Positions 1 through 53,626 of a stretch of DNA of 53,626 nucleotides are shown here, in pieces. The position numbers and the translations under genes were made by a program. Within the stretch, counting starts at the first letter, position 1; each line of letters begins with the position of its first letter. The notes below the pieces were generated by a model. The model saw only the letters and a list, made by a program, of their open reading frames with translations. It did no database searches and was not told the origin of the DNA. Source of the stretch: Patescibacteria group bacterium. GTDB lineage: Bacteria; Patescibacteriota; Minisyncoccia; Phycocordibacterales; JACOZG01. The stretch lies in assembly GCA_038058475.1 (NCBI GenBank), contig JBBUAW010000004.1:1-53626 (forward strand), in the 5' to 3' direction.

Positions 1-617
1 CCTTGATCGGCGGAAAATTGATTGGCCGTGCCCGGACCGTAAATCATCCGGTAATTAGTTTTAAGCGCGGATTGGGTATCAAACGACCGATAACCGGAAA
101 CGATTTTCAAATCAATTTTATCTTCCGCCGCCGCCCGCAAAAGTTTTTCCAGAAAAGACCAGACATTGGCGTGAAGCTGTTGGGGCCGGTTTTTATCAGC
201 CAAGTAAAGCGACTCAATTTCTATCAATCGTTCCGGCGCATAGTGTTCGTTCAGAAAAAAAGTTTTAGAATATTTTTGCAACAGTTCCGGATCCGTTTTA
301 CTTAATTTTTGAAGCGTCCCGACGGTGCTGACAATCTGATCCAAATTTTCTTTTACCGCGCTGGTTTTTGCTTGTTCAGCTTTGAGCGCCTCGGCCAAAC
401 TCACATTGCGTTCGTCGGCCGCGATGATGCTGTCTTTCAAAATTTTAACCTCGCCATCCAAAGTCTCAGTACTGGAAGCAAACCGCTGATTTAAATCACT
501 TAAATCAGCCGTCAATTCAGCCGCCAGCCGCTCATCTTGATATCGGCCGTAACCAAACAAAAATCCGGCGATAACCAGACCGGCGCCGACCAAAGTTAAC
601 CAACGGGTCTTTTTCAT
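1..617 (-). CDS. M15B-family D-Ala-D-Ala carboxypeptidase (VanY-like), membrane-anchored with coiled coil; 3' end runs off the window
   Basis: Not in the ORF track. Manual translation from ATG 617 gives MKKTRWLTLVGAGLVIAGFLFG (TM) ... coiled coil ... IVSGYRSFDTQ ... ANQFSADQG; SGYRS..Q is the VanY motif. Confidence 0.85.
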   Translation of the reverse strand, partial: MKKTRWLTLVGAGLVIAGFLFGYGRYQDERLAAELTADLSDLNQRFASSTETLDGEVKILKDSIIAADERNVSLAEALKAEQAKTSAVKENLDQIVSTVGTLQKLSKTDPELLQKYSKTFFLNEHYAPERLIEIESLYLADKNRPQQLHANVWSFLEKLLRAAAEDKIDLKIVSGYRSFDTQSALKTNYRMIYGPGTANQFSADQ

Positions 618-647
618 TTCCGACGATTATACACTATAATTGAGCTT
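618..647. promoter_or_regulatory. Back-to-back -10 elements for two divergent, probably leaderless genes
   Basis: TATAAT on + at 635-640, 7 nt before ATG 648; TATAAT on - at 626-631, 8 nt before ATG 617. Confidence 0.6.
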
Positions 648-1724
648 ATGACAGCAGTTCACCCTGTTTATGATAAATTAATTGGACAACATTTGGAGAT
701 TTTAAAAAGTCTTCAAGCTGAATCTGGTTTATTCATCGCGGCGAAAAAAGACATCAAAACCGGCTATGACAAAGCCTGGTTGCGCGACAATTTTTACGAA
801 TGCTTGGCTTTTGAGGTGCTCGGGGATTTTGCCACCGTTTGGAAAACTTACCGCGCGATTCTGGATATTTTCAAAAAACACGAATTCAAGATTGATTACG
901 CGATCAGTAAAAAACCGGAGCACAACTATCAATACATCCATCCCCGTTATAATCCGGAAACCTTTGATGAATACTGGGAAGAGTGGGGGAATAAACAGAA
1001 CGATTCCATTGGTTGCATTTTGTTTAAAATCGGCGAACTGGAGAAAAAAGAAAAAGGTTCAATTGTGACAACTGATGACGACCGGCGAGTCGTTCAAAAA
1101 CTCGTTTGGTATCTCTCAACTTTGGAGTATTGGCACGATCCCGATTCCGGAATCTGGGAAGAGGGGCAAGAAGTGCATACTTCTTCCGTCGGCGCCTGTC
1201 TGGCTGGTTTGCAGATGGCCAGAAATATTGCCGGCGTATCCGTGCCGGAAGACTTAATTAAAAAAGGCGAAGAAACTCTTCATAAATTACTGCCGCGCGA
1301 GTCCGAGAAAAAATTTGTTGATCTGGCGCTCTTATCTCTGATTTGGCCTTACGCCGTGACCAAGGCAGAGGAAACGACGGCAATTTTGACTAATGTTGAA
1401 TATCACTTATTACGCCGGCATGGGGTGATTCGTTACAAAGGCGATCATTATTACAATAAAAATCCGGATGGCTGGTCCGAGGAAGCGGAATGGACTTTTG
1501 GTTTAAGTTGGCTGGCAATTATTCATCAACGGCTGGGCCAGACCGAAAAGGCTGAATATTTTTTAGCTAAGGCGAAAAAAACGGTCACCAAAGATGGTAT
1601 TATCCCCGAGCTCTATCTTTCCAATTCCACTAGATACAACGACAACGCGCCGCTCGGCTGGAGCGAGAGTCTGTTTATTGTCGCTTTGTGTGAAGTGAAC
1701 AAGCATCATCTTGAAACCCCTTAA
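648..1724 (+). CDS. Glycoside hydrolase family 15 protein (glucoamylase / phosphorylase-kinase alpha-beta-like (alpha/alpha)6 barrel)
   Basis: YDKAWLRD, DSGIWEE, GVIRYKGDHYY, IPELY and PLGWSES motifs typical of GH15. Confidence 0.85.
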   Translation: MTAVHPVYDKLIGQHLEILKSLQAESGLFIAAKKDIKTGYDKAWLRDNFYECLAFEVLGDFATVWKTYRAILDIFKKHEFKIDYAISKKPEHNYQYIHPRYNPETFDEYWEEWGNKQNDSIGCILFKIGELEKKEKGSIVTTDDDRRVVQKLVWYLSTLEYWHDPDSGIWEEGQEVHTSSVGACLAGLQMARNIAGVSVPEDLIKKGEETLHKLLPRESEKKFVDLALLSLIWPYAVTKAEETTAILTNVEYHLLRRHGVIRYKGDHYYNKNPDGWSEEAEWTFGLSWLAIIHQRLGQTEKAEYFLAKAKKTVTKDGIIPELYLSNSTRYNDNAPLGWSESLFIVALCEVNKHHLETP

Positions 1725-1749
1725 TATTACGCAATAAATTAATAAAAAA

Positions 1750-1790
1750 ACAAAACCCCCGACCGCAATTTAATGGGCAAGGAGTTTTGT
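1750..1790. terminator. Possible imperfect bidirectional terminator between convergent genes
   Basis: ACAAAACCCC...GGAGTTTTGT imperfect inverted repeat preceded by an A-run. Confidence 0.35.
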
Positions 1791-1807
1791 CAGGCTAAAA
1801 ATAAGCT

Positions 1808-1885
1808 CTATTTGCAACCGCAATCACAGGTGCCGTCCGCCTTATGCTCATGATGGCACTTATCGCACTTTTTGGCCTCGTCCAT
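1808..1885 (-). CDS. 25-aa Cys/His-rich peptide, metallothionein-like
   Basis: ATG 1885 to TAG 1808 encodes MDEAKKCDKCHHEHKADGTCDCGCK; upstream TATAAT (1937-1942, minus strand) and AT-rich leader. Confidence 0.65.
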   Translation of the reverse strand: MDEAKKCDKCHHEHKADGTCDCGCK

Positions 1886-2080
1886 AGTAAAATTTTAAAT
1901 TATTTGTAAGTTTCTAATCGTCGACCGTAGACCATAATTATATACCTGCCACCGAATTTTCAACATTGACAGACTTAATCGCAATAAATGTAATTAAACA
2001 TCTCAAAAATTATCTTTAGTCATTGATTAATGTATAATAAAGCCATTATCAGCGCAGAATTAAAAAGCAAATAATAAATT

Positions 2081-2341
2081 ATGGCAAACCAAAAAGAATA
2101 TGTTCGCAATCGAGCTGATTCCAAGATCGGCAAAATCGTAGTGGATCGCGACCTCTGCATCGGCGCCGCCTCTTGCATCGCCGTCTCGGGTGAGACTTAT
2201 AATTTAGACAATGAAAATAAGGCGGTGGTACTTGACCCGAACGCCGCGGACGATGCCACCTTGCTGATGTCGGCTCAATCGTGCCCGACCAAAGCCATCC
2301 TGCTTTTTGACAAGTCGGGCAAACAAATTTTCCCCAAATAA
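2081..2341 (+). CDS. Single-cluster ferredoxin, probably [3Fe-4S]
   Basis: CIGAASC (CxxAxxC) plus CPTKAI; 86 aa. Confidence 0.9.
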   Translation: MANQKEYVRNRADSKIGKIVVDRDLCIGAASCIAVSGETYNLDNENKAVVLDPNAADDATLLMSAQSCPTKAILLFDKSGKQIFPK

Positions 2342-2369
2342 GCTTTTTCTTCATTTAAAATTTAAAGTC

Positions 2370-3608
2370 GTGGATAAATACAAATATGTGATTATCGGCG
2401 GCGGCGCGGCGGGGGTGGCGGCGGCGGAGGCCATCAGGCAAGTTGATCAAAACGGTTCGCTCACCATCGTCAGCGACGAAGAACACGCGCTGTATTCGCG
2501 CGTGATGTTGTCCAAACCAAACTTTTTCTTGGGCAAAATTCCCTTTGATCAAGTCTATCTCAAGGGCGATGACTGGTATCGCGAAAACCGAATCAATTTT
2601 CTGGGCGGCCAAACCGCCAGCGGTCTGGACGGGGTGAATAAGGTTATTTCTTTGGCGACCGGCCAGAAATTGCCATACGAAAAATTACTCATCGCGACTG
2701 GCGTCCGCGCCCGGACCCTGAATGTTCCGGGGGCGGACAAATCGGGAGTCCATTGTTTGCGGACGCTGGAGGATGGAAAAAAAATAATGGCTGATCTGAA
2801 AACCGGAAAAACCGCCATTATTGTTGGCGGCGGTTTTATCAGTTTTGAAATGGCGGACTTGTTGAAATTAGCCGGACTGGAAACGACCATTATCCTCCGG
2901 GAAGCTTATTTTTGGGAGCCGATTTTGGACGAAGCGTCGGGGTTGATGATTGAAAATACTCTCATTAAAAATGGTGTAAAAATTATTAAAAAAACCGAAC
3001 TGGCCAAAATCACAGGTGGCGAATCAATTGACGGCGTGATCTTGAAAAACGGTACGGTTATTTCGGGCGATTTGTTGATCTGTGGTATCGGTGTCATCAG
3101 TTCAGCCGACTGGGTCAAACAATCCGGCCTCGCGACTAATGAAGGAATTTTGGCCAATGAATATCTGGAGACGAATTTTCCGGATGTCTGGACCGCCGGC
3201 GACGTTGCGGAATATAAAGATTTGTTATTGGAAGAAAATGTCCAAATGGGCAATTGGGTCAACGCGCGGGAGCAGGGGAGGATTGCCGGACTAAATATGG
3301 TTGGCGGTGAAAAACATCCGTTTAAATTTATTTCTTTTTATACCACCCAAGGTCTGGGTCTGACCATTGCTTTTGTGGGCGATGTCGCGCCGGGCCAAGA
3401 CCGGTTGATCATTCCGCGCGGTTCGCCGACTCTTAATTCCTACGGGCGCTTAATTATCGTCGGCCGAGAATTGATTGGCGCGACCCTCATCAACCGCACT
3501 GTGGAAATGACCACCATCGCCAAATTGATTGAAAATAATGTTGATGTTTCGACCCATCAAACCGAGCTTGGCGATCCGAGTTTTGATCTGAAGAAGTTAA
3601 TTATATAG
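2370..3608 (+). CDS. NAD(P)/FAD-dependent oxidoreductase (ferredoxin/rubredoxin reductase or NirB N-terminal-like)
   Basis: GGGAAG FAD motif, LLIATG, VGGGFI NAD motif, TAGDVAE. The in-frame GTG at 2370 avoids overlap with the ferredoxin gene. Confidence 0.88.
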   Translation: MDKYKYVIIGGGAAGVAAAEAIRQVDQNGSLTIVSDEEHALYSRVMLSKPNFFLGKIPFDQVYLKGDDWYRENRINFLGGQTASGLDGVNKVISLATGQKLPYEKLLIATGVRARTLNVPGADKSGVHCLRTLEDGKKIMADLKTGKTAIIVGGGFISFEMADLLKLAGLETTIILREAYFWEPILDEASGLMIENTLIKNGVKIIKKTELAKITGGESIDGVILKNGTVISGDLLICGIGVISSADWVKQSGLATNEGILANEYLETNFPDVWTAGDVAEYKDLLLEENVQMGNWVNAREQGRIAGLNMVGGEKHPFKFISFYTTQGLGLTIAFVGDVAPGQDRLIIPRGSPTLNSYGRLIIVGRELIGATLINRTVEMTTIAKLIENNVDVSTHQTELGDPSFDLKKLII

Positions 3609-3615
3609 CCGATGT

Positions 3616-5643
3616 TTATTTCATCATTCTCGCATCTACTACGAATACCGAATCGGGATTGACAAGCACCGGATTCAAATCCATTTCTTTAATTTCCGGA
3701 TGCTCAATCGCGAGTTTGGAAACTTTAACAATTAATTCAGCAAGAGCATTTATATTAACCGGTTTTTCGCCACGGACGCCGGTGAGAATTTTAGCGCCCT
3801 TAATTTCTTGAATCATCTCCAGCGCCATTTCTTGAGAAACCGGCGCGATGCGGAGCGCGATATCTTTCAAGATTTCGGTAAAGATGCCGCCAAAGCCGAA
3901 CAAAATGGTCGGGCCGAAAATCGGATCGCGCTTCAGGCCGATAATGATTTCTTTCCCGGAAATCAGCGGTTGAACGAGCAGACCGTCAAGTTTGGCGTTG
4001 GGATTTTCGATCACAATTTCGTCCCAAGCTTTTTCCGCTTCCTCAATATTTTTTATATTTAATCTGACTGCGCCGGAATCGGTCTTATGAATAATGTCCG
4101 GCGAAATCGCTTTCATAACCAAAGGCCCGGAACCTAATTTTGAACGAATTTCTGTAAGCTCGGTTTTTTCTTTGGCCAAGATGCCGCTTAAAGAAATCTC
4201 ATAATCTTCTAAAATTTTGGACATCTCGGCAAAATCCATCATCGACAAAACTGAAACCGGTGCTGGTTGAACGTTGCCTATTTCAACCGCTCTTTCTTGT
4301 TTTTTGACGCCGCGAGCGAGATGATCTAAAGCCTCAATGGCATCCTTCGGAAAAGTAAAATTCACCAGATTATTTTGTCGCAAATGATTAAGACCGGTTT
4401 CCACCGCCGGTCCGCCGATGAAAATCGGCAGAATCGGTTTTTGCTTGCTGAATTCAACAATCAGTTCAGCGGTCGCTTTTGCCTCGGTCATCATTTGCGG
4501 CGTGAGAATCAGAATAATTCCGTCAACTTCTTTTTCGGCGCCGATAATTTTCAGCGCCTCAGCATAACGCATTGCCAGAGCGTCGCCGATGATGTCCACC
4601 GGATTGCCGACGGCCGCCATCGGCGGCAAGACTTTCCGCAACGCCTCTTTGATTGAGTCTGAAAATTCAACCAGAGAAAGGGAAGGTGAAAGATCAATAA
4701 GATCAGTCGCCACGACTGACGGTCCGCCGCCGTTCGTCAAAACCGCCAATCGCCGCAGGGGTTTTTTGATTCCGAGCTGGAAAAGTTTGGCCAAATTGAA
4801 AAGTTCCCGGATTGATTCCACGACAATCGCGCCGGCTTGGCGGCCAGCGGCGGCAAAGACGGAATCGGCCGGCGCTAGCGAGCCGGTGTGCGATAGCACG
4901 GCTTGACGGCCGCGGCCGGAACGGCCGGCGCGCAAAATGACCACCGGTTTGGTTTTGGTGATCTCGGTGCAGAGCCGGATAAATTCCGGCCCGTTGGATA
5001 ATTTTTCCAAATAAACAAGAATCGCTCGAGTCGCCGCGTCTTTAGCCAGATAATCCAAAAACTCAATTTCGGACAACTGCGCCTCGTTACCTAGACTGAT
5101 AAATTTTGAAAAACCAACGTTCTCGGCAATCGCCAAATCAAGAATCGCCGCGCCGAGCGCGCCGGATTGTGAAAGAAAAGCGATCCCGCCGCGCGGCGGT
5201 TTTTGGGCGGCAAACGAGGCATTAAAATCCATTTGAGTATCAATAATGCCGAGGCAATTCGGCCCAAGTAAAGTGATGCCGCAATCTCGGGCCACCGCGG
5301 CAATTTTTTCTTCAAGCGCCTGGCCAACCGCGCCGGTCTCCTTAAAACCGGCGGAAATAATAATCGCCGCGGTAATTTTTTTGGCCCCACAATCCGCCAA
5401 AATCTGCGGCACGATATCCGCCCGAACGGCAATCACCGCTAAATCAATTTCCGCTGCAATGTCTTTAACGGTTGGATAAGATTTCCGTCCCGCCAATTCT
5501 TGGCGGTTGATATTAACCGGATAAATCATTCTTTTACCACCAGTTAAAAGATTGGTCAGCAGGGCAAAGCCAACTTTATTCTTATCGTTGGAAGCGCCAA
5601 TGACCGCTACGGATTGAGGATTAAAAATCTTTTCTAGAGCCAT
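3616..5643 (-). CDS. ADP-forming acetate-CoA ligase, fused alpha+beta (CoA-binding plus ATP-grasp)
   Basis: VAVIGAS, GPNCLG, SQSGA, SHTGSLA (phospho-His), NPVD, HKTDSGAV, EMDLNP. Confidence 0.93.
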   Translation of the reverse strand: MALEKIFNPQSVAVIGASNDKNKVGFALLTNLLTGGKRMIYPVNINRQELAGRKSYPTVKDIAAEIDLAVIAVRADIVPQILADCGAKKITAAIIISAGFKETGAVGQALEEKIAAVARDCGITLLGPNCLGIIDTQMDFNASFAAQKPPRGGIAFLSQSGALGAAILDLAIAENVGFSKFISLGNEAQLSEIEFLDYLAKDAATRAILVYLEKLSNGPEFIRLCTEITKTKPVVILRAGRSGRGRQAVLSHTGSLAPADSVFAAAGRQAGAIVVESIRELFNLAKLFQLGIKKPLRRLAVLTNGGGPSVVATDLIDLSPSLSLVEFSDSIKEALRKVLPPMAAVGNPVDIIGDALAMRYAEALKIIGAEKEVDGIILILTPQMMTEAKATAELIVEFSKQKPILPIFIGGPAVETGLNHLRQNNLVNFTFPKDAIEALDHLARGVKKQERAVEIGNVQPAPVSVLSMMDFAEMSKILEDYEISLSGILAKEKTELTEIRSKLGSGPLVMKAISPDIIHKTDSGAVRLNIKNIEEAEKAWDEIVIENPNAKLDGLLVQPLISGKEIIIGLKRDPIFGPTILFGFGGIFTEILKDIALRIAPVSQEMALEMIQEIKGAKILTGVRGEKPVNINALAELIVKVSKLAIEHPEIKEMDLNPVLVNPDSVFVVDARMMK

Positions 5644-6413
5644 AACTGTTCTTCGTAAGTCGGTTTTTCTATTTGGTAAAAAATTCCCACCGGCGTTTTG
5701 TCGTTTGGTTGGGCCAGAAATTCCCGCACCGCTTTTTTATCTTGAATCGGAAAATTTTCGGGTCGGGGATAAAGCCGCTCCTTGAAATATTCGCGAGTGT
5801 CAAAGAAAATCAAACACGGCTGGATTATTTCCACAAAGGCAAAACCTTTATGTTCAATCGCCGCCGCCATTATTTTTTTAGTGCCGGCAATGTCGCCCGC
5901 ATAAGTGCGGGCCAGAAAAGTCGCACCGGCCTCAAGCAACAAAGACAACGGAGCAAACGGTTCTTCCAAATTGCCGGCCGGCGTTGATTTTCCTTGGTAG
6001 CCCTTGGGACTCAAGGCGGTGGCTTGGCCGGTGGTTAGGGCAAAAACTTGATTGTCGTGAAGAAAAATTTTCAAATCGGAATTGCGGCGGGCGGCCTGGA
6101 TCAAGTGTTCTAAACCCTCGGAAAAAGAATCACCATCGCCGGTAAAACCGATGACGGTCAATTGCGGATTGGCACACTTGATGCCGGTCAGCGCCGGCAG
6201 CACCCGCCCGTGAAGCGCCGTAAAACTGTTCAGATTTAAATAATCGGCAATTTTGCCGTGGCAACCAATACCGGCACCAACGACGATATTTTCCGATTTG
6301 ATTTTCCCTGTTTTAATCAACTCTTCAACGGTTTGGCGGAAAGCCACCAAAATGGCGTAATTCGGACAACCCGGACACCAAGTGATTTTGGCTGCGGTTG
6401 ATAGATTATTCAT
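5634..6413 (-). CDS. korB: 2-oxoacid:ferredoxin oxidoreductase beta subunit (TPP-binding)
   Basis: WCPGC, GIGC, HGR, GDGD, DNQVFALTTGQ, QPC. ATG 6413 overlaps the alpha-subunit stop. Confidence 0.93.
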   Translation of the reverse strand: MNNLSTAAKITWCPGCPNYAILVAFRQTVEELIKTGKIKSENIVVGAGIGCHGKIADYLNLNSFTALHGRVLPALTGIKCANPQLTVIGFTGDGDSFSEGLEHLIQAARRNSDLKIFLHDNQVFALTTGQATALSPKGYQGKSTPAGNLEEPFAPLSLLLEAGATFLARTYAGDIAGTKKIMAAAIEHKGFAFVEIIQPCLIFFDTREYFKERLYPRPENFPIQDKKAVREFLAQPNDKTPVGIFYQIEKPTYEEQLWL

Positions 6414-8109
6414 AACCGAAGGCGTTAATTTGTTGCGCGAGTTCAATCGGGTCAAACGGTCGGGAATCATATTTTAAAATATTTTTTGTAACTTGCCGGC
6501 CGGTTTTTTCGTGGATGAGAGCGGCCAGTTGGGCATTATGGTTGCCTTCCACATTGATAATTTTCTTGACATCCGCCAAGGCCGCCAAAACCTTCTTGAC
6601 ATCAAAAGGTTCAAGCCAGACAATTTGCACCAACTTAACCGGCCGGTCAAAATATTTAGCAGCCTCCATAACCGATCCCTTGGTTGAACCCCAAAAAATT
6701 ACCGCCAAATCGGCTTCTTTGTCTCCATAAATTTTTATCGTTTCTTGCCGATCTAATTCCGTCGCTAAAATCTTGGCCTTGGCAAAACGCTTATCCAGCA
6801 TTGCCTTGACCAGTTCGGCCGTCTCGGTAGTCAAACCTTTCTCATCATGTTCATAACTGTTAACTTTAACAACAGTCTCCGGCGTGCCCGGAAAAGCCAG
6901 AGGCGAAACCCCGTCATCCGTAATTTGGTATCGGTGATAGTCAGAACCAGTTTGGCCGGCTGTTTTTCCCGATTCAATTTTGATCTGATCGGTGGCTAAT
7001 TGGCTGGTGGTCGGATGTTCGGAAACAATTTTATCCATCAACACAATCACCGGTATTTGATATTGCCAAGCCAGATTAAGACTGCCGGCGCCGGCGAGAA
7101 AAGATTCCTCGGCATCGCCGGGCGCGATCACGATCCGTGGAAATTCCCCGTGACCGGCATGAATCGCCAAGCGCAAATCAGCTTGACTGGAAAAAGTCGG
7201 CACGCCAGTCGCCGGCGCTTGCCGTTGCGAGACCGCCACGGCCAATGGTAATTCCGCGCCGCCAGCAAAACTGAAGGCCTCCTGCATCAAAGTAAAACCG
7301 CCAGTCGCCGAACCGACGGCTACCCGCTGGCCGGCATAGGCCACTCCGAGCGCCAGATTAATCGCGGCGAGCTCATTCTCCGGTTGAATTACTTTCAGTT
7401 TCGGCCGATTTTTTTGTTCGCCGGCCAAAAAATGCAAAATGGAAGTGGCCGGCGTCATCGGATAAGCAATATAAAAATTAAGACCGGCGGCCAGCCAGCC
7501 CTTGGCCAAGGCAGTATTCCCGTCAATCAGTTCTTTTTTGATTTGATTCGGTTTAATTTTTTTAAATATCACTCGTCCGGTTTTTTCCAAAAATTCAAAA
7601 CCGAGGCGGGCTAATTTGATATTAAGTTCCGGTTGTTTATCTTTGAAAACTTGCTGTAAAATTTTTTGCAACGTTTCAAAATCCAGAGCCAGAAGATAAC
7701 CCAGCGCGCCGAGAGCAACCGAGTTGCGCGCCACTGCTGGCGCGCCGACGGCCGCGGCGGCGGTCGCCATCGGCAAAACCACAGCGTTGGCGCCGCGCGC
7801 AGCCGTTTCCGCGGGGGTCAATTCGTCGGCAAAAATAATGGTACTTTGTTCCAATTCATTTCGGTGAAGAGTGATAGTTTCTTCATTTAAAGCAATCAAC
7901 ACGTCTAGTTTAATATAATCACACCAGATTTTTTCCGAGCTGAAAGACAAACGGGTGAAATTATGCCCGCCTCTAATCAGTGAAGGATTGGCGAGCGAAA
8001 CGAAAACCTCATAACCAAGTTCGGCCAAAAGCGAACCGAACGCGTAACCGGCTTCTCTGGCGCCGTCACCGGCAGCGCCACCGATGCCAATAGTAAAGAT
8101 ATCAGCCAC
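6406..8109 (-). CDS. korA: 2-oxoacid:ferredoxin oxidoreductase alpha subunit (fused gamma-alpha)
   Basis: GGAAGDG, IRGGHN, YPMTPAT, ENELAA, GHGEFPR, SYEHDE. GTG 8109 lies 6 nt after an extended -10. Confidence 0.93.
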   Translation of the reverse strand: MADIFTIGIGGAAGDGAREAGYAFGSLLAELGYEVFVSLANPSLIRGGHNFTRLSFSSEKIWCDYIKLDVLIALNEETITLHRNELEQSTIIFADELTPAETAARGANAVVLPMATAAAAVGAPAVARNSVALGALGYLLALDFETLQKILQQVFKDKQPELNIKLARLGFEFLEKTGRVIFKKIKPNQIKKELIDGNTALAKGWLAAGLNFYIAYPMTPATSILHFLAGEQKNRPKLKVIQPENELAAINLALGVAYAGQRVAVGSATGGFTLMQEAFSFAGGAELPLAVAVSQRQAPATGVPTFSSQADLRLAIHAGHGEFPRIVIAPGDAEESFLAGAGSLNLAWQYQIPVIVLMDKIVSEHPTTSQLATDQIKIESGKTAGQTGSDYHRYQITDDGVSPLAFPGTPETVVKVNSYEHDEKGLTTETAELVKAMLDKRFAKAKILATELDRQETIKIYGDKEADLAVIFWGSTKGSVMEAAKYFDRPVKLVQIVWLEPFDVKKVLAALADVKKIINVEGNHNAQLAALIHEKTGRQVTKNILKYDSRPFDPIELAQQINAFGYE

Positions 8110-8154
8110 GGGAAAATTATAGCATTTCATATTTTGTGCTACAATATGGAAAAA
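8110..8154. promoter_or_regulatory. Divergent pair of extended -10 promoters (oxidoreductase operon / hydrogenase operon)
   Basis: TGCTATAAT on - at 8116-8124; TGCTACAAT on + at 8137-8145. Confidence 0.7.
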
Positions 8155-8652
8155 ATGACGGGACCGAATAATCAGGAAAAGATTAAAATCGGCTGGTTCA
8201 CTTTCTCGTGTTGCGAGGATAATTTAATTGTGATGACGGAAGTAATGAATGACCACTGGCAAGACTGGAAAAAACTTTTTGATTTCCGGCATGTCCGCGT
8301 ATTGAAGTCGCATAATATTTTAGATGAATTGGACATTGCTTTCGTTGAAGGCGCCTTGGCCAGTCCGGAACAAGAAGCCAAAGTGAAAGATATCCGCGCG
8401 CGTTCAAAAAAATTGGTGGCCGTGGGCGCCTGCGCCGTCGTCGGTTTGCCAGCCGGTCAGCGGAATTATTTTACGCCGGAGCAAAAAGCCAACATTGATT
8501 TTCTCTTAACCCGTTTTGACGCTCTGCCGGCGGTTAAGAAAGTGGCGGACGTGGTGTCGGTGGATGGGGAAATCCCCGGTTGCCCGATGACGCCGGAAGA
8601 TTTTTTGACCAAGGTCAACGCGCTGGTCGCCGAATTGCGTCCCGCCGTTTAA
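8155..8652 (+). CDS. [NiFe]-hydrogenase small subunit (HydD/HoxY-like, single cluster)
   Basis: SCCED, FVEGA, VAVGACA, IPGCP; no C-terminal ferredoxin domain. Alternative start ATG 8146. Confidence 0.88.
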   Translation: MTGPNNQEKIKIGWFTFSCCEDNLIVMTEVMNDHWQDWKKLFDFRHVRVLKSHNILDELDIAFVEGALASPEQEAKVKDIRARSKKLVAVGACAVVGLPAGQRNYFTPEQKANIDFLLTRFDALPAVKKVADVVSVDGEIPGCPMTPEDFLTKVNALVAELRPAV

Positions 8653-8667
8653 TTTTAATTTTTCACT

Positions 8668-9960
8668 ATGCACACCTTTGATTTATCAATGGAGCACATC
8701 ACGAAAGTGGAAGGCAGTGCCGCGCTTAATTTGCGCGTGGTCGATGGGCGGGTTAAAGAAGTACATTTTGCCCTGACGGAATACAAACGATTTTTTACCG
8801 AAGCTCTAAAAGGCAAATCGTTGGCGGCGATTCCGCCGCATTTGGCGCGAATCTGCGGCACTTGTTCCAACGCTCACATTATGGCCAGTATTGAAGCCTG
8901 TGAAAAAGCTTTAGGCATCGTTCCCACTTCCCAGACCAAACTTTTGCGCGCGCTCACGATGCACGGCCTGATGATTCGCGATCACGCCTTACATCTCTAT
9001 TTATTTTCGCTGCCGGATATTTTTGGCAAGGACGCTTTTCTGGATTTGGATGAAAATGATTCCATTGAACACCAATTGCTTCATGACGGTTTTGACACGA
9101 AATCGGCCGGTAATTTTTTGGCGACTTTGGTGGCCGGACGAAGCGTGCACGCGACTTATCCGGTCATCGGCGGCTACCTGAAATTTCCCGATCCGGCGGG
9201 CGTGGCCGAGGCGATTGAAAAACTTCAAGCGATCCGGCCGGCCGTCCGGCGCCTGGTGGAAATCTTTAAAAACGCACCATTCCATTTTGACCGCCAGACA
9301 AAATATATGGCTCTCGTGCCGGACAATAATTACGGTTATCTGGAAGGCAAGATTATGACCAGCGCCGGCGAAAGTTATGATGAAAGCCAGTTTCGGGCGC
9401 ATCTGGAACATGTCGTGCTGCCTTATTCTCAAGCTTCGGCCTACACTTACGAGGGCGAAGGTTATATGGTGGGCGCGCTGGCGCGCCTGAATTTGGCGAA
9501 AGATAAATTGCACCCTAAAACCAAAGAATCGCTGGCGGCGGTCTTAAAACTTTTTCCGGCCACCGATATCTATTTGAATAATGTCGCTCAAGCCGTGGAA
9601 ATTCTGCACGCGGTGGACGAGTCAATAGAAATTCTTTCCAATCAAATGTTTTCGCCGGAGCCGGTGATTAAGGCGGAAGTAAAAGAGAGCGTCGGGGTCG
9701 GCGTCATTGAAGCGCCGCGGGGCACGCTCTATCACAAACTAGTCATCGGCGCGGACGGCCAGGTGAAAGAAGGGGAAGTCGTGGTGCCGACCGGCCAAAA
9801 CCAAATCAACATTGAGCGCGACATCGCGCGGTTGGTGCAGGAATTAGTTGACCAAAACACGGCGCAAGAAAAAATCGCTCCGGAAATTGAAAAACTGATT
9901 CGCGCCTATGATCCGTGCATGAGTTGCGGCTCGCATTTTTTGAAAGTTAATTGGGAGTAA
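8668..9960 (+). CDS. [NiFe]-hydrogenase large subunit, group 3b-related
   Basis: TKVEG, L1 RICGTCSNAH, EAPRGTLYH, VVPT, L2 YDPCMSCGSH followed by a 7-aa tail FLKVNWE. Confidence 0.93.
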   Translation: MHTFDLSMEHITKVEGSAALNLRVVDGRVKEVHFALTEYKRFFTEALKGKSLAAIPPHLARICGTCSNAHIMASIEACEKALGIVPTSQTKLLRALTMHGLMIRDHALHLYLFSLPDIFGKDAFLDLDENDSIEHQLLHDGFDTKSAGNFLATLVAGRSVHATYPVIGGYLKFPDPAGVAEAIEKLQAIRPAVRRLVEIFKNAPFHFDRQTKYMALVPDNNYGYLEGKIMTSAGESYDESQFRAHLEHVVLPYSQASAYTYEGEGYMVGALARLNLAKDKLHPKTKESLAAVLKLFPATDIYLNNVAQAVEILHAVDESIEILSNQMFSPEPVIKAEVKESVGVGVIEAPRGTLYHKLVIGADGQVKEGEVVVPTGQNQINIERDIARLVQELVDQNTAQEKIAPEIEKLIRAYDPCMSCGSHFLKVNWE

Positions 9961-10829
9961 TAAATTACCAAACTAATTCCGCCCACGTACAAGATTGTTG
10001 TCGCCAGATTGCTGATGGAAAAAGAGCGAGTGATGAACAAAGCCGAAAGAATGTTTGTTACTAGCGTCGCGGGGACAAGCAACGCGGCGACATAAGTCGC
10101 CGCCGCGCGTTTCAGCGCGGCGTACCAAGTCAGAACATAACCAACGAGCAGCACAGCGGTTAATAAAATCCAACCCCAATTTGCTCCTGAAAGTTTGGCT
10201 GCTTCGCCGAAGCCGCCGGTGAGCGAAAGATAACCGGCCAACAAAATGGCACCGAAGACCATTCGGGCCCCGGCCACCGTTAAACTAGAAATATCCGCCA
10301 GAACTTTTTTGGCGATAATATTTTCAATCGCCCACAAAATTGTGGCAACCAAAATCAGCAATTCACCGGTGTTAAATTTGAATCCAGTAAACCCGCCGAC
10401 AAACAGATTAGCCGCGAAGATAATTCCAATACCAAACCACTGTTGCCAAACCAGCCGTTCTTTGAGGAAGAAGATAGCCAAGAAAGCGACGAACAAAAAG
10501 AGGGTTTTGTGAATTAAGGCGCCATTGATCGCACTAGTTTGGGCCAGGCCGGTAAAAAATAAAGCGAAAGGCAACGCGCCGCCGACCGCGCCAATCAACG
10601 CCAGTTGCGCCCACTGTTTCGCCCGAAACGTTTTTATTTCCGACCAACGTTTAAACACAATAAAAATTCCCAAAATAAAAATCGCCACCAAACTGTTTTT
10701 AATAGTCGTGAACAGCACTGGATTGCTGAAACCAGTAACGGCCAATTTGTTCACAAAATTAGCCACGCCGGAAATCAGCGCGGTCGTTAAAGCCAAAAGA
10801 ACAGCCGATTTGGATATTTTCATATTCAT
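9906..10829 (-). CDS. EamA/DMT-family transporter
   Basis: About 10 hydrophobic segments in two repeats; FFLKERL motif. Confidence 0.88.
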   Translation of the reverse strand: MNMKISKSAVLLALTTALISGVANFVNKLAVTGFSNPVLFTTIKNSLVAIFILGIFIVFKRWSEIKTFRAKQWAQLALIGAVGGALPFALFFTGLAQTSAINGALIHKTLFLFVAFLAIFFLKERLVWQQWFGIGIIFAANLFVGGFTGFKFNTGELLILVATILWAIENIIAKKVLADISSLTVAGARMVFGAILLAGYLSLTGGFGEAAKLSGANWGWILLTAVLLVGYVLTWYAALKRAAATYVAALLVPATLVTNILSALFITRSFSISNLATTILYVGGISLVIYYSQLTFKKCEPQLMHGS

Positions 10830-10843
10830 TATTATAAATTATA

Positions 10844-11221
10844 TCACGTTAATTTAGAAATAATATCACCAGTTAATCTGACCGCCGTTTCAACCGCGAT
10901 CGCCGGCGGCAAGCCGATAATTTTTATTTCTTTTAAACGGCCGATTTTTTTCAGTAACCGGAGGTTGGCCAACGCGTCAAAATCGTGCATAGAAATTCTG
11001 GGCGCGGCCGTGAATTTTTCCAGAGACTCAAAGATAGTAATTTTTTTCAGATTGATCACGGTGTCAATCACTATCAGTTTAACCGGCACCGCCCAGTCTT
11101 CGTTCGGGTCTTTCACTTCAAATCTGATTGATGGAAATTTTGCCTTCAATTCGGGCAAGATTCGCAACGGCAGAGAATCTGACGGCAAATCCAGATTACC
11201 AAAAACATAAACCGTTTTCAT
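10844..11221 (-). CDS. Hydrogenase maturation endopeptidase-like protein (short, divergent HycI/HybD fold)
   Basis: VYVFGNLDLPSD, LIVIDTV and SMHDF parallel the GN..DD, D-A and SxH motifs of HycI/HybD; located next to the hydrogenase. Confidence 0.65.
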   Translation of the reverse strand: MKTVYVFGNLDLPSDSLPLRILPELKAKFPSIRFEVKDPNEDWAVPVKLIVIDTVINLKKITIFESLEKFTAAPRISMHDFDALANLRLLKKIGRLKEIKIIGLPPAIAVETAVRLTGDIISKLT

Positions 11222-11230
11222 CTTTTTATT

Positions 11231-11986
11231 TTAAATCGTTTGATTAGCCAGCGCTATGCTTTTTAGAGTATATTTTTTAAGCGTCGCCGCTTGTTTTTTG
11301 GTAATCACTTCGCAGGGCACGCTCCAGTGGATGGAAACAATTTGGCCGGGCTTGATTTGTTCAATATCATACTCCGCTTCTAATTGTCGAATTAAAATTT
11401 TAATTATCGGCTGGCCCAAGGCGAGTTTGCTTTGAACATAAATAAGCGGTTCTGTCAGCACGGTGATTTCCGGCCCCTTGATAGTAACCACCGTGCCGGC
11501 GCTGACGCGGCATTCGTCCAGACTTTGGAGCGTTTGCGCCACCTCGGCGTTTCCCGTGCGCCGCCAAATGTTAAAAACATGGAAGGAATGATGGGGAACC
11601 GCGCCCTGCGCGATTTTTTCTTCCAGCCATTTAAATTCTCGGCTGCCAATGATTTTTTTCACCTCCAGATTGTCGGTGAGAAAATGGTGTAATTTTCTTT
11701 TTTCCACTACTTCCAACAACCAATTGCCGAGCCAGTAAGCTTCCACCACGCGCCAGTTAAACGGATTTTTGATCCGATTAGCTTCCGCAATATGCCAGAG
11801 ATAAGGATAAAGAGTTTTAAATTGCTTGAGTAATTTAGCTAATCCGAAATCGGTTGCGCCGGCTTCAATATTCGCGCGCAGTTCCGCGTTGGCGTCCGGT
11901 CCGCAATAATGCAGACGGTTCGGACCGAAAGCATAACGGCCACAGCGCAGAATCCCTGCCATTTGGTCAGCCGAAGTATTTTTCAC
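11231..11986 (-). CDS. Uncharacterised DUF6390-like protein with HypC-like C-terminal region
   Basis: YAFGPNRLHYCGP, LYPYL, VVEAYWLGN, PHHSFHVF, CRVSAG, VSIHW. Family name recalled from motifs, not searched. Confidence 0.7.
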   Translation of the reverse strand: MKNTSADQMAGILRCGRYAFGPNRLHYCGPDANAELRANIEAGATDFGLAKLLKQFKTLYPYLWHIAEANRIKNPFNWRVVEAYWLGNWLLEVVEKRKLHHFLTDNLEVKKIIGSREFKWLEEKIAQGAVPHHSFHVFNIWRRTGNAEVAQTLQSLDECRVSAGTVVTIKGPEITVLTEPLIYVQSKLALGQPIIKILIRQLEAEYDIEQIKPGQIVSIHWSVPCEVITKKQAATLKKYTLKSIALANQTI

Positions 11987-12632
11987 TGTAAAATTTCAGC
12001 AATTCTTCAGCCTTGGGCAGGCAAGCCGGATTACCGATGCCGACTTTAGTTTTCTTCTGCAGATCACTCAGCGTCCGCGCGCCTTCAATCACCGCTTCTT
12101 CAATGTCCGCTTCCGTTACTTTGGTATCGGGATCAATAATAGCCGTGCCTTCAACGATCACGCGCTGATACTGGCCGGTTTGTTTAAACCAGTCGTTTAA
12201 CGCCGCGCACAAGGCCTTATCGCCCAGCACCGAGCAATGAATCTTACGGTCGGGCAGGCCGCCCAATCGTTTGGTGATGTCCTGTGGCCTGATCGCCAGC
12301 GCCTGATCCACCTTCAGACCGCCGTGCTCGGTCACCATCACCGACAACATTGAGGTCGCGGCGATCGCGCTGGCGCAGCCGAAAGTTCGCCATTTAAATT
12401 CTTTAATCCGATCGGTCGCCGGATCAACTTTTAGCCAAACCCTCATCACGTCGCCGCAAGCGGGCGAACCGATGATTCCTTGAGCGTTGTATTGATCGGT
12501 TTTCGGGTCTTGCAACAACAGATTTCGCGGTTGGAAAAAATGTTCCTTCACCATCTTGCTATACACCCAACTGCCGGCAGTCCGGCTGATCACCTCCGGC
12601 TTGATATTTTTTGATTTATTTTTTTTAATCAT
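11967..12632 (-). CDS. iscU: Fe-S scaffold IscU/NifU N-domain fused to a degenerate BFD-like domain
   Basis: YSKMVKEHF, GSPACGD, FGCASAIA, KIHCSVL; C-terminal VTEADIEEAVIEGARTL. Confidence 0.9.
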   Translation of the reverse strand: MIKKNKSKNIKPEVISRTAGSWVYSKMVKEHFFQPRNLLLQDPKTDQYNAQGIIGSPACGDVMRVWLKVDPATDRIKEFKWRTFGCASAIAATSMLSVMVTEHGGLKVDQALAIRPQDITKRLGGLPDRKIHCSVLGDKALCAALNDWFKQTGQYQRVIVEGTAIIDPDTKVTEADIEEAVIEGARTLSDLQKKTKVGIGNPACLPKAEELLKFYSEKYFG

Positions 12633-13926
12633 ATTTTTTTACTTTTTTGATCGCGTAAAGTGCGGTGCGCGTAAAGTGTGGTGTTTGGCCGCCGATAAAC
12701 GCTTGGGGCAAGGAAATTAATTTTTTCCGACTGGTTAATTTTAAATTAAGCGGCGACATTTGGCGAAGATCGCTCACAATTATCGACAGATGTTTAAGCA
12801 CGTAATTTATTGCCGATCTCGTCGTCTCTCTGCCCAAAGTAAAACGCAGACTGCCGTGAATGTATTCGTAAGGCCGGCCGAGAGCCTCAATGATATAAGA
12901 CGGTTCAAGGGTTTGAGAATTGCACGCCGAACCGGTGCCGACCGAGATATTTTTATCGTCCAAACGCAAAAGCATCGCCTCGCCCTCAATGTCCAAAATG
13001 GAAACATTCAAAAAATTCGGGAGACGTTTGACCGGGTGACCATTCAAAATTACTTTCGGTATCCGGTTTAAAATTTGTTTTTCCAAATAATCGCGCAAAA
13101 TTTTAATTCGCCGCGTTTCTTTCTTTCGTTCTTGAGTCACCAGCTCAAGGGCTTTGGCAAAACCGATAATCGCCGGCAAGTTTTCGGTTCCCGAACGAAG
13201 ATTGTTTTGCTGGCCGCCGCCGTAAATGAGCGGTGTTAATTTCAACTTACCTCGAACCAGAAGACCGCCGATACCTTTCGGCCCGCCGAGTTTGTGGGCG
13301 GACAGAGTCAATAAATCAACCAGCAAATGTTCGGCGTCAATGTTTAAATAAGCGGCGGCTTGAGTCGCGTCGGTGTGAAGGTAGGGATGCGCCTGCCCTC
13401 GCGCGCGGCGAAACTTTTTCACTAACGCGGCAATTTGTTGAATGGGCTGGATGGTTCCGGTTTCGCTGTCGGCCAAAGTGACGGATAACAGAATCGTTTT
13501 TTCATTAAGGGCCGCGGCTAATTGTCGAAGATTGATCAGGCCGTTTTTATTGACGCCGATAGTAACGATTTCAAAACCTTCGGTAGCCAAGGCCGCGGCC
13601 GCGGCCAGAATCCCTTTGTGCTCAACCGCCGAAACAATAATACGGTTTCCTTGAGATTTTAACGCTCGCGCCGCGCCCAAAATCGCCAGGTTATCCGCTT
13701 CGGTGGCGGAGCCGGTAAAAATAAATTCGGCCGGCGGGCCGCCAAAAATATCAATAATTTTTTGCCGCGCGCAATCCAACGCTTGTCTCGCTTCGTGCCC
13801 TAATTTATACAAACTGGCGGAATTACCGAATCGGCGGCTGAAAAAGGGGAGCATCGCTCGCATGACTCGGGGGTCAAGCGGCGCGGTCGCGGCGTAATCA
13901 AAATAGTATTTAGTCAATGCTCGCAT
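12625..13926 (-). CDS. iscS: Cysteine desulfurase IscS/NifS
   Basis: YFDYAATAP, GSATEADN, HTDATQ, SAHKLGGPKG (PLP Lys), RSGTEN, GSAC. ATG 13926 follows TGTTATACT. Confidence 0.93.
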   Translation of the reverse strand: MRALTKYYFDYAATAPLDPRVMRAMLPFFSRRFGNSASLYKLGHEARQALDCARQKIIDIFGGPPAEFIFTGSATEADNLAILGAARALKSQGNRIIVSAVEHKGILAAAAALATEGFEIVTIGVNKNGLINLRQLAAALNEKTILLSVTLADSETGTIQPIQQIAALVKKFRRARGQAHPYLHTDATQAAAYLNIDAEHLLVDLLTLSAHKLGGPKGIGGLLVRGKLKLTPLIYGGGQQNNLRSGTENLPAIIGFAKALELVTQERKKETRRIKILRDYLEKQILNRIPKVILNGHPVKRLPNFLNVSILDIEGEAMLLRLDDKNISVGTGSACNSQTLEPSYIIEALGRPYEYIHGSLRFTLGRETTRSAINYVLKHLSIIVSDLRQMSPLNLKLTSRKKLISLPQAFIGGQTPHFTRTALYAIKKVKKYD

Positions 13927-13966
13927 CGCCCGTCCAGTATAACAGAAAACAGGGGAGTTATTTAAA

Positions 13967-14004
13967 AACAAAAAAAACGCCAGACTTGGTGGCCTAGCGT
14001 TTTT
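13967..14004 (-). terminator. Probable intrinsic terminator of the 63-aa gene
   Basis: AAAAACGC...GCGTTTTT inverted repeat with a U-run on the minus strand. Confidence 0.5.
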
Positions 14005-14019
14005 AACCCCTTTTGCCGG

Positions 14020-14211
14020 TCACTCCAAATCGGCGATGATAGGAAGTGGCGTTTTTGCTTTTTCCCTGCAACCGGGGCAGTTAATATTCTCAAGATCAGT
14101 GGCCTCGGTCCAGGAATGTTCCGGCGGCCAGTTCTCTAATTCGTCATCTGAAAACCCACACAACGGTCTCTCATCAACAAGTGCATGGACGATCAAATCC
14201 CTGTTTTCCAT
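14020..14211 (-). CDS. Small hypothetical protein, possible zinc finger
   Basis: H-x8-C...CPGC; SD-like AAGGTGA upstream; own terminator. Confidence 0.65.
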   Translation of the reverse strand: MENRDLIVHALVDERPLCGFSDDELENWPPEHSWTEATDLENINCPGCREKAKTPLPIIADLE

Positions 14212-14355
14212 TGTTTCTCACCTTTTAAACAAAAAACCCCAATTTGTCCAAAAACTACTCACAATATTATCACACTATTTTAACACTGGCAAGTGCCGTA
14301 ATATATCATGGCCTTCGCAACACCAAAGAGAGTAAAATAGCGACTGGCGCGCCGT

Positions 14356-14832
14356 CTAATTTATTTTCCCGACAAGCACCACATAATTCTTGCCGTATTT
14401 TTTGGCACACTTGGGGCAGGTGGTGTACCACCAGTATTGTTTGACAACTTTCAAATTTTTGCTTTTCGCGTCCGCGTCGTATTCCGCACACCATTTATTG
14501 ATATTACTGTAGGATCCTTCGTAGACTTTGCTTACAAATTTTCCGGATAATGTTGTGTTTTCGGCGTCAGCGACTTCCTTGTCCACTGCCACATATAAAT
14601 CCATATTCCATTTTGAGGTATGGTCGGAAAGCCATATTCCGTCTTGAATTGTAGCGCCGGCTTTTTCCACTTTCTCATAAACTCGCTTCATAACTCCGCC
14701 AAAATTCATCGGCATGTAAAACAAAATAAAAACTTTATCTTTGATAAATTTTTTATTCGCCCACTCAAAAACTTTTCCGTCCCAAAGAACGGGATCAAAC
14801 TTAGGACAACATTCTTGATTTTGATTGTTCAT
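14356..14832 (-). CDS. Conserved hypothetical protein (GyrI-like fold), with CCP and CPKC motifs
   Basis: ECCPKFDP...SKVYEGSY...YTTCPKCAKKYGKNYVV. Confidence 0.75.
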   Translation of the reverse strand: MNNQNQECCPKFDPVLWDGKVFEWANKKFIKDKVFILFYMPMNFGGVMKRVYEKVEKAGATIQDGIWLSDHTSKWNMDLYVAVDKEVADAENTTLSGKFVSKVYEGSYSNINKWCAEYDADAKSKNLKVVKQYWWYTTCPKCAKKYGKNYVVLVGKIN

Positions 14833-14865
14833 AGATTTTTCCGCGAACCGGCGGATTATTTAATA

Positions 14866-14933
14866 ATAATTATTCGACTATTTTAATTATATCAAATATG
14901 CCGCCACTCCAAGGGTAGTCCTCCGACTGGAGT
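14866..14933. repeat. Promoter plus palindrome module, copy 1
   Basis: TAATTATTCGAC..ATTATATCAAAT..CCGCCACTCCAAGGGTAGTCCTCCGACT, repeated with few changes at 18565-18630. Confidence 0.85.
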
Positions 14934-14966
14934 TCAGCTTTCCTTTTATTTTTGTGTATATTTATA

Positions 14967-15410
14967 TTATTTTTCTACTATTTTTCGCAACTTATCAATA
15001 AAGGCACGTTTCCAAGACCACATAGCGAACCACTTTATCAAAGGTGTTCCTATAACTCTCAATATAGGGCGATGAATTTCAATATCATATAAATAGGTGA
15101 TTTTAGTACCTCCCTCAATATCCTCCATCAAAAATTCTTCGTGACCTGAAGTTCCAAAAGAAGATTGATTGCTAGACCTAAAGCCAATATTAGGCAGAAG
15201 CTCTGTTTGCATTTTTACATCAAAAACTTTCCCGAAAGATTTCACTCGTGCATTCATTTTTTGATGATTTCCTTGCTTTTCAGATATGTGTACTGATTCG
15301 GCAATAGTTGGAAAATATTTTGGCATATTTTCAAAATCAGAAATTATTTTATAAATTTCTTCTTTTGGAGCTTTAATTATCCATGAACCCCTTAATTGTA
15401 ATTTCTTCAT
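14967..15410 (-). CDS. SRPBCC / polyketide cyclase-like protein
   Basis: IKAPKEEIYKIISDFENMPKYFP...GGTKITY. Confidence 0.82.
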   Translation of the reverse strand: MKKLQLRGSWIIKAPKEEIYKIISDFENMPKYFPTIAESVHISEKQGNHQKMNARVKSFGKVFDVKMQTELLPNIGFRSSNQSSFGTSGHEEFLMEDIEGGTKITYLYDIEIHRPILRVIGTPLIKWFAMWSWKRAFIDKLRKIVEK

Positions 15411-15426
15411 ATTCCCATTTAGAACT

Positions 15427-15756
15427 TTAGTCGCTAATAAATAAACTATGCAGAAGAATGAAAAGAATGGTGAGGATTCCTATGCCGACTGACGCATACA
15501 CGAGAATGGAAGACTCCTTGTATTTTCGTATGGCTACTAAGCCCAGAACGAAGGCGGTGAGGCTGGCTAAGCCTAAAACTGGAACGGTAATATCCCACCA
15601 GCGATCGCCATACGAGAGCAAGCCAAGACCATTGACGAGTAATATTGAAATACCAACACCAATCAGGAAAAAAGCATGCAACCACACAGACCACTTTCCT
15701 AAGTGAGTTTTTGGTAAAAAATTTGAGAGTTGTGAGTACCAGTTGTAGGTGGGCAT
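15427..15756 (-). CDS. Small 3-TM membrane protein with a TspO-like N-terminal 10 aa (apparent chimera)
   Basis: ATG 15756: MPTYNWYSQL-SNFLPKTHLGKWSVW...; three hydrophobic segments. Confidence 0.7.
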   Translation of the reverse strand: MPTYNWYSQLSNFLPKTHLGKWSVWLHAFFLIGVGISILLVNGLGLLSYGDRWWDITVPVLGLASLTAFVLGLVAIRKYKESSILVYASVGIGILTILFILLHSLFISD

Positions 15757-15775
15757 ACATTTACTTTTTTCTCCA
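15728..15775. repeat. ~48-bp direct repeat, copy 1 (WRKK-stop / MxTYNWYSQL junction)
   Basis: Minus strand TGGAGAAAAAAGTAAATGTATGCCCACCTACAACTGGTACTCACAACT matches 17289-17369 once a 33-bp insert is removed. Confidence 0.8.
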
Positions 15776-15949
15776 GAATTTAAACTTATCAAAAAACAAG
15801 ATCCGCAAGCCCAACAATTCAAACCCAATAACTGCAAGCCATGATCCGGGCGTAAATGGCGTAAAAAAGGCAAAAAGTCCCACTATGATTAAAATAACGC
15901 CAACTATTTTTTTAATCTTTAGCCTCTCTCTTAAGTGTTCCTCCAACAT
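15761..15949 (-). CDS. Small membrane protein (PGPGW-like)
   Basis: GVILIIVGLFAFFTPFTPGSWLAVIGFELLG. Confidence 0.72.
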   Translation of the reverse strand: MLEEHLRERLKIKKIVGVILIIVGLFAFFTPFTPGSWLAVIGFELLGLRILFFDKFKFWRKK

Positions 15950-15981
15950 TGTGAGATATTTCACAAATTCATTCTACTTGT

Positions 15982-16017
15982 CCCGCCGAAGTCCCACAAT
16001 AGCAGGACGAAGGAGGA
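15982..16017. repeat. Short dispersed hairpin element (CCCG-CCGAA-stem-loop-AAGGAGG)
   Basis: Same architecture as the 33-bp insert at 17312-17344. Confidence 0.55.
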
Positions 16018-16039
16018 CCATTATTTTTAAAATTTTTTA

Positions 16040-16077
16040 CCCCCTCACCAATAATTTGCAAAAGATTGGTGTGGGGG
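16040..16077. repeat. 13-bp inverted repeat (REP-like element or terminator)
   Basis: CCCCCTCACCAAT / ATTGGTGTGGGGG, one mismatch. Confidence 0.65.
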
Positions 16078-16129
16078 CCTTTTCGTTATCCCCGTTGTGG
16101 AGAAAAAAGGGATCAGCGGAGATGCTCCC

Positions 16130-16525
16130 TTAAACCATTTTTGAATACTGATGATAATTTTCTCTTACAGCGTTTTTCCAATTTGCTGTTTCGTTTCCAT
16201 CACCCAAATCTGTCTTGTTATACACCAATAAAACATGAACTATAGATGTGTTCTTGTGAACAGCGACAATACACCTATTACCTGAAGAACGCCTTGATTC
16301 TTGCGTGCCATGAACACGAAATTCAGTTTTACAAATCCTTACATCCCCGACTTCTGTAATAGTTTCCGCAATATTTGTTTGCCCAATCAAAGTGTCAATG
16401 CGCTTAAACTCCTCATGCATACCAACCCATGTCACATCCCAAGCACCTTTATATTTCTTTTTAAAGCTAGAAATAAAGTGTCGTTCTGCGTATTGTTCTA
16501 TTACAACAGCATAATTAGTAAACAT
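16130..16525 (-). CDS. Putative toxin (RelE/HigB-like fold) paired with Panacea antitoxin
   Basis: Overlaps the antitoxin stop by 11 nt; C-terminal SSGNRCIVAV...VLLVYNKTDL resembles RelE-family GxRxI...LxxYxKxD. Confidence 0.6.
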   Translation of the reverse strand: MFTNYAVVIEQYAERHFISSFKKKYKGAWDVTWVGMHEEFKRIDTLIGQTNIAETITEVGDVRICKTEFRVHGTQESRRSSGNRCIVAVHKNTSIVHVLLVYNKTDLGDGNETANWKNAVRENYHQYSKMV

Positions 16526-17192
16526 AATCCGGGTCTTGCTGAATTATCAATTCGTACGGAATTGTTTCGTCAGGAGAACAAAGTTTATAAGGCAACTGTT
16601 CGTGGGTAAAATCTACAATTTCCTGCGTTCTTTTATCTTTCCATTTTGTAGAGATTTTTTTCATCAAACCCAATTCGCCTTCGCTTATCAGGTCTAATTC
16701 CTGGTGTTTAGCGCCTGTACCGATGAGAACAGCATCTCCTTTGTAGTCAACAGTAATTTTTCCCTCTTCTTCGAGCTCGGCTAACGCTCTAAAATATGGA
16801 TCAGGAACTGGGCCGTATGTTCTCCGGAGATACTGCATTCCGCTCATGCTCTCAAGTTTATTGTAATACCATGCAAAATCAGCAAGATAGAGAAGCTTGG
16901 CAAGTTTAGTCTTTGGAATTTTCCCATCAGTAGAGAGGGGTGATTGTAAATAAGCAAGGATCATTTGCTTGTATTTTTCATATTTTGGCAAAGTTGCTTT
17001 TGCAAATTCTTCAATAGAAATACCAAATAAATCTTTTAATTTCTCTGCTTCTTCTAGGGTAAGGCCTCTATTTCCACTCTCGATAGAAACATAGGAAGGT
17101 CGGGAAAGGCTTAATTTGTCTGCTACAAAAGATTGCGAAAAACCTCGCTCTGTTCTAAGCGCCTTTATAAATTTGGCATATTTATTAGTCAT
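16515..17192 (-). CDS. XRE-HTH plus Panacea (DUF4065/SocA) antitoxin
   Basis: IKALRTERGFSQSFVADKLSLSRPSYVSIESG (XRE HTH); KLAKLLYLADF, YGPVP and FTHEQLPY (DUF4065). Confidence 0.87.
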   Translation of the reverse strand: MTNKYAKFIKALRTERGFSQSFVADKLSLSRPSYVSIESGNRGLTLEEAEKLKDLFGISIEEFAKATLPKYEKYKQMILAYLQSPLSTDGKIPKTKLAKLLYLADFAWYYNKLESMSGMQYLRRTYGPVPDPYFRALAELEEEGKITVDYKGDAVLIGTGAKHQELDLISEGELGLMKKISTKWKDKRTQEIVDFTHEQLPYKLCSPDETIPYELIIQQDPDYVY

Positions 17193-17198
17193 GCTTTT

Positions 17199-17226
17199 AG
17201 TATATTCGTATATGTAAAAAAGTCAA
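17199..17226 (-). promoter_or_regulatory. Sigma70 promoter of the TA operon (leaderless)
   Basis: TTGACT-16-TATACT, 6 nt before ATG 17192. Confidence 0.6.
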
Positions 17227-17274
17227 ACATTTAGTGTTGATAAAATTGACAAGCAAAATAAGGGGTATAAATAC

Positions 17275-17350
17275 ATGATGGTTTTATCAGTTGTGAGTAC
17301 TAGTTGTATGTGCCTGCCCGTCCGAAGCGTATACGCAAAGGAGGGTTCAT
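17275..17350 (-). pseudogene. 5' relic of a TspO/MBR-like gene with a nonsense change and a 33-bp insertion
   Basis: ATG AAC [33 bp] ACA TAC AAC TAG TAC TCA CAA CTG ATA AAA CCA TCA = MN-TYN*YSQLIKPS; WYxxLxKPxW is the TspO N-terminal motif. Confidence 0.55.
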
Positions 17351-17380
17351 TCATTTATTTCTTTCTCCACCCATCTAAAT

Positions 17381-18175
17381 TTACCGTAAAAAATTATTAA
17401 TTGCGATCGTAGTATCCTTAAAAATAAAGATATCATTATGGTTAGCCCCAGCAATGGAAACGAATTCCTTATCGTCTGAGTCAATATTCTCAAAGAACGT
17501 TCTGGCGAGTTTTTGTGGGATTATCGTATCGTTTTCACCATGGATAATAAGCACTCTACCGGTGAAATTTTTCAAAGATTTCACATTGTCAAAAGCGTTG
17601 TTAACCATAAAGGAAGTAGGATAATACCAATATATACTATGAGCTAAGTCTTTCAAGCTAGAAAAAGCGGTAAATAACAGTAATTTCTGAGGAGGAAGCA
17701 GACTGGCATGTAGCGAAGCTGGACCGCTTCCAATACTTTCCCCGACGACCAACACCTCTTTGAACTGACGTGATTCAATAAATGTAATAACATCTCTTAC
17801 ATTTCCTTTTATGCCATTGTGTGAAGGTGTTTTCCCGTCGTTTGAATATCCTTCATATTCGACAATCAAATATGAGTAACCATTATTTTCAAAAAATAAC
17901 GCCCAATAATCTCGGTCGCAAGCAGAGCCGGCGTTTCCGTGATAGAGAACGACCAGTTTTTCACCCGCCTCTTTGTAATAAGCTCGTGTTGCGCCAAACC
18001 GAATTTTATCTGCCGAACTTAGTGCCGGGCAATTATCAAAATCTTGCGAAAATGGTGAGTAAATAAGCCTTTCTTGAAATAGTGTTATTACGATACCAAA
18101 ACCGACGTAGAAAATTACCAATATCAAAAGTGCAATTTTGGAAGCCTTATTGAATGCAAAAAAGTTTTTCATCAT
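17381..18175 (-). CDS. Alpha/beta hydrolase (ABHD/BEM46-like), N-terminal TM
   Basis: HGNAG, GESIG nucleophile elbow, IHGEND, GANHND. Confidence 0.9.
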   Translation of the reverse strand: MMKNFFAFNKASKIALLILVIFYVGFGIVITLFQERLIYSPFSQDFDNCPALSSADKIRFGATRAYYKEAGEKLVVLYHGNAGSACDRDYWALFFENNGYSYLIVEYEGYSNDGKTPSHNGIKGNVRDVITFIESRQFKEVLVVGESIGSGPASLHASLLPPQKLLLFTAFSSLKDLAHSIYWYYPTSFMVNNAFDNVKSLKNFTGRVLIIHGENDTIIPQKLARTFFENIDSDDKEFVSIAGANHNDIFIFKDTTIAINNFLR

Positions 18176-18332
18176 GTTTGCTTTAAAATCTCCTTTTCGT
18201 TTTGAATTTAATTGGGCAGGGGAGGTTATTTTTTATCGCCGAATTCCTGCCCCGCCACTGCGGGACGCGCCGCAATCTTTTATCTAAATAAACGAAAGTT
18301 TAAAGCTGCCATACAGGCAAAAATCTTATCAG

Positions 18333-18542
18333 CTACTTTTTAACAAAAAGCGACATAGCAAAAGCAACAAAGCCAAGACCCAAACCGATAAATAATCCCG
18401 CCGGAATATTATCTGTCATAAAACCATAACCTAAGCCTAAAAGTACTCCAGCTGGGATAAATAAAGCACCGGGTTTTGAATGATATCCGTGGTTGTAATG
18501 TTCATCACAACATTTTTCATTATCCTTTTTTTCTTGTTCCAT
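18333..18542 (-). CDS. Small 2-TM membrane protein with Cys/His-rich N-terminus
   Basis: KCCDEHYNHGYH followed by GVLLGLGYG...GLFIGLGLG; extended -10 upstream. Confidence 0.7.
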   Translation of the reverse strand: MEQEKKDNEKCCDEHYNHGYHSKPGALFIPAGVLLGLGYGFMTDNIPAGLFIGLGLGFVAFAMSLFVKK

Positions 18543-18564
18543 ATTATTTTTTATTAATTATTAA

Positions 18565-18630
18565 TAATTACTCGACAATTTTATTATATCAAATTTTAAA
18601 TACCGCCACTCCAAGGGTAGCCCTTCGACT
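18565..18630. repeat. Promoter plus palindrome module, copy 2
   Basis: TAATTACTCGAC..ATTATATCAAAT..CCGCCACTCCAAGGGTAGCCCTTCGACT. Confidence 0.85.
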
Positions 18631-18791
18631 AAACACACAATATCGTGTACATAAAGCCATACCAAAGGACAAAAAAGACCGGCCATCCTGGATTTTTAAA
18701 GAGACTTCCGTCACCGATTGTATTAACAATAAATTCAAATATATAGTGCAGTTGGATAAGAATAAATTAGAAATTTAAGATATTTTTTCAT
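18629..18791 (-). pseudogene. Possible frameshifted and truncated membrane-protein relic
   Basis: MKKYLKFLIYSYPTAL, one extra base, then IFEFIVNTIGDGSLFKNPGWPVFFVLWYGFMYTILCV*; ends at the repeat. Confidence 0.4.
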
Positions 18792-18841
18792 TTTTTTGTG
18801 GTGACAACTTTCTAATCCTAGCGCCGAGATAGATGAATGAC

Positions 18842-18868
18842 AACTGGCGAGGATAGTCCTCGCCAGTT
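18842..18868. repeat. REP-like perfect palindrome, copy A
   Basis: AACTGGCGAGGA-TAG-TCCTCGCCAGTT, 12-bp perfect stem. Confidence 0.9.
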
Positions 18869-18919
18869 CCGATTATACCTTTTCCGAACTTTATCGGATG
18901 TGGTTTTTGCCACGACCCC

Positions 18920-18948
18920 TTGCATACCGAACGAGTTTATGGTATAAC
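18920..18948 (+). promoter_or_regulatory. Sigma70 promoter of the polysaccharide operon
   Basis: TTGCAT-17-TATAAC with TG extension. Confidence 0.6.
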
Positions 18949-19009
18949 ACTTTTGCCTGACTCCTGTTAGTGTGGCAGGTATTTTTATGGCTTAAAACAT
19001 GAAGATTCT

Positions 19010-20293
19010 ATGAAAAATCAAAAGAACATTGCGGTTGTTGGCCTCGGCTATGTTGGACTTCCTCTTGCGCTTTTAACAGAGCGGAAGGGTTTTAATGTAT
19101 CTGGAATAGATATTGATACTAAGAAAATAGAGAAACTTCGAGGAAGAAAGATACCATTCCTAGATGATGAAGTAGAACAGTATTTCATTAAGGCGAAAAA
19201 TATTTCATTTTCCGCCGACTTTTCGTCTGTCTCGGATTCATCAATTGTTATCATTTGTGTCCCGACTCCGGTACACGAAAATCATATCCCCGATCTGAGG
19301 CCTGTTATCGGCGCGACAGAAGGGGTTGCCACGCATCTTCAAAAAGGCCAGCTCGTTATCCTTGAATCTACCGTCAATCCTGGAGTGTGTGAAAGCGTGG
19401 TTCTTCCGATTCTTGAAAAGAAATCCGGTTTGCGCGCTGGTGTAGATTTTCATATCGCACATTGTCCGGAGCGAATAAACCCAGGCGACAAAAAATGGAA
19501 TGTTGAAAACATAAACCGTGTCGTGGGAGCCACAGACGCTGAGGGTCTTCGCCTCGCCGCTTCATTTTACGAAAGCATTACGACTGGCATGATCAAGCGT
19601 ATGAGCACAATCAAAGCCGCTGAAGCGGTGAAGGTTGTTGAGAATTCTTTTCGTGATATTAACATCGCGTTCGTGAACGAGCTTGCTCGTTCATTTACGA
19701 AACTCGGCATTGATGTCGTGGAGGTTATTGATGGTGCCGCCACTAAACCGTTTGCGTTCATGGCGCATTACCCAGGTTGCGGAGTCGGCGGACACTGCAT
19801 TCCTGTTGATCCGTACTATCTAATTGAATATGCCAAGCAAAACGGATTTGAGCATGATTTCCTCGCTCTCGCGCGGAGGATCAATAATAATATGCCCCAC
19901 TTTACAGTAGAGCGTCTTCGCAACGGGTTAGATGAAATAGCTCACTCACTCAAAGGAACCACGGTTGCTGTTCTCGGCGTCTCTTACAAACCAGATATTG
20001 ATGACTGCCGACAGAGCCCCTCATTCGATATAATCCGCATTCTCAAAGAGTACGGTGCGGATGTGCGCGTATTTGATCCGTTTGTGCCCAAAAAATCAAC
20101 GGCGAAAAGCCTGGATGAAGCAGTGCAAGGCGCGCAAGCCGTTGTGGTAGCGACAGCGCACAAGGATTTCAAGGAATTGACCCCCGATTACTTTGTAAAT
20201 AACGGAGTAAAGGTCGTCGTGGATGGTCGCAATTGTCTGCCGAAAGAAAACTTTGTTAAAGCGGGGATTATTTATAAAGGGGTGGGGAGGTAG
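19010..20293 (+). CDS. Nucleotide-sugar 6-dehydrogenase, WbpA/WecC-type (UDP-GlcNAc or UDP-ManNAc)
   Basis: GLGYVG, CVPTP, ESTVNPG, PERINPG, KVVENSFRDINIA, GGHCIPVDPYY, YKPDIDD. Confidence 0.92.
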   Translation: MKNQKNIAVVGLGYVGLPLALLTERKGFNVSGIDIDTKKIEKLRGRKIPFLDDEVEQYFIKAKNISFSADFSSVSDSSIVIICVPTPVHENHIPDLRPVIGATEGVATHLQKGQLVILESTVNPGVCESVVLPILEKKSGLRAGVDFHIAHCPERINPGDKKWNVENINRVVGATDAEGLRLAASFYESITTGMIKRMSTIKAAEAVKVVENSFRDINIAFVNELARSFTKLGIDVVEVIDGAATKPFAFMAHYPGCGVGGHCIPVDPYYLIEYAKQNGFEHDFLALARRINNNMPHFTVERLRNGLDEIAHSLKGTTVAVLGVSYKPDIDDCRQSPSFDIIRILKEYGADVRVFDPFVPKKSTAKSLDEAVQGAQAVVVATAHKDFKELTPDYFVNNGVKVVVDGRNCLPKENFVKAGIIYKGVGR

Positions 20294-20305
20294 GAAGAAT
20301 GCTTT

Positions 20306-21604
20306 ATGAAGAAAATCTTTAATTTCAAAAACGCAAGACGGATAAATTTATGGGTAATCTTTTATTTGGTTGTATACATAATTCTTGTCATAAAATTAGT
20401 AACAATTCAACAGATTGGTAACGGAATTTTATTCGCAACTTATAGTATAGCTGTTTCTTTTTATATCCTTAGCCGGTTTAGCCTTGCTTATTTTTATAAA
20501 CCATCAGTTCCAGAATCCGATTTGACTTATGAGCCAACAATCTCTTTTGCGGTACCCTCAAAAAATGAGGGGGAAAATATCCGCGAAACAATTTTAAAAA
20601 TCGCAAATACTAATTATCCTAAAAATAAATTTGATATTATAGCCATAAATGATGGCTCTGATGACAACACATTAGATGAAATGTTGAGGGCAAAAAAAAT
20701 TGTTGAAAATAAAAACTATATTGATGGAAATGTATCAGTGAAAGTAATAGACTGGAAAATTAATAGAGGAAAACGAGAAGGAATGGCAGAAAGTGTGCGT
20801 CAATCGGATAAAGATATTGTTATTTTTATTGATTCTGATAGTTTTATAGACCCTGAAGCTGCGCGGGAATTGGTTAAATATTTTATTTATGACGAAGTTG
20901 CCGCGGTTGCCGGTCATGCGTATGTTGCAAATGCACAAACGAATTTTTTGACAAAAATGCAGGCGGTAAGATACTTTGTAGCTTTTAAGGCTTATAAAGC
21001 CGCCGAAGCCCTTTTCGGTGCTGTAACTTGTTGTTCTGGGTGTTGTTCCGCTTATCGTCGTTCTTATATGAATGAAGTGATGAATGAGTGGCTTAATCAA
21101 AAATTTCTTGGTGTTCAATGTACCTATGGTGATGACAGGAGTTTAACAAATTATCTTTTGCGGAAAGGGTATAAGACTTTGTTTTCGAATGAGGCGATAG
21201 CATATACATTTGTTCCTGATACATTAAACAAATTCATAAAACAACAATTTCGATGGAAAAAATCGTGGGTTCGAGAAAGTCTAATTGCTGGAACGTTTAT
21301 GTGGAAGAGAAATCCGATCATGTCAATTTCGTTTTATCTTGGAATTATATTGCCACTACTTGCTCCGATTATAGTAATAAGAGCACTCGTTTGGTATCCG
21401 TATACTACAGGGAATGCGCCGTTTTATTATCTTTTTGGGTTATTACTTATGGCTATAGTTTATGGATTATATTATTACATTTACACTCTGGATAAAAAAT
21501 GGGTATATGGAGTAGTTTTTGCGGCATTCTATACAATCATTCTTATCTGGCAATTGCCGTGGGCAATTTTAAATTTACGTGATGCACGTTGGGGGACTAG
21601 ATAA
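20306..21604 (+). CDS. Processive GT2 synthase, hyaluronan synthase / NodC / IcaA-like
   Basis: NDGS, GKR, FIDSDS, CCSGCCSAYR, GDDRSLTN, QQFRWKKS (QxxRW), WGTR; N- and C-terminal TMs. Confidence 0.9.
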   Translation: MKKIFNFKNARRINLWVIFYLVVYIILVIKLVTIQQIGNGILFATYSIAVSFYILSRFSLAYFYKPSVPESDLTYEPTISFAVPSKNEGENIRETILKIANTNYPKNKFDIIAINDGSDDNTLDEMLRAKKIVENKNYIDGNVSVKVIDWKINRGKREGMAESVRQSDKDIVIFIDSDSFIDPEAARELVKYFIYDEVAAVAGHAYVANAQTNFLTKMQAVRYFVAFKAYKAAEALFGAVTCCSGCCSAYRRSYMNEVMNEWLNQKFLGVQCTYGDDRSLTNYLLRKGYKTLFSNEAIAYTFVPDTLNKFIKQQFRWKKSWVRESLIAGTFMWKRNPIMSISFYLGIILPLLAPIIVIRALVWYPYTTGNAPFYYLFGLLLMAIVYGLYYYIYTLDKKWVYGVVFAAFYTIILIWQLPWAILNLRDARWGTR

Positions 21605-21618
21605 ATGACACAAAAATT

Positions 21619-23199
21619 ATGAAGAAAATAATTCCAAGAAGGATTTTCATCAAAAAAGCGCCTCTCGCGGTTCTTGTTTTTGCTGTCTTAGGATTTGGTC
21701 TTTTTGCATATGATGCCAATAAGGATTTTATAAGTAATTTTCAATTTTATCACATTAAGTCTTATACAACGTTAGTTTCTCACGCAGTATTTAATGAAAA
21801 TAATAACAACTTAGCTTCAGCATTAGGAGTTCTCGCGACTAATAACGAAGCGGGGAATCTTAACATTGAACAGAAATTTGCAAAATCAGTTCCCGCACTA
21901 CTCTATCACAGCATCATTAATGAGCCGGACGGAAGCAATATATTATTGGAAAATTTTAAAGACCAAATGTTTTCGTTAAAGAAAGCCGGATGGCAGACGG
22001 TGAGTATTGAAGATTTTTATTCTTTTATGAAGGGAGAAAAAGAATTGCCGGATAAATCTTTTCTTCTTACTTTTGACGATGGGGCAAAGAATAGTTATTA
22101 CCCCGTGGACCCAATCCTTCGTGCTCTTGATTTTCGCGCAGTCATGTTTGTGATCACTTCGCGGACTACGAGCCCATTTTATTTATCCGTTCGCGAATTG
22201 GATAAAATGGTAAAATCAGGTCGATGGGATTTACAATCGCATGGACAAGATGATCATGATTTTTATCCAATCAATTCAACTGACGAAAAAGGACATTTTT
22301 TGAGCAATAAACTATGGTTCAAAGACGTTGGACGTCTTGAAACATCGGAGGAATTCCGATTAAGAATTTCTAATGATTTGAAAGAATCAAAAAAGTGGTT
22401 AGAAGAACGTTATGGTAAACCTATTGTCAGCTATGCTTACCCGTTCGGTGATTATGGACAAAATTCTCTTAATTTTGTTGAAGGTGTAATACCTATGATT
22501 GAAGAGGTTGCCAGATCTATTTATCCAATATCTTTCTATCAAGTGTGGGAAGGAAAAGGACACGCTTTCAATTATCCAGAGCCAACGGAGTTTATGATAA
22601 AACGCATTTCTGTTAAGTCAGATTGGACAGATGTAAAATTATTGTCAGTTTTAGAAAAAGGAAGTTCAAAAGATTTGCCATACGAGGATGCATTTTCTGA
22701 AACGAGTGGTTTAATTAAAACTTGGGGCAATCTTAATATCCACAATAATGCTATATTTATCGGCGCAAATGCTTCAACGACAGGCTCGTCATTATTTCTT
22801 GACGGATCTTATTTATGGCAGAATTATGTTTTCAAGGCTGGTGTTAATTTGACGAAAGGGCAAACTTTTTCATTGACGGCTAGATACAAAGACGACAAAA
22901 ATTACGTGGCTTGTTCATTTTCTGATAAGTCCATAAGAGTGGAACGTTTTTTAAACGGAGAGAGGAAAGTTTTGTCAGAATTAAAAGGCAATTTTGTTTT
23001 CCTGAATAAAAATCGCGAGGTGGGAATAGGAGTATATGACAGTACGGTTAACTGCTATGTGGATGGCAAAATAGCAATGAAGGGATATCACTTAGATGAA
23101 CATTTAGATCAGGGCGAAATCGGATTTAAAACATGGGATCCTCAAATAAATAACAGTGAATTGGTTATTAAAAGTATTTCTGTCGAGGAAATAAAATGA
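21619..23199 (+). CDS. Polysaccharide deacetylase (IcaB/PgaB-like CE4) with C-terminal beta-sandwich domain
   Basis: PALLYH, LLTFDDG, QSHGQDDH, AYPFG; N-terminal TM. Confidence 0.88.
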   Translation: MKKIIPRRIFIKKAPLAVLVFAVLGFGLFAYDANKDFISNFQFYHIKSYTTLVSHAVFNENNNNLASALGVLATNNEAGNLNIEQKFAKSVPALLYHSIINEPDGSNILLENFKDQMFSLKKAGWQTVSIEDFYSFMKGEKELPDKSFLLTFDDGAKNSYYPVDPILRALDFRAVMFVITSRTTSPFYLSVRELDKMVKSGRWDLQSHGQDDHDFYPINSTDEKGHFLSNKLWFKDVGRLETSEEFRLRISNDLKESKKWLEERYGKPIVSYAYPFGDYGQNSLNFVEGVIPMIEEVARSIYPISFYQVWEGKGHAFNYPEPTEFMIKRISVKSDWTDVKLLSVLEKGSSKDLPYEDAFSETSGLIKTWGNLNIHNNAIFIGANASTTGSSLFLDGSYLWQNYVFKAGVNLTKGQTFSLTARYKDDKNYVACSFSDKSIRVERFLNGERKVLSELKGNFVFLNKNREVGIGVYDSTVNCYVDGKIAMKGYHLDEHLDQGEIGFKTWDPQINNSELVIKSISVEEIK

Positions 23200-24080
23200 A
23201 AAAATATATTTTAGTGTTTTTAACCCTCTTTCTTTCGGTGGGCGGGTTCATCATTGCATGGCAAGGTTCTTATTTTAATAAAGTTGCTAGAAGTATCTTA
23301 TTATTGCCGAACAAACAGATGGCTTCAGTTGCGGCTGTGGTGAGTTCGCCATTTTACTACACCTTTAAAATAGATGGAATTCTCGACGAGGCAGGAAAAA
23401 TGAACAATAGCTCGAGCCCCTACTTCTGGCTTAATTCCGGTGGATTATTTTATTTGAAAAATGGTATAGGCAAAACTATTCAAGGAGAATTATCGCAATT
23501 TAATAAATGGCGTTTAGCTTATGCTATTTCTAATCCGATTGATACCGATAACGGTTACTATCCGCAGAATATTTTCCGCCTGGTGACCAGAAGCAAATGG
23601 CAGAATTTTTCGCAGGAAGCGTATTTTAAAATCACAAAGATGAATATGAGCGCGAGCGTCAACAGAGATGTCTCAAACGGAATTTTGCTTTTTAACCGCT
23701 ATCAAGACGGCAATAATCTTTACTATGCCGGCATTCGCGTTGACGGACAGGCGGTCGTGAAGAAAAAAATAAACGGCGACTACTACACCATCGGCATATC
23801 TCCTGTATTTAAGGGTGAGGATAACAGGCAATCAAATCCGAACTTATTGCCGGAGAATGTCTGGCTCGGTCTGCGCAGTGAAATAACAACTAACGGCAAT
23901 GAGGTGATGATAAAGCTGTTTATTGATAAAGAAAACAACGGGGAATGGCAATTGGCGCTTGAAGCAAAAGACGACGGCAAAAGCTACGGCGGAGCAGCAA
24001 TCTTAGACGAAGGCCACGCCGGGATTCGTACAGATTTTATGGATGCAGAGTTTGATAATTACAGAATTGTGGATAATTAG
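23196..24080 (+). CDS. Exported beta-sandwich (ConA/LamG-like) hypothetical protein
   Basis: N-terminal signal/TM; beta-rich; ends GHAGIRTDFMDAEFDNY; ATGA-coupled to the deacetylase. Confidence 0.7.
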   Translation: MKKYILVFLTLFLSVGGFIIAWQGSYFNKVARSILLLPNKQMASVAAVVSSPFYYTFKIDGILDEAGKMNNSSSPYFWLNSGGLFYLKNGIGKTIQGELSQFNKWRLAYAISNPIDTDNGYYPQNIFRLVTRSKWQNFSQEAYFKITKMNMSASVNRDVSNGILLFNRYQDGNNLYYAGIRVDGQAVVKKKINGDYYTIGISPVFKGEDNRQSNPNLLPENVWLGLRSEITTNGNEVMIKLFIDKENNGEWQLALEAKDDGKSYGGAAILDEGHAGIRTDFMDAEFDNYRIVDN

Positions 24081-24170
24081 CACAGGGAGCTAAATTTTTT
24101 CCTCATCTCCCCTAAAATTTAGTCTGTACCATAAGGCACTATACTCTTTTGTCTATGCTAGAATAGTCTC

Positions 24171-24803
24171 ATGCTTACGGTTATCAAAAAATATTGGTTC
24201 CTAATCCTTTTCAACATTGTTTATGTTACAGTTTTTGCCGTCTATTATCTATCGATTAAAAATTATGAATTTCTTTGGTATGTTGCCATTTTGCTCTTTT
24301 TTCTAACCTTGATCTTATCTACCTTGAAGCGCACTCATTTCGGGACGATAATTCTTTGGGGTTTATCACTTTGGGGATTGATGCATATGGCCGGTGGTGG
24401 CATCAAGGTGGGGGAGAAGGTCCTCTATGCTTGGCCAATTGTCCAGCTGTTTGGTGAAGGAGAATCGCTCGTGCTCAAATTTGATCAATTTGTTCATTTC
24501 TTCGGTTTTGGTGTGGCCACCATTGTTTTCTACCACCTCTTGCGATTCTATTTGGACAAAAATGATATCATAATTAACTGGACCGTGCTTTACCCCCTAA
24601 TCGTTTTGGGCGGAATGGGGATTGGAGCTTTGAATGAGATTCTTGAATTTGTCGCGGTGGTCGCTTTTGGCCAGACGGGAGTCGGTGGTTACTGGAATAC
24701 CGCCCTTGACCTAGTTTTCAACATGCTAGGGGCGATAGCCGCGACAATCTTGATCCATTTCCATTATCGTCAAAAACCAGTTCTGATGGAAGAAAAAAGG
24801 TGA
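24171..24803 (+). CDS. Integral membrane protein (DUF2238/YjdF-like)
   Basis: MHMAGG, FDQFVHFFG, NEILEF, YWNTALDL. Confidence 0.78.
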   Translation: MLTVIKKYWFLILFNIVYVTVFAVYYLSIKNYEFLWYVAILLFFLTLILSTLKRTHFGTIILWGLSLWGLMHMAGGGIKVGEKVLYAWPIVQLFGEGESLVLKFDQFVHFFGFGVATIVFYHLLRFYLDKNDIIINWTVLYPLIVLGGMGIGALNEILEFVAVVAFGQTGVGGYWNTALDLVFNMLGAIAATILIHFHYRQKPVLMEEKR

Positions 24804-24824
24804 GGTTCATTCATAAACCTCACC
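24799..24824. repeat. 9-bp inverted repeat at gene end
   Basis: GGTGAGGTT-N8-AACCTCACC. Confidence 0.55.
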
Positions 24825-24827
24825 CTG

Positions 24828-24854
24828 CACTGGCGAGGATAGTCCTTGCCAGTG
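24828..24854. repeat. REP-like palindrome, copy B
   Basis: CACTGGCGAGGA-TAG-TCCTTGCCAGTG; direct repeat of 18842-18868. Confidence 0.9.
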
Positions 24855-24907
24855 TTGCTCGTCTTGGCGAGACGAAACCACTAGTTAATATCAGGAGATC
24901 CCCTCGG

Positions 24908-24980
24908 CTCCGCGGGCAGGACTCGAACCTGCGACCAATCGGTTAACAGCCGACCGCTCTACCAACTGAGCTACCGCGGA
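24908..24980 (-). tRNA. tRNA-Asn(GTT), CCA not encoded
   Basis: TCCGCGGTAGCTCAGTTGGTAGAGCGGTCGGCT-GTT-AACCGATTGGTCGCAGGTTCGAGTCCTGCCCGCGGAG forms a complete cloverleaf. Confidence 0.97.
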
Positions 24981-25064
24981 GCCGAAGGGGTCTCATCCAA
25001 TTAATCTTTTAGCTTACCAAATTCTTTAATTATTACCAAATCCGTTTCGCTGATGTTATAATCT

Positions 25065-25667
25065 ATGAAAGTAGATATGCGTTCCGTCTTAATAATTCTC
25101 CTCATTTTGATCGCTGGCGTGGTAATTTTTGTTTATAATTATAATTCTAATAACAATCCTAATGATCAAATTCAAACCACTATGACCTTGGCCGGCACTT
25201 TAAGTTTAAGCAGTCCGGCCTTTGCCGCCGGCGGACTGATTCCCGTTAAATATACTTGCGATGAAGCGACATCGGCCGGTGGCGTTAATCCGCCATTGGC
25301 GATTACCGGCGTACCGGCCAAAACGCAATCATTGGTTTTAATTATGGACGACCCCGATGCGGTCAAACCGGCGGGACGGGTTTGGGATCATTGGATTGTG
25401 TTTAATCTGCCGCCGACAATCACGACAATTGCCGAAAATACCGTACCGGCCGGGATGGTCGGTCTCAATTCCGGCGGCCAAATTAATTATCAAGGACCTT
25501 GTCCGCCCGATCGCGAGCACCGTTATTTTTTCAAGCTCTATGCTTTAGACACCGCGTTGAATTTAATCGCCGGCGCCAATAAAAAAGAAGTGGAACAAGC
25601 AATGACTGGTCATATTTTAGATCAAGCAGTATTAATCGGTCGTTATGAACGTTTAAGACAAAAATAA
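25065..25667 (+). CDS. YbhB/YbcL-family Raf kinase inhibitor-like (PEBP) protein, N-terminal TM
   Basis: MDDPDA, WDHWIVFN, YQGPCPP, HRYFFKLYALD. Confidence 0.92.
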   Translation: MKVDMRSVLIILLILIAGVVIFVYNYNSNNNPNDQIQTTMTLAGTLSLSSPAFAAGGLIPVKYTCDEATSAGGVNPPLAITGVPAKTQSLVLIMDDPDAVKPAGRVWDHWIVFNLPPTITTIAENTVPAGMVGLNSGGQINYQGPCPPDREHRYFFKLYALDTALNLIAGANKKEVEQAMTGHILDQAVLIGRYERLRQK

Positions 25668-25677
25668 ACAATAAAAA

Positions 25678-26043
25678 ATGAAAATCAATTTTAAAGGCAC
25701 GAATTTAGAATTAAATGACCAATTGCGTTCCTATGTGTTGCTTAAACTGGAGGCGTTGGATAAAATTTTAGCTCTGGAGCGAATTAAGGACGAAGGTTTG
25801 GCCACAGTGGAACTTGGCCGAGTTAATCAGCATCACAAACACGGCGATGTTTTTCGAGCGGAAATTAATCTCCACTGGTCCGGCCGTTATTTCCGCGCCG
25901 AAGCGGAATCCGGTGATTTATACGCGGCGGTTGACGAGGTGAAAGACGAATTATTGCGCGAAATTAAAAGTCAACGCCAACGGCAGGGAACCATCGTTCG
26001 CCGTGGCGCGCGGCTGGTGAAAAAATGGCTGAGCGGCCGATGA
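25678..26043 (+). CDS. raiA: Ribosome hibernation factor (short HPF/RaiA)
   Basis: MKINFKGTNLEL...DLYAAVDEVKDEL. Confidence 0.88.
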   Translation: MKINFKGTNLELNDQLRSYVLLKLEALDKILALERIKDEGLATVELGRVNQHHKHGDVFRAEINLHWSGRYFRAEAESGDLYAAVDEVKDELLREIKSQRQRQGTIVRRGARLVKKWLSGR

Positions 26044-26054
26044 CTACACCTCGA

Positions 26055-26921
26055 TTATTTTAATCCGCGCTGAAAGTCCGACCAAGTCATTTCGCGCCGA
26101 CTGTCCGGTTTAACGCGAGTAATCACGAATTGCCCGTCTTTGAATTCGGCCGCGGTAATGATCATCCGTTGATTATTGATGAAGCAATAAATTCCCGGCC
26201 GGGGCGTCAGCGCCAGAAATTTACGATAATTGATTTGAGGGTCGTCGGTTAAATCAATCAACCCGTCTTCTTTTTTAATTTTTTGAGTGAAAGTGGCTTG
26301 AGCGTGATTTTGCGGCACGGGTTTAATTTTTCTTGCCAGCCAAGCGGGCAAGATTTCAATAAATAATTGCGCCCCCAGTTTAGCCAGTTGAGTCCTAATA
26401 ATGGGAAAGCTTTTAGCTTTTAGCTTATAGCTTTTAATTTTCAAGATCGGGCCATGGTCAATTTGTTCATCCACTAACATAAGACTAACGCCGGTTTCGC
26501 CAATACCAGCGAGAATGGCGCTTTGAATCGGCGTCGGGCCGCGCCACTTCGGCAGGAGTGACGGATGGATATTCAACACGCCGTGTTTGGGCAGAGTTAA
26601 AATTTCCGGCGGAATAATTTGACCGTAAGAAGCGACTAAAAATAGTTTATAGCCTTCCTCATCGGCGGATAAACTTTTAGCTTTTAATTTATAGCTTTCA
26701 GGTAATTTGGGGGGTTGTTCATAATCAATTTTATTTTCTTCAGCCCAAAGTTTGACCGGCGGGGGAGTGAGGACTTGGCCGCGGCCGCGCGGCCGGTCCG
26801 GCGTCGTGATAATCAGCGCCGGCCACAAACCAGCCGCGGCCAGCGCCGCCAAAACCGCGACGGCAAATTCATCGGTGCCGAAAAAAACAAAATTAAAATC
26901 ATTTAACCTCGGTGAGATCAT
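26055..26921 (-). CDS. fmt: Methionyl-tRNA formyltransferase
   Basis: FFGTDEFA, PDRPRGRG, VASYG, NIHPSLLPKWRGPTPI. Start uncertain (26921 or 26927). Confidence 0.93.
   Translation of the reverse strand: MISPRLNDFNFVFFGTDEFAVAVLAALAAAGLWPALIITTPDRPRGRGQVLTPPPVKLWAEENKIDYEQPPKLPESYKLKAKSLSADEEGYKLFLVASYGQIIPPEILTLPKHGVLNIHPSLLPKWRGPTPIQSAILAGIGETGVSLMLVDEQIDHGPILKIKSYKLKAKSFPIIRTQLAKLGAQLFIEILPAWLARKIKPVPQNHAQATFTQKIKKEDGLIDLTDDPQINYRKFLALTPRPGIYCFINNQRMIITAAEFKDGQFVITRVKPDSRREMTWSDFQRGLK
26408..26442. repeat. In-frame heptamer tandem repeat (WAAGCTA x5) inside fmt
   Basis: Minus strand AAAATTA AAAGCTA TAAGCTA AAAGCTA AAAGCTT; a second tract lies at about 26642-26698. Confidence 0.7.
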
Positions 26922-27372
26922 AGGCATGATCAGTGAACAAGACCCCCCGCAAATGGTCAAACTCATGCTGGACAATCTGCGCCAACAGGCCGGAAGTATG
27001 AAGGGTAAAACGTCGGCCGTTTTCGTCCAACGCCGCCACCGTTACTTTTTCCCGACGTTTAATGTGGCCGTAAATGCCGCGAACGCTCAAACAGCCTTCC
27101 ACCATTTCCGCTTGCCGGCGCGAACGTTTGACGAGGCGAGGATTGATAAACACCAACAATTTTTTTGACCCGGCGTCATTTTTGACGATAAAAATCTGTT
27201 CACTGACGCCGATCTGCGGCGCCGCCAGAGCGACGCCGTCAGCTTGTGCCGCCAGAGCGCGGCGCATCAAGTCAATAATTTTATTAACCCGCGCGCTCGG
27301 CAAAGTGTCAGCGACGGGCGCGGCCGTCCGGCGCAGAATCGGATCATTTTTCTGTTTAATTTCGGTAATCAT
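26899..27372 (-). CDS. def: Peptide deformylase
   Basis: GVALAAPQIG, EGCLS, QHEFDHLRG. Confidence 0.96.
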   Translation of the reverse strand: MITEIKQKNDPILRRTAAPVADTLPSARVNKIIDLMRRALAAQADGVALAAPQIGVSEQIFIVKNDAGSKKLLVFINPRLVKRSRRQAEMVEGCLSVRGIYGHIKRREKVTVAALDENGRRFTLHTSGLLAQIVQHEFDHLRGVLFTDHAYDLTEVK

Positions 27373-27375
27373 TTT

Positions 27376-29250
27376 TTAATTCAAAAGATTTTCCGGATCA
27401 ACATTAACAGTATATTCCGGCGGCAACGTCCGTAAAATTTTAACCAGCGACGGATCCGGCCAGCGGTCGGACGACAACCGCAGCAATAAATTTAAAGCAA
27501 ACTCGGTTGAGGAATGTCCGCCGCTTGACGGCGGAAAAACATCAAATTCATAACCGGCCAATTTTTGCTCTAAAGTCTTCAACGCCAGTAGGACTTTTTC
27601 TTTCGCGCCCGCCGCCGTAATTTTAATAAAAAGTCGAAACGGGGGATAATGATACTCGCGCCGTTCGGCCAAATCTTGTTGATAAAATTCCAATAGCGAA
27701 CCGCGGCGGGCCAATTCAAAAAGCCGAGATTTGACATTTCGCACCTGTAACAGAAAACTTTTTCCGGCCAGCGCGCGCAAGCGAATCAATAAGCGGAAAA
27801 TTTTTTCATTAATGCGGTAATCGGGCAAGGCGAACAGCGAATCAATCGCCGCCACCGCTGTATTCTCAATTTTCTCCTTCAAATGATTAATTGCTAATTC
27901 GGTACCGATTAAAACGCTGCCGGGCGTCGCCATAAATTTTTTCACCAACATCGCCGCCTGACTCTCCGTTTTAATTCGATCACTATCAAGTTCAAAAATT
28001 TTAAGCGCCGGCAGACGGACGGCCAATTCCTTGACCACCGCTTCAATACCGACACCCAAACCGATTAAACGCCAACTGTCGCAGACGGCGCATTTCTCGG
28101 CGGCGCTCCGGTGGGCGCCGCAATGATGGCATAGAAACAAACTCTCTTCATGCCAACTGACCGGCGCGTCGCAATTGGCGCAAGTAACAGCCGTGCCGCA
28201 ATCCTGGCAAACAACCAACGGCGTCAAGCCGCGGCGGTGAACGTAAATAAAAAATCTTTCATTATTGCGGTTGGCCGCCTCAATCGCCCCGATTAATTCT
28301 TCGCTCAAAAGATGAAATTGGCCGTCTACATTGGCGACCTTGACGATTTTTTGCTCGGCGCTCGTGACTGCGTGATGTTTCAACGGCATTTTTGTTTGCA
28401 TAGAACCTTGTTTCAGACGATAAAGAGTTTCGGTGCGCAAAACAAAATCACCCAAAACAAAACGCCAACCATTGGCGGCCGCCAACTTTTCGGCAAAAAT
28501 TCGATAATCCAAATACGGTCTGACCAAGCCCTTGTAAGCAGCGGAACTTTCCTCGTCTATAATCACCGTGCCGAGATCGGCGCGGGGCAGAGACAAAAAT
28601 CCGGGCGTGCCGATTATTAAAATCGGATGTTTGGTCGTCAGCGCTTGCGACCAGGCGGCGAGAAGATTTTTTCGGCCGAACGAATGATGAAAAACAAAAG
28701 TGTAATCGGTAATACCGCGTTCCAGCGATTGTTGCGCCTGTTTAATCCGAGTTAAAGTCGGCAGACCTAAAAAAACGGATGCGCCGCGGGCGAACTCTTC
28801 GCGGACTAAACTTTTATAATGAATTAATCGTTCGTCATCCGCCTCTTGCAAGAGATATTTTTCCGCGCGCAGTTTATTCGTCCGGCGGGCGGTTGGTTCG
28901 TAACCGATTGCGCTCGGCTCGCTTAAAACCGCCGCGGGGACAAGATTTTTTAAAACCAAACCGAACGGACTGGCGAAGTAATCGGCCATTTGTCGGGCGA
29001 CAGTCAGAAAAGTCGGACTGAAAAAATGATGATGCTTGATTCGCAAAACTTTTTTCAAGGAAAAATCAGCCATCCGGACCGCGGCTTTAATTTCCGCCAC
29101 CGACTGAACCGCGGTCACCAACGCCTCCACGGTCCGCCGCTTAATCGCGATGGAAACAATCGCTCCCGGCTCAACCGCCTGACTGGTAAAATAGGTCAGT
29201 TCCTCCTGAAATAAACCGCGGGCGAGGGGGATAACCGTCACGATTTTCAT
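27376..29250 (-). CDS. priA: Primosomal protein N' (PriA), helicase motif I apparently degenerate
   Basis: IIDEE, RRG followed by CQDC, CANC, CHHC, CAVC zinc region, YPPF; no GSGKT seen. Confidence 0.88.
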   Translation of the reverse strand: MKIVTVIPLARGLFQEELTYFTSQAVEPGAIVSIAIKRRTVEALVTAVQSVAEIKAAVRMADFSLKKVLRIKHHHFFSPTFLTVARQMADYFASPFGLVLKNLVPAAVLSEPSAIGYEPTARRTNKLRAEKYLLQEADDERLIHYKSLVREEFARGASVFLGLPTLTRIKQAQQSLERGITDYTFVFHHSFGRKNLLAAWSQALTTKHPILIIGTPGFLSLPRADLGTVIIDEESSAAYKGLVRPYLDYRIFAEKLAAANGWRFVLGDFVLRTETLYRLKQGSMQTKMPLKHHAVTSAEQKIVKVANVDGQFHLLSEELIGAIEAANRNNERFFIYVHRRGLTPLVVCQDCGTAVTCANCDAPVSWHEESLFLCHHCGAHRSAAEKCAVCDSWRLIGLGVGIEAVVKELAVRLPALKIFELDSDRIKTESQAAMLVKKFMATPGSVLIGTELAINHLKEKIENTAVAAIDSLFALPDYRINEKIFRLLIRLRALAGKSFLLQVRNVKSRLFELARRGSLLEFYQQDLAERREYHYPPFRLFIKITAAGAKEKVLLALKTLEQKLAGYEFDVFPPSSGGHSSTEFALNLLLRLSSDRWPDPSLVKILRTLPPEYTVNVDPENLLN

Positions 29251-29279
29251 TGACTCAAAATATCATATATAATGAAAGA

Positions 29280-30149
29280 ATGGGAGAGGAACGTTTTTTG
29301 TCAGTCGCCGCCGCGGCTCGCGCGAAAAATCTTCAATTAGAGCGATTGCTTGACGCTTGCCGCAATAATGAATTGCCAACCCGTGAATTCGGCGGTGATT
29401 GGTATGTTCCGGAATCAATTTTACCCACTCTGGAAGCTTGGCACCGCGCGCGCGAAGCGCAAATCAACTCCCAATATTTTTTAGTCAATTCGCTTAGCCG
29501 CTTACTCCTCATTGTTTCGGTAATTTTTGTCTTTCAATCTTTCTGGCGGGACGACGTTTGGCACTATCTGCGGTCGGGGACTCAATTAACCACTGAAATA
29601 ACCGGCGATACACTGATGACGGCTTTAACCGCCGCGCCTATTTCGCGGAATGCCGCGGCCGTCGTTTTTGCCGATGTGACTAAAGAATTGGTCCGGCTGT
29701 GGTTGGCGGTGCTTGACTTCGGACAAACCCTGGTCAGCAATCTTAATTACGGCTGGGGCAGGATTTCAACCAATTGGAAGCAATTTTTGAGTCGTGCGCC
29801 GCCGGTCGGATCTCCGGACCTGACGACTACCTCACCATTAGATCAGCTCGCACGCGCGGAATTAAAAGCGGAGATCAAAGCCGAATTGTTGCGCGAACTG
29901 TCGGTGACCAATCAAATCTCCGGGCCAATGAGTAAACTGCCCGACACCGGATTGATTACTTTGCCGGCTTCCGGCGATCCAGCAAAAGACACCGGTTCGC
30001 TCTTGGAATTGAAAAATGCTTTTTCCGATCAAGTGGAGGTCCGGTTTGAAGCCAGCCGGCAAACGGGAATCATTACTCCGATTTTTCGTAACGGCCGCGG
30101 CGACGATTATCTCTTCGTGATCACGCCGATTAATAAAAGCACGCCATGA
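29280..30149 (+). CDS. Hypothetical membrane protein with N-terminal HTH-like (excisionase/MerR-type) segment
   Basis: FLSVAAAARAK...DACRNNEL...GGDWYV, then a TM. ATG 29280 is 6 nt after TATAAT. Confidence 0.7.
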   Translation: MGEERFLSVAAAARAKNLQLERLLDACRNNELPTREFGGDWYVPESILPTLEAWHRAREAQINSQYFLVNSLSRLLLIVSVIFVFQSFWRDDVWHYLRSGTQLTTEITGDTLMTALTAAPISRNAAAVVFADVTKELVRLWLAVLDFGQTLVSNLNYGWGRISTNWKQFLSRAPPVGSPDLTTTSPLDQLARAELKAEIKAELLRELSVTNQISGPMSKLPDTGLITLPASGDPAKDTGSLLELKNAFSDQVEVRFEASRQTGIITPIFRNGRGDDYLFVITPINKSTP

Positions 30150-31054
30150 AGAAATATATTTTTTTCGCCGGGTTAATTTTTATTTTAATTGCCGCTAGGG
30201 TTTCGGCGGCCGCGCCAGACTTCACGCTTCAGCCGGCGAAAGTGGAAATAACCATGCGCCCCGGTGAATCAACGCAACGGGAATTGACCGTCATCAATAA
30301 CGGTCATCGTCCGACTCGCGTTAATTTAATGGTGGAAGATTTTAAACCCGGCGTCTCGCCAGCCGAGCCGGTTAATTTGATCGAACCGGAGGTCGCCAAC
30401 CCTTATTCTTTATTTCCTTACTTAACTCTGCCTGTCCGCGCGCTTGATTTAGCGCCCGGCCAGGCCACGACGGTGCCGGTAGTTATCAGCCTGCCCGTTG
30501 CTATTGGCGCGGCGGGCGGACTCTACGGCGCGGTGATTTTTTCATTCGCGCCGATCGGCGAAGAAAATCAATGGACCGCCGCGCGCTCGCGGCTCGGCGC
30601 ACTGATTTTTATTAAAACCGCCGGCGTAACAGTCAGAGAAATCGGCAAATTAGCCAGTTTCGGTCTTTTGGGCGGACAGATGATTGAAGCCAAACAAATT
30701 CCGACTTTTTACCTCAATTACACCAATCAAGGCAATGTCCATTTAAATCCTTACGGCGGAATTACTCTCACCAATCGTTTAACCGGCGCCAAAAACAATT
30801 TAGCCGTTGATCCGTGGTTTGTTTTGCCGGACAGCAGCCGAATTCGGGAAATTATCTCGTCAACCAATCTCTCGGCCGGCTGGTATCGCGCCGAGTTAAA
30901 ATTAAATCGCGGTTATGCCGACTTAATTGACGAACAATCAATCTCGTTTTTTGTCTGGTCATGGTTGGCCTTGGCGGAAATTGGTTTTGGTCTGGCCGCA
31001 GTTTTATTTTTGGTTTTTAAGCTCAGACGATATTTTAGAGGTAAAATAAAATGA
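30146..31054 (+). CDS. WxL-interacting (DUF916-like) membrane-anchored surface protein
   Basis: Signal peptide, PAKVEITMRPGES, GGLYGAVIF, NQGNVHLNPYG, C-terminal TM plus basic tail. Confidence 0.7.
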   Translation: MKKYIFFAGLIFILIAARVSAAAPDFTLQPAKVEITMRPGESTQRELTVINNGHRPTRVNLMVEDFKPGVSPAEPVNLIEPEVANPYSLFPYLTLPVRALDLAPGQATTVPVVISLPVAIGAAGGLYGAVIFSFAPIGEENQWTAARSRLGALIFIKTAGVTVREIGKLASFGLLGGQMIEAKQIPTFYLNYTNQGNVHLNPYGGITLTNRLTGAKNNLAVDPWFVLPDSSRIREIISSTNLSAGWYRAELKLNRGYADLIDEQSISFFVWSWLALAEIGFGLAAVLFLVFKLRRYFRGKIK

Positions 31055-31761
31055 TGAAAATATTATTCGCCGTGGCGCTCGCAGCCGTGGCTTCCAGCAC
31101 CAATTACAAAATTCAAGTTGATAGTTTGAATTTTGCCGGTCAATTGTCGTCTTCCGCCAACTATCAAGCCGCCGATACTTTAGGTGAAGCGGCCACCGGT
31201 GAATTGGCCGGTACGACTTATCGTCTTAAAGCCGGCTATCAAAATATGCTGATCTCGTCAATCAGTATTTCCGCACCGACGGATTTAAGTTTGACCACTA
31301 TTAGTAATTCAACCGGCGGTCAATCGTCCGGTTCGGTCGCCTGGACCGTCACGACCGATAATGCCGCCGGCTACACTTTGGCGATTAAAGCCGACACTAG
31401 TCCGGCGTTGGCGGCCACCGGAGGCAATTTTAATAATTATACGCCGGCCGGCAGCGTCCCGGATTATGCTTGGTCGATTGATAATTCAGTGGCTGAATTC
31501 GGTTTCAGTCCGGAGGGGACGGAAATCGCCTCCCGTTATCTTGATGACAGCTTGGCTTGCGGCGTCGGTAGCAGTGAAACGGCTGACCGTTGCTGGGACG
31601 CTCTCTCCACCGCCAACCGGACGATTGCTTCCCGCGCCACTAATAACACGCCGCTCGGCACGGTTACGACCGTCAAGTTTCGAGCGGAAATCGGCACCGC
31701 CGCTTCCGTTAACGCCGGTGATTATAACGCGACGGTCACCGCCACCGCCCTGGCTTCCTAA
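31051..31761 (+). CDS. Secreted Ser/Thr-rich beta protein (WxL-like)
   Basis: Signal peptide; VTTDNAAGYTLAI; C-terminal AGDYNATVTATA. Confidence 0.68.
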   Translation: MMKILFAVALAAVASSTNYKIQVDSLNFAGQLSSSANYQAADTLGEAATGELAGTTYRLKAGYQNMLISSISISAPTDLSLTTISNSTGGQSSGSVAWTVTTDNAAGYTLAIKADTSPALAATGGNFNNYTPAGSVPDYAWSIDNSVAEFGFSPEGTEIASRYLDDSLACGVGSSETADRCWDALSTANRTIASRATNNTPLGTVTTVKFRAEIGTAASVNAGDYNATVTATALAS

Positions 31762-33749
31762 TGATCAAGCCCGTTAAAATTTTATGGTTGCTCCTCTTAT
31801 TGCCGACAATTATTCTCGCGGCCACCGACGGCGTGGAGGTTAATTTATCAGTCACCGGACCGGGGCCGGGCGGCGGCGGTCCGACGATTATACCAACGAC
31901 CATTAACGGTTGCACCGACCCGCTGGCTACGAATTATAGTTCCACGGCGACAAATGACGACGGTTCTTGCCAATATGTCACACCAATCGCCAATGTCAGT
32001 AATTTTATCGCCAATTATTTACCGGTTCAAAATCGGATAGTTTTAACCTGGACCAATCCCGACTTTCCGGAGTTTTCCGCCGCGCGCGTGGTGCGGCAAG
32101 CCGGCAGTGTGCCGGCCGGCCCCTTGGACGGTCTTTTAATTTATGACGGTACCGGCCAGGCGGCGATTGACGAAACAATCGCGCCCGGCCAGACTTATTT
32201 TTACGCCGCTTTTGTCCGGGCAACGAACGGTAATTATTCTTCCGGTGTTATTGTTTCGGCCACAGTGCCGTCAACCAAACCGGAAGACAAACCGCCAGTC
32301 GTTGAACCGCCCAGTACGGAACCGTCAAGTTCGGAACCGCCCGGTGGTGGCGGTCCGGGCGGCGGCTCTCCCCTTGATCCGTTTCAATTTTTTCCCACCG
32401 TCATTGACCCCGATCCCTTGATCCAAAAACTTGATTTGGGTGATTTTATTTTTTCTCAACTCGGCGAGCGACCGCGCTTTTTTCTGACCGGGGATACGGT
32501 GCCGGTCGTGGTTGGCAAAGATTTATCGGTTTCAATCAATTATGACCGTTTGCCAGAATCTTTAAAAACCATCGGCCTGACCATTGTTGATCCGGCCGAT
32601 CGGGCGAACTCTAAATCTTTCACCCTGCGGATTAATGAAAATAAAACCGCCTATGTCGCCAATCTCGGTGTGCTCTACAAAAACGGCCTTTATCCAATTT
32701 ATATTTACATCATCAATTTTAAAAATCAGACCGTTAAACATTTGACGGGAATTTTATCAATCACCAATGGTCAGCCCCAAACGCCGTTCGCGGCTTTCAG
32801 TCAAAAGGTCGCCCAAACCGCTCAACCCATAGTCACGGTCGTCGGCTTAGGCGCCGGTCTATCGCAAGCTCTAGCTTTAACCAACCAGATTAATTCTTTT
32901 TCCGATCTTTATTTTTTGATTATTCATTTTTGGACGCTGTTGCTGCGCGTGCTGGGTCTGCGAAAACGCCGAACGCCCTGGGGCGTGGTTTATGACTCGG
33001 TTACCAAACGGCCGCTGGACCCGGCTTATGTCATTGCCAAACGAGAGGATACGGACGCGGCTACGGCCATTACCGATCTGGACGGCCGGTACGGTTTTCT
33101 CTTGCCGCCGGCCGGCTATACTTTAATGGCCAATAAAACCCACTACCGTTTTCCGTCGTTGAAACTGCAAGGCAAAAATCACGATGAATTATACGACGGT
33201 CTTTATTTTGGCGAACCGTTTACCACCGCGAGCGGCGAGGTCATCAACCGCAACATTCCGCTTGATCCGGTGGCTTTTGACTGGAACGAATTTGCCAAAC
33301 AACAACAAGGTTTTTTTGTGATTCATTCGCGTCGCGAACGCCGCCGCGCGCTGATTTACAACACCTTATTCGGTCTCGGTTTAGTCCTGGCTTTTTATCA
33401 ATTATTATTTTGGCCGAGCGTCATTAATCTAGTCTTACCGGTACTTTATGCTGGCGTATTTTTATTAAAATATATTTGGCGGACGCGGCATCCGATAACC
33501 GTAGTGCGACGAGCGGAGACCGGTCTGCCGGTGCCGTTTGCCATCATTCGGGCGTTTATTCCAAGTGTTAATCAACAGGTCAAATCAGTAGTGGCCGACG
33601 CGCTGGGGCGATTTTTCTTCTTAACGCCGCCCGGCGAGTATTATTTTACGGTGGAAGAAAAACTGCCGGACGAGAGTTATCAAAAAATTTATCAATCGGA
33701 AAATATGAAGCTAGATAAGGGTATTTTAACTGAAGACTTGACGGTGTAA
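31761..33749 (+). CDS. Large surface/membrane protein (FN3-like, Pro/Gly linker, carboxypeptidase-regulatory-like domains)
   Basis: Signal peptide; GCTDPLATNYSSTATNDDGSC; LTWTNP; PWGVVYDSVTKRPLDPA; TDLDGRYGF; several TMs. Confidence 0.78.
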   Translation: MIKPVKILWLLLLLPTIILAATDGVEVNLSVTGPGPGGGGPTIIPTTINGCTDPLATNYSSTATNDDGSCQYVTPIANVSNFIANYLPVQNRIVLTWTNPDFPEFSAARVVRQAGSVPAGPLDGLLIYDGTGQAAIDETIAPGQTYFYAAFVRATNGNYSSGVIVSATVPSTKPEDKPPVVEPPSTEPSSSEPPGGGGPGGGSPLDPFQFFPTVIDPDPLIQKLDLGDFIFSQLGERPRFFLTGDTVPVVVGKDLSVSINYDRLPESLKTIGLTIVDPADRANSKSFTLRINENKTAYVANLGVLYKNGLYPIYIYIINFKNQTVKHLTGILSITNGQPQTPFAAFSQKVAQTAQPIVTVVGLGAGLSQALALTNQINSFSDLYFLIIHFWTLLLRVLGLRKRRTPWGVVYDSVTKRPLDPAYVIAKREDTDAATAITDLDGRYGFLLPPAGYTLMANKTHYRFPSLKLQGKNHDELYDGLYFGEPFTTASGEVINRNIPLDPVAFDWNEFAKQQQGFFVIHSRRERRRALIYNTLFGLGLVLAFYQLLFWPSVINLVLPVLYAGVFLLKYIWRTRHPITVVRRAETGLPVPFAIIRAFIPSVNQQVKSVVADALGRFFFLTPPGEYYFTVEEKLPDESYQKIYQSENMKLDKGILTEDLTV

Positions 33750-33777
33750 AATAGCGAGTAGATATCCACAACGCCTA

Positions 33778-33806
33778 TTGACACGAGGAAATTGCTTTGC
33801 TAGCCT
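33778..33806 (+). promoter_or_regulatory. Sigma70 promoter with no downstream conserved CDS
   Basis: TTGACA-17-TAGCCT with TG extension. Confidence 0.6.
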
Positions 33807-33811
33807 GACCT

Positions 33812-33945
33812 AGGATGCAGAGGCGAAGGCAAGCAGGACCCGGAAACCAATCGGTAACCGACTCCATGCCATCGAATTGTTGCTTGCTCGAGCCGATCCC
33901 CGGAACACTCTACCGTCGTAACCCAGAGTGTTCCCGGGTTTTTTT
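33812..33945 (+). ncRNA. Candidate structured small RNA of unknown class
   Basis: Own promoter; nested stems GGAT/ATCC, GGC/GCC, GGCAAGCAG/TTGCTTGCT, GGA/TCC, TCGG/CCGA; ends in a terminator. Confidence 0.5.
33898..33945 (+). terminator. Intrinsic terminator
   Basis: CCCGGAACACTCT...AGAGTGTTCCCGGG followed by a T-run. Confidence 0.8.
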
Positions 33946-34001
33946 ATTTAGAAATGCTGGGAGGAAACGCCTCCCAAATACTGATGTTGTATAATAATTA
34001 T

Positions 34002-34044
34002 AAAAAAATCCCCCGCTGGTAATCTTACGACCATTGGCGGGGGA
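34002..34044 (-). terminator. Intrinsic terminator of the 34078-34767 gene
   Basis: TCCCCCGC-TGGT...ACCA-GCGGGGGA preceded by an A-run. Confidence 0.65.
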
Positions 34045-34077
34045 ATGATTAGTTACATCAATACTCTTGTTTTTATC

Positions 34078-34767
34078 TCATCTGGGAACAACTGCCTCGG
34101 CTTTCTTTGCCAGTGGATTCTGGTCAAAGAAAAGGGGAGCTTCCGGATCTTCTTCGCTGACCAACCCAAATCTGTGGTGCAGCAGATAGTGTGTTTTTTT
34201 AAATTCCTTAAGGAGTTCACGCCATTTTTGATCCAGAACTTCCCAGGGCACGTTGTCTACAGTGTCGTTTGGTGGTTTTTCATGTTGCTTTTTAGCCTCC
34301 GCCATTTCCATCACCGCCAACGCTTTTAGATAAAGAGTTCGGTGCGCCAACTCTTCCAACTCCCTTAATCCCATCCGGGCGATCACATAAAGAGTTTCGC
34401 CGGTCGTGGAAGAGAACTCTTCCAAATCTTCAACGAAACCGGTTCTGTCTCGAGTTGAATATAGCCAGGCGGCTAATAACAATAAAAAAAGAGTTAGTAC
34501 AGTTGAAAAAACAAGAAGAAATAAAATAATCTTACCACTCACCTCTTTCACGGGTTCCACATTTGGAATCAGACTTACAGCAAGCAACCACGAACAAAAA
34601 ATAAAAACTGATGACATCATACATCCAAAAGCAAAACCAACCCGCTTACTGACGGCAATTAACGGATCTTCTGAAAAAGATTCAAGCACATGTGATTGCC
34701 ACCGACGGCGCAAAACACCGGAAACCTCTCCGGCCTCATTCAATTTTAAAAGGTCTAATCGCGGCAT
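34078..34767 (-). CDS. Hypothetical 2-TM membrane protein (orphan-like)
   Basis: AAGGAG 7 nt before ATG; two hydrophobic segments; own terminator. Confidence 0.7.
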   Translation of the reverse strand: MPRLDLLKLNEAGEVSGVLRRRWQSHVLESFSEDPLIAVSKRVGFAFGCMMSSVFIFCSWLLAVSLIPNVEPVKEVSGKIILFLLVFSTVLTLFLLLLAAWLYSTRDRTGFVEDLEEFSSTTGETLYVIARMGLRELEELAHRTLYLKALAVMEMAEAKKQHEKPPNDTVDNVPWEVLDQKWRELLKEFKKTHYLLHHRFGLVSEEDPEAPLFFDQNPLAKKAEAVVPR

Positions 34768-34890
34768 TAAACATCTCCTTTTGTTTCGGACAAACTGAAC
34801 AACCTTGGACGATCTAGTTTAGATCTATCATATTAGGCAATTTTTGTCTAATAATTGGTAAAAATAAAGCGGGGAGAGTAGAATGACAAA

Positions 34891-36183
34891 ATGAGCGGAG
34901 AAAAATTCGTGATTCAGGGTTTGGCTGGAAAGAGGAAGTTAAACGGCGAAATTAAGACTAATGGTTCCAAAAACGACGCCGTACAGGCCATCGCCGCCGC
35001 CTTTCTTTTTCGCGACCGTTTGACTCTGACCAATCTGCCGGAAATTGACGATGTGGATAAAATGCTGATGCTCATCGCGCATCTCGGCGCGCGCGTCAAA
35101 CGAACGCCGCGGCAAGCCGCGATCACTGTTCCCGAACAAATACCCGTATTAAGGACTAATCTTGACACGGAACTGGCGCAGAAAATCCGGGCCTCCATTC
35201 TTTTACTTGGTCCATTGATTGGTCGTTATGGTGCCGTAACTTTTCCTCATCCCGGCGGCTGTGTCATCGGTGAGCGGCCGATTGATTTGTTTTTGAGCGG
35301 TTTCCGAACTTTAGGCGCGATGGTTAGCGAAACTGATCAAACCTACACCATTTCGGCGCCGCAAGGTTTGGTCGGCGCCGAAATTTTTTTTCGCAACATC
35401 AGTGTTACGGCGACCGAAACTTTTATTTTAGCCGCCGTGTTCGCGCGCGGCCAAACAGTGCTGAAAAATTGCGCCCTGGAACCGGAGATTGAAAACCTCG
35501 GCCGTTTTCTCGTCACTGTCGGTGCCAAGATTGATGGCCTCGGCACTTCTACAATCACAATTAACGGCACCGGATCGCTCACCAGTCAAGATCATCAATA
35601 CCAAATTTTACCCGATCGCATTGAAGCCGGCAGTTTTTTAATCCTCGGTGCATTGGCTGGAAAAAAAATCACTGTTACTAATTGCGAGCCAGTTCATCTT
35701 GAATCGTTGCTCCAACATTTAATCCTCGCGGGCGCTTCAATTGCGGTGAAAGAAAAAACTGTCACCGTCGCCGGTCCATCCCGCGGTGAACCATTACAGC
35801 CGCTAAATTTAAAAACTCACGAATACCCGGGTTTTCCCACCGACTTGCAAGCGCCGTTCGCTATTCTGCTCACTCAAGCCGCCGGTCACAGCGCGATTTT
35901 TGAAACTATTTTTGGCGGCCGGCTTTTGTATCTGGAAACGCTCAACCGCATGGGCGCCGAGACGAAAATTTTAAATCCCCACGAGGCGGCGATTGACGGA
36001 CCGACGCCGCTTAAAGGTCAAACAGCGGAAAGCCCCGATCTTCGCGCCGGCTTGGCTTATCTGCTTGCTGGCGTTATCGCCGCTGGCGAAACTATCATTC
36101 ATAACATCCATTACATTGATCGCGGTTACGAACGAATTGACGAGCGTTTACGCGTGCTGGGCGTGGCGATCAAACGTTGCTAG
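34891..36183 (+). CDS. murA: UDP-N-acetylglucosamine 1-carboxyvinyltransferase
   Basis: GSKND, IRAS, PGGCVIGERP, PDRIEAG, YPGFPTDLQ, DLRAG, IDRGYE. Confidence 0.97.
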   Translation: MSGEKFVIQGLAGKRKLNGEIKTNGSKNDAVQAIAAAFLFRDRLTLTNLPEIDDVDKMLMLIAHLGARVKRTPRQAAITVPEQIPVLRTNLDTELAQKIRASILLLGPLIGRYGAVTFPHPGGCVIGERPIDLFLSGFRTLGAMVSETDQTYTISAPQGLVGAEIFFRNISVTATETFILAAVFARGQTVLKNCALEPEIENLGRFLVTVGAKIDGLGTSTITINGTGSLTSQDHQYQILPDRIEAGSFLILGALAGKKITVTNCEPVHLESLLQHLILAGASIAVKEKTVTVAGPSRGEPLQPLNLKTHEYPGFPTDLQAPFAILLTQAAGHSAIFETIFGGRLLYLETLNRMGAETKILNPHEAAIDGPTPLKGQTAESPDLRAGLAYLLAGVIAAGETIIHNIHYIDRGYERIDERLRVLGVAIKRC

Positions 36184-36215
36184 TTATTTAATTCGGATTA
36201 TGTTAAATCAAGATT

Positions 36216-37229
36216 ATGCCGTTTTTTGCCAAAAAATTAGGAATTGATTTAGGCACCGCCAACTCATTGGTTTTTCTGCCCGGCCAAGGCATTGTTCTCA
36301 ATGAACCGTCGGTGGTGGCGATTGCCAAAGCGGATCGTCGCGTTTTGGCCGTCGGCGCCGAGGCGAAAGAAATGATCGGCAAAACGCCGGGCGGCATTAT
36401 CGCTTACCGGCCGATGAAAGACGGCGTCATCGCCGATTATCGCGTCACGGAAATTATGCTCCGTTATTACATCAGTAAAGCGCTTGGCCGCTTTAATATC
36501 TGGAAACCAGAAGTAATGATCTCGGTGCCAGCCGGCGTTACTTCCACCGAACGGCGAGCGGTAATTGAAGCGGCGATCAAAGCCGGCGCTAAAAACGCTT
36601 ACATCGTAAAAGAACCGATTCTCGCGGCCATTGGTGCCGGCGTGCCGATTCATGAGGCGCGCGGTCACATGATTATGGATCTCGGCGGCGGCACCACCGA
36701 TGTGGCGGTTATTTCGCTCGGCGGCATCGTCGCTTCCACTTCCGTCAAATGCGCCGGCAACCGGATTGACCAGGCGATTGCCGATCATATTAAAAAAACT
36801 TTTAATTTAGCCATCGGCGATAAAACCGCCGAGGAGGTGAAAATCGCCATCGGTTCGGCCGTGCCGGTAGAAGACGAACTGATTTATACGATCAAAGGCC
36901 GAGATTTGATGACCGGTTTGCCGCGGCTGGCGGAAATTAAAACCAATGAAATTGTGCGGGCGATAGATTGGGAATTGAAAGAAATTCTCACTGCGCTCAA
37001 AAATGTTTTTCAGGAAACGCCGCCGGAGCTGGCCGCCGACATTATTGATAACGGCATCATTATGACCGGCGGTTCGGCACTATTGCGAAATTTACCGGAG
37101 TTGATTTATCGGCAGATCGGCGTCAAAGCGATGGTGGCCGAGGATGCGCTTTTTTGCGTGGTAAAAGGAACCGGTGTCGCCCTTGATCACTTGGGAGTTT
37201 ATAAACGGTCAATTTTAGCCAAGCATTAA
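36216..37229 (+). CDS. mreB: Rod shape-determining protein MreB/Mbl, paralogue 1
   Basis: GIDLGTAN, EPSVVA, DLGGGTTD, TGGSALL. Confidence 0.95.
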   Translation: MPFFAKKLGIDLGTANSLVFLPGQGIVLNEPSVVAIAKADRRVLAVGAEAKEMIGKTPGGIIAYRPMKDGVIADYRVTEIMLRYYISKALGRFNIWKPEVMISVPAGVTSTERRAVIEAAIKAGAKNAYIVKEPILAAIGAGVPIHEARGHMIMDLGGGTTDVAVISLGGIVASTSVKCAGNRIDQAIADHIKKTFNLAIGDKTAEEVKIAIGSAVPVEDELIYTIKGRDLMTGLPRLAEIKTNEIVRAIDWELKEILTALKNVFQETPPELAADIIDNGIIMTGGSALLRNLPELIYRQIGVKAMVAEDALFCVVKGTGVALDHLGVYKRSILAKH

Positions 37230-37232
37230 CGT

Positions 37233-37895
37233 ATGGCCTTGAATCATCATGCTTATTTATTTATCGGCCCTCGTCACGCCGCCCTGGAGCAAATTGAAAA
37301 AATAATTACGGCGCACGGCCCGGCCGAGGTTCACCGTCATGAACAGGAAATCTGGAACATTGAAGACAGCCGGCAGGTGAGTGAAAGACAACAACTTAAA
37401 ACTTGGACGGATCAGCGAAAATTTTTTGTTATTGCCGTGGAGACGATGACCATACCGGCTCAACAAGCCCTGCTCAAAGTGCTGGAAGAACCGGCGCCGC
37501 AAACGCATTTTATGATTGTTTGCCGCGAGTCGAATGACCTTTTACCGACCCTTCGCTCGCGCTGTCAGCTCTGTCAGGTAACGACGCGCGCCGTTGATGA
37601 AAACGCTCTGGATATTAAATGGGCAAAAAATTTTTTTGCGACCCAGCCGGATCAACGGTTATCATTGATCGCTGAATTAACCTTAACCGAGGAAGGAAAA
37701 ATTGACCGGCGCCAGGCGAGACGACGGGCGGAAGCTTTGGAATTAATTTGTCACGACTATCTCTTGACGAAACCAACGCCAGAATTAGCTGAAGCATTAA
37801 AGGCCATCAGTCAAGCGCGTAATTATTTAGCCGACCAGTCCAGTCTCCCCAAATTAATTTTTGAACATCTGGCGCTGGTATTGCCGATTTTATAA
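37233..37895 (+). CDS. holB: DNA polymerase III delta' subunit-like (short)
   Basis: HAYLFIG, AQQALLKVLEEP, LLPTLRSRC. Confidence 0.8.
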   Translation: MALNHHAYLFIGPRHAALEQIEKIITAHGPAEVHRHEQEIWNIEDSRQVSERQQLKTWTDQRKFFVIAVETMTIPAQQALLKVLEEPAPQTHFMIVCRESNDLLPTLRSRCQLCQVTTRAVDENALDIKWAKNFFATQPDQRLSLIAELTLTEEGKIDRRQARRRAEALELICHDYLLTKPTPELAEALKAISQARNYLADQSSLPKLIFEHLALVLPIL

Positions 37896-37918
37896 AAATT
37901 TTATGATATAATATAAAA

Positions 37919-38470
37919 ATGTCTTACAATTTTACGCCAATTAAAAATCAAGGAAAAGAAATCGCGGAGAATTTAAAACGGGAATTAGCCAGCATTCGCA
38001 CCGGCCGCGCGACACCAGTCTTACTTGACGGCATTATGGTTAATGTTTATGCCAGTCGTTTGCCCCTGAAGAATCTCGCCGCCGTGGTGATTGAAGACGC
38101 GCGGACGTTGCGTCTGAATCCGTGGGATAAAAATCAAATTAAAGACATTGAGGCGGCGATTGCCGCTGCCAATCTTGGCGTTTCCATCACGACAGATGAA
38201 GCTGGTTTCCGAATTATTTTTTCGGAATTGACTGCCGAGAGCCGGGGAAAATTAGTGAAAGTGGTAAAAGGGAAATTGGAAGAAGCGCGAAATGCTCTGC
38301 GCCAGGCGCGAGACAAGGCTTGGAGTGAAATTCAAAAAAACGAACGGGAAAAGAAAATTTCCGAAGACGACAAGTTCCGCTTCAAAGACGAATTGCAAAA
38401 AATCATTGATCAGGAAAATAAAAACTTTGAGTTATTGATTGAAAAGAAAGAGAAGGAAATTTTGAACTGA
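37919..38470 (+). CDS. frr: Ribosome recycling factor
   Basis: IRTGRATP, ISEDDK, KKEKEIL. Confidence 0.96.
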   Translation: MSYNFTPIKNQGKEIAENLKRELASIRTGRATPVLLDGIMVNVYASRLPLKNLAAVVIEDARTLRLNPWDKNQIKDIEAAIAAANLGVSITTDEAGFRIIFSELTAESRGKLVKVVKGKLEEARNALRQARDKAWSEIQKNEREKKISEDDKFRFKDELQKIIDQENKNFELLIEKKEKEILN

Positions 38471-38472
38471 TT

Positions 38473-39588
38473 ATGACCGTCATTATTTTTCTCATCGTTT
38501 TAGGCATACTAATTTTTTCGCACGAACTTGGGCATTTTTTGGCGGCCAAGCGCGCCGGCGTGCGCGTGGATGAATTTGGTCTGGGCTTTCCACCGCGGCT
38601 TATCGGCTGGCGGCGCGGCGGGACGCTTTATTCGTTAAATATTATTCCCTTCGGCGGTTTCGTTAAAATTTATGGCGAAGATCCCGAAGAAGTGAAAACA
38701 GATTCCAGTTCCTCAGTTTCCCTGATTGCCAAAAGTAAATGGACTCAAGCCTTAATTTTGGCCGCCGGAATAGTTTTTAATCTGCTTTTAGCTTGGTTGT
38801 TACTTACCGTGGCGCTTTCAACAACCGGTTTGCCACTTAGTGCTGAAGCGGTTCCAACCGGTTACCAGATTCGCAATCCGCAATTAACCGTTGTGCAAGT
38901 AGCGCCCGACTCGCCAGCGGCTAAAGCCGGCTTAAAACCGGGCGATGTGGTTGTTTCGCTTCGCGCCGGCGCCGAGGCCATCGCGCCGACCACCGCGCCA
39001 GAAGTGCAGAATTTTACCGCTAATCGCGCCGATCAAGAAATCACCATCGGTTTTATCCAACCAGCGGCGAAACAAAAAACTTTTATCACCGAACGGGCGG
39101 TAACGCCGGCGCTCGGTTTAACGCCCGGGCGCGCGGCTATCGGCTTGGGTTTGGATGTTGTTGGCCAGCTTAAATTATCACTGCCGCGCGCCATTGTGGC
39201 CGGCGGCCAAATGTTTGCCAAACTGACCTTTTTAACCGCTCAAGGTTTAATCAAACTGGTGGCCGATTTGTTCCGCGGCGAAAAACAACTTTTGAACCAA
39301 GTCGTTGGGCCGATCGGTTTGGCTTCACTCGTTGGCACCGCTTCCAATTTAGGATTCGGTTACTTATTGTTTTTTATTGCCGTCATTTCCATCAATTTGG
39401 CCTTATTAAATTTATTGCCTCTGCCGGCGCTCGACGGCGGCCGCTTACTTTTTTTGTTGATTGAAGCCATTAAAGGTTCGCCGATTAAACCGCCAGCGGT
39501 TCATTGGCTCAATTTAGCCGGCTTTGCTATGTTGATTCTCCTGATGATTTTCGTGACTTATCATGATCTGCAAAAATTCATTTTTTAA
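38473..39588 (+). CDS. rseP: RIP metalloprotease RseP (M50 plus PDZ)
   Basis: HELGH, FGLGFPP, PDZ SPAAKAGLKPGD, NLLPLPALDGG. Confidence 0.94.
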   Translation: MTVIIFLIVLGILIFSHELGHFLAAKRAGVRVDEFGLGFPPRLIGWRRGGTLYSLNIIPFGGFVKIYGEDPEEVKTDSSSSVSLIAKSKWTQALILAAGIVFNLLLAWLLLTVALSTTGLPLSAEAVPTGYQIRNPQLTVVQVAPDSPAAKAGLKPGDVVVSLRAGAEAIAPTTAPEVQNFTANRADQEITIGFIQPAAKQKTFITERAVTPALGLTPGRAAIGLGLDVVGQLKLSLPRAIVAGGQMFAKLTFLTAQGLIKLVADLFRGEKQLLNQVVGPIGLASLVGTASNLGFGYLLFFIAVISINLALLNLLPLPALDGGRLLFLLIEAIKGSPIKPPAVHWLNLAGFAMLILLMIFVTYHDLQKFIF

Positions 39589-39640
39589 TCGTCAAAATAA
39601 ATTGGACAAGATTGAGATTTTGACCTAACATACCAACTAT

Positions 39641-40885
39641 ATGCGGCAGTCGGAACTTTTTACCCAACCGCGGCGCGAAGCGCCGGCCGATGAAGTAGCG
39701 ACGAACGCGAAACTTTTGGTCCGCGCCGGTTTTATTCACAAGGAAATGGCCGGAGTTTATTCTTTCTTGCCGCTTGGTTGGCGGGTTTTGCAAAAACTGG
39801 AAAATTTGATTCGTCAAGAAATACTAACTCTCGGAGCCCAAGAAATACTGATGCCGGCCCTGCAACCGAAAGAAAATTGGCAAACTACCGGCCGCTGGGA
39901 TAAAATGACCGATTTGTACAAACTCCGCGACCGCAGTGAACGGGAACTGGCTCTCGGTCCGACGCATGAAGAAATTATCACGCCGCTCGTCAAGAATTAT
40001 CTCAATTCCTACCAAGATCTGCCTTTGTCGGTTTTTCAATTTCAAACCAAATTTCGAATGGAACCGCGCGCCAAGTCGGGTTTGTTGCGCGGCCGCGAAT
40101 TTTTAATGAAAGATCTTTATTCTTTTCATCGCGACGAAACCGATTTACAGCATTTTTATGATTTGGTAACAGTCGCCTATAAAAGAATATTTGAAATCTT
40201 GGGCCTGACCGAAAAAACCTATTTAACCCTGGCCGCCGGCGGCACTTTTGCCGAATTTTCTCATGAGTTTCAAGTCTTAACGCCCGCCGGTGAAGATTCA
40301 ATTCGTCTCTGCAAGTCTTGCCATTTGGCCGTCAATGAAGAGATTTTTGATCGGAAAAATAATTGTCCGGGTTGCGGCACCCAAAAATTGGAATCTGAAA
40401 CGGCAATTGAGGTGGCTAATATTTTTAAGTTAGGCACCAATTTTAGCCAGGTTTTCAATTTAACCTATCGCGACGAAACTGGCGTTAATCAACCGATGAT
40501 TATGGGTTGTTACGGTTTGGGAGTGAGTCGGCTAATGGGAGCGCTCGTTGAAATTTTGTCGGATGAACGCGGTTTAGTCTGGCCTGAAGCGGCAGCGCCG
40601 TTCCCGATTCATTTACTATCCCTCGGCCTGGCCGATGGCCCGGCCGCGCGCGCGGCCGGACCGTTGTATGAGCGACTAATCAAACTCGGCCGCGAAGTTT
40701 TTTGGGATGACCGGCGGGAAATTTCCGCCGGCGAAAAATTTGCCGCCGCCGATCTTGTGGGCTTGCCTTACCAAGCGATCATTTCGGATAAGACGTTAGC
40801 GGCCGGAAAAATCGAGTTAATTAAACGGTCAACCGGCGAAAAAAGTTTTTTAACCGAAGACGAATTATGCGCTTGGCTTGGTTAG
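39641..40885 (+). CDS. proS: Proline-tRNA ligase (short type lacking the INS editing domain)
   Basis: MRQSELF, LGPTHEE, GLLRGREFLMKDLYSF, MGCYGLGVSR. Confidence 0.95.
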   Translation: MRQSELFTQPRREAPADEVATNAKLLVRAGFIHKEMAGVYSFLPLGWRVLQKLENLIRQEILTLGAQEILMPALQPKENWQTTGRWDKMTDLYKLRDRSERELALGPTHEEIITPLVKNYLNSYQDLPLSVFQFQTKFRMEPRAKSGLLRGREFLMKDLYSFHRDETDLQHFYDLVTVAYKRIFEILGLTEKTYLTLAAGGTFAEFSHEFQVLTPAGEDSIRLCKSCHLAVNEEIFDRKNNCPGCGTQKLESETAIEVANIFKLGTNFSQVFNLTYRDETGVNQPMIMGCYGLGVSRLMGALVEILSDERGLVWPEAAAPFPIHLLSLGLADGPAARAAGPLYERLIKLGREVFWDDRREISAGEKFAAADLVGLPYQAIISDKTLAAGKIELIKRSTGEKSFLTEDELCAWLG

Positions 40886-41928
40886 ATCATTTATACGAAT
40901 CTTTTTCTCACGCGGTGGGAATAGATTTGGGCACGGCCAATACTTTAATTTATGTCAAAGGCCGCGGCATTATTATTTCGGAACCGACAATTGTGGCCAT
41001 CAATCGAAAAACCGATCGGATTGTGGCCGTTGGTAACGACGCAAAACAAATGCTCGGTCGCACCCCGGCACACATTGAAATTATCCGCCCTTTAGTTGAC
41101 GGCGTGATTTCCAATTTTGAAGTCGCTCAAGAAATGCTCGCCTATTTTTTGAAACGGGTAGCCCAATTAAGACCGCGAAAGTTCTTCCGACCACAAGTGG
41201 TGATCGGCGTTCCTTCGGGTATTACTAATGTGGAAGTTCGGGCGGTGCGCGACGCCGCCCGGCAGGCCGGCGCGCGGACGGTCCAGATCGTGGAAGAACC
41301 GATGGCCGCCGCGATCGGCATCCGTTTGCCGGTCCGGGAACCGGTGGGTAATCTGATTGTTGATCTCGGTGGCGGCACGACCGACATCGCCGTCATTTCA
41401 TTGGGTGGAATTGTTCGTTCAAAAAATTTGCGCGTGGCCGGCGACCGTTTCAATCGAGACATTATTTTTTATGTGCGCGACGAATTTAAAATTCTCTTGG
41501 GCGAGAAAACCGCTGAGGAAGTAAAAATCGCCATTGGTTCAGTGTGGACCAGAGTGGAAACCCTGGAAGCAACCATTCGCGGACGCGATTTGGTTACCGG
41601 CTTGCCGAAAGAAGCGGTGATTACCGATACCGACGTGCGAGAAGCCGTTAATTTAGCCGTCAGAAACTTAATCACGGCGATTAAAGAAGTGTTAGAAACG
41701 ACGCCGCCGGAAGTCGTCTCCGACATTATGCATAAGGGAATAATTCTAGTCGGCGGCGGCGCGACCCTCAATGGTTTGCGGGAATTATTGAATTATGAAT
41801 TGAAAATTCCCGTGACTATCGCCGACGATCCGATGACTGCCGTGGTTCGCGGCACCGGTATTATTTTGGAAAATCTGGACCACTATCGCGATTTACTTTT
41901 GCCTGATGAAGATGAATTACCGCGCTAA
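40867..41928 (+). CDS. mreB: Rod shape-determining protein MreB, paralogue 2 (in the mre operon)
   Basis: GIDLGTANT, EEPMAAAIG, DLGGGTTD. Confidence 0.95.
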   Translation: MRLAWLDHLYESFSHAVGIDLGTANTLIYVKGRGIIISEPTIVAINRKTDRIVAVGNDAKQMLGRTPAHIEIIRPLVDGVISNFEVAQEMLAYFLKRVAQLRPRKFFRPQVVIGVPSGITNVEVRAVRDAARQAGARTVQIVEEPMAAAIGIRLPVREPVGNLIVDLGGGTTDIAVISLGGIVRSKNLRVAGDRFNRDIIFYVRDEFKILLGEKTAEEVKIAIGSVWTRVETLEATIRGRDLVTGLPKEAVITDTDVREAVNLAVRNLITAIKEVLETTPPEVVSDIMHKGIILVGGGATLNGLRELLNYELKIPVTIADDPMTAVVRGTGIILENLDHYRDLLLPDEDELPR

Positions 41929-42721
41929 TTTTTTCGGTCAGCGTTTTTTTCGTTCGCCGATCGCTATTTTTTTATTTGGTCTGGTGCTAGTTTGGTTATT
42001 CAGCCGTCCCATTATTTATCGGCTGGGGGAACAGGCAGTTTTAACTCTCGCTCGACCGTTTTGGTCCTTGGGCGCTACCGGTCTCAACGCGCTCGGCCGC
42101 ACTAAATATTTTTTTTCCAGTCGCACGGAATTAATTAATGAGATTGAACGATTAAATAAAACCGTCGCCAAATTTAGGGCAGTTGATTTGGAACGCCAAC
42201 GGTTGACGTTGGATAATCAAGCGCTCCGCAAAATCTTTAACCGGTTGAGTCCGCCGCCGCGGCCGGTGACGATCGCGCGGGTGCTTACTCGTTCAAATCA
42301 ATCGCCAACCGGTGTGATTATTGCCGATATTGGATCAGAGACTGCCGATATTTTGCCGCAGCCGGGCGATTTAGTGGTGAGCGAAACCACAACCATCGGC
42401 GAAATATCGGCGGTTTACGCGCGTACGGTTAAAATTGAACTGTATTCCGGTTGGGGTAAAAAACTTGAAGTGTTGATCGGACCGGACCGTGTCGCCGCCG
42501 AAGCCCGCGGCCGCGGCGGCGGCAATTATATTGTTTCGCTGCCGCGCGATTTGACACTTAAAATCGGCGATCCAATTTTTATTATTCGCGATACGGAGGA
42601 ATATCTATTGGGTGAAATTCAAATCATTAATCGCGATCCGGTCAACGCTTTTCAAGAAATTTTATTTCGCAGTCCGGTCAATTTAGAATTACTATCATGG
42701 TTGGAAATTCATGGTTCGTAA
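41906..42721 (+). CDS. mreC: Rod shape-determining protein MreC
   Basis: TM, coiled coil (DNQALRK), beta domain; follows mreB. Confidence 0.87.
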   Translation: MKMNYRANFFGQRFFRSPIAIFLFGLVLVWLFSRPIIYRLGEQAVLTLARPFWSLGATGLNALGRTKYFFSSRTELINEIERLNKTVAKFRAVDLERQRLTLDNQALRKIFNRLSPPPRPVTIARVLTRSNQSPTGVIIADIGSETADILPQPGDLVVSETTTIGEISAVYARTVKIELYSGWGKKLEVLIGPDRVAAEARGRGGGNYIVSLPRDLTLKIGDPIFIIRDTEEYLLGEIQIINRDPVNAFQEILFRSPVNLELLSWLEIHGS

Positions 42722-42974
42722 AATATTTTATTTGATCATCATCTTCGGTGTCGTTCTCTTTTTGCCTTGGCCTTTGGCCCTCGGCGCGATTATTATTTCG
42801 ACAATAATGATTAAACCGATTTACGGCACCTTGGCCGCGGCCTTGCTTTTTGATTGGGCTTATGGCAAAAATGGCCATCTCATGATCGGCCTATTAACAA
42901 TGGTCGGAGTCTTAATAGTTGTTTTTATCAGCCGCCAATTTATCAGATTTGATCGATTAAAAAATGATTATTGA
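42711..42974 (+). CDS. Small membrane protein at the mreD position
   Basis: 87 aa, almost all hydrophobic; overlaps mreC and mrdA. Confidence 0.65.
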   Translation: MVRKIFYLIIIFGVVLFLPWPLALGAIIISTIMIKPIYGTLAAALLFDWAYGKNGHLMIGLLTMVGVLIVVFISRQFIRFDRLKNDY

Positions 42975-44637
42975 TCCGGATGAAATTTTTCTTGATGCTT
43001 ACAATTTGCCGGCTTTTGACCGCCAGCAGTTTGAAGGCGAACTGGAACAGCCAATTAAAAAATCCGCCGTTTTTATTTTAACAATGGTTTTCGTCTTGAT
43101 TGTTCTAGTTTTTTTTGGCCGCACTTATTATTTACAAATAATCAACGGTCAAACCTTTGCCACGCGCAGCGCTACTAACACTCTGCGCCAGACCCAACTT
43201 TTCCCGGAACGGGGGGTAATTTATGATCGCTGGGGGCAAGAATTAGTTTGGAACAATCCGGAACGGACTTATCTCTCCACGACCGGTTTCGCTCATCTTT
43301 TGGGTTATGTCGGTTATCCGTCCGCCGATGAATTATCAGTTTATAATTTTGATCCACGCGAACTGATCGGCCGCGATGGTGCGGAGAAAACTTACAATCA
43401 ACGTCTACTCGGTCAAAAAGGCACCCTGATTGAAGAAGTGGATGCTTACGGAAAAATTCAATCTTCCTATTCTTTGCGGCCGCCGCAAATTGGCGAAAGT
43501 CTGTATCTGTCAATTGATGCGCGCTTGCAGAATAAATTATTTGAACTGATTAAAACTCTAGCTCACGAGCGCGGTTTTGCCGGTGGCGCCGGCGTCATTC
43601 TTGACGTAAAAAATGGTGAATTATTGACTTTAGTTAGCTATCCAGAATACGCCCCGCAAGTGATCGCGCGCGGGGAAGATAATGAAACGATTAAACGTTG
43701 GTTTACCGATCCGGCCAAACCATTTTTAAATCGCGCCATCGCCGGCCTGTACGCGCCCGGTTCAACTATTAAACCGCTTATTGCCGTCGGGGCGCTGAAT
43801 GAAGGAGTGATCACGCTTGACAAGAAAATCACCAGTACCGGCACTTTGGTCGTCCCTAATCCTTATGTACCGGATCGGCCATCAATTTTCCGCGATTGGA
43901 AGGCGCACGGCGCCACTGATTTGCGCGAAGCGCTGGCTGTCTCTTCCGATGTGTATTTTTATGAGGTCGGCGGCGGCTTTGAGGATCAACCGGGACTTGG
44001 AATTGCCCGCATTGATCAATATGCCAAAGCTTTTGGTTTAGGAACGCCGACTGGCATTAATTGGCCGACCGAAAAAGCGGGAGTCATTCCCACGCCGGAC
44101 TGGAAAGCAAAATTTTTTCCCGGCGATCCGTGGCGGGTCGGTGATACTTACCACACTGCCATCGGCCAATATGGTTTTCAAGTGACGCCGTTACAAATGG
44201 CTCGGGCGATCGCGGCGATCGCCAATGGCGGTTACTTAATCACTCCGACTATATTAGCCGCCAGTTCCACTATCGTCCTGCCTAAATCGCGTTTAATTGA
44301 AATTCCAATTAAACCGGAAGTTTTTCCAATCGTGCGTGAAGGTTTGCGACTAGCCGTAACCAATGGCACAGCCGGAGGATTGAATGTTCCTTATGTTGAC
44401 ATTGCCGCCAAAACCGGTACGGCCGAACTAGGCACGACCAAAGAAGCCGTAAACTCTTGGGTGATTGGTTTCTTTCCTTATGATCAACCACGTTACGCTT
44501 TTGCCGTGACCATGGAGCGCGGTCACCGAGAAAACACCGTCGGCGGCGTTTTTATTATGCGTCAATTTTTTGATTGGTTGGCCGACACCGCACCGGAGTA
44601 TTTAAAAAGTATTTCTCAAGTTGACGCCGCCGATTAA
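42964..44637 (+). CDS. mrdA: Penicillin-binding protein 2
   Basis: RGVIYDR, PGSTIK (SxxK), SSD, KTGTAE. Confidence 0.92.
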   Translation: MIIDPDEIFLDAYNLPAFDRQQFEGELEQPIKKSAVFILTMVFVLIVLVFFGRTYYLQIINGQTFATRSATNTLRQTQLFPERGVIYDRWGQELVWNNPERTYLSTTGFAHLLGYVGYPSADELSVYNFDPRELIGRDGAEKTYNQRLLGQKGTLIEEVDAYGKIQSSYSLRPPQIGESLYLSIDARLQNKLFELIKTLAHERGFAGGAGVILDVKNGELLTLVSYPEYAPQVIARGEDNETIKRWFTDPAKPFLNRAIAGLYAPGSTIKPLIAVGALNEGVITLDKKITSTGTLVVPNPYVPDRPSIFRDWKAHGATDLREALAVSSDVYFYEVGGGFEDQPGLGIARIDQYAKAFGLGTPTGINWPTEKAGVIPTPDWKAKFFPGDPWRVGDTYHTAIGQYGFQVTPLQMARAIAAIANGGYLITPTILAASSTIVLPKSRLIEIPIKPEVFPIVREGLRLAVTNGTAGGLNVPYVDIAAKTGTAELGTTKEAVNSWVIGFFPYDQPRYAFAVTMERGHRENTVGGVFIMRQFFDWLADTAPEYLKSISQVDAAD

Positions 44638-44659
44638 AAAAGATACGATATTGGATTAA

Positions 44660-45127
44660 ATGGAAGAAGATAAACATTACCTAACTCAAGAAAGGTATAA
44701 TCAACTGAAGGAGGAGTTGGAAAATTTGAAAACCGTTAAACGTCGGGAGATTGCCGACCGACTGGAATTCGCCAAGTCTCTGGGTGATTTGTCGGAGAAT
44801 GCCGAGTATCATGCCGCGCGCGAAGAACAAGCGGAGACGGAAGATCGGATCGGTAAACTAGAAGCGATTTTTAAGGTCTCGGAGATTATCGGCGAGCGTC
44901 GTTCGACGACGGTCGGCATTGGTTCAACTTTAACCATCAGCAAAAAAGGCCGCCATGAAGAAAATAAGTATCGGATTGTCGGACCGGAAGAAGTGGATTT
45001 GACCGCCGGCCAAATCTCTTATCTTTCGCCGCTTGGCGCCGGTTTAATGAATAAGAAAAAAGGAGATACGGTCACAGTGAAAACACCCAAAGGCGAAATT
45101 ATTTATCAAGTGATCAAGGTTTTTTAA
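44660..45127 (+). CDS. greA: Transcription elongation factor GreA
   Basis: GDLSENAEYHAAREEQ, ISYLSPLG. Confidence 0.96.
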   Translation: MEEDKHYLTQERYNQLKEELENLKTVKRREIADRLEFAKSLGDLSENAEYHAAREEQAETEDRIGKLEAIFKVSEIIGERRSTTVGIGSTLTISKKGRHEENKYRIVGPEEVDLTAGQISYLSPLGAGLMNKKKGDTVTVKTPKGEIIYQVIKVF

Positions 45128-46602
45128 TGGCTCAGTTTTCGGAATTAAAAAATGAACGATTGGCCAAAGTGTCCAAACTTCGGACGCAGTCAATTGAGCC
45201 TTATCCGATTGCCGTCACTATTGATTATTCGCTCGCTCAAGTCAAAAAATTATTTGCTAAATTGGAAAAAAAGCAGCGACCGTTATCTTTAGCCGGCCGC
45301 GTCGTCGGCCTGCGTCGACAAGGCCATTTGATTTTTGCCGATCTTAATGACGGCACCGATCGAATTCAAATTTTAATCAAACCGGAAGAAACAGGCGAAG
45401 AAGCTCTAATATTGTTTGAAACGGTTGTTGACCGAGGCGATTTTCTGGCCGTCACCGGAACGTTATTTCTGACGAAAACTAAAGAACCGACCGTGTTGGT
45501 GAAAACTTGGCAACCATTAGCTAAAAGTTTAAGACCGTTGCCGGATAAATGGCACGGTCTCGCGGATGTCGATGAACGTTTCCGTCGGCGTTATTTGGAC
45601 AGTTTATTTAATGAAGACGTGCGCGCGCGGTTTGTTCGGCGGTCGCTTATTATCCAATCTTTGCGTCGTTTTTTAGACGATCAGGAATATTTGGAAGTGG
45701 AAACACCAATACTACAATCTCTGCCGGGCGGGGCAAACGCCGTGCCTTTCAAAACTCATCATATCGCCCTCGATCTTGATCTTTACTTAAGAATCTCGCC
45801 GGAACTTTACTTGAAAAAAATGCTCATCGGCGGTTTTCCTAAAGTTTATGAATTATCCCGTTGTTTCCGAAACGAGGGGATTGATGTCACCCATAATCCG
45901 GAATTTACCATGCTGGAATTTTACGAAGCTTATAGTGATGCCGCCAAACAGCGCCAGCTGGTTGAACGTTTAATTAAACAATTGGCTAAAGAGTTCGGCC
46001 AGCAAATGACCTTTACTTATAATGGCGAAAAGATCGATTGTCATGGGCGTTTCCGTATCATTGATTATTTTGATTTATTTAAACAATATGCCTTGATTAT
46101 CAACCCGGCCGCCATTACCGACAAAGATTTGGCGCTGAAAGCCGCGCAATTTGGAGTTACTTTGCCAACCGGCGCGCCGCGAGAGAAAATTTTTGACTTG
46201 ATTTACAAAAAAGTTTGCCGGCCGAAATTAATCCAGCCGACTTTTATCGTTAATTATCCGAAAAATTATCTGCCGTTGGCTAAGGCTAAAACTGATCAGC
46301 CGGAATTTGTCGATGCCTTCCAATTAGTGATCGGCGGTTTAGAAATTGCCAAAGCTTTTTCCGAACTGAACGACCCATTGGAACAGCGCGCGCGGTTTGC
46401 CAATGAGGAAAAAAATAAACAAGCCGGCGATAACGAAGCTCAATTATTTGATGAAGATTATCTGGAGGCGCTGGAATACGGTTTGCCGCCGGCCGGCGGC
46501 GTCGGCATCGGCGTGGATCGTTTAGCGATGCTTTTAACTGACAACCAAAATATTCGCGAAGTGATTTATTTTCCGACTCTGCGCCCGAAACCAGCGGAGT
46601 AG
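45127..46602 (+). CDS. lysS: Lysine-tRNA ligase (class II)
   Basis: LPDKWHGL, RRRYLD, LRISPELYLK, FRNEG, HNPEFT, GIGVDRL. Confidence 0.97.
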   Translation: MAQFSELKNERLAKVSKLRTQSIEPYPIAVTIDYSLAQVKKLFAKLEKKQRPLSLAGRVVGLRRQGHLIFADLNDGTDRIQILIKPEETGEEALILFETVVDRGDFLAVTGTLFLTKTKEPTVLVKTWQPLAKSLRPLPDKWHGLADVDERFRRRYLDSLFNEDVRARFVRRSLIIQSLRRFLDDQEYLEVETPILQSLPGGANAVPFKTHHIALDLDLYLRISPELYLKKMLIGGFPKVYELSRCFRNEGIDVTHNPEFTMLEFYEAYSDAAKQRQLVERLIKQLAKEFGQQMTFTYNGEKIDCHGRFRIIDYFDLFKQYALIINPAAITDKDLALKAAQFGVTLPTGAPREKIFDLIYKKVCRPKLIQPTFIVNYPKNYLPLAKAKTDQPEFVDAFQLVIGGLEIAKAFSELNDPLEQRARFANEEKNKQAGDNEAQLFDEDYLEALEYGLPPAGGVGIGVDRLAMLLTDNQNIREVIYFPTLRPKPAE

Positions 46603-46634
46603 AAATAGAATAGGAAGAAATAACCAGGCAAGAA

Positions 46635-46663
46635 AAAAGAGACTCAAAATGTGAGTCTCTTTT
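46635..46663 (+). terminator. Intrinsic terminator after lysS
   Basis: AAAAGAGACTCA-AAATG-TGAGTCTCTTTT perfect stem. Confidence 0.8.
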
Positions 46664-46684
46664 GATTATTCCTACTAATGCTTA

Positions 46685-46693
46685 TGTGGATAA
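46685..46693 (-). promoter_or_regulatory. Consensus DnaA box upstream of mraZ
   Basis: TGTGGATAA = TTATCCACA; a one-mismatch copy AGTGGATAA lies at 46749-46757. Confidence 0.5.
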
Positions 46694-46770
46694 CATTTTA
46701 ATGTTTCCGAAAACCTTTAATTTATCGGGATCTTTTGGGTTGGTGAAAAGTGGATAACTTTTATTGGCGA

Positions 46771-46817
46771 AGTGGGGGAGAGTGGAATATAATCTAACCA
46801 CAGTGGGTAAAAGTGGG
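46771..46817 (+). promoter_or_regulatory. MraZ-binding direct repeats around the dcw promoter
   Basis: AGTGG(G) at 46771, 46781, 46802 and 46812 (two 10-nt-spaced pairs) flanking TATAAT. Confidence 0.75.
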
Positions 46818-46821
46818 TTTT

Positions 46822-47265
46822 ATGACCAATGTGTTAATCGGCGAATATCGACACGCGATTGATGATAAGAAACGCGTGGCGTTGCCAGCGCCTTTTCGCC
46901 GTTTGCTTGGTCGAAAAATTGTTTTGACGCGTGGCTTAGACACTTGTTTGTTTGTTTATCCGATAAAATCTTGGGGAGTGATTATGTCTAAATTAGCTCA
47001 ACTCACTCAAGGCCAAGCCGATACGCGCAGTTTCCTTCGCTTTTTATTGGCCGGCGCGATTGAAACTGAAGTTGATGCGATGGGGCGGATTTTGATTCCG
47101 GATTTTCTCAAAACTTTTGCTCAACTGAAAACCAAAGTGGTGATTGCCGGAGTTAATGACCGTCTGGAGATTTGGGATGAGGCGCGCTGGCAAGATGAGA
47201 CCAAAAAACTCGAACGTCAAGCCGATTTGTTGGCCGAGAAATTGGGCGAAGTTGGAGTTTTTTGA
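46822..47265 (+). CDS. mraZ: Transcriptional regulator MraZ
   Basis: GEYRHAIDDKKRV, DAMGRILIP, RLEIW. Confidence 0.95.
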   Translation: MTNVLIGEYRHAIDDKKRVALPAPFRRLLGRKIVLTRGLDTCLFVYPIKSWGVIMSKLAQLTQGQADTRSFLRFLLAGAIETEVDAMGRILIPDFLKTFAQLKTKVVIAGVNDRLEIWDEARWQDETKKLERQADLLAEKLGEVGVF

Positions 47266-47280
47266 GTTTCGCCTGACGAG

Positions 47281-48174
47281 ATGCATCAACCAGTTCTTTT
47301 ACAGTCAGTGATCGCCGGTTTAGATCTCCGACCCGGCTTGACCGTTGTTGACGGTACGATCAACGGTGGTGGTCACAGTATAGAAATCGCCAAGCAAATC
47401 ATCGGCGGCCATTTGATCGGGATTGACCAGGACGCGACGGCGATTGAAGTTGTCCGCGCGCGATTGATTCAAGTCCCCTGCCAAGTTACCCTGCGAATTG
47501 ATAATTTCCGCCGACTGGATCAAGTTTTATCCTCGCTTGGTTTGACGCAAATTGACCGTCTGTTTCTGGATCTGGGTTTTTCTTCAAACCAAATCCTCTC
47601 TTCCGGTCGCGGTTTCTCTTTTCAAACCGACGAACCGTTGCTGATGACCTACGAAGCTAAACCGTCGCCCGGGCGTCTGGCCGCTCGAGACATCGTCAAT
47701 CGTTGGACGGAAGAAGAACTCGCAACGGACTTTAAGAATTATGCCGACGAATCATTCGCTCGTCAGATTGCCCAAGCGATCGTTAAGACACGGCGAACCA
47801 CGCCAATCAACACCACCGGACAGTTAGTAGAAATAATCCGTCAAGCCGTGCCCCATTCGTATCGCGCGCCCGGTCGTCGCCGGCATTTTGCCACTAAAGT
47901 TTTTCAAGCTCTGCGCCTGATCGTCAATGATGAATTGCCCGCGTTGGCCGAAGGGTTGGCAAAAGGTTTTGCCAGTCTCGCCATCGGTGGCCGATTAGCC
48001 ATCATTACTTTCCATAGCGGCGAAGCCCGGATCGTCAAAAATTTTTTTCGGCACGCGAAAGACAACGGTGGCGGCCAAATTATCACTCGTCACGCCATCA
48101 AACCAACCTTTGAAGAAATTAAAATTAACCCCCGCGCTCGTAGCGCCACGCTTCGAATTATTCAAAAAAAATGA
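47281..48174 (+). CDS. rsmH: 16S rRNA m4C1402 methyltransferase
   Basis: MHQPVL, DGTINGGGHS, DLGFSS, FQALR, NPRARSA. Confidence 0.96.
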   Translation: MHQPVLLQSVIAGLDLRPGLTVVDGTINGGGHSIEIAKQIIGGHLIGIDQDATAIEVVRARLIQVPCQVTLRIDNFRRLDQVLSSLGLTQIDRLFLDLGFSSNQILSSGRGFSFQTDEPLLMTYEAKPSPGRLAARDIVNRWTEEELATDFKNYADESFARQIAQAIVKTRRTTPINTTGQLVEIIRQAVPHSYRAPGRRRHFATKVFQALRLIVNDELPALAEGLAKGFASLAIGGRLAIITFHSGEARIVKNFFRHAKDNGGGQIITRHAIKPTFEEIKINPRARSATLRIIQKK

Positions 48175-48497
48175 CCACTAAAAATTTTAAAATTGGACTT
48201 TCCCGCCAGAAATTATTTTGGTGGTTATTGATTTTTCTAATTTTTGTTTCGTTCAGTTATCTCTATTTAGTGAACGATTTGATTTTTAAAGCCGCCGCCC
48301 GCGAAAATTTACGGCGTCTCGGCGCGCAACTGACTTTGGACACTACCGAACTAGAAAATCAATATCTGACTTTAATGAAGACAATTAACCTGAAACAGGT
48401 CTACGCTTTAGGTTTTGAAGAAACCAATCCCGATGATGCCACTTTTGCCACAATTACCCTTCCTCATTTAGCGCTTGGTCTAACTGATAGACCTTAG
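48171..48497 (+). CDS. ftsL: Cell division protein FtsL-like
   Basis: TM plus coiled coil, between rsmH and ftsI. Confidence 0.65.
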   Translation: MTTKNFKIGLSRQKLFWWLLIFLIFVSFSYLYLVNDLIFKAAARENLRRLGAQLTLDTTELENQYLTLMKTINLKQVYALGFEETNPDDATFATITLPHLALGLTDRP

Positions 48498-50237
48498 ATG
48501 GCCTCGGCGGTTATGAAGAATAAATCATCGTCGCGGCTACAATTAATTACTGGTTTATTTGTTTTTATCGGTTTGGCCTTGGCCGCCAAACTTTTTTTTG
48601 TGCAAATCATCATCGGTGAAAATTATCGCCAGCAGGCCGAGCGCCAGCATCGGCAATCATTGGCCGGGCAAACTTTTAATCGCGGCTCAATTTTTTTTGA
48701 AGATAAAAATGGCGCTCTGGTTTCCGGCGCGACGCTTCAGGCGAATTTTATTTTAACCATTAATCCGACGCAAATCATTAAACCGCCGGAAACCTACAGT
48801 AAATTAAAAATGATCTGGCCGACATTGGTTGAAACCGAGTTCGCCAGCAAAGCCGCGCGCGCGGGGGATCCGTATGAAGAAATTGCCGGACAATTAACGG
48901 CCACGGCCACGGCGGCGGTCCGGGCGCTTAATTTGCCCGGCGTGCAAATTATTGAAGAACAATCCCGATCCTATCCCGGCGGACAACTCGCGGCTCAAAC
49001 CCTGGGTTTTATTGGCTATGATAGCACCGGAACCGCCAAAACCGGTCGCTACGGTCTAGAAAAACAATATAACGAATTCTTGAGTCGCGATAATGAATTA
49101 ACTTTTACCACTTTTCTTTCAAAATTATTTTCTACCACCGTTGATCCAAGCCAAGATTCGGCCACAACTCCTCGAGGCGATATTGTTTTGACCATTGAAC
49201 CAAAGGTTCAGCGTTTTTTAGAAGATCAGTTGTCGATAATTATGGAACACTGGCAGACGAAAACGGCCGGCGGCATTATTTTAGATCCCCGGACTGGCGC
49301 GATTTTTGCTTTGGCGGCGCAGCCGACGTTTGATCCCGGCCAAAAACAATCAGATTTATCATTGCTCATCAATCCTCTGATTGAACGGGTTTATGAAATG
49401 GGGTCGGTGTTAAAACCGCTGACACTGGCGGCCGGTCTGGACGCGGGGGTGATTGACGAGCAGACGGAATATTTTGATGCCGGACGAATTTCGATCAACG
49501 GTAAAACCATCAGCAACTACGACGGCCGGGCGCGCGGCCGTGTGCCGATTCAAGAAATTATCAACCAATCGCTCAATACCGGCGCCGTGTTTATTATGCA
49601 GAAATTGGGGCCGGAAAATTTTCAAAACTATTTCTTCAACCGGTTTAATTTGGGGCAAAAAACCGGCATTGATTTACCGGGCGAGTTAAAGGGTCTGACC
49701 GGTAATCTTTCAAGCTGGCGCGAAGTGGAATTTGCCACCGCTTCCTTCGGACAAGGCATTGCCCTCACGCCGCTTAATTTAACGTTGGCTCTATCCACTT
49801 TGGCCAACGACGGTTATCCGGTTAAACCGCAAATTATCAAACGTTTTCGTTACGAAACTGGTTTAATTAAAGACGTGCCGGCGGAAAAAGGGCCATCGGC
49901 GATTAAGGCCGAGACGGCGCGGCGGGTAACCGCCATGCTCGTCAAAACTGTGGACGAAGTGCTCGATGGCGGCCGGGCGCGGTTACCTCATTATCTCGTA
50001 GCCGCTAAAACCGGTACGGCGCAAGTGCCGCGAACCGATGGCCAAGGTTATGAATCGGACAAATTTCTCCATTCTTTCTTTGGTTATTTTCCGGCCAGCG
50101 CGCCGCGTTTCAGTGTTTTTCTGTATGTTCTGGAACCGGTCGGCGCCGCTTACGCGTCGCAAACTTTAACTACTCCCTTCAGCAACTTGGCCAAGTTTTT
50201 ACTCAGTTATTATCAGGTGCCCCCCGACCGTTTATAA
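48498..50237 (+). CDS. ftsI: Penicillin-binding protein 3 / FtsI
   Basis: RGSIF, YEMGSVLK (SxxK), SLN, KTGTAQ; dcw position. Confidence 0.9.
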   Translation: MASAVMKNKSSSRLQLITGLFVFIGLALAAKLFFVQIIIGENYRQQAERQHRQSLAGQTFNRGSIFFEDKNGALVSGATLQANFILTINPTQIIKPPETYSKLKMIWPTLVETEFASKAARAGDPYEEIAGQLTATATAAVRALNLPGVQIIEEQSRSYPGGQLAAQTLGFIGYDSTGTAKTGRYGLEKQYNEFLSRDNELTFTTFLSKLFSTTVDPSQDSATTPRGDIVLTIEPKVQRFLEDQLSIIMEHWQTKTAGGIILDPRTGAIFALAAQPTFDPGQKQSDLSLLINPLIERVYEMGSVLKPLTLAAGLDAGVIDEQTEYFDAGRISINGKTISNYDGRARGRVPIQEIINQSLNTGAVFIMQKLGPENFQNYFFNRFNLGQKTGIDLPGELKGLTGNLSSWREVEFATASFGQGIALTPLNLTLALSTLANDGYPVKPQIIKRFRYETGLIKDVPAEKGPSAIKAETARRVTAMLVKTVDEVLDGGRARLPHYLVAAKTGTAQVPRTDGQGYESDKFLHSFFGYFPASAPRFSVFLYVLEPVGAAYASQTLTTPFSNLAKFLLSYYQVPPDRL

Positions 50238-50251
50238 GCTAAGATTAACTT

Positions 50252-51571
50252 ATGATTAACTTAAAAAAAATATTCCGCGTCATCATCATTTATCTGCTTC
50301 AATTTGAAGCGCGGTTAATTCTTCAACGTTATCAACCGCGTTTAATCGGCATCACCGGTAATACCGGCAAGACCAGCGCTAAAGACGCCATTTACGCCGT
50401 CTTGGCCAAGTCGTTCAACGTTCGCGCCAGCGCCAAAAGTTTTAACAGTGAAATCGGCGTGCCGTTGTCCATCCTCGGCCGGCCGAACGCCTGGGGGCGG
50501 CCGTTCGGTTGGCTGAAAAATTTAATTGCCGGTTTGATTCTTTCAATCATCCGGCACAATTATCCGGCCTGGTTGGTGCTGGAAATCGGCGTTGACCGGC
50601 CGGCCGATTTGCAACGGCTGACGCGTTGGCTCAAATTGGAGGCCGCCGTCTTGACTAACTTGCCGGCCGTGCCAGTGCATTTGGAAGCTTTTTCTTCGGC
50701 AGAAGAATTGATCCGGGAAAAATTAATCTTGTTAATGATGGTTAAAAATAACGGGGTGATTGTTTTAAACGGCGATGACGAGCGAATTGCCGCCGCGCGG
50801 GAAGAATTACAAACTAATTTTAATCAGCGTCAATTGCGAGTTTTAACTTATGGTTTTAAAGACGGTAATGATCTTCGTCTTAGCAATGAACATCTTTATT
50901 ATGAAAACGGTCAACCCGCCGGATTGACTTTTAAAATTGATTATCAGGGGCATACGGTCCCTTTTCGTTTGGTGGGGTTAATCGGCCGACATCAACTTTA
51001 CGCGCCGGCCGCGGCGCTGGCCGTCGGCGCGGCTCTTAATCTCAATCTGGTGGAAATGGCGGAAGCGCTGACGGCTTATCAACCGCCGCCGGGACGGTTG
51101 CGGCTCTTGCGCGGTCTAAAAGACTCAATGATTTTAGATGATACTTACAATGCCTCGCCGGCGGCGATGACTGAAGCGTTGAATACCCTCAAAGAAATTA
51201 CCGCGTCGGGAAGAAAAATTGCTGTGCTCGGCGATATGTTGGAATTGGGTGAAAAAACTATTGAAGCCCACCGACAAATCGGTTTGGAAGCCGCTCTGGC
51301 GGCCGATTTAATTATTACCGTCGGTATCCGAGCTAAGTTTATCGCTGAAGCGGCCAGCCAAAAGGGTATCCATCCTGACAATCTTAAACATTTTGCCGCG
51401 GCCCAAGCGGCCGGCCGAGAATTGGAACAACTCTTAAGGCCGGGTGATCTGGTTCTCGTCAAAGGTTCGCAATCAATTAGATTGGAATGGGTTGTAGAAG
51501 AAATTATGGCTGAACCGGAACGAAAAGAAGAATGGCTCTGTCGACAGGAATCGGAGTGGCAGGCACGTTAA
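50252..51571 (+). CDS. murF: UDP-MurNAc-tripeptide:D-Ala-D-Ala ligase
   Basis: GITGNTGKTS, NSEIGVP, DDTYNASP, LGDMLELG, LVKGSQ. Confidence 0.93.
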   Translation: MINLKKIFRVIIIYLLQFEARLILQRYQPRLIGITGNTGKTSAKDAIYAVLAKSFNVRASAKSFNSEIGVPLSILGRPNAWGRPFGWLKNLIAGLILSIIRHNYPAWLVLEIGVDRPADLQRLTRWLKLEAAVLTNLPAVPVHLEAFSSAEELIREKLILLMMVKNNGVIVLNGDDERIAAAREELQTNFNQRQLRVLTYGFKDGNDLRLSNEHLYYENGQPAGLTFKIDYQGHTVPFRLVGLIGRHQLYAPAAALAVGAALNLNLVEMAEALTAYQPPPGRLRLLRGLKDSMILDDTYNASPAAMTEALNTLKEITASGRKIAVLGDMLELGEKTIEAHRQIGLEAALAADLIITVGIRAKFIAEAASQKGIHPDNLKHFAAAQAAGRELEQLLRPGDLVLVKGSQSIRLEWVVEEIMAEPERKEEWLCRQESEWQAR

Positions 51572-53595
51572 TTTTGTTCCAACACTTTTTCAATATCCCA
51601 AACTTCTTGACCAATATGTTGTTGAACGAAATCTAAATCTTTTAACAGTTGAGCTTCGCGGTGTTTTTCTGTCTCGGACAAATTTTCCCGCTTAATGAAT
51701 TTTAATTCGGCTTCAATATCGCGCCGCAAAACGGCAAAACCGCGGCGGATGGATTCCTCGGCTTCCCTAAGTTCTTTTTGAAAAAGTTTATGTTTTTTCC
51801 GGCCGTGATGAGCGTGATAAATGAGAAAACTTATCAGTCCCAATACCGTCATTGAAAGAATGACGGCAATAATCAAATAAAGCGCTTCATAACTTAAACG
51901 CGAGGCGCCAAATTGAATCGCGGTTTGCCGCACCGCCATTTGGATTTGCGAACTTGGCGGACTCATCACTTCTCCCAATCGGCCTTGCGTCCAAAGCAGA
52001 TAATTACCCGGCATTAGAAAAGTTTGATGGCGATAAAACCAATCTCTTTTTGAATCGGCAATCACTTTCGTGTTGAAAGTTTCGCCAGTTTGCAGATTTT
52101 GCATATAAATCATCACCGCCACTCCCGGACTGTCGGTTTTTCCGCCGATATAAAATATCTCTTCGTTTGATAAATCCCGAGAAACCGAGGAAACAAACGG
52201 CGGCGCTAATTGCACCAAGTCAATACTTTCGGCGAAAACTCGGTTGGTTGACAACCAAGATCCGATCAACACAATCAATAACAATAGTTGACCGTATTTT
52301 TGCCGATATTGTTTAAGTTCGGCTAATTTTGATTTAAGTTCATTCGGCAAATCTTTATTTTCTCGTCGCGCCGCAATTTGACGATGCCAATGATTGACCC
52401 GCCAAGCCCCAAATCCCAGGGCGATGATTAAAATCCCCGTTAGTATCCAAAACCAAAACCAAGGAATGATCCCAATCCGGTTGATTTTTACTCCCTGACC
52501 AGTGATAATTTCAAAAATCGGACTGACGACTTTTAATTGTTTGATGATCTCGTTGAAATTACCGGCTTGGTCGTAAGCACGCACAATGATGTCATAAGTT
52601 CCAAGACTAAAGTCAAAAATATAAGGGCTGACGACTTCAATAAAAAATGGCTCGCCCGGCTCGGTGGTCTGAACCAAGTCCGGAGTCAAATTAACAGCTT
52701 TTATCTCATAATGATCAAGACCGGACCGAGTATCCGTAGTCGCGAAAGAAACTAATTGACGCCGAGTAGAGGTGCGCGCGGCCGGAGAAATGTCAACGGG
52801 AAATTCTGCTGGCGGCGTGGTATCAATATTGATGGCAAAATGGGTGACGCCGCCCCAAACGCCGTCACGCAAAGATTTAATGTGAAAATAATTTATTCCG
52901 TCGGCCAGATTTTTATAAATTAAACTGGAATTATTTCCCTCGGAAATATCATCCGGGTTTTCTATCGGATCGTTGCTTAAAACATAACTGTATTGCTCAA
53001 CCGGATCCAAATTGGCCCAACGGAGAATAACGCTCTTTTTTGAATACCACAGAGTTTGATCCGAATGGGTTTCCGAAGAAACAATCGGCCCGGCCGGCGG
53101 CGGCAGAATAAATTTATAAACACCATTTTGGACATCGCTTAAAACGGCCGTGCCGCGGCCATCATGCGCCAAGACTTGCGAATCATCGGAAAATTTAACC
53201 AACACCGGATTACCCACCTGTTTGATGCGAAAAGTCAGAGCCGTAATCAACCCACGATTAACATTGATTCCTCCCGGAATACCGCCGCTCAGACGGATGG
53301 TGCCACTTTGATTATTAAATATCGGTTGGGCGGTCCAAACACTAACGACTGATTGGCCAGTGGTTGGGGACACTAATTGAAGCTTATCGGGCGGGAAAGA
53401 GATGGTCGCATTTACAGTATTGACGGTCTGTCCCTCGGTGTCTAAAAAAACGCCAACTTCAAAAGTTCCGCCGACGGCAAAAGTGCCGCTCGCCGGAGAT
53501 AAAAGCAATCTGGCGGCTTGGACGGTCTCCGGCGCGATCGTCCACAACAAAAATAATAAAGCGCCGCCGGTTAAGATTTTTCTAATCGCTGGCAT
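51568..53595 (-). CDS. Cohesin-domain / Ig-like membrane-anchored surface protein
   Basis: Signal peptide; SPASGTFAVGGTFEVGVFLD...FPPDKLQL cohesin-like N-terminus; DTTPP, SGLDHYE and RAYDQAGN Ig-like motifs; three TMs. Confidence 0.8.
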   Translation of the reverse strand: MPAIRKILTGGALLFLLWTIAPETVQAARLLLSPASGTFAVGGTFEVGVFLDTEGQTVNTVNATISFPPDKLQLVSPTTGQSVVSVWTAQPIFNNQSGTIRLSGGIPGGINVNRGLITALTFRIKQVGNPVLVKFSDDSQVLAHDGRGTAVLSDVQNGVYKFILPPPAGPIVSSETHSDQTLWYSKKSVILRWANLDPVEQYSYVLSNDPIENPDDISEGNNSSLIYKNLADGINYFHIKSLRDGVWGGVTHFAINIDTTPPAEFPVDISPAARTSTRRQLVSFATTDTRSGLDHYEIKAVNLTPDLVQTTEPGEPFFIEVVSPYIFDFSLGTYDIIVRAYDQAGNFNEIIKQLKVVSPIFEIITGQGVKINRIGIIPWFWFWILTGILIIALGFGAWRVNHWHRQIAARRENKDLPNELKSKLAELKQYRQKYGQLLLLIVLIGSWLSTNRVFAESIDLVQLAPPFVSSVSRDLSNEEIFYIGGKTDSPGVAVMIYMQNLQTGETFNTKVIADSKRDWFYRHQTFLMPGNYLLWTQGRLGEVMSPPSSQIQMAVRQTAIQFGASRLSYEALYLIIAVILSMTVLGLISFLIYHAHHGRKKHKLFQKELREAEESIRRGFAVLRRDIEAELKFIKRENLSETEKHREAQLLKDLDFVQQHIGQEVWDIEKVLEQN

Positions 53596-53626
53596 TTTCT
53601 AAGTAAAATTATACCACCCAGAATAA

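Follow-up and report, generated by a model that had tools for sequence, protein, structure and literature searches.

How does a [NiFe]-hydrogenase acquire its iron unit in a genome where the usual maturation genes are not found, and what part might the DUF6390 protein encoded beside it play? The question is raised by the window, by which we mean the whole analysed stretch of 53,626 nucleotides from a Patescibacteria group bacterium; in its source assembly (587 kb, 86% complete), no HypA, HypB, HypC, HypD, HypE or HydG was found. Published descriptions of the standard pathway place the iron unit on Cys2 of HypC and Cys41 of HypD, possibly together with His51 of HypC, and have HypC deliver it to the large subunit (PMC12134894, PMC11565642, PMC8692609). 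HypC uses a free N-terminal cysteine (PMC12134894, PMC8692609), and a 2025 review describes six Hyp proteins as necessary for the NiFe(CN)2CO cofactor (PMC12134894).

The hydrogenase locus and its DUF6390 gene

The hydrogenase is encoded on the plus strand by a gene for a truncated small subunit (8134..8652, 172 aa, PF01058) and a gene for a large subunit (8668..9960, 430 aa), which is related to group 3b and carries the motifs RICGTC, EAPRG, VVPT and DPCMSCGSH, the last followed by a 7-residue tail. A truncated small subunit is described as typical of hyd2 hydrogenases (Jaffe et al., 2020; PMC7304191), no beta or gamma subunits are adjacent, and both a PF07992 protein (FAD oxidoreductase, 2307-3608) and a ferredoxin (2081-2341) are encoded nearby, so that the gene content of the locus fits the hyd2 type. 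Together with an ADP-forming acetate-CoA ligase and a two-subunit 2-oxoacid:ferredoxin oxidoreductase, these two genes occupy positions 2081-8130, diverge from the hydrogenase and likely form a fermentative electron route.

Converging on the two hydrogenase genes are five minus-strand genes, in the order NifS/IscS-like desulfurase (12625-13971), NifU-like scaffold (11967-12632), DUF6390, hydrogenase maturation protease-like protein (10844..11221, 125 aa) and EamA/DMT transporter of a DUF6390-linked subfamily (9906..10829, PF00892). The desulfurase gene lies directly upstream of the NifU-like gene, which lies directly upstream of DUF6390, and the pair possibly provides an iron-sulfur supply. 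The protease-like protein matches PF01750 at E 3.3e-4, under the cut-off, and its D15, D53, H79 and D80 are invariant in 62 of 62 relatives. At their 3' ends, the EamA and large-subunit genes share 55 nt (9906-9960). Elsewhere in the window, a HTH-Panacea (SocA-like) antitoxin gene is followed by a 131-aa gene of no confident family (16130-17192), probably a toxin-antitoxin pair.

The DUF6390 reading frame comprises 251 codons (11231-11986, minus strand) and is open up to a GTG at 11986. Translation likely begins at the ATG at 11962, 4 nt past the NifU stop, giving a gene at 11231..11962 and a protein of 243 aa; an identical 243-aa record is present in the database (P0003), and most homologues begin to align at residue 9. 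Residues are numbered throughout on the 251-codon frame, in which C159 is residue 151 counted from the likely start. The protein had been called uncharacterised, and it is indeed unstudied, but it belongs to a named family: it matches DUF6390 (PF19927) over its full length at E 1.1e-55, residues 10-250 falling on profile positions 4-240 of 244, with 189 bits against a curated cut-off of 25. Its named close homologues are from Patescibacteria.

Relation to HypC and conserved residues

The original prediction saw a HypC-like domain in residues 159-240, with the cysteine and histidine of HypC retained, and this is borne out by profiles, by hhalign and by fold searches with a model. When a family profile was compared with PDB sequences, the top three of the four matches listed were HypC proteins (2z1c, E 0.0096; 3vyr, E 0.012; 3d3r, E 0.3), and C159 was aligned with Cys2 and H220 with the conserved histidine. 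We aligned 118 family members, namely the query, 6 of 120 close homologues and 111 near-full-length sequences of 150 representatives; PF01455 was matched by 31 of them at E<=1 (best 4e-7), and any other non-DUF6390 family by at most 4, among the 25 families shown. Alignment by hhalign to 21 HypC sequences covered 66 columns at a probability of 95.4 and E 1.7e-8. An AlphaFold2 model (pLDDT 93.6) consists of a helical N-terminal domain, a five-strand barrel and a final helix. In a VIA search with the whole model, HypC 2z1c_A came first and was the sole chain of 48,161 with Z of at least 5 (Z 5.6, a middling score; rmsd 2.1 Å; 71/71 residues), model residues 159-247 being placed on chain residues 2-72. 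Foldseek likewise ranked 2z1c first, but at a weak E of 0.019 and tied with OB folds of the ribosomal S17 type. With HypC ranked first in both searches, the predicted fold is of the HypC OB type. Taken alone, the window protein gave no PF01455 match in the profile search, and the single sequence returned only chance matches in the PDB search. By four routes, the relation of residues 159-247 to HypC is beyond chance.

The HypC-like OB domain with its C-terminal helix (11246..11512, minus strand) is delimited by fold, profile and conservation, and the all-helical N-terminal domain before it (residues 9-158; 11513..11962, minus strand) by models and conservation. The predicted model has the OB fold and C-terminal helix of a HypC, and the conserved histidine, His51 in E. 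coli, is present as H220 (codon 11327-11329, minus strand) in 118 of 118 members. Two other HypC traits are missing: HypC is a small stand-alone protein of 65-90 aa, compared with 243-251 aa here, and in place of a free cysteine at position 2 the equivalent residue is C159 (codon 11510-11512, minus strand). This cysteine is internal, behind the helical domain, and, as had been foreseen, cannot be the free N-terminal cysteine of HypC.

Likeness to other maturation proteins was sought as well. No PF01924 (HypD) match was seen for the window protein or any of the 118 members among the 25 families shown, and the HypD motifs CGxH and GPGCPVC are absent from the window sequence. Nor did the window protein match PF00374 or any NCBIfam model, and it thus lacks the likeness to the large subunit that HoxV and HupK have. 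Residues 1-158 found nothing below E 4.5 in Foldseek; in VIA the highest Z was 5.7, reached on helical fragments of 51 residues, and several rows for acyl carrier proteins had Z 4-5 over residues 57-147. We read these rows as ordinary packing of helices, which neither amounts to a match nor demonstrates a new fold.

Four residues are invariant in all 118 aligned members (C159, H220, H133 and G87), followed by C28 (116), H136 (107), C225 (96) and H132 (88). Of the additional metal ligands first suggested for the N-terminal domain, C28 (codon 11903-11905) and H133 (codon 11588-11590) hold up, H136 (codon 11579-11581; all minus strand) less strictly, and C15 (46/118) and H26 (23/118) are rejected. 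C28, H133, C159 and H220 are kept wherever covered in 21 more divergent copies, among them a 168-aa copy from which most of the barrel is deleted. A single chain thus combines a pair of invariant cysteines with a pair of invariant histidines, and one of each lies on a HypC scaffold. Judged from this conservation, the four residues may form one 2Cys-2His site, in which C159 would sit like Cys2 of HypC and C28 would act like Cys41 of HypD. No Fe-S or nucleotide-binding motif is visible in the DUF6390 sequence. A complex prediction of the large subunit, DUF6390 and Fe scored 0.62 against 0.46 for the control, which carries no weight either way.

Short DUF6390-like forms of 150-180 aa also exist (L047:8077-8583; G276:C4:4452-4925; ESM Atlas clusters), and archaeal ESM Atlas clusters of this kind, with partial PF01455 annotation and feature scores of 0.77-0.84, are leads. 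Eight further proteins of 200-260 aa are encoded in or near the DUF6390 slot (L053:7398-8174; L061:7007-7765; L062:7509-8294; L052:9515-10165; L056:6443-7054; L066:5672-6298; L069:3033-3698; L070:5046-5738). They have an invariant Cys-His-His-His set in the order of C28, H133, C159 and H220, with His for C159. Homology to DUF6390 was not established (hhalign probability 1%, and 41% to HypC, which makes them weakly HypC-like); they are possibly very distant relatives.

Maturation genes, neighbouring HypCs and transporters

Two samples of 301 genomes each were compared, most of them incomplete metagenome assemblies and some of them related and hence not independent. One came from the phylum of the window, where 23 of 27 genomes with DUF6390 are at least 90% complete; the other, of 1-8 Mb genomes requested at a completeness of at least 90%, came from the phylum of L149 (titled Chloroflexota). 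In the first sample, all 27 genomes with DUF6390 were among the 63 with a hydrogenase large subunit. HypD was present in 14 of the 63 and in 0 of the 27, and HypF exceeded the cut-off in 10 of the 63, with further partial matches only in HypD genomes and none in the 27. HypC exceeded its cut-off in 51 of the 63, including 21 of the 27, and 22 of the 63 had neither HypD nor DUF6390. In the second sample, 30 genomes had DUF6390 and 136 had HypD, with an overlap of 0 (Fisher P 4e-9, which is overstated since relatives are not independent). HypD was found at E<1e-130 in most of the 136; one of them, G568, is unpublished, and the result is unchanged when it is left out. PF00374 was matched in 30 of the 30 DUF6390 genomes, a few times weakly, and HypF in 0. 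HypE exceeded the cut-off in 0 of the 57 genomes, 8 of which had matches below it at about 80-103 bits. All 57 DUF6390 genomes of the two samples therefore combine a [NiFe] large-subunit match with no detectable HypD, HypE or HypF.

The carbamoyl-phosphate synthase large subunit was found in none of five DUF6390 genomes tested, the source genome included. In the second phylum, HypB exceeded the cut-off in one of five genomes, and one genome (G576) has HypA, HypB, HypC and DUF6390 and no HypD, HypE or HypF. HydG exceeded the cut-off in 2 of the 27 own-phylum DUF6390 genomes (G066, G152) and in 0 of 5 from the second phylum. HydG and HydE were rejected as ligand suppliers: HydG is rare, and the sole radical-SAM match of the source genome is not HydG-like.

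In the large subunits themselves, the motifs of the metal site and of the ligand pocket are retained. Among 101 from fetched loci, RxCGxC was kept in 99, EAPRG in 97 and DPCxxCxxH in 94, and VxPT in nearly all. In characterised enzymes the pocket motifs hold the CN and CO ligands, and the pocket for these ligands is therefore intact. In the second phylum the DUF6390 pattern recurs with full-length, group-1-type large subunits. Two large-subunit homologues (L063:5401-6585; L064:6058-7287) have no metal-binding motif at all, and their loci have no HypC, HypD or DUF6390.

Other variations were met in passing. HypC is fused to a radical-SAM protein of the HydE family in [NiFe] loci without HypD (L037:4264-5547, 5552-6922; L051:5308-6609; L055:3033-6763; L067:7624-8874); both fusions tested exceeded the cut-offs of TIGR00074 and TIGR03956, HydG adjoins the fusion in L037 and L055, and FeFe maturases apparently serve a NiFe enzyme there. 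A HypA-like gene of 84-86 aa (L031:4521-4775 and 11 similar genes), starting with MHD or MHE and lacking the zinc-finger cysteines, accompanies tetrameric loci in which the large subunit stops at its final histidine and a protease is lacking.

The exclusion of the standard Hyp pathway by DUF6390 is not universal. DUF6390 directly follows hypD on the Mycobacterium intracellulare plasmid NZ_CP012886 and follows hypE on the Sulfobacillus plasmid CP003180, in both cases with a complete hypCDEF set, and, of five non-CPR genomes drawn from the locus scan, two have HypD; our phylum samples covered two phyla, with Actinomycetota outside them. In three frameshifted records DUF6390 directly follows hypE, and in one it follows a NicT nickel transporter. 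The apparent HypE- and NicT-DUF6390 fusions are rejected as frameshift artefacts, with truncated HypE and junk linkers, and count as adjacency only.

The HypCs encoded at DUF6390 loci keep Cys2 and have lost the conserved histidine in 38 of 40 (one pair being a duplicate); at HypD loci the histidine is kept in 5 of 5. Among second-phylum HypCs, read by eye, it is lost in 14 and kept in 5 of 19. The Sulfobacillus plasmid has a HypC without the histidine besides a normal one.

An EamA gene lies within 2.5 kb of DUF6390 in 57 of 80 scan loci and for 13 of 20 genome copies, two sets that share some genomes; in the second phylum a transporter lies within 2.5 kb of 25 of 31 copies (EamA 15, family-5 ABC binding protein 6, ABC binding protein of a second class 3, both 1). 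The transporter families used as queries were drawn from DUF6390 loci themselves, and the counts stand without a background rate. Neither plasmid locus has an EamA gene or ABC binding proteins of these classes. Three unrelated transporter types thus occur in the slot beside DUF6390; the family-5 protein has NikA as its best NCBIfam match, with 139 bits far below the cut-off of 393. An EamA match was found in 14 of 27 long DUF6390 homologues, with 8 clean EamA-DUF6390 fusions that are 40-83% identical, one of them on a genome contig (L083). Within the linked EamA subfamily (n=84), K44 (79), K108 (74), K174 (79) and R189 (77) are conserved, and these basic residues suggest an anionic substrate. 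DUF6390 also occurs fused behind HTH DNA-binding domains of the PadR, GntR, XRE (twice) and ArsR families (P0151, P0153, P0155, P0181, P0227). These fusions, of four types among the 150 representatives and with the PadR fusion in a cluster of 15 members, suggest that DUF6390 is used there as a ligand sensor.

Possible roles and comparison with known systems

Viewed from its genes and models, the DUF6390 set would be a variant hydrogenase maturation machinery. We find it plausible, if not quite probable, that DUF6390 stands in for the missing HypD as the receiver of an imported Fe-CN(-CO) unit destined for the immature hydrogenase. A stand-in for HypD is favored because 21 of 27 genomes keep a separate HypC and 0 of 27 have HypD, and a replacement of HypC itself was rejected on the same count. 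The partner transporter, here EamA with its four conserved basic residues, would import an anionic, preformed Fe-CN(-CO) complex, which DUF6390 would bind and hand on, either to the free Cys2 of a His-less HypC where a genome has one or, where it has none, as in the source assembly, without an intermediary to the large subunit. The remaining steps, insertion of nickel and removal of the tail by the protease encoded nearby, would then proceed as usual. More doubtful is the wider notion of a salvage pathway, in which microbes lacking HypD, HypE and HypF import the preformed complex through EamA or ABC transporters, DUF6390 installs it, and the complex is shared like a vitamin. Against import of a preformed complex in either form, we know of no natural extracellular pool of such a complex. 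The loci and genomes in which DUF6390 accompanies HypD, the 22 of 63 hydrogenase genomes that lack both, the 5 of 19 second-phylum HypCs that keep the histidine and the NikA match, which would suit nickel too, also weigh against the receiver reading.

Other readings of the same pattern deserve attention. DUF6390 might take the place of HypD as an assembly scaffold that makes the iron unit itself. The starting material would be a simple small anion taken up from outside, such as cyanide or thiocyanate, and the iron would be the cell's own, supplied for example by the adjacent NifS/NifU pair. The exclusion of HypD, HypE and HypF would suit it equally, the basic residues of EamA suit any small anion, and the invariant cysteine pair would allow thiol chemistry. 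An IscS-like gene at 11 of 80 related loci and DsrE/TusA sulfur-transfer genes after DUF6390 at three second-phylum loci point the same way, but most loci lack such sulfur genes. The usual cargo of family-5 binding proteins, peptides or metal chelates and not small anions, also speaks against this scaffold, as does the want of a [4Fe-4S] or nucleotide motif in DUF6390 when HypD is described as needing redox and ATP functions (PMC12134894, PMC11565642). We regard it as unlikely, though not far-fetched. It is improbable, in our judgement, that DUF6390 acts as a chaperone for nickel, or for metals generally, coupled to a nickel importer, with the iron unit coming from another, unrecognised source. 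Such a chaperone would agree with the 2Cys-2His set, which suits Ni or Zn, with the missing HypA and HypB of the source genome and the single HypB in five second-phylum genomes, with the remote NikA match and the one NicT neighbour, and with the sensed ligand hinted at by the regulator fusions, and it would account for the co-occurrence with complete hypCDEF sets. It leaves unexplained the 0 of 57 genomes with HypD, HypE or HypF against a background of 136 of 301, the descent from the iron carrier HypC, the loss of histidine in neighbouring HypCs and the loci that keep HypA (and in G576 also HypB) beside DUF6390.

The chance seems slight that DUF6390 is only an auxiliary holder, serving an enzyme which is inactive or has a metal site without CN and CO, and which can therefore do without HypD, HypE and HypF. 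The function of hyd2 has been called uncertain (PMC7304191), the hydrogenases here are known from sequence alone, neither system is present in 22 of 63 hydrogenase genomes, and L063 and L064 have lost all motifs; set against this are the large-subunit motifs (the four cysteines, EAPRG and VxPT), which nearly all of the 101 sequences retain, the invariant protease residues in 62 relatives, and the recurrence of the pattern with full-length group-1-type enzymes in a second phylum. That the missing genes merely reflect faults of assembly or detection is hardly credible: most assemblies are metagenomic and the source genome is 86% complete, but three separate genes are missing from every one of the 57 genomes, a completeness of at least 90% holds for 23 of the 27 from the window's phylum and was requested for the second sample, and HypD, where present, was detected with very low E values in most of the 136 positives.

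If DUF6390 does act as the receiver, it and its partners would constitute a second route to the NiFe cofactor and a simpler tool for making hydrogenases. The recurrent combination, in 57 genomes of two phyla, is a large-subunit match, no detectable HypD, HypE or HypF, a small HypC-derived protein and usually a transporter, a set of three to five genes; there would then be reason to count as active those hydrogenases that a survey might dismiss because hyp genes are missing. Should import also prove true, an organometallic metabolite would be shared in microbial communities.

Our literature search, with most subscription journals outside its coverage, returned no publication naming DUF6390 and, among the entries listed, none describing such a system. 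Homology to HypC was noted earlier for a family, fam002, beside the hyd1 and hyd2 hydrogenases of CPR bacteria (Jaffe et al., 2020; PMC7304191), and we infer that fam002 is DUF6390. The relevant sections of that account give no domain boundaries, residues, missing hypD, hypE and hypF or transporter link; fam002, hypC and hypD are absent from its four text supplements, and its figures may identify fam002.

By the features that define HypC, HypD and HoxV, DUF6390 belongs to none of the three. Among known systems, HypC and its relatives HybG, HupF and HoxL (PF01455, TIGR00074; 2z1c, 3vyr, 2ot2, 3d3r) share with DUF6390 the OB barrel and C-terminal helix, the cysteine and histidine at the positions of Cys2 and His51 in E. 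coli, and the location in [NiFe]-hydrogenase loci. Unlike them, DUF6390 has its cysteine internal, behind a helical domain of 150 residues with an invariant cysteine and histidine of its own; it has about 18 extra barrel residues and HW..C instead of HxGxA, and it usually stands beside a separate HypC and without HypD, exceptions with HypD notwithstanding. The HypC-HypD scaffold resembles what we infer for DUF6390, an iron unit held on two cysteines close to histidines and then passed on to the large subunit, whereas DUF6390 is one chain without a HypD match or Fe-S motif, is tied to transporters, and occurs in 57 genomes in which HypE and HypF were not found. The closest functional analogy is that of HoxV or HupK working with HoxL or HupF, described as a relay or store of Fe(CN)2CO together with a dedicated HypC paralogue (PMC12134894), and it would fit the genomes that have both DUF6390 and Hyp systems. 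HoxV and HupK, however, are similar to the large subunit and rely on HypCDEF acting upstream, whereas DUF6390 is derived from HypC and mostly occurs without them.

Follow-up and report, generated by a model that had tools for sequence, protein, structure and literature searches.

The window, meaning the whole stretch of 53,626 nucleotides analyzed, contains a compositionally distinct region beside a tRNA-Asn gene (Table 1). The GC content of this island was 0.36–0.40 (0.45 in the dehydrogenase gene), compared with about 0.48, and its tetranucleotide distance ranked at 0.97–1.00 among 230 genome windows, the most atypical on the contig. The left side carries a run of accessory genes, and all of the supported genes in this run were on the minus strand, in agreement with the first-pass annotation: ORF63, a PF20603 hydrolase, an SRPBCC protein, a 67-aa membrane protein (15761–15964, a gene supported by 63% identity to a homologue in G004), an alpha/beta hydrolase, ORF131 paired with an HTH/SocA-Panacea antitoxin-like gene, and ORF69, a protein of 69 aa with an N-terminal CCDEH motif that, by eye, looks like a two-helix membrane protein. 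The right side carries a polysaccharide operon encoding a UDP-glucose 6-dehydrogenase, a GT2 (chitin/hyaluronan-synthase-like) glycosyltransferase, a polysaccharide deacetylase and a 294-aa protein without a family match, followed by a DUF2238 gene that is outside the four-gene unit conserved in other genomes.

Table 1. Features of the island, of its borders and of the associated enzyme gene.
Feature	Position	Strand	Description or basis
Compositional island	about 13972..24860		Beside tRNA-Asn; GC and tetranucleotide composition
Accessory cargo	14020..18542	minus	Pfam
Half-site AACACTGGCAAG	14282..14293		12 bp, exact inverted match to 24845-24856
5' module copy 1	14815..14940	minus	Upstream of the PF20603 hydrolase gene
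5' module copy 2	18525..18640	minus	Upstream of ORF69
REP copy A	18842..18868		Perfect 27-nt palindrome AACTGGCGAGGA-TAG-TCCTCGCCAGTT
Polysaccharide operon	19010..24080	plus	Pfam
DUF2238 membrane protein gene	24171..24803	plus	Last gene before REP copy B
REP copy B	24828..24854		27-nt palindrome with one G-T mismatch; oriented as copy A, TAG centre on + strand
tRNA-Asn(GTT)	24906..24980	minus	3' end toward the island; right-hand synteny break
Y1/HUH tyrosine transposase-like gene	C1 8859-9545 (ORF 8859-9623)	minus	Outside the window

The first-pass annotation had read this region as an integron-like island without attC sites or integrase, organized by palindromes and mobilized in trans by a HUH/RAYT enzyme. 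The co-oriented small accessory genes, the toxin-antitoxin-like pair and the recurrent palindromic sequences do resemble integron arrays. However, IntI is absent: the scan of 55 distinct window ORFs detected neither an integrase family nor a transposase family, and in the genome PF00589 (Phage_integrase) was matched at C2 2830–3321 only, with no match for PF00239. Moreover, attC sites are imperfect, measure 57–141 bp and follow every cassette, whereas only two strong palindromes were present in the 10.5 kb concerned, and likewise only two in 13500–26000, both of 27 nt (one with a single G-T mismatch). The lack of a visible integrase was confirmed. Also unlike integron cassettes, the genes bear a promoter-like module of their own.

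The motif AGGRTAGYCCT was matched four times in the window (14912, 18614, 18850 and 24836, on the + strand throughout) against 0.02 matches expected, and four or more were obtained in 0 of 100 shuffles. These sites had been taken as four hairpins sharing one core; the core is present at all four, but only REP copies A and B fold beyond shuffles. As DNA, copy A (18833–18877) reached -13.9 kcal/mol (z -7.2, with 0 of 200 shuffles equal) and copy B (24819–24863) -11.8 kcal/mol (z -4.7), whereas the sites at 14896–14940 (-5.0, z -0.74) and 18598–18642 (-2.7, z -0.97) were no better than their shuffles. The two strong copies contain a 25-nt direct repeat, ACTGGCGAGGATAGTCCT(C/T)GCCAGT, at 18843–18867 and 24829–24853 (96% identity, spacing 5986 bp), which brackets the plus-strand polysaccharide genes just as had been described. 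Copy A occupies the divergent intergenic gap between ORF69 (18333–18542, minus) and the dehydrogenase gene (19010, plus), 143 nt 5' of the operon start; copy B begins 25 nt after the DUF2238 stop, with the tRNA-Asn 3' end 52 nt away. Neither is followed by a T-run or appears in the terminator scan output, and REPIN doublets were absent from the window. The 12-bp half-site also proposed as a repeat has the inverted match claimed for it, but this match is compatible with chance (BLAST E 0.31). The degenerate 10-mer CACTGKCRAG had 17 matches in the genome, this half-site included, 2 of them outside clear palindromes, with ~4.5 expected by chance according to rough arithmetic; the half-site may be a REP relic or a chance match.

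The two weak sites belong to a 31-nt direct repeat (14898–14928 and 18600–18630, 90% identity) whose alignment extends over ~130 bp. In minus-strand order, copy 1 of the module consists of a weak REP-like core, AGTCGGAGGACTACCCTTGGAGTGGCGG, then TTTGATATAAT, similar in appearance to an extended -10 element, a leader, and the first codons, including E-C-C. A search of 41 genomes for the 19-nt core, with up to 2 mismatches, found it in these two places alone. Sites 14912 and 18614 represent a ~130-bp 5' gene module duplicated locally, separate from the strong palindromes. Since it resembles the palindrome type flanking the RAYT homologue of the relative G015, the module core may be a decayed REP. 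The ORF at 18476–18778, considered before as a gene relic ending near 18630, had no Pfam match.

The genome-wide count yielded 11 core matches, which correspond to 10 distinct sites in the 586 kb of this groundwater bacterium's small genome because the ends of contigs C10 and C24 overlap. Eight of these ten are TAG-centre palindromes, four at a locus on contig C1 and four dispersed (C2 18330, window 18848 and 24834, and C10/C24). Three palindromes with a different centre, and a small number of half-sites, were also found. The pair in the window makes up half of the four dispersed cognate copies, and its members are 6 kb apart, co-oriented and exactly at the ends of the foreign operon, a point contrary to the explanation preferred below; by a rough estimate, the chance of such a pair arising from four random sites in 586 kb is about 0.1, which is not negligible, yet the placement is suggestive.

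One possible meaning of the shared core is that all four window sites form a single operator family, through which one transcription factor would control the genes of the island together. A common 11-nt core so far beyond chance, the position of the two weak sites ~25–45 nt upstream of the promoter-like TTTGATATAAT elements of minus-strand genes, and the strong copy upstream of the operon start would agree with this reading. It is nevertheless extremely unlikely, given that six more distinct core sites are on other contigs, some of them on either side of the Y1 gene or within it, that the 24836 copy is downstream of genes, and that the HTH-Panacea antitoxin-like gene is the only regulator gene identified beside the sites.

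The dispersed palindromes have the consensus (C)CACTGGCRAGGA-TAG-TCCTYGCCAGTG(G), and their stem variants are compensatory (GGCGAGG/CCTCGCC vs GTCAAGG/CCTTGAC). These copies are chiefly intergenic and at the ends of genes, two of them just 3' of tRNA genes; one copy is 22 nt 3' of tRNA-Ala and, at the C1 locus, a further copy of the family is ~10 nt past the Y1 gene stop. Members of the family were also found in or near core genes: within MetRS and ThyX, adjoining rpsI, and adjoining tRNA-Ala/ddl. The in-gene copies are in frame and do not change the length of the protein relative to its orthologues, and the ThyX site is palindromic in three of the five genus members compared, with a different variant in each. 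Rickettsia palindromic elements (RPEs), reportedly described by Ogata et al. in 2000 as inserted in frame in protein genes, are similar in that members of a palindromic family are translated within essential genes; they differ from the present family, in which orthologue length is unchanged by the copies and a partner Y1 gene is present.

The enzyme that would act on these palindromes is encoded on C1. Its ORF scored 29.1 bits against Pfam Y1_Tnp (cut-off 23) and was the only match genome-wide, a single copy in an assembly that is 85.85% complete. Palindrome copies at C1 8824 and 9574/9640 flank the gene on both sides, and the gene itself carries one copy in frame. Among the 10 aligned homologues, neither the HUH motif (NHFH) nor the Tyr in AYIHLNP varied. 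An AlphaFold model of the protein (pLDDT 79, pTM 0.80) was compared with the PDB by Foldseek, and the top match was 4ER8 (E 1.8e-6, TM 0.61 on target), the E. coli REP-associated tyrosine transposase complexed with a REP hairpin; the TnpA proteins of IS608, IS200 and ISDra2 came next (2A6O, 2F4F and 2XM3 among the matches), interleaved with Thg1 chains. The best hit of a sequence search against the PDB had an E of 0.45. Unlike known RAYTs, the protein carries ~70 aa extra at its C-terminus and stays below the cut-off of the NCBIfam RAYT equivalog model NF047646 (40.1 bits vs 80, over residues 98–181 only). By sequence, it is assigned to a divergent clade outside the curated proteobacterial RAYT family.

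Homologues of this enzyme were encoded in 27 of 41 genomes. Several relatives have 2–10 matches (the maximum of 10 in G009), which departs from the typical single-copy RAYT. Perfect palindromes were present on both sides of the gene at 6 of the 10 loci fetched (own locus G000 counted; 5 of the 9 others) and on one side at one more, and a loose pattern detected a palindrome-like site at 9 of the 10. The centre bases of the palindromes vary between genomes and agree within a locus. The orientation of the flanking copies is inconsistent between genomes. Copy A belongs to the same sequence family as the copies around the RAYT-like gene, and because the sole Y1/HUH gene carries the same palindrome on both sides, the two strong window palindromes (18842–18868 and 24828–24854) are very probably substrates of the C1 enzyme acting in trans. 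The suggestion of a HUH/RAYT enzyme encoded elsewhere was therefore well founded.

The palindromes might instead be regulatory or structural sites of the host, such as bidirectional terminators or insulators, mRNA-stabilizing hairpins or operators of dimeric proteins, with the Y1 gene a mere neighbor. Their placement at the ends of genes (the 3' side of DUF2238/tRNA-Asn, tRNA-Ala and the Y1 gene) and the preservation of stem pairing by compensatory changes speak for such roles, and termination and mRNA stability have been attributed to REPs of other bacteria (PMC3733652, PMC3479197). Against this, the window copies have neither the T-run nor the terminator call, some copies are in frame within ORFs, a position in which termination would do harm, and the consistent pairing of Y1 gene and palindrome with covarying centres indicates a specific enzyme-repeat relationship. 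A host function of this kind is unlikely.

At the right-hand border, genus synteny starts at 25065. The adjacency of tRNA-Asn and the neighboring PEBP gene, whose best metagenomic relative has 75% identity, is kept in L054, the nearest metagenomic relative, where an ORF of 505 aa abuts the tRNA-Asn and runs on over it; this ORF begins, by eye, like a serine recombinase. Of 401 class genomes, 17 had a match to the GT2, and none of the 5 genus genomes did; the dehydrogenase had counterparts, with no more than 25–30% identity, in 3 of 24 relatives. G270 and G400 have the four-gene unit in colinear form, and G238 and G057 do in part; all four belong to other families. The region resembles tRNA-linked or replacement-type flexible islands in lying 3' of a tRNA gene, in being atypical in composition and missing from the relatives searched, and in the recombinase-like ORF at the same tRNA in L054. 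It differs from them in that the window has no integrase and that no repeat of the tRNA region was found leftward, so that the far border has no tRNA-derived direct repeat.

The capture reading holds, in explicit form, that gene cassettes are bounded by the palindromes, that the 6-kb operon is a non-autonomous IS200/IS605-like unit excised and pasted as ssDNA by the C1 Y1 enzyme, and that the island was built by hairpin-guided capture. IS200/IS605 transposons (IS608, ISDra2) move by single-strand "peel and paste" transposition, and their Y1 transposases move whatever two subterminal hairpins enclose, so that cognate co-oriented palindromes at the exact limits of a compositionally foreign operon, with a cognate enzyme present in trans, would suit this mechanism. 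Mobilization of hairpin-bounded DNA in this way is consistent with PMC6006769. A second case was found in a Vogelbacteria contig, with two TAG-type copies in the same orientation, 2.8 kb apart, around three genes. The predicted catalytic fold, the use of hairpins as recognition elements and the bounding of a segment by two same-strand hairpins are likewise shared with IS200/IS605; for near-perfect palindromes such as the two in the window, the orientation call depends solely on the 3-nt centre. In contrast to those elements, the bounded 6-kb segment has no transposase, and distinct left and right ends, target motifs or cleavage motifs were not identified for it.

Other observations weigh against capture. 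None of the four other genomes with the operon had a palindrome (perfect, arms of at least 9 nt) at its borders. No joint linking 18.85 kb to 24.85 kb, and hence no excision, was seen in the contigs of four runs, a weak point, as contigs are blind to rare forms; independent X1 and X2 contigs (11.7 and 17.5 kb) cross the two palindromes and differ from the window at 0 positions. No strong hairpins were present at gene borders in the left 4.8 kb of cargo, the orientation of the copies flanking RAYT genes is not constant, and the tRNA gene explains the right border of the island equally well. Of the pattern that the first-pass annotation had named as refuting, only part was seen: palindromes of the family occur singly inside or beside core genes, in core regions, yet one of them here is within ~80 bp of a gene-content breakpoint. 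With two true hairpins only, core-gene copies, an operon unbounded elsewhere, a tRNA-Asn at the break and unjoined contigs, the proposal of a palindrome-organized capture island was not sustained, and cassette ends of this type are very unlikely.

The locus is probably best explained by two separate phenomena that touch by chance, namely repeats of the REP/RAYT type and a laterally acquired variable region on the tRNA side. By analogy with E. coli TnpA-REP and the TnpA of IS200/IS605, the C1 enzyme would bind the hairpin on ssDNA and cut beside it, so copying or maintaining the palindromes. The region at about 13972–24860 would be a laterally acquired low-GC variable region 3' of tRNA-Asn, made up of a polysaccharide operon patchily common to other Patescibacteria families and a run of small accessory genes, and most probably formed when DNA integrated or recombined in the ordinary way at a tRNA hotspot, the integrase being gone. 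On this view, the palindromes flank the operon owing to the settling of REPs between transcription units, and the operon would not have been moved by them. Their link to the borrowed sugar-coat operon is one of position only, and there is no evidence for gene capture or movement by them.

REP/RAYT systems are reportedly treated by Nunvar in 2010. The "REPtrons" with which the present pair can be compared include E. coli TnpA-REP (RayT/YafM, PDB 4ER8) with REP/BIME and the Pseudomonas RAYTs with REPINs (Bertels and Rainey, 2011, PMC3116915; Messing, 2012, PMC3479197; Bertels, 2017, PMC5581495). As in those systems, a Y1/HUH gene is flanked by its own dispersed short palindrome, this genome has one copy of the enzyme gene, 4ER8 is the best structural match of the protein, and the dispersed copies are mostly extragenic. 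Unlike them, this genome has a very low number of repeats, 4 dispersed cognate copies in 0.59 Mb where other systems have hundreds; its palindromes are perfect, have a centre of 3 nt and form no REPIN doublets in the window; and copies are in frame in the enzyme's own gene, MetRS and ThyX.

A broader proposal is that, in Patescibacteria, a Y1 enzyme and co-oriented palindrome pairs define segments excisable as single strands, importing or shuffling acquired operons, such as this 6-kb polysaccharide unit, in trans through a domesticated IS200/IS605-type mechanism, with the same palindromes also kept in frame in essential genes and evolving in concert with the enzyme. This is highly improbable; if true, it would mean that a Y1 enzyme and its perfect palindromes do more than spread 27-nt repeats. 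The REP/RAYT pair of this genome is an added member of an already known type of system.

The motif AGGRTAGYCCT was matched four times in the window (at 14912, 18614, 18850 and 24836), always on the plus strand, against 0.02 matches expected, and none of 100 shuffles gave four. The window sequence and the repeat finder showed that these four sites are two different pairs. The first pair was a direct repeat of 25 nt (96% identity, spacing 5986 bp), each member being a TAG-centred 27-nt palindrome; folded as ssDNA, the two copies reached -13.9 and -11.8 kcal/mol (z -7.2 and -4.7), and none of 200 shuffles was as good. The second pair, a direct repeat of 31 nt with 90% identity, showed no folding gain over shuffled sequence (z -0.74 and -0.97). 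The first-pass annotation had described four hairpins sharing one core: the core was present at all four sites, and the hairpin held for the first pair but not for the second. Its two near-identical 27-nt palindromes bracketing the polysaccharide unit as direct repeats were confirmed. A 12-bp half-site at 14282-14293, said to be the inverse of 24845-24856, does match, though at an E-value of 0.31, and the candidate "gene relic" at 18630 gave no Pfam match. Overall, the earlier observation was partly confirmed.

When the second pair was read on the minus strand, its similarity continued over about 130 bp, through the leader and into first codons (E/K-C-C) common to two minus-strand genes, those of the PF20603 hydrolase and of ORF69 (69 aa, membrane-protein-like by eye, with the N-terminus CCDEH...H...H). 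The 19-nt core of this pair had no further occurrence, with up to two mismatches, in G000 (the genome containing the window) or in 40 relatives. Because of the extended similarity, and because the core was found nowhere else, our reading is that the pair probably arose when a 5' gene module was duplicated locally. We also read TTTGATATAAT within the module as an extended -10-like element. The REP-like core of the pair, CCAAGGGTAGYCCTYCG, was similar to GTCAAGGGTWACCCTTGAC, a palindrome of the type found in the relative G015, and could be what is left of a REP belonging to a different subtype. A third module copy upstream of ORF63 was considered and not accepted, its similarity being weak. The module joins a promoter-like element to the E/K-C-C codons of two unrelated proteins, and its sharing suggests common regulation or a common Cys-rich N-terminal tag of both.

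Coordinates of the features in the window and of the palindrome family in genome G000
Feature	Contig	Position	Strand	Remark
First pair, left copy	C4 (window)	18843-18867		27-nt palindrome
First pair, right copy	C4 (window)	24829-24853		27-nt palindrome; a small hairpin on each side (24797-24826; about 24858-24876)
Second pair, left copy	C4 (window)	14898-14928		31-nt repeat
Second pair, right copy	C4 (window)	18600-18630		31-nt repeat
5' module copy 1	C4 (window)	14815-14940	-	upstream end of PF20603 hydrolase gene
5' module copy 2	C4 (window)	18525-18640	-	upstream end of ORF69
Island genes	C4 (window)		-	ORF63, PF20603 hydrolase, SRPBCC protein, 67-aa membrane protein, ORF131 and HTH/Panacea antitoxin-like gene, alpha/beta hydrolase, ORF69
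Island genes	C4 (window)		+	UDP-glucose dehydrogenase, GT2 synthase, polysaccharide deacetylase, 294-aa unknown, DUF2238
tRNA-Asn	C4 (window)	24906-24980	-	3' end toward island
RAYT-like ORF	C1	8859-9623	-	start at 9545
Palindrome inside RAYT-like gene	C1	9365-9390		imperfect, in frame
Family copy in MetRS	C30	28920-28942		in frame
Family copy in ThyX	C30	5802-5824		in frame
Family copy	C2			in or beside TIG-domain ORF
Family copy	C7			downstream of rpsI cluster, ahead of HicAB pair
Family copy	C10/C24			22 nt 3' of tRNA-Ala, adjoining ddl

The core was matched 11 times in G000 (586,584 bp, 32 contigs, 85.85% complete), corresponding to 10 distinct sites. The ends of contigs C10 (80144-80198) and C24 (2753-2807) overlapped by about 55 nt and both ended in the same palindrome/tRNA-Ala region; their matches are therefore one locus, at which the assembly broke at a REP copy, and its true order is P-type ATPase, REP, tRNA-Ala, ddl. 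Eight of the 10 sites had the TAG-centre palindrome (C)CACTGGCRAGGATAGTCCTYGCCAGTG(G), and four of these eight stood within 850 bp on contig C1, around and inside a single minus-strand ORF. The loose core [CG][AG]AGG-N1-7-CCT[CT][GC] alone was not enriched, since it had 59 matches in the genome against 33-55 in 20 mononucleotide shuffles; enrichment was limited to full palindromes. The copies in ThyX and MetRS had a CTG centre and were translated as LSRTVLDS, with no change in length relative to orthologues. In an alignment that left out the G001 locus, the ThyX site was palindromic in three of the five genus genomes compared, G000 included, with compensatory changes in the arms; the sites of G002 (CATCAAGGA-CTA-TCCTTGATG) and G004 (TTGTCAAGGC-GTT-GCCTTGACAA) were both perfect. 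Palindromes of G000 other than the TAG-centre type include the GGTTWAACC and GCTGGGAGG types. One member of a different family, GCTGGGAGGAAACGCCTCCCA, was present in the window at 33952-33982, between convergent genes, with five more copies on C1, C2, C19, C25 and C30; a third family, TGTCAAGGTTWAACCTTGACA, had five copies on C1, C2, C3, C11 and C27. The search of G000 gave no second Y1 gene that could belong to either.

The C1 ORF was the only match to Pfam Y1_Tnp ("Transposase IS200 like") in G000, with 29.1 bits against a cut-off of 23, and scored 40.1 bits with the NCBIfam model "REP-associated tyrosine transposase", under the cut-off of 80. The HUH motif (NHFH) and the Tyr of AYIHLNP were invariant among ten aligned homologues. 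Stop codons were found upstream of M-x-R-K-F in most of the relatives' homologues, which places the true start of the G000 gene at MERKF (a protein of 228 aa) and one flanking palindrome in the 5' untranslated region. An AlphaFold2 model of the protein, made from the homologue alignment (pLDDT 79.2, pTM 0.80), had as its best PDB fold match 4ER8, in which the REP-associated tyrosine transposase of E. coli holds a REP hairpin (E 1.8e-6; TM 0.61 on the target); next came the IS608, IS200 and ISDra2 transposases, interleaved with Thg1 chains. This relationship comes from the fold search, as a PDB sequence search with the single protein returned nothing and the best match of a PDB profile search was ISDra2 TnpA, at only E 0.45. 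The imperfect palindrome inside the gene encodes C/W-Q-G-x-S-L/S-T/P.

Homologues of the RAYT-like gene were detected in 27 of 41 related genomes, and the skeleton CTGKCRAGGA-NNN-TCCTYGMCAG in 7 of the 41, G000 included. Ten loci were fetched: perfect palindromes (arms of at least 9 nt) enclosed the gene from left and right in six (G000, G013, G023, G015, G022 and G009), on one side in one and were absent in three, and a looser pattern gave a palindrome-like site in nine. The arms had CAAGG...CCTTG in common, and the centre agreed within each locus although it varied between genomes (TAG, CGA, CTC, GGTTACC, GGTTAAACC). An in-frame internal copy occupied the same gene position in five of the ten loci, its centre being that of the flanking copies of the same locus. 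A TAG-type copy also abuts a Y1_Tnp gene in a Saccharibacteria MAG (L151). The pairing of gene and palindrome in relatives bears out the proposal of an HUH/RAYT enzyme acting in trans, the one Y1 gene of the genome being flanked by the same palindrome and having 4ER8 as its best fold match.

Between 14.0 and 24.8 kb the GC content dropped from about 0.48-0.50 to 0.36-0.40, and four overlapping 4-kb windows of the island ranked 0.97-1.00 in tetranucleotide distance among 230 genome windows. At 16130-17192, the HTH_3 and SocA/Panacea-domain gene shares 11 nt with the gene downstream of it, which encodes 131 aa and has no family match; the arrangement is that of a Panacea antitoxin paired with an unknown toxin. 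Right of 25065, core genes (PEBP, HPF, fmt, def, priA, murA, mreB, frr, proS, lysS, mraZ and others) were syntenic with all five genus genomes. Left of it, no synteny with the genus was found, and the class-V aminotransferase matches in the five genomes were out of syntenic context. Exact breakpoints could not be taken from these five genomes, which are too divergent (fmt 53-69% identity) and syntenic only right of 25065. The NifS/NifU block at 12-14 kb had a counterpart only in G009, one of 24 relatives. The whole block at 1-13971, left of the island (hydrogenase, POR, ADP-forming acetyl-CoA synthetase, NifS/NifU), was also missing from the genus; on contig C4 of G009 (L052), NifS/NifU/NADH-oxidase homologues with 44-79% identity lay about 2.3 kb from one RAYT homologue.

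None of 80 metagenomic loci had the palindrome, either exact or with as many as 2 substitutions. The closest metagenomic relative of the locus, L054 (a 2980-bp contig, PEBP 75% identical), keeps tRNA-Asn beside PEBP, and the tRNA is abutted by a 505-aa ORF (87-1604) that, as listed, continues over it and by eye begins with a typical serine-recombinase N-terminus. No recombinase was found among the window ORFs and no tRNA-derived att repeat at the left island border; among known RNA families, the tRNA alone reached the gathering score in the window. The tRNA-Asn is embraced by a 31-nt inverted repeat (24885-25004, 81% complementary) that extends the acceptor stem into both flanks. We read the island as variable DNA at a tRNA gene that serves as a hotspot of integration, the integrase itself having since been lost. 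The absence of a visible attC or integrase was corroborated by the window ORFs and the repeat finder; the integron-like reading of the cargo was rejected, there being neither IntI nor attC-like sites.

The first-pass annotation had gone further, proposing a cassette-like island organised by the palindromes through hairpin-guided gene capture. Two of the only four dispersed cognate copies do bracket a single foreign operon and share one orientation (chance about 0.1, a rough estimate), and on a Vogelbacteria MAG contig (L154/L155) a same-orientation TAG-type pair, 2.8 kb apart, encloses three genes, for an MFS transporter, an NYN-domain protein and an unknown protein; immediately beyond that pair is a second MFS paralogue. 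However, the same operon occurs elsewhere without bordering palindromes. Homologues of its GT2, which is chitin/hyaluronan-synthase-like, were present in 17 of 401 class genomes (best 62-63% identity, in other families) and in none of the five genus genomes, the operon being conserved and patchy in the class. The dehydrogenase/GT2/deacetylase/ORF294 stretch (window 19010-24080) was wholly or largely colinear in four genomes (L146-L149), and a perfect palindrome (arms of at least 9 nt) bordered it in none of the four, so the palindromes do not belong to the unit that travels. Moreover, the family also occurs in or beside core genes (MetRS, ThyX, the rpsI cluster, ddl) and is not confined to accessory DNA, and the left 4.8 kb of cargo had no strong hairpins between genes. 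Logan contigs of four sequencing runs were also compared with window 12500-26500. Contigs X1 (11,753 bp) and X2 (17,548 bp) ran across both palindromes with no differences, and no joint of 18.85 kb to 24.85 kb was found; the six joints reported had short sides (21-27 nt), a kind that often derives from other organisms, and none connected the two palindromes. X5, from a second study, gave short identical pieces in the island and flanks, none across a palindrome, and no excision was visible. The contig evidence is weak, since contigs cannot reveal rare excision products. On balance, capture by hairpins is very improbable. The earlier interpretation is partly supported: the enzyme in trans stands, the capture island does not.

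By analogy, the window palindromes and the predicted RAYT-like enzyme would work like a REP/RAYT pair. The fold, the motifs, the flanking palindromes, their dispersion and the single copy of the gene all agree with such a pair, whereas the score of the curated RAYT equivalog was not reached, and neither high copy number nor REPIN doublets were found. The layout was reportedly described in Proteobacteria by Nunvar in 2010. Three papers (PMC3116915, PMC3479197, PMC5581495) also place this "REPtron" layout in Proteobacteria. In the literature searched, no published description of REP/RAYT systems in Patescibacteria/CPR was found; the CPR names searched for were absent from the text of an HUH phylogenomics paper (PMC6006769), and one preprint mentions the REP-associated tyrosine transposase only where an archaeal gene has this KEGG annotation. 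Systems of this kind are nevertheless already known.

Therefore, the first impression of a new integrase-free gene-capture system is lowered by the evidence to two known phenomena side by side, REP/RAYT-type repeats and a tRNA-linked, laterally acquired island. Where palindrome punctuation resembles cassettes in ultra-small genomes, the rest of the genome should first be searched for a RAYT-like gene. The remaining interest lies outside the window, in the in-frame copies within the enzyme's own gene, MetRS and ThyX, which change in step between species.
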